From the IMG/VR virus record IMGVR_UViG_3300016665_000082, positions 1 to 34,191 of that record: a stretch of DNA of 34,191 bases; one strand, 5' to 3'. Under the pieces are notes generated by a model that saw only the letters and a program-made list of their open reading frames with translations, ran no database searches and was not told the origin of the DNA. The position numbers were made by a program, and so were the translations under genes. Of this stretch, positions 1-34,191 are shown piece by piece (position 1 is the first letter of the stretch; each line of letters begins with the position of its first letter). The stretch comes from a virus.

Positions 1-22
1 AGAAGGGATTGGACAGCCTTGC
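1..22. repeat. 22-nt exact terminal overlap, identical to 34170..34191 (circular closure / assembly overlap)
   Basis: agaagggattggacagccttgc is present at both window ends. An ORF reads in frame through the join. Confidence 0.9.
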
Positions 23-1064
23 AGCATTGGAGGTCAGCGGCAGCGGCACAACGAACTACGTGGCAAAGTTTACGGCAGGGTCAACAATAGGAAATTCACA
101 GATATTTGATAATGGGACGAATGTAGGTATTAACAGATCATCACCGTCATTTAGATTGGATGTAAATGGTGATTCAAGATTTACTGGCGGGCTGAGAATA
201 GACCGAGATAGTGGACAGATAATGTTGCAAGGTATTGTCTTACCTTTTGGGCAAGTATTTTCACAAACTATTGATAATAATGGAGACACAAGAATTGGCA
301 CAAATAGACATCTGATTTTCAGAACAAATGATGTGACAGAACGGATGCGCATTTTTAATAACGGCAATGTAGGTATAAACACCGGCGCAACAGATGCAGG
401 GTATCGTCTCGATGTAAATGGCACATTGAGAACAATAAATGGCGCAGTATTTGCCACAACGAGCGGGAATGTAGGAATTGGAGTAATTAATCCAATTTCG
501 CCTTATTCATTACACACGAATTCAAGTATTAAAATGAATTCAGGCAGATTGGTTATAGGGCAACCAACTGATTCAACGAGGGCTATAAGTATAGGTGGTA
601 ATTCATTTCAATCTTCGATTTGGCTTGAGCAATATGGAAGTGATGCGACTGACATTTTCTTTTTACGTGGGAATGGGACACTGACATCTAAAACAAACAT
701 TGATAGCGGAAATGTCATAGGAAGCCTTGACTATACTGGTTATGTTGACGGAAATTTATTTCAATCCGCATACATGGCCGTCAGAGTGGTTGAAGTTGAT
801 GCAACCAATGACAAAGCAGTTTCTGATTTCGTATTTGTTCAGAATGATAATAACGCAATGTATGAAAATATGCGGGTAGAGGGTAAAGGAGGTAATTTAT
901 TCGTAAGAAGTAATATTAAAACTGGCGCACCAACTGGAGGAAGTCAAAAGCCTTGGAAACTTGGTGAAGCAGCAACGGTATCGCCTACGTCTCCGAACAG
1001 AACCATCCGGGTAGAGATAGATGGAACTGTTTACTACCTACACGCCAAAACAACAAATGACTAA
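1..1064 (+). CDS. tail fibre-like protein, distal C-terminal part (3' portion of the ORF that starts at 33728 and crosses the circular junction; first full codon at 3)
   Basis: Open from the window edge to TAA 1062-1064. The frame is continuous with 33728..34191 once the 22-nt overlap is removed. The track M at 9 is a TTG (Leu). Three fibre-like repeats are present: NVGINRSSPSFRLDVNG, NVGINTGATDAGYRLDVNG, NVGIGVINPISPYSLHTNS. The joined product is 501 aa. Confidence 0.7.
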   Translation, partial: KGLDSLAALEVSGSGTTNYVAKFTAGSTIGNSQIFDNGTNVGINRSSPSFRLDVNGDSRFTGGLRIDRDSGQIMLQGIVLPFGQVFSQTIDNNGDTRIGTNRHLIFRTNDVTERMRIFNNGNVGINTGATDAGYRLDVNGTLRTINGAVFATTSGNVGIGVINPISPYSLHTNSSIKMNSGRLVIGQPTDSTRAISIGGNSFQSSIWLEQYGSDATDIFFLRGNGTLTSKTNIDSGNVIGSLDYTGYVDGNLFQSAYMAVRVVEVDATNDKAVSDFVFVQNDNNAMYENMRVEGKGGNLFVRSNIKTGAPTGGSQKPWKLGEAATVSPTSPNRTIRVEIDGTVYYLHAKTTND

Positions 1065-1073
1065 ATTTGTAGC

Positions 1074-1277
1074 ATGAAAAAAGCACTCACACTATTCGCA
1101 ATCATGGCGGCAATGTCGTTTCAACCCGCACCGAAGTCGTACAAATTGGAACTGACAGCGCAGGAACTCCAGGTCGTTTACGATGCGCTTGGGGAATTAC
1201 CGGCAAAGACATCGGAGACCATCCGCATGAAAATCGTACAGCAAGTCAATCAACAAAACACAACCGATAAGAAATGA
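1074..1277 (+). CDS. small hypothetical protein with N-terminal signal peptide
   Basis: ATG ORF of 67 aa. N-terminus MKKALTLFAIMAAMSFQPAP. Its stop overlaps the next start (ATGA at 1274). Confidence 0.55.
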   Translation: MKKALTLFAIMAAMSFQPAPKSYKLELTAQELQVVYDALGELPAKTSETIRMKIVQQVNQQNTTDKK

Positions 1278-1672
1278 AAAAACTGATCGCATTGGCGGTA
1301 CTCGCCATCTCCCTGAACGCATCTGCACAGACTGACAGTACAAAGCCCAACAAGCGACCGATTGACAAGGTAAAGGTATGGGTCAATGGCGTAGTGTACG
1401 ATGCCGATGACATCGATGTGGTATGCGTATGGGATGATCTGCAAACGACTGCCCGGTTCTATTACACATTGTCGGATAGCACCGGAGCCGTGGTTACAAG
1501 CGGGAACGTTGAGCTGACAGGACAGAAATACAAGAATTACGCAACGCTGGCAAATCACGCTGATCGTGCAGTCGTATTAGTAATGAGGGAACTCAATGTA
1601 AAGGAAAGAGCGGCCAGGGTCGCAGCACAGGCGGCAAGAGCGGCAACAACGGGAACCACTACCGGGAACTAA
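1274..1672 (+). CDS. hypothetical secreted protein
   Basis: 132 aa. N-terminus MKKLIALAVLAISLNASAQ looks like a type I signal peptide. Translationally coupled to 1074..1277. Confidence 0.6.
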   Translation: MKKLIALAVLAISLNASAQTDSTKPNKRPIDKVKVWVNGVVYDADDIDVVCVWDDLQTTARFYYTLSDSTGAVVTSGNVELTGQKYKNYATLANHADRAVVLVMRELNVKERAARVAAQAARAATTGTTTGN

Positions 1673-1691
1673 ATATAAACGACGGACGACG

Positions 1692-1967
1692 ATGGATACG
1701 GCGGTAATGATCGCAATCGGTACGCAGACAATCGCCGGAGGCGTGGCGCTTTTTAAGATGTGGACCGATATCCAGATCAAGATCAAAGAACTGGATATGC
1801 GCGTCACCCAGGGGGAGCAAACGGATCACGGCGTTCAATCGACGTTGAACCGCGTGGAAAAGTTTATGCACGAAATGGAGCGATCCATGCACGAATCAAA
1901 CACCCGCGTCGAACGAATGATAAACGAGGTCCGTCTGGAGCTGCGCGATAAAATGGATCGCCCGTGA
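1692..1967 (+). CDS. membrane-anchored coiled-coil protein (holin or i-spanin candidate)
   Basis: 91 aa. Single N-terminal hydrophobic segment AVMIAIGTQTIAGGVALF followed by a charged helical region. It lies directly upstream of the lipoprotein and endolysin, with a GTGA overlap at 1964. Confidence 0.5.
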   Translation: MDTAVMIAIGTQTIAGGVALFKMWTDIQIKIKELDMRVTQGEQTDHGVQSTLNRVEKFMHEMERSMHESNTRVERMINEVRLELRDKMDRP

Positions 1968-2422
1968 AATGGATCGCAATGATATCCCTGGCCGTCATCC
2001 TGGCCGGATGCGATCCCGTCAAACGGATCCAGCGCAACAATGAACAGATGGCGCGCATGGAGGCCGTTATGCTGGACCGCGGGATATGTCGGCCGGATAC
2101 CTTCATCATTCGTCGGACGGATACGCTGACGCGAACAGACACGGTGGGCGAAATCTACATCTATACGGACACGACGACCGTACACGATACGACGACGATC
2201 ACGCGCGAACGCATTAGGACCGTTTTACGGACGATTACGATCCGTGACACTATATTACGCCAGATCATCGACGATCGGGCGCTTCAGGTATGCAGGACGG
2301 CCCGACAGAAGGCGGAGGACCTTTTGGCGGATACGAAACAAATATCGCGACATCGCGGGGCGGTCGTCGCGCTGTTATCCGCCCTCCTGTTATTGCTCCT
2401 ATTTTTCGCCTTATCAAAATAG
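1964..2422 (+). CDS. lipoprotein with C-terminal transmembrane domain (unimolecular spanin candidate)
   Basis: GTG start. Lipobox ILAGC at the N-terminus, a T/I/R-rich beta-strand-like middle, and a C-terminal TMD VVALLSALLLLLLFFAL. It sits immediately upstream of the endolysin. Confidence 0.5.
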   Translation: MKWIAMISLAVILAGCDPVKRIQRNNEQMARMEAVMLDRGICRPDTFIIRRTDTLTRTDTVGEIYIYTDTTTVHDTTTITRERIRTVLRTITIRDTILRQIIDDRALQVCRTARQKAEDLLADTKQISRHRGAVVALLSALLLLLLFFALSK

Positions 2423-2428
2423 AACGAC

Positions 2429-2929
2429 ATGGATCGCCTGACGCTGGAACGCATCGCATTGTTACACCCGAAAGTCCGGGAGGAAGCTCGCGCCATTTAC
2501 GCGGAGATCTGCGATGCGCTCAAAGGCCGGGCGCTATGTCGTTTCGCGTTCACGCTCCGAACGATCGCCGAACAGGATGCGTTATATGCCCAGGGGCGCA
2601 CGCGGCCGGGGAAGCGGGTCACGAATGCCCGCGGGGGTATGTCGTTCCATAATTACGGCCTCGCGATTGATATCGTGCTGATCGTGGACAGCGACGGCAA
2701 TGGATCGTATGATCGCGCGGTATGGGATACGTCCACCGATTTCGACGGGGATGGCCGGGCGGACTGGATGGAGGTCGTCACGATCTTCAAGCAACACGGG
2801 TGGATCTGGGGCGGGGACTGGAAGTTCGTCGATCCTCCGCATTTTGAGAAAACATTTGGACATTCCGTTCGTGATCTCCTGGCCCTGCATCGCGCCGGGA
2901 AAACGGTTGGAGGGTATGTCCAGATCTAA
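2429..2929 (+). CDS. endolysin, zinc peptidase M15 (VanY / L-alanyl-D-glutamate peptidase-like)
   Basis: 166 aa with RTIAEQDALYAQGRT, SFHNYGLAIDI and WGGDW..DPPHFE, the H-x6-D...H zinc-binding layout of M15 phage endolysins. Confidence 0.9.
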   Translation: MDRLTLERIALLHPKVREEARAIYAEICDALKGRALCRFAFTLRTIAEQDALYAQGRTRPGKRVTNARGGMSFHNYGLAIDIVLIVDSDGNGSYDRAVWDTSTDFDGDGRADWMEVVTIFKQHGWIWGGDWKFVDPPHFEKTFGHSVRDLLALHRAGKTVGGYVQI

Positions 2930-2990
2930 ATAATTCCGCATATCTTCGCATCCTTCATTCGCAGATATTGTCTTTTGCATTGTGTATGAT

Positions 2991-3025
2991 CCCTGATCGT
3001 TTCCACGGTCGGGGAATTTTTTTTT
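2991..3025 (+). terminator. intrinsic terminator after the lysis cassette
   Basis: 9-bp stem ccctgatcg / cggtcgggg with loop tttcca, followed by aa + T9. Confidence 0.7.
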
Positions 3026-3043
3026 GTCATATCCCAAAATAAA

Positions 3044-3076
3044 TTTGTTTGATATTGTTTTGTTTTGTTATCTTTG
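3044..3076 (+). promoter_or_regulatory. Bacteroidota-type promoter (-33 TTTG, -7 TATCTTTG)
   Basis: TTTG at 3044-3047 and TAnnTTTG match at 3069-3076, 26 nt before ATG 3103. Confidence 0.55.
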
Positions 3077-3102
3077 TGGGACACAAGGCAAAAAACAAGG
3101 TT

Positions 3103-3300
3103 ATGAAAGCAATGATCAACACAATGACAAACGAACTGAAGGCCCTCAACATCAACCCGATCGGATCATACGCCACCCTTCCGGCAAAGATGGCCGAGGC
3201 GGTCGAGACCGTTAAAATGTTCGGTTACGCTGCATGGGATCAGGACAGCTGTATGGGCGCCAGTCTTAAGGCGATCGTTAAAAAATACGCCGAGGCATAA
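3103..3300 (+). CDS. hypothetical early protein (65 aa)
   Basis: Internal ATG of track ORF 3049..3300, chosen because the upstream part overlaps the promoter. Confidence 0.6.
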   Translation: MKAMINTMTNELKALNINPIGSYATLPAKMAEAVETVKMFGYAAWDQDSCMGASLKAIVKKYAEA

Positions 3301-3347
3301 AACGACACCGGGGCGCGACGGATACGCGCAAAATATTTGTTTCTTTT

Positions 3348-3378
3348 TTTGTTATTATTGTTTTCTTTTGTATATTTA
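3348..3378 (+). promoter_or_regulatory. Bacteroidota-type promoter (-33 TTTG, -7 TATATTTA)
   Basis: TTTG at 3348-3351. TATATTTA at 3371-3378 has one mismatch to TAnnTTTG and lies 17 nt before ATG 3396. Confidence 0.45.
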
Positions 3379-3395
3379 CCAAACAATCACACACA

Positions 3396-3608
3396 ATGCA
3401 ACCCACTACCGAAAAGACCTACACCCGCGAATTGATCGACGCCGCCCTGGCTGATCTGCAGTATCTCGTCCGCAACCTGAACGACGACGAACGTCATGAG
3501 GCCATGCGCGCCATGCGCCTCCGGATCGAGAACATCGTCACCTGCACCCGTCGCGATCTGGTCATCGACCTCCGAAATGCCATCTCCGACAAGGCCGCTA
3601 ATTTTTAA
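3396..3608 (+). CDS. hypothetical early protein (70 aa)
   Basis: ATG in an acacacaATGcaa context with its own promoter-like AT-rich upstream region. Confidence 0.65.
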   Translation: MQPTTEKTYTRELIDAALADLQYLVRNLNDDERHEAMRAMRLRIENIVTCTRRDLVIDLRNAISDKAANF

Positions 3609-3627
3609 CCATCAATAAATACACACA

Positions 3628-3900
3628 ATGCAACAGCTCACATCCGACACATTGCTCACCCTGCTCGGCCAGACCATCCGCTGGGAAGCTCCCGGCGCCC
3701 GCCGCACGTATTCCGGCGTCGCCCGTATCTCAGGCATCGTCGCCACGCATCAACCGATCTTATCCGAAACGATCGAGGGCGACATGCTATCATCCGCACA
3801 TATAAACGATAAGCTATTCGCTCCGCATAACGGGGTGGATCTCGGTATCGTTTACATGGAAGATTACGCAATGATCACCTTTGAAATCGTGAAGCCATGA
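3628..3900 (+). CDS. hypothetical early protein (90 aa)
   Basis: ATG in an acacacaATGcaa context. Confidence 0.65.
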   Translation: MQQLTSDTLLTLLGQTIRWEAPGARRTYSGVARISGIVATHQPILSETIEGDMLSSAHINDKLFAPHNGVDLGIVYMEDYAMITFEIVKP

Positions 3901-4022
3901 AAGCACGCTCCGCCGACACCCCATCGCACATCTGGTGTGCAACCGTCACGCTGGCCATAATGTTCGCACCGCCGATCCTGGAATGGATGGTGAACATCTT
4001 TGTAGATTTCATAACTCGATAA
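3897..4022 (+). CDS. possible 41-aa membrane peptide (below the ORF-track cutoff)
   Basis: ATGA overlap with the stop of 3628..3900. My translation is MKARSADTPSHIWCATVTLAIMFAPPILEWMVNIFVDFITR, with one hydrophobic segment. It fills an otherwise empty 132-nt gap. Confidence 0.3.
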   Translation: MKARSADTPSHIWCATVTLAIMFAPPILEWMVNIFVDFITR

Positions 4023-4032
4023 ATTCCACACT

Positions 4033-4233
4033 ATGCAGATTGATGAACGACTGGTAAAAAAATGGCGCGTCCTGTACGATCGGGGCGACGCCCAGGAACT
4101 GGCCACGAAGGCACAGGTACACAAAAACACGATCTTTAATGCGCTCCGCAAGGGCCGCACCGGGTCCCGCTTGTTCGCGGTGATGAAAGAACATTTTGAG
4201 GCGCGCGAGGCCGCCATCATCGGGAAACGATAA
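4033..4233 (+). CDS. small helix-turn-helix DNA-binding protein
   Basis: 66 aa. The segment AQELATKAQVHKNTIFNALRKG is HTH-like. Confidence 0.5.
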   Translation: MQIDERLVKKWRVLYDRGDAQELATKAQVHKNTIFNALRKGRTGSRLFAVMKEHFEAREAAIIGKR

Positions 4234-4247
4234 AAAAACAATACACA

Positions 4248-4973
4248 ATGAAAGCAAAAGACATTCAACGCCACGAAGATGATGTAGTGGCCCAGCTGAT
4301 CCTGGCTGGGGATCTATCGAAACTGAACGCGACCGATCGCGTGGCCTATTACCGGGGGTACTGCGAGCGTATCGGATTGGATCCCTTTACCAAGCCGTTC
4401 GATATCCTCCGCCTAAACGGTAAGGAAATATTGTATCTCACGCGCTCCGGCGCTCAGCAACTGAATAAGCTCCACGGCGTATCCCACCAGATTACCGCCC
4501 GCGAGGTTATCGCCGGGGAGGTGTACCAGGTCACCGCACGCGCCACACTCCCGGATGGCCGACATACCGAATCCATCGGCGCGGTATCCGTTGCCGGGAT
4601 GAAGGGGGAGAACTACTGCAACGCTATCATGAAGGCCGAAACAAAGGCCAAGAGGCGCTCAACGCTCGATCTGTTAGGTCTGGGTATTCTTTCCGAGGAA
4701 GAGGCCGTAGGCATGCCCGGCGGGGTAGCTGGTGCCATAACGACAACAGATGCGGAGGCCGCGCCCGTTAAACTTCCAACGCTATCGCTCGACGAACGCA
4801 TCCGCGTCACGTATGGCGCAAAGGAAGATGTGCTGGCGCTGATCGGGCAATGTTCGACGCTGGAACAGCTGAAAACATTGTACCAGGCTAATGAGGCGAT
4901 CGCGTCGGAGCCATCCATGCGCGAACAATTCCAGCACCGTAAACTCTCTATACATTACAATGCAAAACCATAA
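4248..4973 (+). CDS. single-strand annealing recombinase (Redbeta/RecT-superfamily-like)
   Basis: 241 aa. YCERIGLDPFTKPFDIL resembles lambda Bet QYGLNPWTKEIYAF. NAIMKAETKAKRRSTLDLLGLGILSEEEA resembles the conserved C-terminal core of these SSAPs. Confidence 0.55.
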   Translation: MKAKDIQRHEDDVVAQLILAGDLSKLNATDRVAYYRGYCERIGLDPFTKPFDILRLNGKEILYLTRSGAQQLNKLHGVSHQITAREVIAGEVYQVTARATLPDGRHTESIGAVSVAGMKGENYCNAIMKAETKAKRRSTLDLLGLGILSEEEAVGMPGGVAGAITTTDAEAAPVKLPTLSLDERIRVTYGAKEDVLALIGQCSTLEQLKTLYQANEAIASEPSMREQFQHRKLSIHYNAKP

Positions 4974-5334
4974 CACGATGACAATCGAGCAACGCGCAAA
5001 ATTAACGGAGGCCGTGCGCCTTCTGCGGGAGATCATCGGGGAAGCAACGCAGCTTCCCCTCATCCCCGCCGCCAATGAAATCGCCGACATGTCCGGCCTG
5101 CGGTCCAACACGGTCGCGCTATCGCGGGATCTGTACGCCAAACATCTAACCGAATGGATCGACCCTAAAGATCCGGCGGTGATGGCGACAATGGCCAGGC
5201 ATGGCGTCATGAACGTATCCGGGTATTTTCAGTCGATGGAGGCGCGGTCCATCATCGAGGTGCGCCGGGATGGACATGGGCATGGCACGCGGTTTCAGTC
5301 GTTCCGGTACATCCTTAAAATTCCACAGGCGTGA
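4960..5334 (+). CDS. hypothetical protein (124 aa)
   Basis: Internal ATG (attacaATGcaa context) of track ORF 4891..5334, overlapping the stop of 4248..4973 by 14 nt. Confidence 0.55.
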   Translation: MQNHNTMTIEQRAKLTEAVRLLREIIGEATQLPLIPAANEIADMSGLRSNTVALSRDLYAKHLTEWIDPKDPAVMATMARHGVMNVSGYFQSMEARSIIEVRRDGHGHGTRFQSFRYILKIPQA

Positions 5335-5678
5335 AGCCTACCGTATCTTCGCCGCTGGTGAAGGCGATCGACGATATCCGCGCGGACATTGCAAAATTGC
5401 CCATCGGAATCAAACGGAATATCCTGGAAACAATACTCGCAAAATTAGAACTCCATCACCGCGCGGACGAACAATATAGATTCCAGCTATATCGCCACGG
5501 GTTCGCGGACGGGATGAATCTCATTAAAGAAAAATACGCATATCATGGAAAAGCAACTGATCAGCCTAAACTTGAACCTATCGTTGGTAGACAAGGCGCG
5601 CCTGTACCCGGGGAAGAAAGGGAAATACCTATCTGCGGTCCTGCACCTGACGCCGACGGTGGATCAGTACGGCAATAA
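5331..5678 (+). CDS. hypothetical protein; 3' end doubtful
   Basis: GTG start in a GTGA overlap. The last ~45 codons (P/G/R-rich) overlap 5545..5889 out of frame by 134 nt. Confidence 0.4.
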   Translation: MKPTVSSPLVKAIDDIRADIAKLPIGIKRNILETILAKLELHHRADEQYRFQLYRHGFADGMNLIKEKYAYHGKATDQPKLEPIVGRQGAPVPGEEREIPICGPAPDADGGSVRQ

Positions 5679-5889
5679 CGGATTCATCGTGGAATCCGTA
5701 TCAAAAGAGGAACGCCAGGCCGGACAGCGCGGGACGATACTTGGAAACGCGAAGATCATTACTACCGGAGGAGATAGCGCCGCCATGGCACCGCAACAAG
5801 CGCCAGCGTACACGCCGCCCGCATCTTCCCAATCTTCCCAATCTTCCCAGGCGGGGACATACGACGCCGCGGATGATCTGCCTTTTTAA
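5545..5889 (+). CDS. SSB-like protein with acidic C-terminal tip
   Basis: 114 aa. Pro/Gln/Ser-rich linker (SSQSSQSSQ) and terminal DAADDLPF, the hallmark SSB tail (consensus DDDIPF). Adjacent to the annealing protein. Confidence 0.5.
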   Translation: MEKQLISLNLNLSLVDKARLYPGKKGKYLSAVLHLTPTVDQYGNNGFIVESVSKEERQAGQRGTILGNAKIITTGGDSAAMAPQQAPAYTPPASSQSSQSSQAGTYDAADDLPF

Positions 5890-5920
5890 TTTCGGATGGT
5901 TTGATTTTTGGTATTTTACG

Positions 5921-5942
5921 GTCCGGCGTTTCCACGCTGGAT
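5921..5942 (+). other. stem-loop with TTTCCA loop immediately 5' of the tRNA
   Basis: gtccggcg-tttcca-cgctggat. Same loop and closing CG pairs as the hairpins at 2991 and 6042. Confidence 0.5.
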
Positions 5943-5947
5943 CCATT

Positions 5948-6020
5948 GGCCGGGTAGCTCAGATGGTAGAGCGATGGACTGAAAATCCATGCGTCAGCGG
6001 TTCGATCCCGCTCCCGGCTA
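5948..6020 (+). tRNA. tRNA-Phe: tRNA-Phe (anticodon GAA)
   Basis: Hand-folded cloverleaf. Acceptor ggccggg/cccggct, D-arm gctc-agatggta-gagc, anticodon arm atgga-ctGAAaa-tccat, T-arm agcgg-ttcgatc-ccgct, discriminator A. CCA is not encoded. Confidence 0.9.
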
Positions 6021-6041
6021 CGGTGTATTTCATAGGTTAGC

Positions 6042-6072
6042 CGCCGGACGTTTCCACGTCTGGCGTTTCTTT
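6042..6072 (+). terminator. intrinsic terminator 3' of the tRNA
   Basis: 9-bp stem cgccggacg / cgtctggcg with loop tttcca, followed by tttcttt. Confidence 0.6.
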
Positions 6073-6109
6073 AGATAACATATCATAAACATATCTTTTT
6101 CATATCATT

Positions 6110-6382
6110 ATGAGAGACAACAAACGACGCGCATGGCACCGCAACCTCGATCCGGCCAACGCGGAACCGCATGTCGTCCTCGATCTATCGCTACCGATGG
6201 ATCAGCGACGGGAACAGGCGCGGGTGTTCGCATCAATGGCGAAGGCTGCGGAGTTCCTGGGATGCGCGCCGACGACGGCGTACAAATATCGACAACCTGG
6301 GAAACGATGGAAGGCGGCGGATGGCAAAGAATACGCGATCCGGGTGGCCTATGGGGAATTTTTGGATAGATTGAAAAAATAG
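6110..6382 (+). CDS. hypothetical protein with HTH-like segment (NUMOD1-like)
   Basis: 90 aa. FASMAKAAEFLGCAPTTAYKYRQPGKRWKAADGKEYAI resembles the DNA-binding tails of homing endonucleases, but no nuclease domain is present. Confidence 0.4.
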   Translation: MRDNKRRAWHRNLDPANAEPHVVLDLSLPMDQRREQARVFASMAKAAEFLGCAPTTAYKYRQPGKRWKAADGKEYAIRVAYGEFLDRLKK

Positions 6383-6385
6383 GTT

Positions 6386-6393
6386 TATATTTG
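6386..6393 (+). promoter_or_regulatory. -7 promoter box TATATTTG (perfect TAnnTTTG)
   Basis: Lies 4 nt after the stop of 6110..6382 and 106 nt before ATG 6500, unlike the ~20-nt spacing at other promoters here. Confidence 0.45.
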
Positions 6394-6396
6394 ATA

Positions 6397-6493
6397 CATC
6401 AATCCGTCGATGTGGGATAGCAGCCATGCCGACGGGTATATCCCGACCACTAAAAGGGGGAACGCAGTCTGCTATCTGTGTTTCCCTTTTTTT
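6397..6493 (+). ncRNA. candidate ~100-nt structured leader / small RNA upstream of the replication gene
   Basis: Bounded by the -7 box at 6386-6393 and the terminator at 6457-6493. Internal hairpins acatc/gatgt (6396-6413) and gggata/tatccc (6414-6444). Confidence 0.3.
6457..6493 (+). terminator. strong intrinsic terminator 7 nt before the replication-gene start
   Basis: 11-bp stem ggggaacgcag / ctgtgtttccc (2 G-U pairs), 8-nt loop, then T7 (6487-6493). Confidence 0.7.
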
Positions 6494-6499
6494 ATTGCC

Positions 6500-7267
6500 A
6501 TGACAATAGATTCATTCTATTTCTCCCACGACTATAACGCCAGGAACGACGACAAAATAAAACAGCTGATCCGCCGTCACGGGATGGAGGGGTACGGTGT
6601 TTATTGGTCCATTGTCGAGGATCTGTATCAAAATGCGAACGCAATGCGATCGGATTGCGATGGCATTGCGTATGATCTCCACGTGCATAGCGACGTTGTG
6701 CGTAGCGTATTATTTGACTTCAATTTGTTCATCCATGATGGCGACATGTTTGGATCATTGTCGATACAAAAGCGCATTGATGAACGCAACGAACGGAGCG
6801 TAAAGGCAAGACAATCAGCGAATAAGAGATGGGGTAAGCCTGACGATGCGAACGCAATGCGATCGCAATGCGAAGGCAATGCTATAAAGGAAAGGAAAGG
6901 AAAGGAAATAATAACAGATAATAAATTATCTGTTAAGCGTTTCACGCCTCCAACACGCGAAGATGTCGATGGTTACGCGAAATCAGAGATGATCGGATCT
7001 GAAACATCCGTCGATAAGTTCCACGATTACTACACCGCGAACGGATGGAAGGTGGGGCGGAACGCGATGAAGGACTGGAAGGCCGCGTTCAGGAATTGGG
7101 TTAAAAACGAAAAACAATACCAACAGAATGGAACACATCAGCAAGCAACTGACAAAGCTCCCGCCAGCCGGAGACGTGCCGACTGGGACGCCCTCGCAGA
7201 GTGGGGAAAGGACATTGACCAGTACCGAGACGAAGTTCTTGGACGCCTTGGGCGGACAACGAATTAA
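6500..7267 (+). CDS. replication initiator / replisome organizer (DUF4373, Lin1244-like N-terminal domain)
   Basis: Internal ATG of track ORF 6410..7267; the upstream part would have to encode the terminator hairpin. FYFSHDYNARNDDKIKQLIRRHGMEGYGVYWSIVEDLY matches my memory of DUF4373. The C-terminal TPPTREDVDGY...YYTANGWKVGRNAMKDWKAAFRNW is typical of phage/plasmid replication proteins. Confidence 0.7.
   Translation: MTIDSFYFSHDYNARNDDKIKQLIRRHGMEGYGVYWSIVEDLYQNANAMRSDCDGIAYDLHVHSDVVRSVLFDFNLFIHDGDMFGSLSIQKRIDERNERSVKARQSANKRWGKPDDANAMRSQCEGNAIKERKGKEIITDNKLSVKRFTPPTREDVDGYAKSEMIGSETSVDKFHDYYTANGWKVGRNAMKDWKAAFRNWVKNEKQYQQNGTHQQATDKAPASRRRADWDALAEWGKDIDQYRDEVLGRLGRTTN
6630..6673 (+). repeat. 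iteron-like cluster 1: four tandem 11-bp units
   Basis: aaaatgcgaac gcaatgcgatc ggattgcgatg gcattgcgtat. Confidence 0.8.
6843..6886 (+). repeat. iteron-like cluster 2: four tandem 11-bp units
   Basis: acgatgcgaac gcaatgcgatc gcaatgcgaag gcaatgctata. It shares 20 identical nt with cluster 1 and is followed by (aaagg)x4 at 6886-6905. Confidence 0.8.
6912..6935. repeat. perfect palindrome, 11-bp arms with a 2-nt spacer
   Basis: taacagataat aa attatctgtta, inside an A/T-rich stretch just 3' of iteron cluster 2. Confidence 0.85.
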
Positions 7268-7901
7268 GGCAGGGACGACAGAACAGATCCTGGCTGAGAT
7301 CCGGTACCTTATGTCGCTGGTCGGTATCCGAAAGGAGAACTATCCGGAAAAGGAGGATATCATTATCATGGTGGATCACATCCAGCAACATCACGGAAGC
7401 CTCACAATCCGGGAACTCCGTCTGGCGATCGACATGGCCGTGACTATGCAGCTGGATTTCAACCCGACGGCGTACCAGAATATCAGCGTGCTGTACCTAA
7501 ACGAAATGATCAGCGCCTACAAACGATGGAGCGCCCAGGCCTACAAACAACTCCGGCCTGGAGGGGACCGGGATAGCGAACGCGCCGCGCCGGATTGGTC
7601 GCCGCATATCTACGAACGTAAAAGCGCCAATACGCTACGCCGCGAGATACAGGAGGGGTACATCAACTTCCGATCCGGTATCCTTCCGTCGGTGCATTAT
7701 GTCCCTTACGAATGGTGGGCGCAGCTCGTCGATGATGGATACATCGAGTACGATAACGATGCGACGGTACGCGAAAACAAACGATGCTCACAACTGACGC
7801 CGGAGGAAAAGCGGCGCCTGCACAACGGGCAACAAATGGTATGGCTGTTATTCGAGATGGCGCGGAAAAAAAATGTTTTAGACATTTATGTTAAAGAGTA
7901 A
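7128..7901 (+). CDS. hypothetical protein; start uncertain
   Basis: ATG 7128 overlaps 6500..7267 by 140 nt. An in-frame TTG at 7215 would reduce the overlap. No Walker motif was seen. Confidence 0.55.
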   Translation: MEHISKQLTKLPPAGDVPTGTPSQSGERTLTSTETKFLDALGGQRIKAGTTEQILAEIRYLMSLVGIRKENYPEKEDIIIMVDHIQQHHGSLTIRELRLAIDMAVTMQLDFNPTAYQNISVLYLNEMISAYKRWSAQAYKQLRPGGDRDSERAAPDWSPHIYERKSANTLRREIQEGYINFRSGILPSVHYVPYEWWAQLVDDGYIEYDNDATVRENKRCSQLTPEEKRRLHNGQQMVWLLFEMARKKNVLDIYVKE

Positions 7902-7909
7902 TATATTTA
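7902..7909 (+). promoter_or_regulatory. -7 promoter box TATATTTA
   Basis: One mismatch to TAnnTTTG, 21 nt before ATG 7931, in an acaacacacaATG context. Confidence 0.4.
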
Positions 7910-7930
7910 CACAATAAAACACAACACACA

Positions 7931-8527
7931 ATGCAAAAGGAGTACACAACAGATGAACGCGTAGCGATCACGCAAAAGATCGGCGAACGGATGAATGAAT
8001 GCAGAACGGCACACTGGCGAATATTATCAGCCGAAGGCGGGCCGAATGTTTACGACTGCGAGCGCCGGAATATGAACTACGTAACCGTCCGAATGGCGGC
8101 GTATATTGCCCGCGTAAATGCACATCTTTCCGGAATCAACATTTACAACCTATCGGAGAAAATCGGGCAGATCAAGGCCGCGACCCGGATGGCGCGCGTA
8201 TGGCATGCCATGACGCCCTATGCAATGATGGATGAAACGCTGGGGAAGAACTTGATGGATGATCTGGCGGAGGTGTTCGAGAATTACCGCGTCGCCGGAT
8301 GCGTCATACATCATGAAGGTATGGATACGACGCATGTACTCGTCACGGCGCACACATTCATCCCTGGCACATGCGAGGTAATGGACAGCGAACATGACGT
8401 TACCTTCACCGGGTACACGATCAAAAATAGGCCAGACATGTCGGATATATTTATGTCGGCGCTACACCATATCGCATGGACGGTAGATAGCGTAAATATT
8501 TTTGCATCCGAAAATTACGCGCAATGA
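7931..8527 (+). CDS. hypothetical protein (198 aa)
   Basis: ATG ORF, with ATGA overlap to the next gene at 8524. Confidence 0.65.
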   Translation: MQKEYTTDERVAITQKIGERMNECRTAHWRILSAEGGPNVYDCERRNMNYVTVRMAAYIARVNAHLSGINIYNLSEKIGQIKAATRMARVWHAMTPYAMMDETLGKNLMDDLAEVFENYRVAGCVIHHEGMDTTHVLVTAHTFIPGTCEVMDSEHDVTFTGYTIKNRPDMSDIFMSALHHIAWTVDSVNIFASENYAQ

Positions 8528-9555
8528 ACAACACATTTAAGGACATTGACTGGCGCGCGTTCAATGGGAAGCGCGTATTGATCTATGGCGGATTGGGATT
8601 TATTGGCCGCCATCTCACGCGGGAATCCGTCCGTCTTGGTGCAAAGGTTACGGTGGTGGATGATCTATCCAACAGCACGATAACGTTCGGCGGCGATGAT
8701 GATTTCCTCCGGGATATTGAACTCGTCCGGCGTTCGGTTAATTACCAGCCAGTCCACGAACACGCGCGAAATGCGGACATCATCATCTGGGCATGCTCGA
8801 CGCAGATCTCCCAGGTCCCGCACGATCCATCCTCGGACCTAATGACGAACGCAGGGTCATTTGCGTACATGCTGAACTTGGTCGCTTCGATGAAAGATCG
8901 GAAACAGCGCCGGATCATTTATTGCGGGTCCGTTTCGGTGTACGGGCAGCCTTCAACCGGATGGATATATGACGACAACTCATTCCGCCCTGGCACTCAT
9001 TACGGCATTTCAAAACTGGCCGGGGAATATTACGCCAGATTGTATTCCAATGCTCCGTATCATCTCCAGATCACGGTGATCAGATATTCAAACGTTTACG
9101 GCCCGGGCCAGACGCCAACGGGCGGGAGGATATGCGGCGTGATTGGGAAATATATCCATGAATATCTTAATCACGGAGAGCTGGAAATCTACGGCGAAGG
9201 GTCAGATGTACGGGATTACACCTACATCGACGACGTGGTCACGTTTACGCTGGGATGCTCAATCCTACTTTGCGCGATCGGTCGATCCTTTAATTTTGGA
9301 ACGGGCGTCGGTACGGATGTCCACGATCTGATCCGGATCATCACAGATGAGGAAAAGCGGGATCCGTTGTTGTCATACGAAACGCCGCGTCAGATCGACA
9401 CGGTATCGCGCCGGGTCGTGGATCCGACGGCGGTGTATGTATTGACGAGTTGGGAAAAGTTCATCCCGCTGGATCACGGTATCCGATGGACGATGGGATG
9501 GTATGTCGATTTCCTTAAAACGATCGAGGATGAACACGACTACGATAACGAATAG
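8524..9555 (+). CDS. NAD-dependent nucleotide-sugar epimerase/dehydratase (extended SDR)
   Basis: 343 aa. Rossmann motif YGGLGFIGRHL (GxxGxxG), catalytic CGSVSVYG ... YGISKLAGE (S...YxxxK). Confidence 0.85.
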   Translation: MNNTFKDIDWRAFNGKRVLIYGGLGFIGRHLTRESVRLGAKVTVVDDLSNSTITFGGDDDFLRDIELVRRSVNYQPVHEHARNADIIIWACSTQISQVPHDPSSDLMTNAGSFAYMLNLVASMKDRKQRRIIYCGSVSVYGQPSTGWIYDDNSFRPGTHYGISKLAGEYYARLYSNAPYHLQITVIRYSNVYGPGQTPTGGRICGVIGKYIHEYLNHGELEIYGEGSDVRDYTYIDDVVTFTLGCSILLCAIGRSFNFGTGVGTDVHDLIRIITDEEKRDPLLSYETPRQIDTVSRRVVDPTAVYVLTSWEKFIPLDHGIRWTMGWYVDFLKTIEDEHDYDNE

Positions 9556-9574
9556 ACTGGCTGTGGTTGGATGT

Positions 9575-9916
9575 ATGTTCGACGGGGCGGTCGGGGTGAC
9601 ATACGACGCCCTGATCCGCTCCACGATCGACGTCGATTTCATCGTCCGGATGGATAGCGTCCTCGGTTGTTACATGGCGAAATATCAATACCACACATCG
9701 CGCAAAGAGATACCACGGATCGAGGATATCCCGCATGGCGACAAGTCGTATTTTTGGAATGAGGCAAAAAAATACACGGATGAACAGGACCGCAGGATCA
9801 AGGCCGCGAAGGTCATCTATCTCATCGACCAGCTTTGCGCCGTCGGCTGGCGAACTGACGAAGTACGCCATCGCGCATCTGACACATCTCGGATTCCTGG
9901 TATGGCGTCAAAATAA
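9575..9916 (+). CDS. hypothetical protein; possibly the N-terminal part of a frameshifted VRR-NUC gene
   Basis: First ATG after the stop of the SDR gene, within track ORF 9503..9916. The last ~22 codons (WRTDEVRHRASDTSRIPGMASK) look non-protein-like. Confidence 0.45.
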   Translation: MFDGAVGVTYDALIRSTIDVDFIVRMDSVLGCYMAKYQYHTSRKEIPRIEDIPHGDKSYFWNEAKKYTDEQDRRIKAAKVIYLIDQLCAVGWRTDEVRHRASDTSRIPGMASK

Positions 9917-10169
9917 CCACGCCACCCGTGGCCGGAAGTTTATCGGGATGCGCGGCATGCCTGATATTATCGGGTACGGGATGGATGGCCGGGCGGTGTA
10001 CTGCGAGGTGAAATCGGAAGGGGATCGACTATCGGATGATCAGATCGCGTTCATGGATCGGGCGACGGTTAATGGATGCCAGACATGGATCTGCAAGGTC
10101 GGAGAGCATGGCGGCGCCTACTTAACTACATGGGAGTTTCATCGGAAACAAAATAGCACAAAGGATTGA
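9735..10169 (+). CDS. VRR-NUC (PD-(D/E)xK) nuclease domain protein; 5' boundary uncertain
   Basis: From about 9852: ELTKYAIAHLTHLGFLVWRQNN...GMPDIIGY...VYCEVKSEGDRLSDDQIAFMDRATVNG, the VRR-NUC layout. The only ATGs (9735, 9759, 9780) lie 70-115 nt upstream, in an R/S-rich stretch overlapping 9575..9916. Confidence 0.6.
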   Translation: MATSRIFGMRQKNTRMNRTAGSRPRRSSISSTSFAPSAGELTKYAIAHLTHLGFLVWRQNNHATRGRKFIGMRGMPDIIGYGMDGRAVYCEVKSEGDRLSDDQIAFMDRATVNGCQTWICKVGEHGGAYLTTWEFHRKQNSTKD

Positions 10170-10843
10170 CGCGTTCCGAGATCATCGCCGATATGTATGG
10201 GAATAAGGACGTCGCCGACGCCATCGGGAAGATGGAACCGGAGGCGCTCCGCGATGATCTGCGACAGGAGATATTTCAGGTGTTGTGTGAACTTCCGGAG
10301 GATCGCCTCCTGGAGATGCACCGGGAAGGATGGCTAAAGTGGTTCATCGTCCGGACGATGCTAAACATGATCAAGTCCGATCGATCTACATTTTGGTACA
10401 AATTCCGGCGCCAGTTTGTTGAAGTGTCTGATGAGATGGGACGGGAGCCAGAGGCGGCGGAAGATGACACAAGGGATCAGGGACGCGTCCGGGACGGGGT
10501 GAACGCCCTCCATTGGTACGAAGCGAAACTGATCGAGATCTACGCCGCAAACGGGCAGAACATCGCGAAGATCAGCCGGGAGACGGGAATACCATATCGG
10601 TCACTATTTAAGACGATCAAAAAAGTGAAGGATAAACTTAAAAAGGAAGTACGCGAGGAACGGGCGCCGCCGTCCGTGGCAACGGTCCGACTGTCGCTGG
10701 ATGTGACGATCGAGGTATCCCCATCCGGGGCGGATACGATTCTCGACACAATCGAAACGATGGATGACGCGACGCGGATGATGTTGTCCAGCGCATGCCG
10801 ATTGATACACTACAAAGGGTTCACCATAAAGGAAACGAAATGA
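10166..10843 (+). CDS. sigma-70-family-like transcription factor (region 2 and region 4 HTH)
   Basis: TTG 10166 (or ATG 10193). DLRQEIFQVLCEL...WLKWFIVRTMLNMIKSDRSTFWYKFRR is region-2-like. LHWYEAKLIEIYAANGQNIAKISRETGIPYRSLFKTIKKVKDKLKKE is region-4.2-like. Confidence 0.5.
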   Translation: MTRSEIIADMYGNKDVADAIGKMEPEALRDDLRQEIFQVLCELPEDRLLEMHREGWLKWFIVRTMLNMIKSDRSTFWYKFRRQFVEVSDEMGREPEAAEDDTRDQGRVRDGVNALHWYEAKLIEIYAANGQNIAKISRETGIPYRSLFKTIKKVKDKLKKEVREERAPPSVATVRLSLDVTIEVSPSGADTILDTIETMDDATRMMLSSACRLIHYKGFTIKETK

Positions 10844-10943
10844 CATATTTAGAGGCGCTAATTTATAGCTTGCTTGTTGTGGCATTTTACTCGCTTCAGG
10901 TAGTATGGGAAATAATTGTAAAGGACAATAAAAATGATCATAA

Positions 10944-11198
10944 ATGATCCAGATCATCATCACCGCCGCATCGTTCACCGTCTGGTGGGCCGTCCTATCC
11001 GGGATCCCACAACGCCTCCGCCTTCGGAAGCCTTTTGATTGCGTAATATGCCTGCCCGTATATCTTGCGCCCGTGCTTTATTTCGTACCTCATCCCTATC
11101 TGGACATCATCACCGTGGCATCAGTCGCGCCCGTCGCGGCGTGGCTGCTGGTCGGAATTTTACAATTCATCAAACAGAATCTAAATGGCAACTATTAA
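10944..11198 (+). CDS. small integral membrane protein (about 3 TM)
   Basis: 84 aa with hydrophobic segments IIITAASFTVWWAVL, ICLPVYLAPVLYFV and VASVAPVAAWLLVGIL. Confidence 0.5.
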   Translation: MIQIIITAASFTVWWAVLSGIPQRLRLRKPFDCVICLPVYLAPVLYFVPHPYLDIITVASVAPVAAWLLVGILQFIKQNLNGNY

Positions 11199-11580
11199 CG
11201 AAACGGATCTCGCGTACCTCCGAAATCACAAAGTATATTTTGAGCAGGCGAAGATGAACTTCCTGCACGGGTTCAATGCGCATATCATGGACACGTTCCA
11301 CCAGATATTCCAGCGCTACCTTCAGCCGGGGTACGTCCTTACGCCGTGGTGTTCATCCTGCGTCCTGGACATGGTGCAGCGCCTCGGAGATTGGTATGAA
11401 ACGATCGAGGATGAACTGGCGACGATCCAGGCCGCCGGGGCGGATAACGTGGCCGCGTTCACCTTCCCGGACGATCTCGATAAGATCGAACCCGTGCAAC
11501 AATCCGACACGATGACGCTGGATGGCGGTATCGTCCTGACGGCAACGAAACGGAAGCCACGAACAAAAAAACAGGGATGA
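11185..11580 (+). CDS. hypothetical protein (131 aa)
   Basis: ATG ORF, with ATGA overlap to the GT-B gene at 11577. Confidence 0.6.
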   Translation: MATINETDLAYLRNHKVYFEQAKMNFLHGFNAHIMDTFHQIFQRYLQPGYVLTPWCSSCVLDMVQRLGDWYETIEDELATIQAAGADNVAAFTFPDDLDKIEPVQQSDTMTLDGGIVLTATKRKPRTKKQG

Positions 11581-12629
11581 GGATACTCGCAGTCACACAA
11601 CCGAACAGCGGCGTAGGATATCACCGGATGATGCTACCGCTCCGCCATCTGCCCGGGGTATCCGTGCTGTTCACGGATTTCATCAATGATGAAGTCCTGG
11701 AGCGCGGATTCGACATCGTCACGTTTAACAGGTTCATTCCGGGCGTCGAACTATCCGACCTGATCGCCTTCCGGAAAAAATACGGGTTCAAGATGGTGCT
11801 GGATCTCGACGATTACTGGATCCTCGACTCGTGGCATATCCTCGCGCAGAACTTTCCGTCCCAGGTCATCGTCGATCACATCCGGGCGGCGGACCTGGTG
11901 ACGGTGACGCATGATCGTCTCCTGAAGGAAGTGCGTCCGCTCAACTCGTGCTGGGAGACGCTTGCCAACGCGCTCCCGTTCGATGAAGGACAATTCCACG
12001 CGGGGCGGGTGGATGTGGACGCGATGAATGACAGCATGGAGCAACCCGTGGCCGATGGCGCGGTCCGGTTCCTGTACGCCGGCGGGATTACACACCGGAA
12101 GGATATCGAACTAATGGCGCACCCTATGCGGGCCCTGGCCGATGATGACAAGTACCGCGAGCGGATCCATCTGATCATGGCCGGGTACGATGACAGCAAC
12201 CCGCAAACGATCCCGACATGGAACGGAATGGTAAGGGATTACACGGCCGCGCACCGTATGAACTTTCATCTTCGCGCTCCGCTACCGCCGGATGCCTACA
12301 TGGCCTTTTACGCGGAAGCGGATGTGGCATTCGCGCCGCTGGTGGAGAGCAAGTTCAACACGATGAAATCGAACATCAAAGCGCTGGAGGCCGGATGCAA
12401 GTACATCCCGCTGATCGCGTCGGATGTACATCCGTACCAGCCTATTCCGCCAGTGTTGAAAGTCGAAGCGCGCCGGGACTGGGGGAAGTTTATCCGGCGG
12501 ATGGTAGATAGCAAATGGCAACGGGAGGATGCCGGGAAGGCGCTCGGGGAGTACGTGCGCCGGGAGTATCATCTGACGAATTGGAACAAGAAACGGAAAC
12601 AACTTTACGAATGGATCATCACGAAATGA
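11577..12629 (+). CDS. glycosyltransferase, GT-B fold (GT1/GT4-like)
   Basis: 350 aa. MRILAVTQ... N-terminus, AADLVTVTHDRL, RFLYAGGITHRKD, and the C-terminal YAEADVAFAPLVESKFNTMKSNIKALEAGCKYIPLIAS, an E-x7-E-like donor-binding region. Confidence 0.65.
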   Translation: MRILAVTQPNSGVGYHRMMLPLRHLPGVSVLFTDFINDEVLERGFDIVTFNRFIPGVELSDLIAFRKKYGFKMVLDLDDYWILDSWHILAQNFPSQVIVDHIRAADLVTVTHDRLLKEVRPLNSCWETLANALPFDEGQFHAGRVDVDAMNDSMEQPVADGAVRFLYAGGITHRKDIELMAHPMRALADDDKYRERIHLIMAGYDDSNPQTIPTWNGMVRDYTAAHRMNFHLRAPLPPDAYMAFYAEADVAFAPLVESKFNTMKSNIKALEAGCKYIPLIASDVHPYQPIPPVLKVEARRDWGKFIRRMVDSKWQREDAGKALGEYVRREYHLTNWNKKRKQLYEWIITK

Positions 12630-13255
12630 AACCGCGCATCTCACGTCCCGCCGTGCTCATCATGGCGTACCGACGGCATGACATAACAGCGCGGACGCTG
12701 GCCGCCAACCTCAACACCGCCGGGATGGATTTCGGTCTATTCGTCGGCGATCATCGCGGGATCTGCAGGAACTCGAATATAATGCTATGGCGCGCGATGG
12801 CAGAAGGGTACGACGCCTTTTGCATCATGGGCAACGACATAACGGAACCGTATGGATGGCTGAAGGCCCGCGTCGATTTCGCCAATGGTCGCGGGGATTG
12901 TGGCGGGGTATCCATCGGCATCGACTGGATGACATCGACGCCGAAGGAGGACACCGTGATAGGGAATATCCTATGGCCGCGCGACGTCGTGGAAAAGGTC
13001 GGGGCCTGGGATGAGCGCCTCGATCCACATGGCCCGGTGGATCTGGATTACTGCAACCGGGCGAATAAGGCCGGATACAAAAATTGGTACCTGCCTAACA
13101 TGATGGCCAACCATCACTGGGGCCATGACGGGAATTTATACGGGTACGATAAGCAGGCCGTAATCAAAGAAAAATGGGACTTGTATTGCCACCAGGTCGG
13201 GAACCCGGAGTACTACATTCCATTCGAGGACATGTCGAAATATTATGAGCAATGA
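12626..13255 (+). CDS. glycosyltransferase, GT-A fold (GT2-like)
   Basis: Internal ATG (ATGA overlap) of track ORF 12515..13255. PAVLIMAYRRHD..., CIMGNDITEP, WPRDVVEKVGAWDERLDPHGPVDLDYCNRANKAGY. Confidence 0.55.
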   Translation: MKPRISRPAVLIMAYRRHDITARTLAANLNTAGMDFGLFVGDHRGICRNSNIMLWRAMAEGYDAFCIMGNDITEPYGWLKARVDFANGRGDCGGVSIGIDWMTSTPKEDTVIGNILWPRDVVEKVGAWDERLDPHGPVDLDYCNRANKAGYKNWYLPNMMANHHWGHDGNLYGYDKQAVIKEKWDLYCHQVGNPEYYIPFEDMSKYYEQ

Positions 13256-14406
13256 ACATCCAAGAGGTCAAAATATCGACGATCAAGTCGAACCCGAACA
13301 ATCCCAGGCTGATTAAGGATGACAAGTTCGCCAAGCTGGTCCAGTCCATCCGCGATTTCCCGGAGATGCTCCGCCTGCGACCGATCGTGGTCAATGATGA
13401 CATGATCGTGCTGGGCGGAAATATGCGACTAAAGGCATGCAAGGAGGCCGGGTTAAAGGTCGTTCCGATCATCAAGGCGTCCGACCTTACCGACGACCAA
13501 CAGCGAGAGTTCATCATCAAGGATAACGTCGGGTTCGGCGAATGGGACTGGGAGATGCTCGCGAATGAATGGGACGACGCGAAGCTGGCGGACTGGGGAC
13601 TCGATCTTCCGGACATGTCGGAAAAGGTACTGGAAGCGGAGGAGGATGATTTCGACGTCCCGGATGGCGGCATTGAAACCGACATCGTGCCGGGCGACCT
13701 GTTCGAGATCGGGCCGCATCGCTTGTTATGCGGCAATAGTACCGACGCGGACGCGGTGACGCGGTTGATGAATGGCGAGAAGGCGGATATGGTATTCACG
13801 GATCCGCCGTATGGCATAAACTACAAATCAAATAAAAGAAAGGATCAATTTGAATTTATTAAAAATGACGATGTCATAAATTGTGATTTTCTGCCAATTA
13901 TACCAGTAAAAAACGATATCGCATTTTATGTATGGACAAGGTGGGACGTTTATAGTAAATGGGTCGAATTGATACAAAAAACGTATCAAGTTTCAAATTG
14001 TATTGTATGGGCAAAACAAGCAGGCGGCCTCGGTGATCTCGAGTCATTTTGGAACCAACATGAATTTGCAATATACGCTGTCAATGGTAAGGTAAAATTG
14101 CGAGGAAAGAGGCAAGGCAATTTATGGGAGACAACGGATCACAGGAGCAAAGATTACGTCCATCCGACGCAGAAACCAATAGAATTAGCGGCAAGAGCAA
14201 TAGAAGCAACATCGGACATTCGTAATATTATTGTTGATGTATTCCTCGGCTCCGGTTCCACAATGGTCGCCGCGCATCAGCTCGGGCGCAAATGTTACGG
14301 GATGGAGCTGGATCCGAAATATTGCCAGGTTATTGTTGATCGCATGCGGAAACTGGATCCAGGTATTGAGATTAAACGAAACGGGCAACCGTATAAAATA
14401 GACTGA
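13252..14406 (+). CDS. ParB-like nuclease domain fused to a beta-class N6A/N4C DNA methyltransferase
   Basis: N-terminal ParB box IKSNPNNPRLI...LRPIVVN...VLGGNMRLKA. Motif IV is TDPPYG and motif I is HPTQKP...DVFLGSGSTMVAA. The order IV then I defines the beta class. Confidence 0.9.
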   Translation: MNIQEVKISTIKSNPNNPRLIKDDKFAKLVQSIRDFPEMLRLRPIVVNDDMIVLGGNMRLKACKEAGLKVVPIIKASDLTDDQQREFIIKDNVGFGEWDWEMLANEWDDAKLADWGLDLPDMSEKVLEAEEDDFDVPDGGIETDIVPGDLFEIGPHRLLCGNSTDADAVTRLMNGEKADMVFTDPPYGINYKSNKRKDQFEFIKNDDVINCDFLPIIPVKNDIAFYVWTRWDVYSKWVELIQKTYQVSNCIVWAKQAGGLGDLESFWNQHEFAIYAVNGKVKLRGKRQGNLWETTDHRSKDYVHPTQKPIELAARAIEATSDIRNIIVDVFLGSGSTMVAAHQLGRKCYGMELDPKYCQVIVDRMRKLDPGIEIKRNGQPYKID

Positions 14407-14408
14407 TA

Positions 14409-14780
14409 ATGGGGACACTTGAAAAACAAAAGCACGGCGGCGCGCTATATCGTCCGGCAAAGGGGGAGACGCGGAACCCGAACGGGAGGCCGCGGAAATA
14501 TGTATCGACGCTGAAGGCGCAGGGGTATAAACATTCGGAGGTGATGGAGTGCATGCAGGTCATGCTATCCATGACGATGGAGGAACTAAAGGAGGTTTAC
14601 CAAAACGAGAAATCGACGGTACTGGAAAAGACCATCGCCGGATCGCTGGCGAAGGGGCTGGAGAAAAAGAGCATGTTCACGATCGAGACGCTACTATCCC
14701 GCATCTTTGGGAAACCACGCGAACAGACAGAGGTCACAGGATCTGTTGTCATGCACACGATCAAGCTGGGCAAAAAATAA
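14409..14780 (+). CDS. terminase small subunit-like DNA-binding protein
   Basis: 123 aa. Basic N-terminus GETRNPNGRPRKY and C-terminal IETLLSRIFGKP resemble TerS families from memory. It is separated from TerL by about 2 kb. Confidence 0.4.
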   Translation: MGTLEKQKHGGALYRPAKGETRNPNGRPRKYVSTLKAQGYKHSEVMECMQVMLSMTMEELKEVYQNEKSTVLEKTIAGSLAKGLEKKSMFTIETLLSRIFGKPREQTEVTGSVVMHTIKLGKK

Positions 14781-14781
14781 A

Positions 14782-14819
14782 TTTGCTAAATTTGTTGCAT
14801 TGTGATAAATTTACACAAC
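14782..14819 (+). promoter_or_regulatory. promoter/operator region of the XRE-methyltransferase operon
   Basis: TTTG at 14782-14785. -7 boxes TAAATTTG (14787-14794) and TAAATTTA (14806-14813). Imperfect palindrome ttgtg-a-taaattta-cacaa (14800-14818) spans the second box. Confidence 0.45.
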
Positions 14820-14833
14820 AAACAAATTACACA

Positions 14834-15115
14834 ATGTACAAGACACCTGAACGCCTCGCGTTCGACAAAGAACTGGGCGCCGCCTTAAAACGCGCCCGCA
14901 TCATGGCCGGGCTGACGCGCAACAACGTCGCCATCGATACAGATCTAAATCCATCATCCATCGACCGCATCGAGCGCGGCCAGTCATCCGCCAACACGTT
15001 CGACGTACTGCGGATCATGGCGTCCATCGGGGCGGATCCCGCGGCATTATTGCGAGATGCGCTCGAAGCCGGGGAGGCAAGATTTGCGGCTGGTAAAATA
15101 CGTGGGGCGAAATGA
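14834..15115 (+). CDS. XRE-family helix-turn-helix regulator (C-protein-like)
   Basis: Internal ATG (attacacaATG) of track ORF 14549..15115. LKRARIMAGLTRNNVAIDTDLNPSSIDRIERGQ is the Cro/CI-type HTH. ATGA overlap to the methyltransferase at 15112. Confidence 0.75.
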   Translation: MYKTPERLAFDKELGAALKRARIMAGLTRNNVAIDTDLNPSSIDRIERGQSSANTFDVLRIMASIGADPAALLRDALEAGEARFAAGKIRGAK

Positions 15116-15957
15116 TATACCGAGATCACTTCCAGAACTACAAAGGATACGCCATCCCGAAGGCCCAGCTGATCATTGCGGATATCCCGTATAACCTCGG
15201 CAATAACGCGTACGCATCGAATCCGGCATGGTATAAAGATGGCGACAATCAGAACGGGGAGAGCGAACTGGCTGGTAAGTCGTTTTTTGACACCGACGAG
15301 GATTTTCGCCCGGCGGAGTTCATGCACTTTTGCAGTACGATGTTGAAGTCCGAAAAAAAACAGATCAAGGGCGAAGGTGAAGGCAGGCAAAAAAGCTCAG
15401 CGCCGTGCATGATTGTTTTTTGTGCGTTCGATCAACAGATGTATCTTATCGAGCTGGCGAAGCGGTACGGATTGAATAACTATATCAATCTCGTTTTCCG
15501 GAAAAACTTTTCCGCCCAGGTCCTGAAAGCAAATATGAAGGTCGTCGGGAATTGCGAGTATGCGCTGATCCTGTACCGGGACCGCCTCCCGAAGTTTAAT
15601 AATGGCGGGAAGATGGTATTTAATTGCATGGACTGGCCTAGAGATAATGAACACGAAAAGATCCATCCTACTCAAAAACCCGTCGAGTTATTAAAGCGCC
15701 TGATCGAATTATTTACGGATCCCGGTGACGTGGTGATCGACCCGGTCGCCGGAAGCGGATCGACGCTGATCGCCGCCGAACGTACGGGGCGGAAGTCGTA
15801 CGGGTTCGAGATCAAAAAGGAATTTTGGATGAAGGCTAACGCATGGCTGGCGGAGGAAAAACAAACAAAGGAGGATATCAAAAACTTCGGATTCGCGAAA
15901 AGCAAGATCGAAAAGGATCAGCCGACATTGTGGACCGTTAAAACCGACGCACAATGA
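15112..15957 (+). CDS. beta-class N6A/N4C DNA methyltransferase (second copy, unrelated middle)
   Basis: Motif IV variant IADIPYN. Motif I is HPTQKPVELLKRL...VIDPVAGSGSTLIAA. Confidence 0.9.
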   Translation: MIYRDHFQNYKGYAIPKAQLIIADIPYNLGNNAYASNPAWYKDGDNQNGESELAGKSFFDTDEDFRPAEFMHFCSTMLKSEKKQIKGEGEGRQKSSAPCMIVFCAFDQQMYLIELAKRYGLNNYINLVFRKNFSAQVLKANMKVVGNCEYALILYRDRLPKFNNGGKMVFNCMDWPRDNEHEKIHPTQKPVELLKRLIELFTDPGDVVIDPVAGSGSTLIAAERTGRKSYGFEIKKEFWMKANAWLAEEKQTKEDIKNFGFAKSKIEKDQPTLWTVKTDAQ

Positions 15958-16304
15958 AAGGCGAATCAGACATCGTCTCCGGCCTCCAGGCCCTAAAGCG
16001 CGCCTACGATCATTGGAATAGTTTCGTCCGGGAGAAACCTGGATCCCTGGCGGAGCGCATGTTTACAATGTACCTACGGAAGATCAGCTGGATCGTGTAC
16101 GATTTGCTAACCTGCCCACATTTTCCGGACGCAGTGCGAAACGGCATCCGCAAGGAATGGACATCCGACGGGTTCGCCGTTCCCGCGATCGCGGATAAGG
16201 TCGCGCTACTGGCGCCGGATCAGCGGGACGCGGTGGAAAATGTGATCGACCTGTTATTGTCCGGGGAAAAACTGGAGATCGAAATAAAACCGCTACCGAA
16301 ATGA
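15954..16304 (+). CDS. hypothetical protein (116 aa)
   Basis: ATGA-coupled ORF. Confidence 0.6.
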   Translation: MKGESDIVSGLQALKRAYDHWNSFVREKPGSLAERMFTMYLRKISWIVYDLLTCPHFPDAVRNGIRKEWTSDGFAVPAIADKVALLAPDQRDAVENVIDLLLSGEKLEIEIKPLPK

Positions 16305-16513
16305 CGAACACCGAAAAGGTCGTAAAGGATAAGGCGGAGACGCTGTTCGGTATAATGCTAAACATGCAGGATTTCCCGGACCGTGATCAGGCAAAGAAGG
16401 CGGCGCTGGTGGTCTGTACGGAGGTAATAAAGGCGATCCATTGGCATCGCGAACAGACGCCGCCGAACTGGAACTATTGGCACGATGTAAAAAACGAAAT
16501 AGAGAAACTATGA
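16301..16513 (+). CDS. hypothetical protein (70 aa)
   Basis: ATGA-coupled ORF. Confidence 0.55.
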   Translation: MTNTEKVVKDKAETLFGIMLNMQDFPDRDQAKKAALVVCTEVIKAIHWHREQTPPNWNYWHDVKNEIEKL

Positions 16514-16719
16514 CACCTGAAGAAATGGCAAATCACCTCATCCATTGTTACATACCAGATGCGGCCGGAAACAATAGGCATGAGCGAACGGCCAGCGCTA
16601 AAAACATGGTAATAGTCACCGCGCAAAGCATACTAAAGCAAGTGCGAGGCGATCGAGATAGCCACCCAAAAGTTTTGCATTTTTGGCATGATGTTCTATT
16701 AATTGCTAAAGAACTATGA
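16510..16719 (+). CDS. hypothetical protein (69 aa)
   Basis: Internal ATG (ATGA overlap) of track ORF 16441..16719. Confidence 0.55.
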   Translation: MTPEEMANHLIHCYIPDAAGNNRHERTASAKNMVIVTAQSILKQVRGDRDSHPKVLHFWHDVLLIAKEL

Positions 16720-16913
16720 AACGCGCAATCCTGACAATCATTATCGCCATGTCTTTCACGGCATGCTTTGTCCTGCCGAAACCGATGCAGCGCGGCGTCC
16801 TTCGCCCGGTGAAGGCGTATCCGGTGGAACGCCAGAAGGGCAACCGGATCATGTCGATCGGCGTGGCCGCATTTTTTGCCGGGTTCATTTATCTGTATGG
16901 AATCAGAAAATAG
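16716..16913 (+). CDS. small lipoprotein with C-terminal TM segment
   Basis: 65 aa. MKRAILTIIIAMSFTAC is lipobox-like. C-terminal hydrophobic segment IMSIGVAAFFAGFIYLYGI. Confidence 0.5.
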   Translation: MKRAILTIIIAMSFTACFVLPKPMQRGVLRPVKAYPVERQKGNRIMSIGVAAFFAGFIYLYGIRK

Positions 16914-18078
16914 TATTATCATTCATATCGAGGATGAGCCACACCCGGCACAGCGGGCGGTACTTGAAAGCGCCGCCCGTTTCCGCGTGTTGATGTGTGG
17001 GCGCAGATTCGGGAAGTCATTTATCGCGCAGCTCGAAGCGCTGAACGCCATCGCCCGGGGCGAACAGGTCGGATACATCACGCCGACGTACCTTTTGGCG
17101 AAGTCGTTTTTTATGGACCTAACGAAGGCGCTCCCGCCATCGGTGAAGCGGAACGCGTCGGATCTCACGATCGAGATGAACGGCGGCCTGATGCGTTTTT
17201 TCACGGGTGAACGCCTCGATAACCTCCGGGGTATGAAGTTCCATCTGGTGATCGTCGATGAAACCGACTACATCCCTGGCATTGAGGATGGCTGGATCAA
17301 CTCCATCCGCCCGACGCTGACGGATTACAAGGGCCGCGCGCTGTTCCTATCCACGCCACGCGGGCGAAGGTTCATGTACCAATGCCATCTTCGCGGCCAA
17401 GGTCAGGAGGCCGAATGGCAGTCATTCAAGTTCACGACATACGATAACCCGCACATCGATCCGTCCGAGATCGACGCGGCGCGGTCAATCATGCCAGACG
17501 TGGCATTCCGACAGGAGTACCTTGCGGATCCCGCGGAGAACGCCGCAAATCCGTTCGGGGATGCCTACATCCGGCAATGCACATTCCCGCTGTCTGCAGG
17601 CCCGGCGGTGTGCTATGGGATAGACCTTGCAAAAGCGGTGGACTGGACCGTGATCGTCGGCATGGACGCGAGCGGATCCGTTTGCTATCTCGACCGGTTC
17701 CAGCGGGACTGGAGATCCACCCGGGAGGCGATCCGGTCATTACCGAGCGCGCCGATCGCGATCGATTCGACTGGTGTGGGCGATCCGATATTTGAGGATC
17801 TGGCCGCGGATGGATACGACGTGGAGGGGTACAAGTTTACCAGCCTGTCAAAACAGCAACTAATGGAGGGCCTGCGATCTGGTATCCATCAGCGGAAGAT
17901 CACCTTCCCGGATGGTATCATCACGCAGGAATTGAGCGTATTTGAATATCAATACACCAGCCACGGCGTCCGATATTCCGCTCCGTCCGGGTTTACGGAC
18001 GACGCCGTCATGGCGCTATCGCTGGCGTGGTATAAATGGGGCAAGGCATCCGCTCGGGGGCAATATTCGTTTGTGTGA
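16897..18078 (+). CDS. terL: terminase large subunit
   Basis: Walker A CGRRFGKS, Walker B HLVIVDETD, and C-terminal RNaseH-like nuclease acidic motifs (GIDLAKAVDWTVIV, IDSTGVGDPIFEDL). ATG 16897 was chosen within track ORF 16876..18078. Confidence 0.9.
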   Translation: MESENSIIIHIEDEPHPAQRAVLESAARFRVLMCGRRFGKSFIAQLEALNAIARGEQVGYITPTYLLAKSFFMDLTKALPPSVKRNASDLTIEMNGGLMRFFTGERLDNLRGMKFHLVIVDETDYIPGIEDGWINSIRPTLTDYKGRALFLSTPRGRRFMYQCHLRGQGQEAEWQSFKFTTYDNPHIDPSEIDAARSIMPDVAFRQEYLADPAENAANPFGDAYIRQCTFPLSAGPAVCYGIDLAKAVDWTVIVGMDASGSVCYLDRFQRDWRSTREAIRSLPSAPIAIDSTGVGDPIFEDLAADGYDVEGYKFTSLSKQQLMEGLRSGIHQRKITFPDGIITQELSVFEYQYTSHGVRYSAPSGFTDDAVMALSLAWYKWGKASARGQYSFV

Positions 18079-18092
18079 TGTAACTTTAGGAC

Positions 18093-18764
18093 ATGGACAA
18101 CATCATGAAGCCTAAAACATGGCATGATCTCACCGTCCGCCAATGGCAGGCGCTTACGGATCTGTTTATGGAGGAAGGGAACTCCCACATCGATAACATC
18201 GTCCGATCCGGGTGCATCGTTTACGACGTCACAGAACATGAACTGGATAGCCTGACGATGGCAGACCTAAACGACCTGGGGCATCGTCTGGCGTTCATTC
18301 ATACCGAAGTACCAGCGCGCCCGGTGGATCGCATCGACGTAAACGGTCGGAGGTATCGCTGCGTTTATGATGTTACGCGCATGCCAGCGGCCAGGTACAT
18401 TGAATCGAAGGTGTACGGTCAAGATCCGAACCAGCACTTACATCGAATCATGGCGTCGATGGTATGGCCGCAAAAACGCGCCTACCGTATCGGCCCGTGG
18501 ATGGATGACGATTACGACGCCTCCCGGCATTCGGAGTACGCGGAGGATATGCTGGACGCGCCAATTACCGCCGTACTCGGATCCGTCGTTTTTTTTTGCG
18601 ACGTATATCTCAATTTGATAAGCAGTTCACGAGTTTATTTCACGAAGATCATAATGCAGACGACGAGGAAACCGCGGATCGAGGCGGAGACAATAGTGAA
18701 CGATTTATGCGCCAATATGGCTGGCATTATCAGACCGAGTTGGTCGCAGCGTATGAACGGGTGA
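18093..18764 (+). CDS. hypothetical structural-region protein, zero-frame product; contains a T9 slippery run at 18589-18597
   Basis: 223-aa ORF. Downstream of the T-run the -1 frame looks more protein-like than the zero frame. Confidence 0.5.
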   Translation: MDNIMKPKTWHDLTVRQWQALTDLFMEEGNSHIDNIVRSGCIVYDVTEHELDSLTMADLNDLGHRLAFIHTEVPARPVDRIDVNGRRYRCVYDVTRMPAARYIESKVYGQDPNQHLHRIMASMVWPQKRAYRIGPWMDDDYDASRHSEYAEDMLDAPITAVLGSVVFFCDVYLNLISSSRVYFTKIIMQTTRKPRIEAETIVNDLCANMAGIIRPSWSQRMNG

Positions 18765-18889
18765 CGCTGGCGGAGGCGTGGGATCTGCCGACGGTGCAAT
18801 ATTTGAACGCGCTCGCCTATCTAAAGGCGAAACGCGAACACGAAGAACAACAGATGAAACGACTGCAACATGGCGCGATCGCTCGCTGA
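18596..18889 (+). CDS. -1 frame extension (no ATG), probably joined to 18093.. by frameshift or sequencing indel
   Basis: The frame opens exactly at the T-run. It encodes ...ERFMRQYGWHYQTELVAAYERVTLAEAWDLPTVQYLNALAYLKAKREHEE... The track M is a TTG. Confidence 0.45.
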   Translation: MRRISQFDKQFTSLFHEDHNADDEETADRGGDNSERFMRQYGWHYQTELVAAYERVTLAEAWDLPTVQYLNALAYLKAKREHEEQQMKRLQHGAIAR

Positions 18890-19550
18890 AGTACAGGCCG
18901 AACTATTGGCGGAAGGTACACTGGACCGCATCGGATCCGCCCGCGTGGCATCCGATCAGGTTCCCGTGCTGGAGGAGCTGGTCGCCATTGTGGCCGCTCA
19001 ATTCGTGCTGGCAGTCCGCGAGAATATAGACCGGATGGGAAAGACCGATCGCGGGGGGCTGATCGACGGGGTATCCGCCGGGGAAATCCGACGGGACGGG
19101 TCGAAGGTTACGGTAGAGCTGGGATACGATCCGAACGATCCCGCGGCGTTATACTGGGATTTCGTTAATAAGGGCGTCCGGGGCATTAAGTCCGGGGAGC
19201 CATCGACGTCGCCGTATCGGTTCCGTAAATTATCGGCGCCGCCCGTCATGGTGGACGCGCTGGATGGATGGGTCAAACGGAATAACATATCTGCCATAAA
19301 TGAAGATCAGCGCCGCAACCTATCCGCCCTCCAGGTCAAACGGGAAACGGTCAAAAGTTACGGAGACCCGACGCGGTCGCTCGCCTACGCCATCGCGCTG
19401 GGGATCAAGCGCCGCGGCCTACCTTATACCGGATTCTGGGACAAGGCCGTAAAGGAGTACCTGGGGAAACAATTCATCGACGCCGTCGCGAAGGCCGCCG
19501 GGGCGGATATCCGGGTCCAGATCCGGAAATTTAATCCGAGCGGAAAATAA
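18870..19550 (+). CDS. virion neck/tail-completion-like protein (HK97 gp10-like, tentative)
   Basis: 226 aa in the structural region. NIDRMGKTDRGGLIDGV...VELGYD...YWDFVNKG loosely resembles the gp10 family pattern. Confidence 0.35.
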   Translation: MARSLAEVQAELLAEGTLDRIGSARVASDQVPVLEELVAIVAAQFVLAVRENIDRMGKTDRGGLIDGVSAGEIRRDGSKVTVELGYDPNDPAALYWDFVNKGVRGIKSGEPSTSPYRFRKLSAPPVMVDALDGWVKRNNISAINEDQRRNLSALQVKRETVKSYGDPTRSLAYAIALGIKRRGLPYTGFWDKAVKEYLGKQFIDAVAKAAGADIRVQIRKFNPSGK

Positions 19551-19598
19551 TCTTAAAATTATTTTGTGTTATTGTTGTTTCGTATTGTTTGAATGATG

Positions 19599-19606
19599 TA
19601 TATTTG
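19599..19606 (+). promoter_or_regulatory. -7 promoter box TATATTTG (perfect TAnnTTTG)
   Basis: In a 76-nt AT-rich intergenic region, 20 nt before ATG 19627. Confidence 0.5.
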
Positions 19607-19626
19607 TATAACAAAACACAAACACA

Positions 19627-19875
19627 ATGCAAACAATGTACGCCTTCAGACTGCACGCAGAAGTAATCGACGCTAAAATGGCTGAGTATATTTATACTCC
19701 GATTACCGAAATTTTTGAAATTTCTCGTGAAGATTATTTGGCCGATCCGGCCTCCGACTTGTACGACGAAAACGGCAACGGACAGCCCTGCACATTGTGG
19801 GCCTATGATGATTACTATACCGCCGTACTGGCTAAACGTAAGGCCTACGAAAATATCGAACATGTAAACGCTTAA
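19627..19875 (+). CDS. hypothetical 82-aa protein in a self-contained transcription unit (moron-like)
   Basis: It has its own promoter box (19599) and a strong terminator (19897) inside the structural gene block. Confidence 0.6.
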   Translation: MQTMYAFRLHAEVIDAKMAEYIYTPITEIFEISREDYLADPASDLYDENGNGQPCTLWAYDDYYTAVLAKRKAYENIEHVNA

Positions 19876-19896
19876 TCTGTAAAACATAAAAAACGC

Positions 19897-19922
19897 AACC
19901 CGCCCACCGTGGCGGGTTTTTT
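19897..19922 (+). terminator. intrinsic terminator
   Basis: 8-bp stem aacccgcc / ggcgggtt, 6-nt loop, running into T6. Confidence 0.8.
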
Positions 19923-19943
19923 CATGCCAACCTCCGCCGACGC

Positions 19944-19952
19944 CGCTAATTA
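19944..19952 (+). promoter_or_regulatory. late-gene upstream box CGCTAATTA
   Basis: Ends 7 nt before ATG 19960 and directly follows the terminator. Confidence 0.35.
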
Positions 19953-19959
19953 GTGACGT

Positions 19960-21099
19960 ATGGCAATCACAATTCAACAAGCGCCGGAGGCACGCGCGTC
20001 GATGCACGACGACCTTTGGCATGTCGTCACAAGTACGAACACCGGGCAGGACGGGTTCAAATATGTTTTCGACGTTTACGTGGCCGCCGAGCTGGTGGCG
20101 CGTGTTAAACTATTTCCGGATCCCGTGGAGGACTGCGGGGCCTTAAACGCGGGCGCAATCGTCCGTTCTTTCTGGCAGTCATATTTCAAGCCATACACCA
20201 CCCAGACGGCGTTCAGTTTTGATACGAATGATATTTACGTCCCATATACGATCCAGTTCGGGGAGGAATACGGCGGGACGTTATACACGAACCTCACATC
20301 CGCAAATTATGAGGCGTTCAATTTTTACAATCCGATCTTCCGGGACTGGTCCGCGTCATACCTCGACACCTTCAACGGCAAATGGCTGACGTACCGAGAT
20401 CGCTCCACGCTGGAGGTAGGTTTCACGGAAAAGCTGTTCGTGCCGTGGTTCAATTACGGATTTCCGGATGTGGCCGTATCGCTGAAGGTCGCGACCGATG
20501 GCGGCGGCGTTACAACTGGATCGGGTATTCTTTGTGACGCGCTGATAAACTTCGATCTTTCCCCGGCGGCCATCAATGCGTATCTCGGCACTACAAAGGT
20601 GCCATCCACGGCGACGATGTACACCGTCCAGATCGGATCGGGCGACATCGTGACGATCAGGCTGGCATGCAATCGGTACGATACGGAGGTCCTGCATTTC
20701 CTTAATAGTTTGGGCGGATACGAAACCGCCGCCTTCCGCCTGGTGAACAGAGAAACCCGAACGGCGGAGCGTCAATCCTTCCAGCGCCCGGGATGGCAGA
20801 TCTCCGGGGACAGCATGACGCGGTACGATGCGAATAAGCGCCTCTATCCTGGCCGCGTCGATTACGCCGTCCGACAGGCCGTAACCATGTCACTGACGTC
20901 TGACTGGTTATCGGAAACCGATCACAACTGGATGCGGGATCTTATTATGTCGCCGGAGGTATATCTGGAGCGCGGCGGGTACTACTATCCCGTAACGATC
21001 GGAACGACGCAATGGAATGAAAAGATACGCCGGGCGGATAAGCTGTTCAACCTGACGCTGGACGTTAACGTGAAAAATACAATGTCACAACTTCGATGA
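19960..21099 (+). CDS. structural (tail/baseplate region) protein, function unknown
   Basis: 379 aa, ATGA-coupled to the 717-aa tail protein gene. Confidence 0.5.
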   Translation: MAITIQQAPEARASMHDDLWHVVTSTNTGQDGFKYVFDVYVAAELVARVKLFPDPVEDCGALNAGAIVRSFWQSYFKPYTTQTAFSFDTNDIYVPYTIQFGEEYGGTLYTNLTSANYEAFNFYNPIFRDWSASYLDTFNGKWLTYRDRSTLEVGFTEKLFVPWFNYGFPDVAVSLKVATDGGGVTTGSGILCDALINFDLSPAAINAYLGTTKVPSTATMYTVQIGSGDIVTIRLACNRYDTEVLHFLNSLGGYETAAFRLVNRETRTAERQSFQRPGWQISGDSMTRYDANKRLYPGRVDYAVRQAVTMSLTSDWLSETDHNWMRDLIMSPEVYLERGGYYYPVTIGTTQWNEKIRRADKLFNLTLDVNVKNTMSQLR

Positions 21100-23249
21100 G
21101 GACTGAAATATACATCGAAGGCCGCCGGGTCGATCTCTATGACGACCTATCGCTGGAACTGACGTACCAGATCGACGACGTGAAAGAGTTCGGATCGCGG
21201 GAGACGAATTTCTCCAAAACGATCGTCCTGCCCGGCACGGGGCGCAATAACCGACAATTCGGGTACATCTTTGAGTTCGGATCACAGAACGCGTATAATC
21301 CGGATTCGCCGAACATCGACTATAATTTCAACGCCGCAAAGCAGGCCGCCTGCATTGTGTACGTCGATAAGGTGCAGGTGATGAAGGGCGTGGTTCGCCT
21401 CCTGGAGATCGTCCGCACGGGCGATGTGGTGGAATACGAATGCGCGGTATTTGGGGAGCTGGGCGGGTTCGTGCAGGATCTTGGGAACGCAAAGATTGAG
21501 GCGCTCGATTTCAGCCAGTACGACGAGGCCTGGAATATGACGAACATAAAGCGGAGCTGGGAGCCTACATCCGGCATCGTCGTCTCCGGCGTCACGCTGA
21601 CGGGATATTATCCGGCCTCCGGGGTGTTTTATCCGCTCGTCGATTACGGTGGCGTGTCCACCAATAAGCATGACTGGGATTTCCGGGCATTGCGTCCGGC
21701 ATTGTACGTGAAAGAATACCTCCAGAAGATCATCGCGGGCGCCGGGTACACGTATGAAAGCGCGTTCATGGATACGGCCTTTTTTCATCGACTGGTCATC
21801 CCTAACAATCAAAAAACGCTCAAGCGCCAGACTACGCTCGGCCTATCCGCGACCGCGCAGGTGTACACGTACACAAATGTCGGGAACGTCCGATGGGACG
21901 CTGTATCCCTGGGGGATTTCACGAAGAACGCGCCTGGTACGATCTTCACCTACAACTCCGCCACACCGTTCACGGGTACGCTATCCGTGACGCTGTTCGG
22001 GGAGGTATTGGAATCCGGGACATCGCTGGAGATCGAGATCCGGAAGAACGGCGCGGCGATATATCTACACGTCAATAGTCCGAACGCGGGCGACCTGGTT
22101 GATCTGGCGGTGGATCTCCCGAATCAGACATTTAACCAGAACGACACGCTATCCGTTTACATCGACACCGACATTCGGGGACTGGGCATATCCATAACCG
22201 AGGGCGCCATCCTATTGAACAGCGCGACGCCTACCTTCGTCACGCTTGGGTATAACGACACGATCGCAATCAATGACACGATCCCGCGCGGGGTATTCCA
22301 GCGGGATTTCTTTGCCTCGGTCGTAAAAATGTTCAATCTATACGTGACGGAGGATCCGAACCGAGATCGACATCTGATCATCACGCCATACATCGATTAC
22401 TACCTCACCGGATCGGATACGCTCTTGGACGTGGACGATATTGGCACGACGCTAATGGTGGACGACCAGTACGATCTCATCATCGCGCCTGGTGTGGATA
22501 GTTCCATCGACTGGACGCATAAGCTCGACAGATCTTCCCCGATACGCCTCCGGCCAATGTCGGAGCTGAACGGGCGTTATTTTGAGTATAAGTATAAAAC
22601 CGACGCCGATTACTATAATGAACAATACCGCATAAAGTACGGCCAAGGGTACGGGGATTATCTGGAGGATACCGGGTTCGTTTACGCAAAGGAAAAACAG
22701 ACGGCGGAGCTGATATTTTCCGCCACGCCGATCGTCGGATATGTCGGGGAGGATAAACCCGTATCCACGGTATTCAAATTATCGGGCACGACGGAGGATA
22801 AAACAGAACATAACATCCGGATCTTCCAGATCAAAAAAGTGACAGGCCGGAGCGCTTACGCCGTAAAAAATGGCGGGACGAATATTGAAAGCGGCCTCAC
22901 CGCGTACGGATGGGGCGGCCATCTGGATGATCCGATCACGCCGCAAGTGGATCTAAATTTCGGCACGCCGTCGGAGCTGTATTTCGATCTGGCCGCGCAA
23001 TATCCATCGACCAACCTTTTCACGGCCTTCTGGTTCGGATGGGTTGCCGAGATCACGGATAAAGATAGTAAACTGATGACGGCATCTTTCCGCCTGATCG
23101 AGATGGATATCATGGATCTGAATTTCGCGCGCCTGATCTATATCGACGGAACGCTTTGGCGCCTGAACCGGATCATCGACTATAACCCGATCAGCAATCA
23201 AACGACGAAGGTTGAATTGCTCAAATTGATGGAAACGACATACGAATAA
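21096..23249 (+). CDS. large tail/baseplate protein (distal-tail or host-specificity-like)
   Basis: 717 aa. N-terminus MRTEIYIEGRRVDLYDDLSLELTYQIDD...FSKTIVLPGT resembles phage tail-family N-termini. Adjacent to the tape-measure-like gene. Confidence 0.45.
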   Translation: MRTEIYIEGRRVDLYDDLSLELTYQIDDVKEFGSRETNFSKTIVLPGTGRNNRQFGYIFEFGSQNAYNPDSPNIDYNFNAAKQAACIVYVDKVQVMKGVVRLLEIVRTGDVVEYECAVFGELGGFVQDLGNAKIEALDFSQYDEAWNMTNIKRSWEPTSGIVVSGVTLTGYYPASGVFYPLVDYGGVSTNKHDWDFRALRPALYVKEYLQKIIAGAGYTYESAFMDTAFFHRLVIPNNQKTLKRQTTLGLSATAQVYTYTNVGNVRWDAVSLGDFTKNAPGTIFTYNSATPFTGTLSVTLFGEVLESGTSLEIEIRKNGAAIYLHVNSPNAGDLVDLAVDLPNQTFNQNDTLSVYIDTDIRGLGISITEGAILLNSATPTFVTLGYNDTIAINDTIPRGVFQRDFFASVVKMFNLYVTEDPNRDRHLIITPYIDYYLTGSDTLLDVDDIGTTLMVDDQYDLIIAPGVDSSIDWTHKLDRSSPIRLRPMSELNGRYFEYKYKTDADYYNEQYRIKYGQGYGDYLEDTGFVYAKEKQTAELIFSATPIVGYVGEDKPVSTVFKLSGTTEDKTEHNIRIFQIKKVTGRSAYAVKNGGTNIESGLTAYGWGGHLDDPITPQVDLNFGTPSELYFDLAAQYPSTNLFTAFWFGWVAEITDKDSKLMTASFRLIEMDIMDLNFARLIYIDGTLWRLNRIIDYNPISNQTTKVELLKLMETTYE

Positions 23250-23250
23250 C

Positions 23251-25359
23251 ATGGCGGAAGAAAAGGTAGGTATAAAGTTAGAGGTCGATGGATCGCAGGC
23301 AACGAAGGCCGTCGGCAATGTCCGCAAGGAAATAAAGGAGGCCACCGTCGCGCTGCAACAGGCGCAGGCACAGTTCGGGGAATATAGCGCGGAGGCGATC
23401 ACGGCGGCAAAGCGGGTGGCGGAACTACGCGACCGGGTATCCGAGGCCGCGGAGACTGCGCGCCTGTTCGATCCGGGGCAAAAGTTCGCAGCGTTCAGCG
23501 GTGCATTGAACGCCGTGGCCGGTGGATTCTCCGCCGTTCAGGGGGCGCTGGGCCTTGTAGGTGTAGAATCCGAAGAGGTGCAGAAGCAGCTCCTGAAAGT
23601 TCAGTCCGCGCTCGCATTGTCACAGGGGCTGAACGTGATCACCGACAGCGCAAAAGATTTCCAGCGCCTGGGGGCGGTCATAAAACAAACGGAGACCTTC
23701 CAGCGTGGCCTCGCCGCCGCCAACGTCGTCACATCGACGGCATTGCAGGCCGTTGGCGTATCCGCTACAACTACGTCGGTCGGATTCAAGGTCCTTCGCG
23801 GCGCCATCGTCGCGACGGGCATCGGGGCGCTCGCCGTCGGGCTGGTATTGTTGGTGCAGAATTTCGATAAGGTCCGGGACGCCGTTTATCGATTCATTCC
23901 GGGCCTCAAAACAGCGACGGAGTTCATCGGGGGCCTGGTGCAATCCGTGACTGATTTCATCGGTATAACGTCCGAGGCGGATCGGGCAACGGCGAAACTG
24001 ATCGCGGACAATTCCGCCCGCATAAAGGCCGCGGAGCGGGATCTGGAGCTGAATGGCGACAAGTACGATCAATACACCCAGCGGAAGATAAAAGCGAATA
24101 TCGACTACCGGAAATCGCTGGAAGAACTGACGAAAGATGAAACGCTATCTGTTCAGGAGCGCGAACGGTTCATCGCCCAGGCACGGGCGAAAGCCGACCG
24201 GGAAATCGCGCGAGCGGATGAAGATCGCAATAACGCGGCGGAGGAACGGCGAAAAGCGGATCAGAAAAAAGCGGATGACGCGGCAAAGGTATCGGCGGAC
24301 AAGCGAAAAGCGGAAGCGGATCGTCTGGCCGGGATCGAAAAGCAGGCGCTCGATGAATTGCAGCGCCTTCGGGACGAGGCCGCCATCGCTGCAATAAAAG
24401 ACGAGGATCAGCGACAGATCAAGGCGATCGAAATCGCGCTGCAACGCGAACAGGATCGGATCAAGGCGCTGGAGATATCCGAAACCACGCGAACCGAATT
24501 ACTGAAGGCGTCCACGGAAAAAGCCGATCGGGAGATCCAAGCGATCAACCAAGCGCGAATCGACGCGGAGATAAAAGCGGCGGAAGATCAAGCGGCCAAA
24601 CTTGCGGAAATCGAGGCCAAACGGATCGAGGACGAAACTACCGCACGGCGCGAAGCGGCGCAACTACGCATCGAGGAGACATTCCGCGAAATCGAAAATG
24701 AGGCGCTTACCTATGACGCCCGGCGGGCATTGATCGATCAAGGTATCGCGGATCTACAACGGTACTATGAGGCCGGAACAATCGGCGAACAACAATACAC
24801 CCAGACGCGCCGGGAACTGACGATGGAACGGATCGCGCTCGATCAGGCCGAACGGGACGCAAAAATACAGGTCGCGCAGCAAATCGCCGGGGCGATCGTT
24901 CAACTGGGGAGCCTGTTCAAACAAGGCACCGCGGCGGCGAAGGTCGCGGCATTGTCGGAGATCGCCATCAATACCGGTGTAGGATTGATCCAAGGCCTCG
25001 ACATCGCGCAAAAGTCCGCGAAGGCGACCGGACCAGCGGCGGCGTTCGCGTTCCCTATATTTTACGCCACACAGATCGCGGCGGTACTGGGCGCGGCGGC
25101 GAAAGCCAAGCAGGTACTCCGAAGCGATACCGGGGCCGGGGGCGGTGGCATATCCGCCACATCCGCGCCGCAATTTTCCGCGCCATCCAACACCGCGCCA
25201 ATCGCGCCTCCACGGCCACAGGTCGCAACGACGGAACTGGGGCCACAATCCATGCAGGGCATAAATGTGGCCAGCACCCGGGCGTATGTCGTGGAGAGCG
25301 ATATAACAGGCGCACAGGAAAGGATCACACGCCTTAACCGCGCGGCACGATTGGGCTGA
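23251..25359 (+). CDS. tape measure-like protein
   Basis: 702 aa. Long Ala/Glu/Arg/Lys coiled-coil core, flanked by Gly/Ala-rich hydrophobic segments (AFSGALNAVAGGFSAVQGALGLVGV, GAIVATGIGALAVGLVLLV, PAAAFAFPIFYATQIAAVLGAAA). Confidence 0.55.
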   Translation: MAEEKVGIKLEVDGSQATKAVGNVRKEIKEATVALQQAQAQFGEYSAEAITAAKRVAELRDRVSEAAETARLFDPGQKFAAFSGALNAVAGGFSAVQGALGLVGVESEEVQKQLLKVQSALALSQGLNVITDSAKDFQRLGAVIKQTETFQRGLAAANVVTSTALQAVGVSATTTSVGFKVLRGAIVATGIGALAVGLVLLVQNFDKVRDAVYRFIPGLKTATEFIGGLVQSVTDFIGITSEADRATAKLIADNSARIKAAERDLELNGDKYDQYTQRKIKANIDYRKSLEELTKDETLSVQERERFIAQARAKADREIARADEDRNNAAEERRKADQKKADDAAKVSADKRKAEADRLAGIEKQALDELQRLRDEAAIAAIKDEDQRQIKAIEIALQREQDRIKALEISETTRTELLKASTEKADREIQAINQARIDAEIKAAEDQAAKLAEIEAKRIEDETTARREAAQLRIEETFREIENEALTYDARRALIDQGIADLQRYYEAGTIGEQQYTQTRRELTMERIALDQAERDAKIQVAQQIAGAIVQLGSLFKQGTAAAKVAALSEIAINTGVGLIQGLDIAQKSAKATGPAAAFAFPIFYATQIAAVLGAAAKAKQVLRSDTGAGGGGISATSAPQFSAPSNTAPIAPPRPQVATTELGPQSMQGINVASTRAYVVESDITGAQERITRLNRAARLG

Positions 25360-25389
25360 TCGCCCTAATTATGTTTTAAAATAGAACAA

Positions 25390-26448
25390 ATGGACAACCT
25401 TCCAATATTTGAACTGGTCATAAGCGAAGATGAGGCCGCGGAAACCGAGGTTAATTTTATCGCGCTCGTAAAGAAACCCGCCATCGAGCGGAATTTTATC
25501 GCGTTCGCGCAGGAGGATTTCGTCGAACCGGGACCGACCGAAACGCAGGACGAGTTCATCGGACGCTGTATCCCGGCAATGATCGGGGAGGGGAAAGAAC
25601 AGGATCAGGCCGCCGCGATCTGCTATTCTAAATGGGAGGACCGGGAGCGCATGGCGTCCGAATTTCAGGAAACGATCACCGACATCCCGGACGATGTCCG
25701 CGCTAATGCCCGGAACGCGGTCGAATGGGCGGAGAAAAATGGATGGGGGTCATGCGGCACACCCGTTGGTAAGCGTCGGGCATCCCAGCTCGCAGAACGG
25801 GGAGGGGCGGTATCGCTCGACACCGTCCGTCGCATGTACTCCTATCTTTCCCGTCACGCCGGGGATCTGGACAATTCCAAAGGGTACGCGGACGGATGCG
25901 GAAAGCTCATGTATGACGCATGGGGCGGGAAATCCGGGTTGTCATGGGCGCGCAATGTCCTGCGCCGGGAAAACATGCACGCTTTCGCGATCCAGGACGA
26001 GGACGAGCGGATCGTATCCGGGCCGCTGATGGTTCCGGGAAAAAAGATCTACCGCCGTGACGGAGACAATGAATACATGGTGACGTTCAGCGCCGAAACC
26101 ATCAAGGCGATCGCCATGAAATTCATGCGGAAGCGGTACCAGGGGAACGTGAACATCATGCACGACGGAGAACAGGTCGTCCCGGGGGCGGTATTGTTTG
26201 AGACATGGATAAAGGACACGAAGCGCGGCGTCGGTGGAATGGCCGGATATGACGATCTCCCGGATGGGACATGGTTTGGATCGATTAAGATCGAGGATGA
26301 CGCGACATGGGCCGATGTAAAGGCCGGGAAGCTCCAAGGGTTCAGCGTCGAGGGGGTATTCGGATATGTCCGGGAACGCGAAACCGAAATCGCAGCGGAT
26401 CGCATGATGTCCGCAATCATCGACATCCTCGGACAGGTACGGCAATAA
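25390..26448 (+). CDS. XkdF-like putative prohead serine protease domain protein
   Basis: N-terminal VNFIALVKKPAIERNFIAF and C-terminal VSGPLMVPGKKIYRRDGD...NIMHDG...DGTWFGSIKIEDDATWADVKAGKLQGFSVEG match my memory of Peptidase_S78_2/XkdF. An insert of about 150 aa lies between them. Confidence 0.55.
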   Translation: MDNLPIFELVISEDEAAETEVNFIALVKKPAIERNFIAFAQEDFVEPGPTETQDEFIGRCIPAMIGEGKEQDQAAAICYSKWEDRERMASEFQETITDIPDDVRANARNAVEWAEKNGWGSCGTPVGKRRASQLAERGGAVSLDTVRRMYSYLSRHAGDLDNSKGYADGCGKLMYDAWGGKSGLSWARNVLRRENMHAFAIQDEDERIVSGPLMVPGKKIYRRDGDNEYMVTFSAETIKAIAMKFMRKRYQGNVNIMHDGEQVVPGAVLFETWIKDTKRGVGGMAGYDDLPDGTWFGSIKIEDDATWADVKAGKLQGFSVEGVFGYVRERETEIAADRMMSAIIDILGQVRQ

Positions 26449-26458
26449 ATTACGCGAA

Positions 26459-26468
26459 CCGCTAAATA
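26459..26468 (+). promoter_or_regulatory. late-gene upstream box CCGCTAAATA
   Basis: Ends 6 nt before ATG 26475. Confidence 0.3.
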
Positions 26469-26474
26469 ACACCG

Positions 26475-26825
26475 ATGGCAGGCAATTATTTACCAGCGAC
26501 ATATAACATAAAGCTCACCAAGGGCAACACATGGCAGACCGTTTTCGCGCTGTTCAAAGATAGCGCGGCGATCAACCTATCGGCGGCGGAGGTACGCGTC
26601 CAGATCCGCCGGAAGGCGTCCAGCACGACGGCGGAGGTAACGATCACGGAGGCGGACGGGATTACCGTCGGCGGGGCGTCATCGAACGAGATCACCATAT
26701 CGAAGCGCGTGGACATCGCCGCCGGAGATTATGTGTGGGATCTACTCGTTATCAACGCCGGGGTGTATAAAACCTATATCGGCGGGAAGATCGAAATCGT
26801 GGACGAAGTAACCGTACCAGCATGA
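26475..26825 (+). CDS. hypothetical virion-region protein (116 aa, beta-rich)
   Basis: ATGA-coupled to the next gene. Confidence 0.55.
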   Translation: MAGNYLPATYNIKLTKGNTWQTVFALFKDSAAINLSAAEVRVQIRRKASSTTAEVTITEADGITVGGASSNEITISKRVDIAAGDYVWDLLVINAGVYKTYIGGKIEIVDEVTVPA

Positions 26826-27325
26826 GCATAGAGGTAAACATAACCGAGGATAAGGTCGAAATCTTCGACGGCACACAGGCCGCATATCTGGCCGCCGTGG
26901 ATACGCAGGACCAGACCAACGCTGGGGCGACATCGGTTAATCTGATGAAGTTCCGCACGACCGAAATATCCCGCGACATCTCGATCGTATCGGACAGCCG
27001 GATCACGATGGCGAAGGCCGGGATCTATAATATTCAATTTTCAGCGCAATTCGATAAGACCGACGGCGGGGATGATATCGTCCACGTTTGGCTATTAAAG
27101 AACGGGCAGAACGTGGCGAATACGAATACCGAGATGACGCTGGTCGGCAATAACGGAAAGCACGTCGCCGCGTGGAATTTCGTCGTCCAGGCATCCGCGG
27201 GCGACTATTACGAGCTGGCCTGGCACAGCACGGACACGTCGGTATTTATCAACTATGTGGCGCCGCAATCAACGCCGACGCGGCCCGCCATCCCGTCGGT
27301 GATCCTGACGGTTACTCAAGTCTAA
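26822..27325 (+). CDS. C1q/TNF-like jelly-roll domain protein (decoration or receptor-binding candidate)
   Basis: AGIYNIQFSAQF...VHVWLLKNGQNV...AAWNFVVQASAGDYYELAWHS fits the C1q/BclA-type globular head pattern. Confidence 0.45.
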   Translation: MSIEVNITEDKVEIFDGTQAAYLAAVDTQDQTNAGATSVNLMKFRTTEISRDISIVSDSRITMAKAGIYNIQFSAQFDKTDGGDDIVHVWLLKNGQNVANTNTEMTLVGNNGKHVAAWNFVVQASAGDYYELAWHSTDTSVFINYVAPQSTPTRPAIPSVILTVTQV

Positions 27326-27342
27326 ACAAAACAAAACATAAA

Positions 27343-27573
27343 ATGAGCAATCTTTTCTCCCTCAACCTCCGCGACCTGGTGAAGGGCGCCGTCGTCGCTG
27401 CATTGGCCGTTATCGCCGCCGCTGTTACCACATCCCTCGAAGCCGGGGCCGTCCCGACGCTGGAGCAGTGGAAGGGTATCGGATGGTCCGGCCTGATGGC
27501 GGGCGCCGCCTATCTGCTGAAAAACCTGTTCACCAACAGCAACGATGAAATCCTGAAACCGGAGGCGAAATGA
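27343..27573 (+). CDS. small 2-TM membrane protein (holin-like)
   Basis: Internal ATG of track ORF 27172..27573. 76 aa with TM segments AVVAALAVIAAAVTT and WSGLMAGAAYLL and a charged C-terminus. Confidence 0.45.
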   Translation: MSNLFSLNLRDLVKGAVVAALAVIAAAVTTSLEAGAVPTLEQWKGIGWSGLMAGAAYLLKNLFTNSNDEILKPEAK

Positions 27574-27603
27574 TCGCCTATATGGTAACAATTAACCACA
27601 TAA

Positions 27604-27610
27604 CTAAATA
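27604..27610 (+). promoter_or_regulatory. late-gene upstream box CTAAATA
   Basis: Ends 8 nt before ATG 27619. Confidence 0.25.
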
Positions 27611-27618
27611 ACGGTAAG

Positions 27619-28194
27619 ATGACAGCAAAAGAAGCACTCGATAAGATCCGCGCAATGTTCGCGGATATGCCACCCGCTCCCGCGCCGGAGCCGGAACCCG
27701 CCAAGATGGAGGCGAAAGAATATGTCCTCGAAGGCGGCCAGAAGGTACTTGTATCTGAACTCGAAATAGGCGGTATGGTTCAGCTGGTCGATGACGCTGG
27801 CAACACCGCGCCCGCTCCCGCTGGCGATCACAAGTTCGCCGATGGCACCACGATCACCGTCGGGGAAAATGGTCTGATCACCGCGATCACCGTTCCCGCC
27901 GTTGAACCGGAAATGCCTGCAGAACCTGGTGAAGATATGTCCGCGAAGTTCGCCGCCATCGAAGCCGATAACGCCGCGCTCCGCGCTGCCATCGACGCAC
28001 AGGCCGCAAAGTTCGCCGATGAACTGGTCGCCACTAACGATCGCCTTCGCACGCTGGCCGATGTGTTCAGCGCCATGATGCAGACGCCCGGCGCCGATCC
28101 GATCGGGAAGCCGCATCACAATTTCGAGCAAACGGAAAGTAAAGACGAAAAATTGAAGCGGATCGCTGACCGTATCGCCAGCCTCCGCAAATAA
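27619..28194 (+). CDS. scaffolding protein candidate
   Basis: 191 aa, immediately upstream of the capsid gene. Pro/Ala/Glu linkers and a helical C-terminus AKFAAIEADNAALRAAIDAQAAKFADELVATNDRLRTLADV. Confidence 0.5.
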   Translation: MTAKEALDKIRAMFADMPPAPAPEPEPAKMEAKEYVLEGGQKVLVSELEIGGMVQLVDDAGNTAPAPAGDHKFADGTTITVGENGLITAITVPAVEPEMPAEPGEDMSAKFAAIEADNAALRAAIDAQAAKFADELVATNDRLRTLADVFSAMMQTPGADPIGKPHHNFEQTESKDEKLKRIADRIASLRK

Positions 28195-28220
28195 TCACCA
28201 ACAAATAAAAATCGACAAAA

Positions 28221-29174
28221 ATGGCATTTTCACTCGGTACATTAACCGCCTATGTTGAGCAGAACGAACAACTGCTCGTCGCCGCCTCCGTCCTCGGTCC
28301 CAAGACCGCCGCATTGATCCAGTCCCAGGGCAACGTCATGGTGGGCGTTAAGTCCGCGGAAACGATCAACATCATGGACACGGACGCCATCTTCCAGGCG
28401 GGCGGTACATGCGGATTCACGACCTCCGGCACCACCACGATCACCCAGCGCACGGTAACCGTCGGTAAGTTCAAGGTGAACGAGGCCATCTGCCCGAAGG
28501 ACCTGGAGGCCTACTATCTCCAGAAGGCGCTGCCCGCCGGATCGCGTTACGATACGATCACCTTCGCCGCTGACTACACTGGGAAGAAGGCCGAAAAGAT
28601 CGCCTCCCAGCTTGAAACTGCCATCTGGCAGGGTGACACCACATCGCTGAACGCCAACCTTAACAAGTTCGACGGATTCATCGAGCTGATCAAGGATGCA
28701 GGCGCCAGCGTGGTGAACGCGAACAGCGTGGCCTATTACGGATCAGTAGAGACGGCGATCAACGATACCACCGTGGTAAACGTTTTCGACGCCGTTTACA
28801 AGGCCATCCCGGCCCAGGTGATCGACAAGGACGACGTCAAGATCTTCTGCGGAATGGATGTATTCCGGACGCTGACGATCAAGATCAAAAATGCCAACCT
28901 GTTCCATTATCAGGTGGACGCGAAGCCGAACGCATCGTTTTTCCTCCCAGGAACAGCGATCGAAGTGGTCGGCACTCCGGGCCTGAACGGCACGAATAAG
29001 ATCTACGCCATGCGCGTGTCTAACATGTGGCTGGGTACCGATCTGCTGGATGAGGACCAGAACCGCTGGGAGCTGTTTTTCGCCCGCGAAGCCGATCAGG
29101 TTCGGTTCGTATCCGAGTTCAAAATGGGCGTAAATTTCGCCTTCCCGACCGAGATCGTGAAGTTCGAGATCTGA
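28221..29174 (+). CDS. major capsid protein
   Basis: 317 aa, following the scaffold-like gene, no Cys-rich or TM features, and followed by a GC-rich hairpin. Assignment rests on position, size and general resemblance only. Confidence 0.65.
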   Translation: MAFSLGTLTAYVEQNEQLLVAASVLGPKTAALIQSQGNVMVGVKSAETINIMDTDAIFQAGGTCGFTTSGTTTITQRTVTVGKFKVNEAICPKDLEAYYLQKALPAGSRYDTITFAADYTGKKAEKIASQLETAIWQGDTTSLNANLNKFDGFIELIKDAGASVVNANSVAYYGSVETAINDTTVVNVFDAVYKAIPAQVIDKDDVKIFCGMDVFRTLTIKIKNANLFHYQVDAKPNASFFLPGTAIEVVGTPGLNGTNKIYAMRVSNMWLGTDLLDEDQNRWELFFAREADQVRFVSEFKMGVNFAFPTEIVKFEI

Positions 29175-29182
29175 CGATAATG

Positions 29183-29202
29183 GGGCGGCCTTCGGGTCGC
29201 CC
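29183..29202 (+). terminator. GC-rich hairpin with TTCG tetraloop after the capsid gene (no T-run)
   Basis: gggcggcc-ttcg-ggtcgccc, 8-bp stem with one G-U pair. Confidence 0.45.
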
Positions 29203-29230
29203 TACATCATAACCGCAAAATAATTAACGA

Positions 29231-29743
29231 ATGGCATGCGCCTTAACACAAGGTTACACGTTCGACTGCAAGGATAGCGTTGGCGGCCTGAAGGCCGTCT
29301 GGTTCATCTCGGCAAACGACGTGACGACCGTAACGGAAACCTCCGGACTGGTGACGACGATCACCAAGGCCGCTGGTAAAGTTTTTTACAAATATCAGCT
29401 CGTCCGGAATACGTCATCCTTCACGGAGACCATCGCTGGATCCGTCGAAAATGGCACCGTCGTTTACAACCAGGAACTCCTGATCGTGATTAACAAAATG
29501 CAGGTATCCGTCCGCAACGAAATTTTGTTGCTGGCACAGAACAACCTCATGGCCGTTATCGAGGATCAAAACGGTAAGTATTGGCTGGCCGGTAAATTGA
29601 ACGGATTGGATCTCACTGCTGGCACCGCCGGCACCGGACTGGCACAATCCGACCGTAACGGTTACTCCCTCACATTCACGGGTGGAGAGCGCGCCTTGGC
29701 GCCGGAAGTATCCAGCGGGATCATTGCCGGACTGACATCATGA
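29231..29743 (+). CDS. major tail (tube)-like protein, tentative
   Basis: 170 aa. GGLKAVWFI...FTETIAGSVENGTVVYNQEL...VIEDQNGKYWLAGKLNGLDL...GYSLTFTGGE resembles tail-tube families from memory. Followed by a strong terminator. Confidence 0.4.
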   Translation: MACALTQGYTFDCKDSVGGLKAVWFISANDVTTVTETSGLVTTITKAAGKVFYKYQLVRNTSSFTETIAGSVENGTVVYNQELLIVINKMQVSVRNEILLLAQNNLMAVIEDQNGKYWLAGKLNGLDLTAGTAGTGLAQSDRNGYSLTFTGGERALAPEVSSGIIAGLTS

Positions 29744-29789
29744 TGTATCTTCGCTGAATCGTTGGACATTATAGGGATTATGGGTTTGA

Positions 29790-29822
29790 GCCTCCACCTT
29801 TCCAGGTGGGGGCTTTTCTTTT
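29790..29822 (+). terminator. intrinsic terminator
   Basis: 10-bp stem gcctccacct / aggtgggggc, loop ttcc, followed by ttttctttt. Confidence 0.8.
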
Positions 29823-29842
29823 CGGTGCAAACGTCGCGCCGT

Positions 29843-29851
29843 CGCTAATTA
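29843..29851 (+). promoter_or_regulatory. late-gene upstream box CGCTAATTA
   Basis: Ends 3 nt before ATG 29855 and 6 nt before ATG 29858. It follows the terminator by about 20 nt. Confidence 0.35.
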
Positions 29852-29854
29852 TGA

Positions 29855-30238
29855 ATGATGATCAATCTCACGACTGGAACGATTACAAATGTGCGGGTAA
29901 CGCTGACGGAGCGCACCACGATACCGTCGGCCTCCTATCTTTTCCGGTTTGTGCAAAGGGCAACTAATCGAGAAATTCGAGTAGTTCGCCGCGGTACGGA
30001 CGACCTATCGCCATATCCGTCCAGGTACAACCTTTTCGCCATCGACGTCGATCAGATCTTTTGTGGCATCATCGGCGAATATCAGTACTACATCTACGAA
30101 CAAGCGAGCGCGTCGAATACCGAACTGGATCTCACGGGCGCGCTCATTGAACAGGGACTGGCGCGTCTGAACGCTCCGGCGGATGATCAATTTACATTCA
30201 AGGCATACCAGCCGGATAACATTTATACAACGCCATGA
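29855..30238 (+). CDS. hypothetical virion-region protein (127 aa)
   Basis: ATGA-coupled to the portal gene. Confidence 0.55.
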   Translation: MMINLTTGTITNVRVTLTERTTIPSASYLFRFVQRATNREIRVVRRGTDDLSPYPSRYNLFAIDVDQIFCGIIGEYQYYIYEQASASNTELDLTGALIEQGLARLNAPADDQFTFKAYQPDNIYTTP

Positions 30239-32223
30239 CAGCGGAGGACATCATCGTACTAAATTTTGCGGAGGCCAAACAACCGGAATACCGGGAGAAA
30301 AAAGGCGCGGGGTACATCGAGTTCGGATTCCATAACGACTATCCGGATTACCTGATCGACCTGTACCGCAAAAGCGCGAAACATAACGCGATCATAAAGG
30401 GTAAGGTCAATTATATCGCTGGCAACGGATGGAAATCCGGCGAACCGGATCCGGCGGCGGACGCATTTATCGCCGCGCCGAACGGGTACGAATCCCTGGC
30501 GGAGCTGACGCGGAAGGTATCGATGGACATCGAAATTTTCGGAGGGGCTTACCTCGAAATCATCTGGTCGATGGTGGGCGGGCAGATCTCCAGCATCACC
30601 CACATCGACTATACAAAGATCCGGACGTCCGCGGATAACACGTCCTTTTGGTACAAGCCGACGGGATGGAAAGAGCGCAAAGGCGACATCATTCCCATCC
30701 CGGCGTTCAATACGAAAGTCCGTGAGGGACGCCAGATCCTCTATATCCGGGAATACCAGCCGGACCTTGAAGCCTACGCCCTGCCGGGGTACATGGGTTC
30801 GCTGAACTATATCGAATCCGACATCCAGGTATCCCAGCATGTATTGAGTAACGCCCAATCCGGATTCTCGGCGTCGAAACTGATCACCCTCCCGAACGGG
30901 GAGCCGTCGCCAGACGAAAAGCGGAAGATCGACCGGAAATTCCAGGACAACTTTTCGGGCGCCGATGGCAAAAAATTCATCCTTTCATTCGTAAACGATC
31001 CGGCACGGAAACCGATCATCGACGACCTGGGCGCGTCCGATCTCACAAAGGAGGATTTCGGGCGGGTGGATGCGATGATCCAGCAGAACATTTTTGCGGG
31101 CCACCAGCTCACCAGTCCGTCGCTGTTCGGCATCGCTGAACCGGGAAAATTAGGATCACGTACCGAAATGCGGGACGCTTACGAAATTTTCAAAAACACA
31201 TACGTAAACGACAAGCAGCAACATCTGGAGCAGACATTCAACCGTCTGGCAAAGATCAACGGGGCGACGTCGGAAATTTCCATCATCCCGGTTGAACCGA
31301 TCAGTTACGAACTATCCGAGGCCACAATCGTATCCGTCGCACCGCGGGAATGGATCCTCGAAAAGGCGGGGATCGACGTCACGAAATACCAGACCGAACC
31401 AGCCGCCGCTCCGGTCGATGGCACCACTCCACAGGCCGCCGCATCCGTCACGGTGAACGACAACCTGAAATCAATGACGGGCCGCCAATGGCAGCAAATG
31501 GCGCGGATCGTCCGGGAGTTCTCGAAGGGCAAGATTACGCGCGATCAGGCCGGAATGATGTTGAAAAGCGGATACGGCCTATCCGACGACGAGGTTATGA
31601 CGATGCTGGGCGAACCGGAGCAATTCGGCGCGAACGCGACGGAGGACGACATCATCGGCGCCTTCGCGGAATACGGCGAAACGACGCAGAACTTTTCCGT
31701 CGTGAAAAATTCACGCGTCACGTTTGCGGACATTCAGGAGGAAGCCGATAAGCAGATCCTGAACATCCTCCAAAAACAACCGCTAACGCCGTCGGACGAC
31801 ATCGCGAAGGCGCTGGGCGTTGATGTATCCGAGGTAACGCGTAGGATCGACCGGATGACGCGTCTGGGGGTATTGATCGAGGCAAAAGGCGGAGGTCTGA
31901 AACCGTCGGCGCCCGTCTCCGAACTGGTGGACGAACCGACGCGGACGACGTTTGAAATCCGATATTCCTACGAATGGAAACCGGAGGTACCAGTCGGCCA
32001 GCGTGACACGACAGAGCACCCGTCGCGGCCATTCTGCAAAAAATTGATGTCGCTGGATCGTTTCTATACTCGCCGCGAAATAGAGACCCTATCCCAGCGC
32101 CTGGGATACAGCGTATTCGACCGCGGGGGCGGATGGTGGGGGCAGGGTGCAGGATTACCGCCGTCGCCGTCATGTCGGCATGAATGGAGATCAAATGTAG
32201 TTATCCGTAAACGTAAAGCATGA
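30235..32223 (+). CDS. portal protein fused to a winged-helix segment and a MuF/SPP1 gp7-like head-morphogenesis domain
   Basis: 662 aa. N-terminal ~370 aa are portal-like (YPDYLIDLYRKSAKHNAIIKGKVNYIAGNG ... FSASKLITLPNG ... EIFKNTYVNDKQQHLE). A MarR-like segment ILNILQKQPLTPSDDIAKALGVDVSEVTRRIDRMTRLGVLIE follows. The C-terminal RPFCKKLM...PPSPSCRHEW is the MuF-type Cys/His motif. Confidence 0.75.
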   Translation: MTAEDIIVLNFAEAKQPEYREKKGAGYIEFGFHNDYPDYLIDLYRKSAKHNAIIKGKVNYIAGNGWKSGEPDPAADAFIAAPNGYESLAELTRKVSMDIEIFGGAYLEIIWSMVGGQISSITHIDYTKIRTSADNTSFWYKPTGWKERKGDIIPIPAFNTKVREGRQILYIREYQPDLEAYALPGYMGSLNYIESDIQVSQHVLSNAQSGFSASKLITLPNGEPSPDEKRKIDRKFQDNFSGADGKKFILSFVNDPARKPIIDDLGASDLTKEDFGRVDAMIQQNIFAGHQLTSPSLFGIAEPGKLGSRTEMRDAYEIFKNTYVNDKQQHLEQTFNRLAKINGATSEISIIPVEPISYELSEATIVSVAPREWILEKAGIDVTKYQTEPAAAPVDGTTPQAAASVTVNDNLKSMTGRQWQQMARIVREFSKGKITRDQAGMMLKSGYGLSDDEVMTMLGEPEQFGANATEDDIIGAFAEYGETTQNFSVVKNSRVTFADIQEEADKQILNILQKQPLTPSDDIAKALGVDVSEVTRRIDRMTRLGVLIEAKGGGLKPSAPVSELVDEPTRTTFEIRYSYEWKPEVPVGQRDTTEHPSRPFCKKLMSLDRFYTRREIETLSQRLGYSVFDRGGGWWGQGAGLPPSPSCRHEWRSNVVIRKRKA

Positions 32224-32825
32224 GCCGAAAAATACTATTCATAACGCCGAACACGATCAAGGAACGGACGGGCCTTCATGCCAACGTGGACGAAAAATTG
32301 ATCAGCCCGGAGATCATGACGGCGCAGGATATGTTTATCCATCCCGCCCTGGGGACGGCGCTATACAACCGCCTCCTGGACGGGATCGAAAATAACAATC
32401 TAACCGACGCGGAGGAAGGATTGATAACGGGGTACATATCTGACACGCTGGTGTACTACGTCCTTTCTGAATTGCCCGTCGGTTTGTCGATGCAGTTTTA
32501 TAATAAGGGACTGATCCGGAAAAGCGGGGAAGGGCAGACCGAGCCATCCATGCAGGACATGATCGACGTCGCGAACAGGTACAAGGCGCGGGCGGAATTT
32601 TACAAGGAACGCCTGATCCTGTATGTCAAGGAAACTGCGTCGAAAGGCGTACTATTTCAGGAGTACATCAACGCCGGATCCGGGGTGGATACGATTCATC
32701 CGGAGCGCCAGGCATACACGATATCCGTACATCTCGACGAGTACGCGGATCGCTACCGTCGCCCAGCCGGACGCGGGAGATGGGAGGATATGTATCAAGG
32801 TAATTCGCCGAATTGCGATTGCTAA
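32220..32825 (+). CDS. head-tail adaptor/connector-like protein, tentative
   Basis: 201 aa directly after the portal gene (ATGA overlap). Confidence 0.4.
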   Translation: MSRKILFITPNTIKERTGLHANVDEKLISPEIMTAQDMFIHPALGTALYNRLLDGIENNNLTDAEEGLITGYISDTLVYYVLSELPVGLSMQFYNKGLIRKSGEGQTEPSMQDMIDVANRYKARAEFYKERLILYVKETASKGVLFQEYINAGSGVDTIHPERQAYTISVHLDEYADRYRRPAGRGRWEDMYQGNSPNCDC

Positions 32826-32901
32826 ATGAAAGGGAATAAAACGTACAGCGAACGAAACCAGAACCGCCTCCGGGCCTATCTGGAAAAGCAGGAACGGACA
32901 C

Positions 32902-33348
32902 ATGACACTAAATCAACTGATCGACAAAATAACAGCGCTCGGGAACGCTCACGAAATGATCGAGACCGTATGGAACGGTCCCGTAATGGATCGACTGGCG
33001 CTCGGTGACGTAACGTATCCGCTGATGACGTTCGACGTGAACACCGCGCGGATCGTCGGATCTGACGCGTCGTATGATTTCCAGATGTTTTTTATAGACC
33101 GCCTCGTCATTGACAGCGAAAACGAGCGCGAGGTGCAGTCCGATCAGATGTCAATACTTCAGGATATCATCGCACAACTCCGCTGGCCGGGATGGGATTG
33201 GACGGTGGACGGCACGGTACAGGTGCAGATCATAACGGACACGACGCCCGATCTTTTGGCTGGGGTGGCCGCGACGATTACGATCACATTGCCATATCAG
33301 TCCGATCGTTGTCAGGTGCCGACGGAATTAATTTATCCCGCTAATTAA
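32902..33348 (+). CDS. hypothetical neck/tail protein (148 aa)
   Basis: ATG ORF in the structural block. Confidence 0.55.
   Translation: MTLNQLIDKITALGNAHEMIETVWNGPVMDRLALGDVTYPLMTFDVNTARIVGSDASYDFQMFFIDRLVIDSENEREVQSDQMSILQDIIAQLRWPGWDWTVDGTVQVQIITDTTPDLLAGVAATITITLPYQSDRCQVPTELIYPAN
33339..33347 (+). promoter_or_regulatory. late-gene upstream box CGCTAATTA
   Basis: Overlaps the stop of 32902..33348 and ends 6 nt before ATG 33354. Confidence 0.3.
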
Positions 33349-33353
33349 GACAA

Positions 33354-33731
33354 ATGCCCGGGAAAAAAATAAATCAACTCGACGTCCGGACGCCAACGCT
33401 CGCCGATCTCATGCTGATCGGTGATCCATCGACTGGATATAGCTATAAGGCCGCGCTATCCGCGCTGATCACTTTTGTAACGGCAAACATCACGACGGCA
33501 AAAAAAAGGTTTGTCGTTGGAGATGTAGGATTCCCTGGAGATGGCGCGTCATCGTGGACGGATTCGGATTTCACAGGAGCGACCGTATGGGTGTATCGTA
33601 ATGGATTGCTATTAGACTGGGCTGATCCGGGCGATGGTTCATCATATTACATTCATAGCGGGAATACGATTACATTTTACCCGGCGCTCGCAACCTTTGA
33701 AAAGATACAAGCTTTAGTCATAAAAATATGA
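33354..33731 (+). CDS. tail fibre proximal/adaptor-like protein
   Basis: 125 aa. N-terminus KINQLDVRTPTLADLMLIGDPSTGYSYKAALSAL is a motif I recognise from phage fibre N-termini. Confidence 0.45.
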   Translation: MPGKKINQLDVRTPTLADLMLIGDPSTGYSYKAALSALITFVTANITTAKKRFVVGDVGFPGDGASSWTDSDFTGATVWVYRNGLLLDWADPGDGSSYYIHSGNTITFYPALATFEKIQALVIKI

Positions 33732-34191
33732 AACAACTTATATTTATTCTCATCGCCATCATTGGCGTATCGCAGGCGCAAACTATCCAATATATCGGCG
33801 CTCCGACGACGACGGTAATATCCCGCGGCAACTTCCGCACGGATAGTATCTTTTATCTTCCGAAGCGGACGAAGCTACCGACGGATACCGCGGCACTTCG
33901 ATATCAGATTTCGGATAGTTCGCTGTATGCCTGGACGGGATCGCAATGGCGCAAGGTCGGGGCGGATGCGGATACGCTCGTTTATTCAACGCGCGCATGG
34001 AGACAAAAGGGTGACGATTCGCTGGCCTCGCGTATCAACTTAAAAGTAAATATAAGCGACACCTCCTCCATGCTAACCAACTACATTCGTCACGCAGGCT
34101 ACGGTCTGACAAAGTCGGGTCAATCGTTCCTCGTTGACACGCTAAACATCTCGACCCGTGCATGGCGGCAGAAGGGATTGGACAGCCTTGC
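33728..34191 (+). CDS. tail fibre-like protein, 5' part (continues at 1..1064 across the circular junction)
   Basis: ATG 33728 in an ATGA overlap. No stop before the window end, which is why it is absent from the ORF track. N-terminus MKQLIFILIAIIGVSQAQ is signal-peptide-like. Duplicated motif STRAWRQKG(D/L)DSLA. Confidence 0.65.
   Translation, partial: MKQLIFILIAIIGVSQAQTIQYIGAPTTTVISRGNFRTDSIFYLPKRTKLPTDTAALRYQISDSSLYAWTGSQWRKVGADADTLVYSTRAWRQKGDDSLASRINLKVNISDTSSMLTNYIRHAGYGLTKSGQSFLVDTLNISTRAWRQKGLDSL
34170..34191. repeat. 22-nt exact copy of 1..22
   Basis: See 1..22. Confidence 0.9.

Follow-up and report, generated by a model that had tools for sequence, protein, structure and literature searches.

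The window, by which we mean the full stretch of positions 1–34,191 and not a single feature, covers a circular genome completely, its ends overlapping by 22 nt. The genome is that of a small phage of Bacteroidota bacteria. We compared it with ~190 related loci of a Bacteroidota, Chitinophagaceae-type phage family of ~34 kb, some members of which are integrated as prophages in Chitinophaga, Ferruginibacter and Mucilaginibacter. Counts refer to subsets of these loci: 85 loci for the first family survey (blastp), the first 110 loci for TET, 64 complete islands for GT-A and ParB, 79 loci for g11185 and 36 terminase-anchored loci for GT-B. The sugar-gene block lies between the replication and packaging modules, on the same strand as the lytic-cycle genes. 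The features of the region are as follows.

7931..8527, + strand: g7931, an orphan 198-aa protein, obligate partner upstream of the SDR
8524..9555, + strand: extended-SDR nucleotide-sugar 4-epimerase-like enzyme (motifs, PF01370, phrog_540, PDB matches)
10166..10843, + strand: HTH protein with weak sigma-70/ECF likeness, found beside GT-B more persistently than any other gene
10944..11198, + strand: small membrane protein from the conserved block, 3-TM (three hydrophobic segments in the translation)
11185..11580, + strand: g11185, a WCxxC core with a basic C-terminal tail, usually translationally coupled to GT-B
11577..12629, + strand: GT4-type GT-B glycosyltransferase (phrog_7162, AlphaFold and Foldseek)
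12626..13255, + strand: GT-A glycosyltransferase of GT2 type, carried as an optional cassette gene (family profile against PDB)
13252..14406, + strand: N6/N4 DNA methyltransferase with a fused ParB N-domain (PF02195 and PF01555)
15112..15957, + strand: the second of the N6/N4 DNA methyltransferases, a precise insertion specific to the window (PF01555 at 5e-27)

Sugar-active enzymes and their small neighbours

Profile and structure searches bear out the first-pass annotation in calling three of these enzymes sugar-active, and an activated sugar is plausibly remodelled and transferred, as that annotation supposed. The SDR contains the GGLGFIGRHL and YGISK motifs by which it was first recognised. 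It matches Pfam Epimerase PF01370 (3e-35), phrog_540 (1e-42), the solved UDP-glucose 4-epimerase 4ZRM (4e-32, residues 17–327) and structures of the UDP-HexNAc 4-epimerases WbgU/WbpP (~1e-22), but scores far under the cut-off for all NCBIfam equivalogs, and its substrate is not assignable. Directly 5' of the SDR in every examined context (L107–L114) lies g7931, which has 29 homologs only, all at least 50% identical. The AlphaFold model of g7931 (pLDDT 79.7) has four long helices and a 3-strand sheet, and Foldseek found no PDB match for it under E=0.18. We rejected a dioxygenase assignment for this protein: an 'HHE' stretch is not conserved, the fold is not a double-stranded beta-helix, and searching 1.84 billion representative proteins with its profile brought up its own family and nothing else.

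GT-B matches phrog_7162 at 3e-52. The GT4-like layout first read from the sequence is upheld by its AlphaFold model (pLDDT 92.8), whose best Foldseek matches are the GT4 enzymes GlgM, MshA and BshA (E 1e-11 to 1e-13), with WaaG and TarM among further matches; T4 beta-GT is not among the best 50 structural matches (down to E=3.7e-8). As a single sequence, GT-A gives weak matches (PF13641, 0.028; phrog_2456, 1e-4). A 10-member family profile matches GT2 structures, heparosan synthase at 1e-6 and SpsA at 4e-5, in agreement with the earlier GT2-like call, and Arg17, Asn70-Asp71, Asp139 and His164 are invariant in the family.

Pfam, PHROG and NCBIfam hold no family for the orphans at 7931–8527, 9575–9916, 10944–11198 and 11185–11580, the same four ORFs that went unrecognised at first reading. 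Of the two further calls made then, the VRR-NUC domain is supported (PF08774, 3e-8), and the sigma-like factor is weakly so (TIGR02937, 0.004; phrog_1740, 0.003), with a Sigma70_r4_2 match in 1 of 15 family members and no PDB match. The alignment of g11185 has T53, C56 and C59 invariant. An AT-hook-like tail, K-K-R-G-R-P-K-K, is present in 14 of 24 diverse g11185 members; that of the window is the degenerate KRKPRTKKQG.

Mosaic inheritance of three elements

Three elements, each inherited independently, make up the region as a mosaic. The first, a near-core block, comprises the HTH/sigma-like protein, the small 3-TM protein, g11185 and GT-B, the GT4 enzyme. Within the ~34-kb phage family GT-B itself is near-core (32 of 36 terminase-anchored loci carry it), and it has 236 homologs and at least 559 IMG/VR loci. 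The sigma-like gene (77/85 loci) adjoins GT-B even in prophages only ~30% identical, and the 3-TM gene, which shares 14 nt with the gene that follows, occurs in 66/85. Of 79 loci, 62 have g11185 directly 5' of GT-B and 51 have the two overlapping by 4 nt; in rearranged prophages the two genes still adjoin. Either glycosyltransferase is found without the other in the family, and L002, whose GT-B is 69% identical, lacks SDR, g7931 and GT-A. Both are individually dispensable, as would suit any sort of accessory function.

The second element is an optional GT2 GT-A cassette, nearly always accompanied by a sugar-tailoring partner. GT-A occurs in 36 of 64 complete islands, 35 of which also carry such a partner: the lineage-specific g7931 and SDR in the window's subclade, and a hexapeptide acyltransferase, or GT_PLOD with a Methyltransf_24 enzyme, in other lineages. 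SDR and g7931 were found in 0 of the 85 loci of the first survey (blastp for SDR). The SDR is restricted to the window's subclade, where it and g7931 sit ~2 kb upstream of the GT-A cassette and are always paired with each other and with window-type GT-A. The SDR and window-type GT-A form an evolutionary pair.

The third element is a ParB-headed DNA-modification island that holds both methyltransferases and is inherited apart from the glyco genes. In a nucleotide alignment of the window with its closest relatives (82–91% identity), the methyltransferase half of 13252–14406 and the entire 15112–15957 are window-specific indels. Within the former gene, similarity ends at ~13590–13610 and returns at 14406; the latter is missing in L111 and L107, whose alignments skip from window position 15115 to 15953. 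In L111 and L112 the ParB stands bare at 150 aa, and the second methyltransferase is absent. Presence of GT-A and presence of ParB are independent (19/19/17/9 across the 64 complete islands). The earlier view of one system chained to DNA methyltransferases does not survive these comparisons. The ATGA overlaps on which it drew, at 11577, 12626 and 13252, are present, as is one at 8524, but the same 4-nt overlap occurs at 13 of the window's 42 adjacent-gene junctions and is therefore general genome style rather than a special link.

Candidate acceptors of the transferred sugar

The first-pass annotation named phage DNA, virion proteins and host envelope glycans as candidate targets, and these carry unequal weight. 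Were DNA the target, the GT4 and/or GT2 enzyme would glycosylate replicated phage DNA, possibly guided by g11185 and ParB, with an acceptor from an unrecognised enzyme or a new TET-/ThyA-independent chemistry. The KKRGRPKK tail of g11185 and the adjacent DNA-modification hotspot lean this way. The glyco genes adjoin the ParB-headed island, which in relatives carries methyltransferases, TET+TAGT, Mom and 7-deazaguanine genes, with ParB-TAGT-TET cassettes in L002, L015, L030, L057 and L177. The TET of L007 has no dedicated TAGT, the resident glycosyltransferases being the only ones there, and L107 and L065 carry TAGT without any TET, a hint of an unseen acceptor source. TAGT-like genes of relatives match phrog_842, annotated as beta-glucosyl-HMC-alpha-glucosyltransferase. 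One validated DNA glycosyltransferase (GT53) is a GT-B that is also GT4/BshA-like, so the fold is compatible with a DNA target; epimerase-coupled glycosyltransferase clusters are known, and the phapecoctavirus glycosyltransferase row sits in a replication module.

DNA glycosylation is nevertheless disfavoured, and we consider it unlikely. Neither a hydroxyl-generating enzyme of the TET/JBP (5mYOX) or ThyA-like kind, such as would make the modified base to which sugars are normally attached, nor a dNMP kinase or C5-methyltransferase gene was found in the complete genome, where Pfam scans covered early-region and replication-region ORFs, and family-specific TET, TAGT and c17 HMMs returned nothing at E<=10 from six-frame ORFs of the window. 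GT-B is present in ~90% of the family, whereas among the first 110 loci 6 have TET (~5%). TET is usually accompanied by its own TAGT, L177 has TET without GT-B, and the TET system is separate from GT-B. In addition, g11185 is kept without GT-B in L171 and L177, and glycosyltransferase presence is not tied to ParB. The E. coli phage groups with GT-B homologs, Phapecoctavirus and phi92-like phages, are reported to be exceptionally restriction-sensitive despite their glycosylation genes (PMC8594841), and the authors of a DNA-glycosyltransferase survey see DNA modification as less probable for contigs that lack 5mYOX or ThyS. The case for DNA is thus weaker than first proposed.

Remodelling of the host envelope is, in our estimate, unlikely. 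Here the glycosyltransferases would modify a host glycan, either lipid-linked or polymeric (LPS, capsule or another surface polysaccharide), while the phage infects or is lysogenic, and so keep out superinfecting phage or prevent progeny from being lost on cell debris. Structural neighbours of GT-B (WaaG, PimB', TarM, PglA, MshA) use lipid-linked, polymeric or small-molecule acceptors, and those of GT-A include polysaccharide synthases; the conserved 3-TM protein and the family's integrated prophages also fit. Yet the genes lie within, and are translationally coupled to, same-strand lytic genes, unlike an autonomous moron. Pfam detected no GtrA-, GtrB- or GT-C-type membrane enzyme among the region's proteins, GT-B has no TM segment, and no flippase or polymerase gene was found.

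Quite improbable is a soluble small-molecule or non-virion-protein acceptor, such as a host defence signal that is inactivated or a regulator, tied to the sigma-like protein and g11185, that is modified. The nearest structural matches (MshA, BshA, GlgM, TreT, OtsA) do use small-molecule acceptors, and the neighbourhood of GT-B, HTH/sigma-like gene and g11185 survives rearrangements. Against this, the literature searched held no precedent, and the variable second glycosyltransferase and tailoring enzymes suggest glycan diversification on a surface or polymer rather than a single product.

We tentatively prefer a reading in which this mosaic region makes a short, lineage-variable glycan on a non-DNA acceptor, most likely a virion protein. 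Its sugar identities, timing and acceptor we infer as follows. By homology, the SDR would 4-epimerise host UDP-hexose or UDP-HexNAc. The GT2 and GT4 enzymes (inverting and retaining, respectively, by family mechanism) would each add a sugar during lytic growth, and gene content points to a short glycan whose composition may differ by lineage. The acceptor would not be a TET- or ThyA-derived DNA base and may be a virion protein, as in mycobacteriophages; this is the weakest step. The virion proteins contain no Ser/Thr-rich or collagen-like acceptor tracts, which counts against it.

Relation to known phage glycosylation systems

Mycobacteriophage virion glycosylation, reportedly described by Freeman et al. 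in 2023, is said to use glycosyltransferases of a non-structural region and an O-methyltransferase to make lineage-variable glycans. The GT2, GT_PLOD and Methyltransf_24 sets of the window's relatives look analogous. However, the host phylum differs and the window's virion proteins show no C-terminal acceptor tails. No Mycobacterium phage, and hence no sequence homology, appears among the organism groups listed for 140 phage records matching GT-B, so the parallel is analogy only.

Homologous GT-A and GT-B genes do occur, in the same order, in Phapecoctavirus and phi92-like E. coli myoviruses and in Pseudomonas prophages (GT-B 31–33% identical; GT-A family HMM 4e-9 to 1e-8). Directly 5' of GT-B, phapecoctavirus nieznany has a member of the GT-A family (4e-9), as do Pseudomonas prophages (~1e-8). 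In unrelated Pseudomonas prophages the pair is immediately 5' of packaging or tail genes, a position that speaks for the preferred reading. These rows are uncharacterised and, unlike the window, lack g11185, the sigma-like neighbour and SDR/g7931.

Lysogenic-conversion systems (GtrABC, TarP) likewise use phage-borne GT2 enzymes to alter glycans, but the window has no GtrA flippase or GT-C enzyme, and its genes lie in lytic operons rather than an autonomous moron. The T-even hmC glucosyltransferases (T4 alpha-GT and beta-GT; T2/T6 beta-glucosyl-HMC-alpha-GT) are also phage GT-B enzymes that use a UDP-sugar. Their hmC is made pre-replication by dCMP hydroxymethylase and dNMP kinase, whereas the window has neither.

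Phage post-replicative DNA sugar-hypermodification clusters combine C5-MT/5mYOX (TET/JBP) with GT-A or GT-B, sometimes also with an epimerase and often with ParB (PMC8256090; bioRxiv 10.1101/2023.12.21.572611; PMC13229309). The window shares with them GT-A, GT-B, sugar-epimerase and ParB genes and a location just 5' of terminase, but has no 5mYOX, ThyA homolog or C5-methyltransferase, and its GT-B is inherited apart from TET. It resembles instead the ~65% of 25,000 mined glycosyltransferase contigs that lack a base-modifying partner (bioRxiv 10.1101/2023.12.21.572611). Such orphan cassettes are common, as PHROG 7162 further indicates, and to call this an undescribed system was too strong. The window's cassette belongs to a known, widespread class of uncharacterised phage glycosyltransferase cassettes.

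A complete genome from a Bacteroidota phage family

The sequence AGAAGGGATTGGACAGCCTTGC occupies window positions 1-22 and recurs at 34170-34191, and this 22-nt overlap of both ends marks the assembly as a complete genome, circular or circularly permuted. An ORF at 9-1064 with a tail-fibre-like PHROG match probably extends back across the junction into the window's end. No nucleotide-level relative turned up in a Megablast search of deposited phages. Homologs of the window's GT-B glycosyltransferase sit on many 32-37 kb contigs, and IMG/VR contains at least 559 stretches with a relative. The window-type gene order is also seen on MAG contigs of Chitinophagaceae and Sphingobacteriaceae and in integrated prophages of Chitinophaga cymbidii, Ferruginibacter and Mucilaginibacter, which identifies the host as a member of the Bacteroidota and some family members as temperate. 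Related prophages include L092 in C. cymbidii KCTC 23738 and L106 in Mucilaginibacter pedocola TBZ30. Our family comparison drew on 85 loci found via GT-B and 77 found independently via terminase; individual loci are cited by L-numbers.

Genes of the 7931-13255 region and the methyltransferases that follow all lie on the + strand. A search of intergenic sequence for promoters or shared motifs, intended to assign the GT genes to an early or late regulon, yielded no convincing motif. A tRNA-Phe (GAA) at 5948-6021 separates an SSB-like gene (5545-5889, C-terminal DDLPF) from the replication genes. The genome is tightly packed with genes in a single orientation, except at 2930-4247, where 1.3 kb holds no + strand ORF of at least 100 aa. 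The sole ORF of that size mostly within it (3864-4274, 136 aa, minus strand) belongs to no family. A regulatory or lysogeny-related role is possible for this segment, as is a role as the origin.

A near-core glycosyltransferase and an interchangeable cassette

The genes considered here are as follows.

7931-8527, + strand: g7931, an orphan 198-aa protein
8524-9555, + strand: SDR, an extended-SDR enzyme resembling nucleotide-sugar 4-epimerases of GalE/WbpP type (Pfam Epimerase, 3e-35; phrog_540, 1e-42)
11185-11580, + strand: g11185, a CxxC protein
11577-12629, + strand: GT-B, a glycosyltransferase of the retaining GT4 family type (phrog_7162, 3e-52; AlphaFold pLDDT 92.8)
12626-13255, + strand: GT-A, a glycosyltransferase of the inverting GT2 family type (family profile: heparosan synthase, 1e-6; SpsA, 4e-5)

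The first-pass annotation had assigned all three enzymes from sequence motifs and layout, and each assignment holds. The SDR translation contains the GxxGxxG Rossmann motif GGLGFIGRHL and the Ser/Thr...YxxxK residues (GSVSVYG, YGISK), both of which align to the solved UDP-glucose 4-epimerase 4ZRM. That structure is matched at 4e-32 over nearly the full length, followed by the UDP-HexNAc 4-epimerases WbgU and WbpP. Every NCBIfam equivalog match falls far under its cut-off (for galE, 84 bits against 262), so the substrate is not nameable. The GT-B model adopts the two-Rossmann-domain GT-B fold and matches GlgM, MshA and BshA at 1e-11 to 1e-13 with a TM-score of ~0.7; its best PDB neighbours, all GT4, also include HepE, PimB', WaaG and TarM. 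On PF13692 the window GT-B scores 25.6 bits against a cut-off of 27, and many homologs have a precomputed PF13692 annotation. Taken alone, the window GT-A sequence matches weakly and under the Pfam cut-off; one family member exceeds the cut-off on PF00535, and the family profile matches GT2 structures at 1e-6, with invariant positions at an Arg, Asn70-Asp71, Asp139 and a His.

GT-B belongs to a near-core block whose order is kept: a sigma-like gene (present in 77 of the 85 loci), a small TM protein (66), g11185 (80) and GT-B itself (81). Among terminase-anchored loci, 32/36 carry GT-B. It lies directly 3' of g11185 in 62 of 79 loci, 51 of them with a 4-nt overlap. The g11185 family has an invariant T...WCxxC core followed by a variable acidic or Pro/Gln-rich linker. 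Its C-terminal AT-hook-like tail, K-K-R-G-R-P-K-K, is present in 14 of 24 diverse relatives and degenerate in the window. The idea that g11185 is an obligate GT-B partner is weakened by L171 and L177, which keep g11185 without GT-B. Two further genes of the region had been named in the first-pass annotation. The match behind the sigma-like factor was weak and stays so, an attempt to strengthen it at family level having failed; the VRR-NUC domain is supported. Within 9575-10169, the longest VRR-NUC ORF (9735-10169) shares 182 nt with the ORF before it. The gene called in relatives spans only 69-73 aa, which puts the probable true start near 9948 and leaves a minimal VRR-NUC core.

The stretch from GT-B to the small terminase subunit is a variable island. 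GT-A occurs in 36 of 64 complete islands, and in 35 of these 36 it is accompanied by a sugar-tailoring partner, either a hexapeptide acyltransferase (17) or a GT_PLOD plus Methyltransf_24 enzyme (18). Each GT is individually dispensable within the family. L192 encodes GT-A and an acyltransferase without GT-B, which weakens a scheme in which GT-B primes a glycan and GT-A extends it.

None of the 85 surveyed loci encodes SDR or g7931. Within the window's subclade (L107, L111, L112, L109, L114) the two are always paired, together with the window-type GT-A, and all three are absent from L002, whose GT-B is 69% identical. In our view the true functional connection lies in this co-occurrence: SDR, together with the orphan protein g7931, would serve GT-A. 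The predicted fold of g7931 comprises four helices and a small sheet, and searches for structural and remote sequence relatives found none. We rejected g7931 as a cryptic 2OG/Fe dioxygenase, since its HHE stretch is not conserved and it has no conserved HxD...H motif. More distant SDR homologs lie in mixed contexts, which range from the window's own phage family to a bacterial polysaccharide locus and include an unrelated phage that encodes a dNMP kinase and many GTs.

Two loci with SDR homologs stand out in their own right. Family member L114 (1341-2411) has a g7931-like gene and SDR pair (SDR 49% identical) with a C5 DNA methyltransferase (PF00145) upstream, and its contig ends within GT-B. 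L115 (288-10223), an unrelated phage contig, encodes MazG, a dNMP kinase (PF21448), four GT genes, a methyltransferase, a hexapeptide transferase and an SDR 36% identical to the window's, adjoining SSB and DNA polymerase A. This set resembles a cluster for pre-replicative DNA hypermodification and is a candidate for one.

An adjoining ParB-headed island

The first-pass annotation had also joined the GT genes to a DNA methyltransferase in one translationally coupled string. The ATGA overlaps it cited at 11577, 12626 and 13252 are present, but they are not special: a further one lies at 8524 and there are nine others, so that 13 of the 42 window junctions have the same 4-nt overlap. The methyltransferase belongs instead to a second, independent cassette farther downstream in the variable island, headed by a ParB N-domain protein.

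ParB-headed swap-in island, defined by the conserved ParB N-domain
Window: 13252-14406, + strand (ParB N-domain fused to an N6/N4 methyltransferase)
Other loci: L002, L006, L007, L015, L029, L030, L050, L057, L063, L065, L066, L071, L082, L107, L177, L192

Between loci the ParB N-domain is conserved at 60-86% identity and its cargo is exchanged. The cargo may be a fused N6/N4 methyltransferase, a TET/JBP base hydroxylase with or without a glucosyltransferase-like TAGT, TAGT alone, Mom, a DpdA-like TGT with QueD, QueE and FolE, a P-loop ATPase-GNAT fusion (phrog_11143), or nothing. GT-A and ParB are present independently of each other (19/19/17/9 across the 64 complete islands).

Aligned at the nucleotide level, the window and its three closest relatives (82-91% identity) are collinear over g7931, SDR, GT-B, GT-A and the ParB N-domain. 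The alignment breaks at ~13590-14406, where the ParB fusion has its methyltransferase half, and a second time at 15115-15953, the second N6/N4 methyltransferase. L111 and L112 have a bare 150-aa ParB, and L107 a different ParB C-terminus plus TAGT. These breaks, together with the bare ParB proteins, indicate that the DNA-modifying enzyme came to stand at the end of the chain recently, through a local accident of cassette insertion. The earlier reading of one coupled string is therefore not supported: the methyltransferase parts are indels, and the apparent tie of the GT genes to DNA methylation is adjacency to an insertion hotspot. Compared with L111 and L107, the second methyltransferase (15112-15957) is a precise insertion of 0.84 kb with an ATGA stop-start overlap at either edge, so cassette exchange seems to take place exactly where stop and start codons overlap. 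We hold the mosaic architecture of the region with high confidence.

ParB-dependent T-dioxygenases have been described (PMC13229309). The range of cargo seen here suggests that ParB may have a wider role, loading or activating post-replicative DNA modifiers in general and not these enzymes alone.

What the glycosyltransferases modify

Known phage DNA glycosylation requires a base hydroxyl supplied by 5mYOX/TET-JBP or a ThyA homolog (PMC8256090; bioRxiv 10.1101/2023.12.21.572611; PMC13326640; PMC13229309). The window resembles such clusters in its GT-A and GT-B folds and in an epimerase near ParB and terminase, but differs in lacking an acceptor-making enzyme and in that the GT is not co-inherited with a base modifier across relatives. 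Pfam searches of early-region and replication-region ORFs of this complete circular genome found no TET/JBP, ThyA homolog, C5-methyltransferase or dNMP kinase. A family-specific TET HMM reached at best E 0.09 on six-frame ORFs, and HMMs built from relatives' own proteins revealed no hidden TET, TAGT or c17 gene in any frame. The lineage-specific candidate, g7931, is not a dioxygenase by motif or predicted fold. TET is rare in the family (6 of the first 110 loci, against ~90% for GT-B), usually comes with its own TAGT, and in L177 occurs without GT-B. The cultured groups with GT-B homologs, Phapecoctavirus and phi92-like phages, are reported to be exceptionally susceptible to restriction-modification despite their glycosylation genes (PMC8594841). 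DNA glycosylation by the window's GT genes is thus quite unlikely, although several observations lend it some weight. The GT-B fold is compatible with DNA, since a validated DNA glycosyltransferase, GT53, likewise has GT4/BshA-like character; GT53's T4 beta-GT matches are weaker than the threshold of the window GT-B's best 50 matches. Most relatives have the KKRGRPKK AT-hook-like tail on g11185, L007 has TET without a dedicated TAGT, and the reverse holds in L107 and L065. There, TAGT/phrog_842 (beta-glucosyl-HMC-alpha-glucosyltransferase-like) genes lie 3' of ParB (L107 15980-16747; L065 3304-4074), and the family-specific HMM detects no TET/JBP on either contig. In a bolder scheme, the GT4 enzyme and g11185, possibly with ParB, would glycosylate phage DNA or a DNA-bound protein without a TET/JBP or ThyA-type hydroxylase, while swap-in GT2 and tailoring cassettes (epimerase, acyltransferase, GT_PLOD plus methyltransferase) would diversify the glycan; the same unseen acceptor would explain TAGT without TET in L107 and L065. 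We consider this very unlikely.

We favour a model in which the glyco genes would build a short glycan, variable between lineages, on a non-DNA acceptor, with a virion protein as the favoured candidate. Three considerations point to a virion protein. In very different phages the GT genes stay linked to the morphogenesis module, as in Pseudomonas prophages, where a homologous GT-A/GT-B pair directly precedes terminase or tail genes. Their swap-in tailoring enzymes resemble the GT plus methyltransferase sets carried by glycosylated mycobacteriophages. They also lie inside lytic operons. The mycobacteriophage comparison has its differences: we found no homology to those GTs, and among the organism groups listed for 140 phage records matching GT-B there is no Mycobacterium phage. 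Nor did a search of the family's virion proteins find collagen-like or Ser/Thr-rich acceptor tracts, or tails of acceptor type. Because of this, and because each GT is dispensable, our confidence in the acceptor's identity is low. In a prophage-like region of Paraburkholderia sp. J67 (L102), a 597-aa protein consisting almost entirely of collagen-like G-X-Y repeats (6323-8113) lies ~1 kb upstream of a homologous GT-A/GT-B pair and is a candidate protein acceptor.

Modification of the host envelope is unlikely. Pfam searches of the region's proteins found no GtrA flippase, GtrB or serotype-specific GT-C, and whereas Gtr/TarP lysogenic conversion genes may form an autonomous prophage moron, the window's glyco genes share overlaps with same-strand genes of the lytic cycle. 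The least likely reading is that the GTs act on a small molecule or a regulatory target. Fold comparison of GT-B was uninformative about the acceptor, returning generic GT4 matches and uncharacterised viral GTs, and our literature search found no functional study of the GT-A/GT-B pair.

The window's glyco genes are ordinary auxiliary genes, soundly annotated, and not a new system, although they had been called the window's best candidate for an undescribed one; the enzymes are ordinary, and PHROGs 540, 2456 and 7162 already cover this type of cassette. The general question is what such GTs glycosylate, as thousands of phage contigs carry them without a visible DNA-modifying partner: about 65% of 25,000 mined GT contigs lack a base-modifying one (bioRxiv 10.1101/2023.12.21.572611). 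For this question the window's family is a clean comparative system, with a near-core GT4, interchangeable GT2 and tailoring cassettes, and a separate adjoining ParB-headed island that swaps DNA-modification cargos and is itself the more interesting by-product. A DNA acceptor would imply an acceptor chemistry that needs neither TET nor ThyA; with a virion protein as acceptor, phages with glycan coats would be found not only among actinobacteriophages but also among abundant environmental phages of Bacteroidota.

Follow-up and report, generated by a model that had tools for sequence, protein, structure and literature searches.

In the 34,191-nt stretch of viral DNA analyzed here (IMG/VR record IMGVR_UViG_3300016665_000082, hereafter the window), late genes are preceded by a recurrent box, CTAWTTA, which is probably the -10 part of a bipartite late promoter, with a predicted start 0-3 nt before the ATG and with the phage's own divergent ECF-like sigma factor as its reader. 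Sequence comparison shows that this element is conserved within a large family of uncultured, Bacteroidota-type phages.

Enrichment of the box upstream of late genes

The recurrence of a box before late-gene starts, pointed out in a preliminary description of this DNA, proved real. CGCTAATTA is found on the + strand at 19944, 29843 and 33339, compared with an expectation of 0.19 copies, and a count of 3 was reached in none of 100 shuffles of the window. The shorter CTAAWTA has eight + strand copies in the window, six of which lie in late intergenic spacers (19946, 25365, 26462, 27604, 29845 and 33341), and the two early copies, at 1669 and 2926, overlap stop codons. Sixteen genes start beyond 19.9 kb, and CTA[AT][AT]TA is present in the 30-nt region 5′ of 6 of them; in 20,000 composition-preserving shuffles of each region the count averaged 0.28 and never exceeded 4. 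Of the copies listed previously, those at 19944, 25362, 26459, 27604, 29843 and 33339 were retained, and three found no support. The copy at 29221 (aTAATTA) has neither the invariant C nor an upstream partner and is missing even from the closest relatives; that at 10856 (CGCTAATTTA) has no counterpart 3′ of the sigma gene in any relative; and that at 3596 (CTAATTT) lies within an early gene, lacks the final A and was unranked by a position weight matrix (PWM) trained on relatives.

A bipartite element and a start-site signature among relatives

When the window was compared with >500 related metagenomic phage contigs of ~34 kb, whose orthologous sites are not independent so that all counts overstate significance, the family consensus emerged as tGGYAAa, 14±1 nt, CTAWTTA, 5 nt, purine. 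The -35-like upstream partner was absent from the preliminary description. In 38 non-redundant relatives, no other of the 105 permutations of CTATTTA was as common on the coding strand as CTATTTA itself, which had 115 copies there, compared with a permutation median of 38 and with 29 copies on the opposite strand; for CTAATTA the figures were 72 versus 19. The distance from box to ATG peaked sharply at 5-6 nt, and at 8 nt for CTAAATA sites, whereas control permutations gave a flat distribution. In the logo of 98 sites the upstream element appeared as G-n-Y-A-A-A/C, and expectation-maximisation alignment of the sites yielded t-G-G-Y-A-A-a, with A in 96/98 and 83/98; the spacer between the two elements was 14 nt in 55 sites, 13 nt in 16 and 15 nt in 15. 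A strict bipartite pattern matched 17 times on the + strand and never on the - strand of 11 genomes, where about 0.1 per genome was expected. A PWM trained without the window ranked the boxes at 27604, 26462, 29845 and 19946, in this order, as the top four in the window.

A start-site signal was sought only at sites whose box-ATG spacer was other than 5, so that it could not be created by the ATG itself. Position +6 after the box was a purine in 47 of these 49 sites and +5 a pyrimidine in 40, both together in 40, compared with a pyrimidine-purine step in 25/108 boxes not near a gene start. While +5/+6 are constant, +1 to +4 vary, and the step keeps its place after the box however far away the ATG is. 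From this pattern we infer that transcript 5′ ends lie at box+6. In some relatives the box is 11-20 nt from the ATG; the leaderless geometry is frequent, not obligatory.

Candidate promoters, terminators and their placement

All features below are on the + strand. The best-scoring candidate promoter, 27583..27618 (PWM score 19.4), consists of the -35-like TGGTAAC at 27583-27589, a 14-nt spacer and the box CTAAATA at 27604-27610; its predicted start, A27616, would leave a 3-nt leader before ATG 27619. In 29/33 relatives, TGGTA(A/C)A followed by CTAAATA or CTATTTA is kept 5′ of the homologous gene, and the capsid gene (28221-29174) is an internal gene of the unit headed by this promoter. At 26440..26474, the -35-like CGGCAAT (26440-26446), which overlaps the stop codon of the upstream gene, is separated by 15 nt from the box CTAAATA (26462-26468); the predicted start G26474 gives a 1-nt leader to ATG 26475, and the box is kept in 12/13 relatives. 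The promoter at 29825..29857, whose unit includes the portal gene, combines GTGCAAA (29825-29831), a 13-nt spacer and CTAATTA (29845-29851), with a predicted start at G29857 and a 1-nt leader. For this box two ATGs, 29855 and 29858, had been offered; the relatives align on ATGATCAATCTC, in favor of 29858. It was present in 45/45 distinct relatives, every time 5-7 nt 5′ of the ATG and behind a terminator hairpin. Late promoter 1 (19925..19959) has TGCCAAC at 19925-19931, a 14-nt spacer and CTAATTA at 19946-19952, with a predicted start at G19958, 2 nt before ATG 19960, and its box is kept 5′ of homologues in 6/15 distinct relatives.

The -35 region is weak at several copies, namely those at 33341 and 25365. 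The candidate at 33317..33353 has the box CTAATTA at 33341-33347 (PWM score 10.7), overlapping the stop codon (33346-33348) of gene 32902-33348; its -35 region is atypical and poorly assigned, with a 17-nt spacer, the predicted start A33353 gives a 1-nt leader to ATG 33354, and the box is kept in 14/21 relatives. The weaker candidate at 25343..25389, with the -35-like cGGCACg and the box CTAATTA at 25365-25371, has a low PWM score (8.6) and no clean pyrimidine-purine step at +5/+6, and its leader to ATG 25390 would be ~12 nt. At the orthologous position GGCAAG-N13-CTAWTTA was found in 20/29 relatives, mostly 5-6 nt 5′ of the ATG. Homologues of other late genes lack the box: the capsid gene (0/34) and those starting at 21096 (0/19), 23251 (0/15) and 32902 (0/29), and the portal gene has it in 1/39. 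The box heads selected genes, not every start codon.

The strong intrinsic terminators that had been placed just before the copies at 19944 and 29843 were confirmed. One, at 19897..19918 directly before late promoter 1, has an 8-pair stem and a U-run (MFE -14.3 kcal/mol). The other, at 29788..29815 between gene 29231-29743 and the 29845 promoter, has a 12-pair stem and a U-run (MFE -21.3 kcal/mol, z-score -2.4), and a hairpin is kept at this position in all relatives examined. The late region probably wraps round from the end of the window and stops at a further terminator, 2990..3026 (11-bp stem and U9), with early boxes of host type coming next, at 3040 and 3069.

The late box, found on the coding strand only, had been contrasted with the TAnnTTTG boxes of the early region, and this contrast holds: all 10 + strand TAHHTTTG boxes of the window lie at or before 19606, and late boxes near an ATG are restricted to the structural module, 3′ of TerL. 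Mid- and high-GC relatives show the same structural-module pattern with a few low-coordinate sites, which we tentatively read as wrap-around of a circularly permuted genome.

The sigma-like protein

The protein proposed to read the late promoters is encoded at 10166..10843 (+ strand; 216 aa, form P0001, if translated from an alternative start at 10193), within the early/middle region and its host-type TAnnTTTG promoters. Fold and homologues point to an ECF-like sigma factor that is divergent and has two domains. The protein had been called sigma-70-like, a label that a Pfam search of the window protein did not recover (no significant match); Sigma70_r4_2 matches 11 of 68 diverse homologues (best E = 4.5e-6). 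The AlphaFold2 model (mean pLDDT 73) has two helical domains joined by a disordered linker (residues 72-101). The best Foldseek matches in the PDB were ECF sigmas, SigL (6dv9_F, E = 1.9e-3) followed by SigE, SigH and AlgU, with E-values of just 2e-3 to 0.1 and low global TM-scores of about 0.27-0.35. These matches span both sigma domains, not just the helix-turn-helix; region 4 alone gave a TMt of ~0.75 and an rmsd of 1.6-2.1. A profile of the family matched SigW over its full length (E = 0.023), matches in BFVD include phage proteins annotated sigma24/ECF, and there is a conserved DDLRQE.F motif, which in our reading resembles sigma region 2.2. The protein has 249 close homologues; many lie on contigs of ~34 kb, and JGI names some of them sigma24. 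Scanning of ten proteins, among them the two unannotated ones of greatest length (717 and 702 aa), revealed no other RNA polymerase domains.

The protein and the box are linked by co-occurrence in the same phage family: the sigma-like gene is in 564 related stretches, versus 577 for late gene 29231, the marker used for collecting relatives. This similar frequency, together with the ECF-like fold, supports the earlier proposal that the 10166-10843 protein may read the box. ECF promoters usually have spacers longer than the ~14-15 nt here. The CTAWTTA box also differs from the CGT-type -10 that is usual for ECF sigmas (PMC9723704).

Discussion

In the proposed scheme, host-type TAnnTTTG promoters would serve the early/middle region including the sigma gene, and host core RNA polymerase carrying the phage sigma would then bind tGGYAAa-14±1-CTAWTTA promoters and begin transcription 6 nt past the box, at the purine. 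With the box 5-8 nt from the ATG, the AUG of a transcript starting at box+6 would stand at its very 5′ end or be preceded by just 1-3 nt, and such short-leader late mRNAs may be translated by a leaderless mechanism. Genes deeper in each unit, such as the capsid gene, would have ordinary A-rich Bacteroidota-type leaders. The preliminary suggestion, a -10/-7-like promoter from which late mRNAs would arise with no leader or almost none, is supported by the partner element, the +5/+6 step, gene selectivity, strand specificity, the terminators and the restriction to the structural module.

That the promoters are read by a host sigma, whether an ECF factor or the housekeeping one acting on a changed -7 box, leaving 10166-10843 as an activator at GGYAA or with no role, is in our opinion unlikely. 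The box does share TA..T with the host TAnnTTTG, at a similar distance to the predicted start; in F. johnsoniae TAnnTTTG occupies -12 to -5 and the start follows 4-5 nt later (PMC6847099). The sequence-level sigma signal of the phage protein is weak, and a region-4-like helix-turn-helix alone also resembles LysR/GerE-type DNA binders, although the structural matches cover both sigma domains. The TTTG that hardly varies among host elements is, however, missing from the late box, the coding-strand genome positions of late and host-type boxes do not overlap, and the promoter is kept in relatives of 34 to 57% GC, presumably with different hosts, the phage protein being present throughout the family.

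We give very little credence to an action of the box on RNA, as a start-associated or translation-initiation signal or a translational-regulator site, which would be akin to the start-associated sequences of some mycobacteriophages. In its favor, the box stands 3-8 nt 5′ of start codons, and the phylum has no Shine-Dalgarno sequences. But the box is missing 5′ of most late genes, the highly expressed capsid gene among them; the 11-20 nt distances in some relatives concern the same orthologous box; the pyrimidine-purine step follows the box, not the ATG; and the partner 14 nt upstream, often inside the preceding gene or right behind a terminator, fits DNA rather than a processed RNA. It is hardly credible that the boxes are module-boundary or recombination sequences, or stop-codon-rich AT spacers. 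CTAATTA and CTAAATA do contain TAA, as the stop codon overlaps at 33346-33348, 1669 and 2926 illustrate, but CTATTTA, the commonest variant in the family, ranks first among its permutations despite having no stop codon, the upstream enrichment exceeds that of composition-preserving shuffles, and fixed spacing to both flanking elements is unexpected for boundary sequences.

The phage-sigma promoter favored here can be compared with known systems. In phiEco32-type coliphages the ECF-like sigma gp36 has its own middle/late element, tAATGTAtA (PMC4331800). As there, a small phage ECF-type sigma would redirect host core polymerase to an AT-rich -10-type element. BFVD structural neighbours of 10166-10843 include the ECF sigma of Cronobacter phage GAP52, which is presumably phiEco32-like, and sequence similarity between the window protein and phiEco32-type sigma was not detectable. 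The differences are the single TAATGTATA element there versus CTAWTTA with a GGYAA partner here, and the Bacteroidota-type host phylum here; we know of no description of systematic 0-3 nt leaders in phiEco32-type phages. T4 late promoters (TATAAATA) are read by gp55 with gp33 and the gp45 clamp. They share with the window an AT-rich late -10 (resembling TAAATA in T4), many copies directly 5′ of late genes and a sigma-family protein, but they have no -35 element and gp55 has no region 4, in contrast to the spaced upstream element and region-4-like domain here.

The predicted leader-free geometry resembles that of Thermus phages. Host sigma A reads the -10-only or extended -10 promoters of phiYS40 and P23-45, unlike the distinct bipartite promoter and phage sigma proposed here. 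Most middle/late mRNAs of phiYS40 (and P23-45) are leaderless, the -10 abutting the start codon (PMC3594737), a geometry common in Deinococcus-Thermus hosts (PMC12340547). In contrast, leaderless mRNAs are rare in the host phylum of the window phage, making up about 5.5% in F. psychrophilum (PMC9723704), and 87% of F. johnsoniae leaders are >10 nt (PMC6847099). Bacteroidota housekeeping promoters have TTTG at -33 and TAnnTTTG at -7 (PMC6847099) and are used by the phage early region; the late box is likewise AT-rich, with TA at a similar position relative to the predicted start, but it has no TTTG, its TA is preceded by an invariant C, its partner is GGYAA rather than TTTG, and it lies in a separate part of the genome on the coding strand. 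A phage sigma with cognate late promoters would be of a known type; here its geometry is predicted to be leaderless, in a phylum without Shine-Dalgarno sequences.

Genome organization and affiliation

All plausible genes of the window are located on the + strand and the overall GC content is ~53%. No Shine-Dalgarno sequences were found in the window, and many of its starts carry A-rich 'acacaATG' leaders. The left part contains replication and modification genes (VRR-NUC, epimerase, glycosyltransferase, two DNA methylases and a Lin1244-like protein), among which the NAD-dependent sugar epimerase/dehydratase (8524-9555), the group-1 glycosyltransferase (11577-12629), the ParB-N-fused DNA methylase (13252-14406) and the second N6/N4 methylase (15112-15957) suggest DNA or surface-sugar modification functions for the early/middle region. 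A tRNA-Phe with anticodon GAA (5948-6021, + strand) lies in the early region and overlaps ORF 5741-6040, called mechanically, so that this ORF is unlikely to be a real gene. The large terminase is encoded at 16876-18078, and the structural genes extend from ~19.9 kb onward, with a tape-measure-like protein, an XkdF-type protease, a capsid-like protein (28221-29174) and the portal (30235-32223). At the right end, ORF 33728-34191 (+) runs off the window; its ATG overlaps the stop codon of 33354-33731 (ATGA), and its beginning, MKQLIFILIAIIGVSQAQT, looks like a putative signal peptide. If the window ends are simply joined, the frame of ORF 33728-34191 differs from that of ORF 9-1064, which is open from position 1.

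INPHARED phages gave no match by megablast with the late region or by tblastn with the sigma-like and capsid proteins, and more than 500 related contigs, typically 33-35 kb long, were found in IMG/VR. The single match in a scan of GTDB was a 32.9-kb contig binned with a Chitinophagaceae MAG, on which one visible terminator-CTATTTA-5 nt-ATG site fits the promoter model described below. This relative is a weak host hint; together with the TAnnTTTG boxes of the window it points to Bacteroidota hosts.

A box upstream of late genes

The preliminary description had proposed that a box recurs immediately upstream of late-gene start codons, and this was largely borne out. CGCTAATTA occurs three times in the window against 0.19 expected, and CTA[AT][AT]TA is present in 6 of the 16 late-gene upstream regions against 0.28 in composition-keeping shuffles of each region. 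On the + strand, six of the eight copies of CTAAWTA lie in late intergenic spacers. Both terminators said to precede copies of the box are present. Other listed copies did not hold: at 29221 the invariant C is missing and even relatives of 96% identity do not share the copy, the one at 10856 has a counterpart after the sigma gene in no relative, and the one at 3596 is inside an early gene and receives no score by the position weight matrix.

The same preference was observed across the family (38 non-redundant loci, 444 kb in total). CTATTTA ranked at the top of its 105 permutations on the coding strand, with 115 occurrences against a median of 38 and only 29 on the other strand, and CTAATTA occurred 72 times versus 19. 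The distance from the box end to the ATG, measured for ORFs of at least 60 aa, peaked at 5-6 nt for CTAATTA and CTATTTA and at 8 nt for CTAAATA, whereas the distances of the control permutations were flat.

The clearest site follows gene 29231-29743, where all 45 distinct relatives have a terminator hairpin, a short element, the box and an ATG. Downstream of the hairpin, the short element (GTGCAAAC, GTCCAAAC, GGTAAAA or TGCAAAA) is followed by ~13-14 variable bases, the box, and then the ATG 5-7 nt on; the box is CTAATTA in GC-richer relatives and CTATTTA in AT-rich ones. The start of the gene downstream of this site, given previously as 29855/29858, is corrected to 29858. The same architecture was found upstream of the homologues of the genes starting at 27619 (29/33), 26475 (12/13), 25390 (20/29), 33354 (14/21) and 19960 (6/15), and in many relatives a box is also located directly after the terminase gene. 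In contrast, no box was found upstream of homologues of the capsid gene (0/34) or of the genes starting at 21096 (0/19), 23251 (0/15) and 32902 (0/29), and it is nearly absent before those of the portal gene (1/39) and of 32220 (1/33). Therefore, the box marks particular gene starts and not start codons generally.

Other features were noticed in the same region. Directly 3′ of the capsid gene lies a hairpin (29181-29204, +; -20.4 kcal/mol, z-score -4.0) without a U-run, kept with differing sequence in essentially all relatives (L001-L080), which may act in attenuation or stabilise the capsid mRNA at its 3′ end. The short ORF 32826-33008 (+; MKGNKTYSERNQNRLRAYLEKQ...) overlaps the start of 32902-33348 in a different frame. 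Relatives keep its coding sequence as far as the next gene's ATG, and several AT-rich ones have long A-runs at this position. The ORF may represent a small overlapping gene or a site of frameshifting.

Bipartite structure and predicted start site

In a box-anchored logo of 98 sites, an upstream element appeared at -20 to -15. Sliding alignment defined it as t-G-G-Y-A-A-a, with the two A's in 96/98 and 83/98 sites. It is separated from the box by 14 nt in 55 sites, 13 nt in 16 and 15 nt in 15, that is, by 13-15 nt in 86 of the 98, so that tGGYAAa and CTAWTTA form two conserved elements with a constrained spacer, as in a bipartite promoter. A position weight matrix trained with the window left out placed the window sites at 27604, 26462, 29845 and 19946 at the top and those at 33341 and 25365 lower. 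A strict bipartite pattern, whose regular expression catches only part of the sites and was used only for strand and specificity counts, was found 17 times on the coding strand and never on the other strand of 11 genomes (~0.1 per genome expected). With this strand bias, the location after terminators and the restriction to selected genes, the sites head transcription units in an orientation-specific manner.

Start sites are usually marked by a pyrimidine-purine step that keeps a fixed distance from the -10-type element. Here, counting downstream from the box end, a purine occupies +6 in 96/98 sites and a pyrimidine the position before it in 87/98. When only the 49 sites whose spacer to the ATG is not 5 nt were considered, the +6 purine was found in 47/49, the +5 pyrimidine in 40/49 and both in 40/49; both conditions hold in 25 of 108 boxes far from any gene start, taken as background. 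In relatives, +1 to +4 vary freely and +5/+6 are kept. Judged by these sequence statistics, which define the predicted start, the step is no echo of the ATG.

With a start at +6, the box would span roughly -12 to -6 and the upstream element roughly -33 to -27. The starts predicted in the window are G19958, G26474, A27616, G29857 and A33353. A spacer of 5 (49 sites) would leave no leader and one of 6 (24 sites) a leader of 1 nt, and leaders of 2-3 nt are also predicted. Predicted leaders are thus 0-1 nt in 73 of the 98 family sites and 0-3 nt in five of the six window sites; the copy at 25365 is weaker, with a predicted leader of ~12 nt. Orthologues of these promoters are 11-20 nt from the ATG in some AT-rich relatives, and promoter function therefore looks primary. 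The leaderless geometry looks like a frequent, not an obligatory, arrangement.

Comparison with host-type boxes

TAHHTTTG, the Bacteroidota -7 box, occurs 17 times in the window versus 7.6 expected. The contrast drawn earlier between the late box and the TAnnTTTG boxes of the early region stands: all ten + strand copies are at or before 19606, several of them preceding early genes, the late boxes begin at 19946, and TTTG is absent from all six late boxes, which accordingly differ from the Bacteroidota housekeeping type. In mid/high-GC complete relatives, most ATG-proximal late boxes likewise lie after the terminase gene, and we read the few at low coordinates as wrap-around of a putatively circularly permuted genome.

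In F. johnsoniae, the host box lies at -12 to -5, 4-5 nt from the start, and 87% of leaders are longer than 10 nt (PMC6847099), and in F. psychrophilum leaderless mRNAs amount to only 5.5% (PMC9723704). The late transcription units predicted here would thus be unusual for the phylum.

Several host-type boxes deserve mention. One, TAAATTTG at 1062-1069, ends 4 nt before ATG 1074, and if the F. johnsoniae distance of 4-5 nt holds, this transcript too would be leaderless, from a host-type promoter. Tandem TAAATTTG boxes 9 nt apart (14778-14794, +) are located upstream of the methylase/terminase block and may be a strong middle promoter. The early/middle block is separated from the first late promoter by the segment 19551-19918, in which an 82-aa gene (19627-19875) has a host-type promoter of its own (TATATTTG at 19599) as well as a bidirectional terminator. 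The product had no family match, and the gene was rejected as an alternative late regulator because relatives lack it at that position.

A candidate ECF-like sigma factor

The sigma-like protein encoded at 10166-10843 had been named as the candidate partner of the box. Its gene is in the early/middle region, inside an operon and with no late box nearby. A Pfam search with the protein itself gave nothing significant (Sigma70_r4_2 was below threshold), and its PHROG sigma match was marginal only. Its close homologues number 249; many lie on ~34-kb contigs, and JGI names some of them sigma24. The profile gathers ~2,200 clusters at 50% identity, a sigma-like clade that Pfam did not detect on the window protein. 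The contigs of the distant members P0266, P0198, P0272 and P0265 are short or cover mainly early regions. Among diverse homologues, Sigma70_r4_2 was the most frequent Pfam match (11/68, best E=4.5e-6), and for a possible region 2 domain, Sigma70_r2 matched only 1 of 28 homologues and Sigma70_ECF 4 of 28. The profile search against PDB returned only noise with the close-homologue alignment; the diverse alignment was needed, and it aligned full-length with SigW (residues 11-167, E=0.023).

Region 4 of sigma factors binds the -35 element through a helix-turn-helix, and region 2 serves core binding and -10 recognition. Within the conserved core of ~160-170 aa, the motif DDLRQE.F is invariant and a helix-turn-helix lies on the C-terminal side. 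AlphaFold2 (mean pLDDT 73) modelled two helical bundles connected through residues 72-101, a linker predicted with low confidence, in agreement with the two-domain ECF architecture that lacks regions 1.1 and 3. The best PDB matches by Foldseek were almost all ECF sigmas, aligned across both domains. Full-length alignments of ~180 columns to SigL, SigE, SigH and AlgU had probabilities of 0.8-1.0 (E 2e-3 to 0.1), and those to isolated region 4 structures (2h27, 3hug, 5fgm) had TMt 0.7-0.76 and rmsd 1.6-2.1 Å; together with Sigma70_r4_2 in the homologues, these identify a region 4 helix-turn-helix. In the viral structure library, phage proteins annotated as sigma24/ECF were among the neighbours, the sigma of Cronobacter phage GAP52 being one of them. 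About half of the homologues have a C-terminal extension of ~55 aa (residues ~170-225), predicted to be a long helix, and the others end after the helix-turn-helix.

T4-type late promoters consist of a -10 element that has no -35 partner, and their sigma, gp55, lacks region 4. The present system differs in having both an upstream partner and a region-4-like domain. The ECF-type consensus has AAC in the -35 and CGT in the -10 (in part after PMC9723704). The upstream element GGYAA(A/C) may be AAC-like, in that window copies read GGTAAC, GCCAAC and GCAAAC, but the family consensus ends in A more than in C. The -10-type element is CTAWTTA and not of the CGT type.

Interpretation of the late box

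Taken together, the observation is largely confirmed, and its interpretation as a promoter that would give near-leaderless late mRNAs is supported by comparative evidence. That the box is just a stop-rich spacer or boundary sequence seems very improbable, in that enrichment is strongest for CTATTTA, which contains no stop codon, and far fewer boxes arise in composition-matched shuffles. The closeness of the box to the ATG could also reflect a start-associated signal acting at the RNA level, but this is unlikely because the box precedes only certain genes, the partner element on the DNA often falls inside the preceding gene, and the start-site step follows the box, not the ATG.

As to which factor reads the promoter, the case for the protein 10166-10843 is circumstantial. 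It is a candidate because it co-occurs with the boxes throughout the family and because a promoter unlike that of the host needs a specificity factor; no other polymerase-like domain was found in ten proteins scanned, including the two largest unannotated ones. Alternatively, though less probably, a host sigma assisted by a phage activator may read the boxes.

Relation to known systems and significance

A phage sigma switch of the same logic operates in phiEco32, whose sigma gp36 uses a TAATGTATA element (PMC4331800), and in SPO1 and T4. The middle and late mRNAs of Thermus phage phiYS40 are mostly leaderless (PMC3594737), with a -10 element abutting the start codon as in the late box, an arrangement likewise found in Deinococcus-Thermus hosts (PMC12340547). 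Literature searches turned up no account of promoters like these for phages of Bacteroidota. New are the consensus and the host phylum, as are the highly divergent sigma clade and the pairing of a putative phage sigma with leaders predicted to be systematically 0-3 nt long.

As far as our searches show, this is the first defined phage-specific promoter with a candidate sigma for a large uncultured phage family of Bacteroidota type. For annotation, it fixes gene starts and operon structure, as with 29858 rather than 29855, and it points to a sigma clade missed by domain databases. Bacteroidota genetics could also make use of an orthogonal sigma/promoter pair. The promoter model also predicts leaderless late messages in a phylum with unusual translation initiation and rare leaderless mRNAs.

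A broader reading, which we hold only tentatively and think somewhat unlikely, is that a large unrecognised clade of phage ECF-like sigmas drives a dedicated late programme in which most units start within 3 nt of the AUG. If true, the phage would deliberately route the expression of its structural genes via leaderless (70S-type) initiation, in a phylum without Shine-Dalgarno pairing and with uncommon leaderless mRNAs, and its late messages could be privileged, as proposed for Thermus phage phiYS40.
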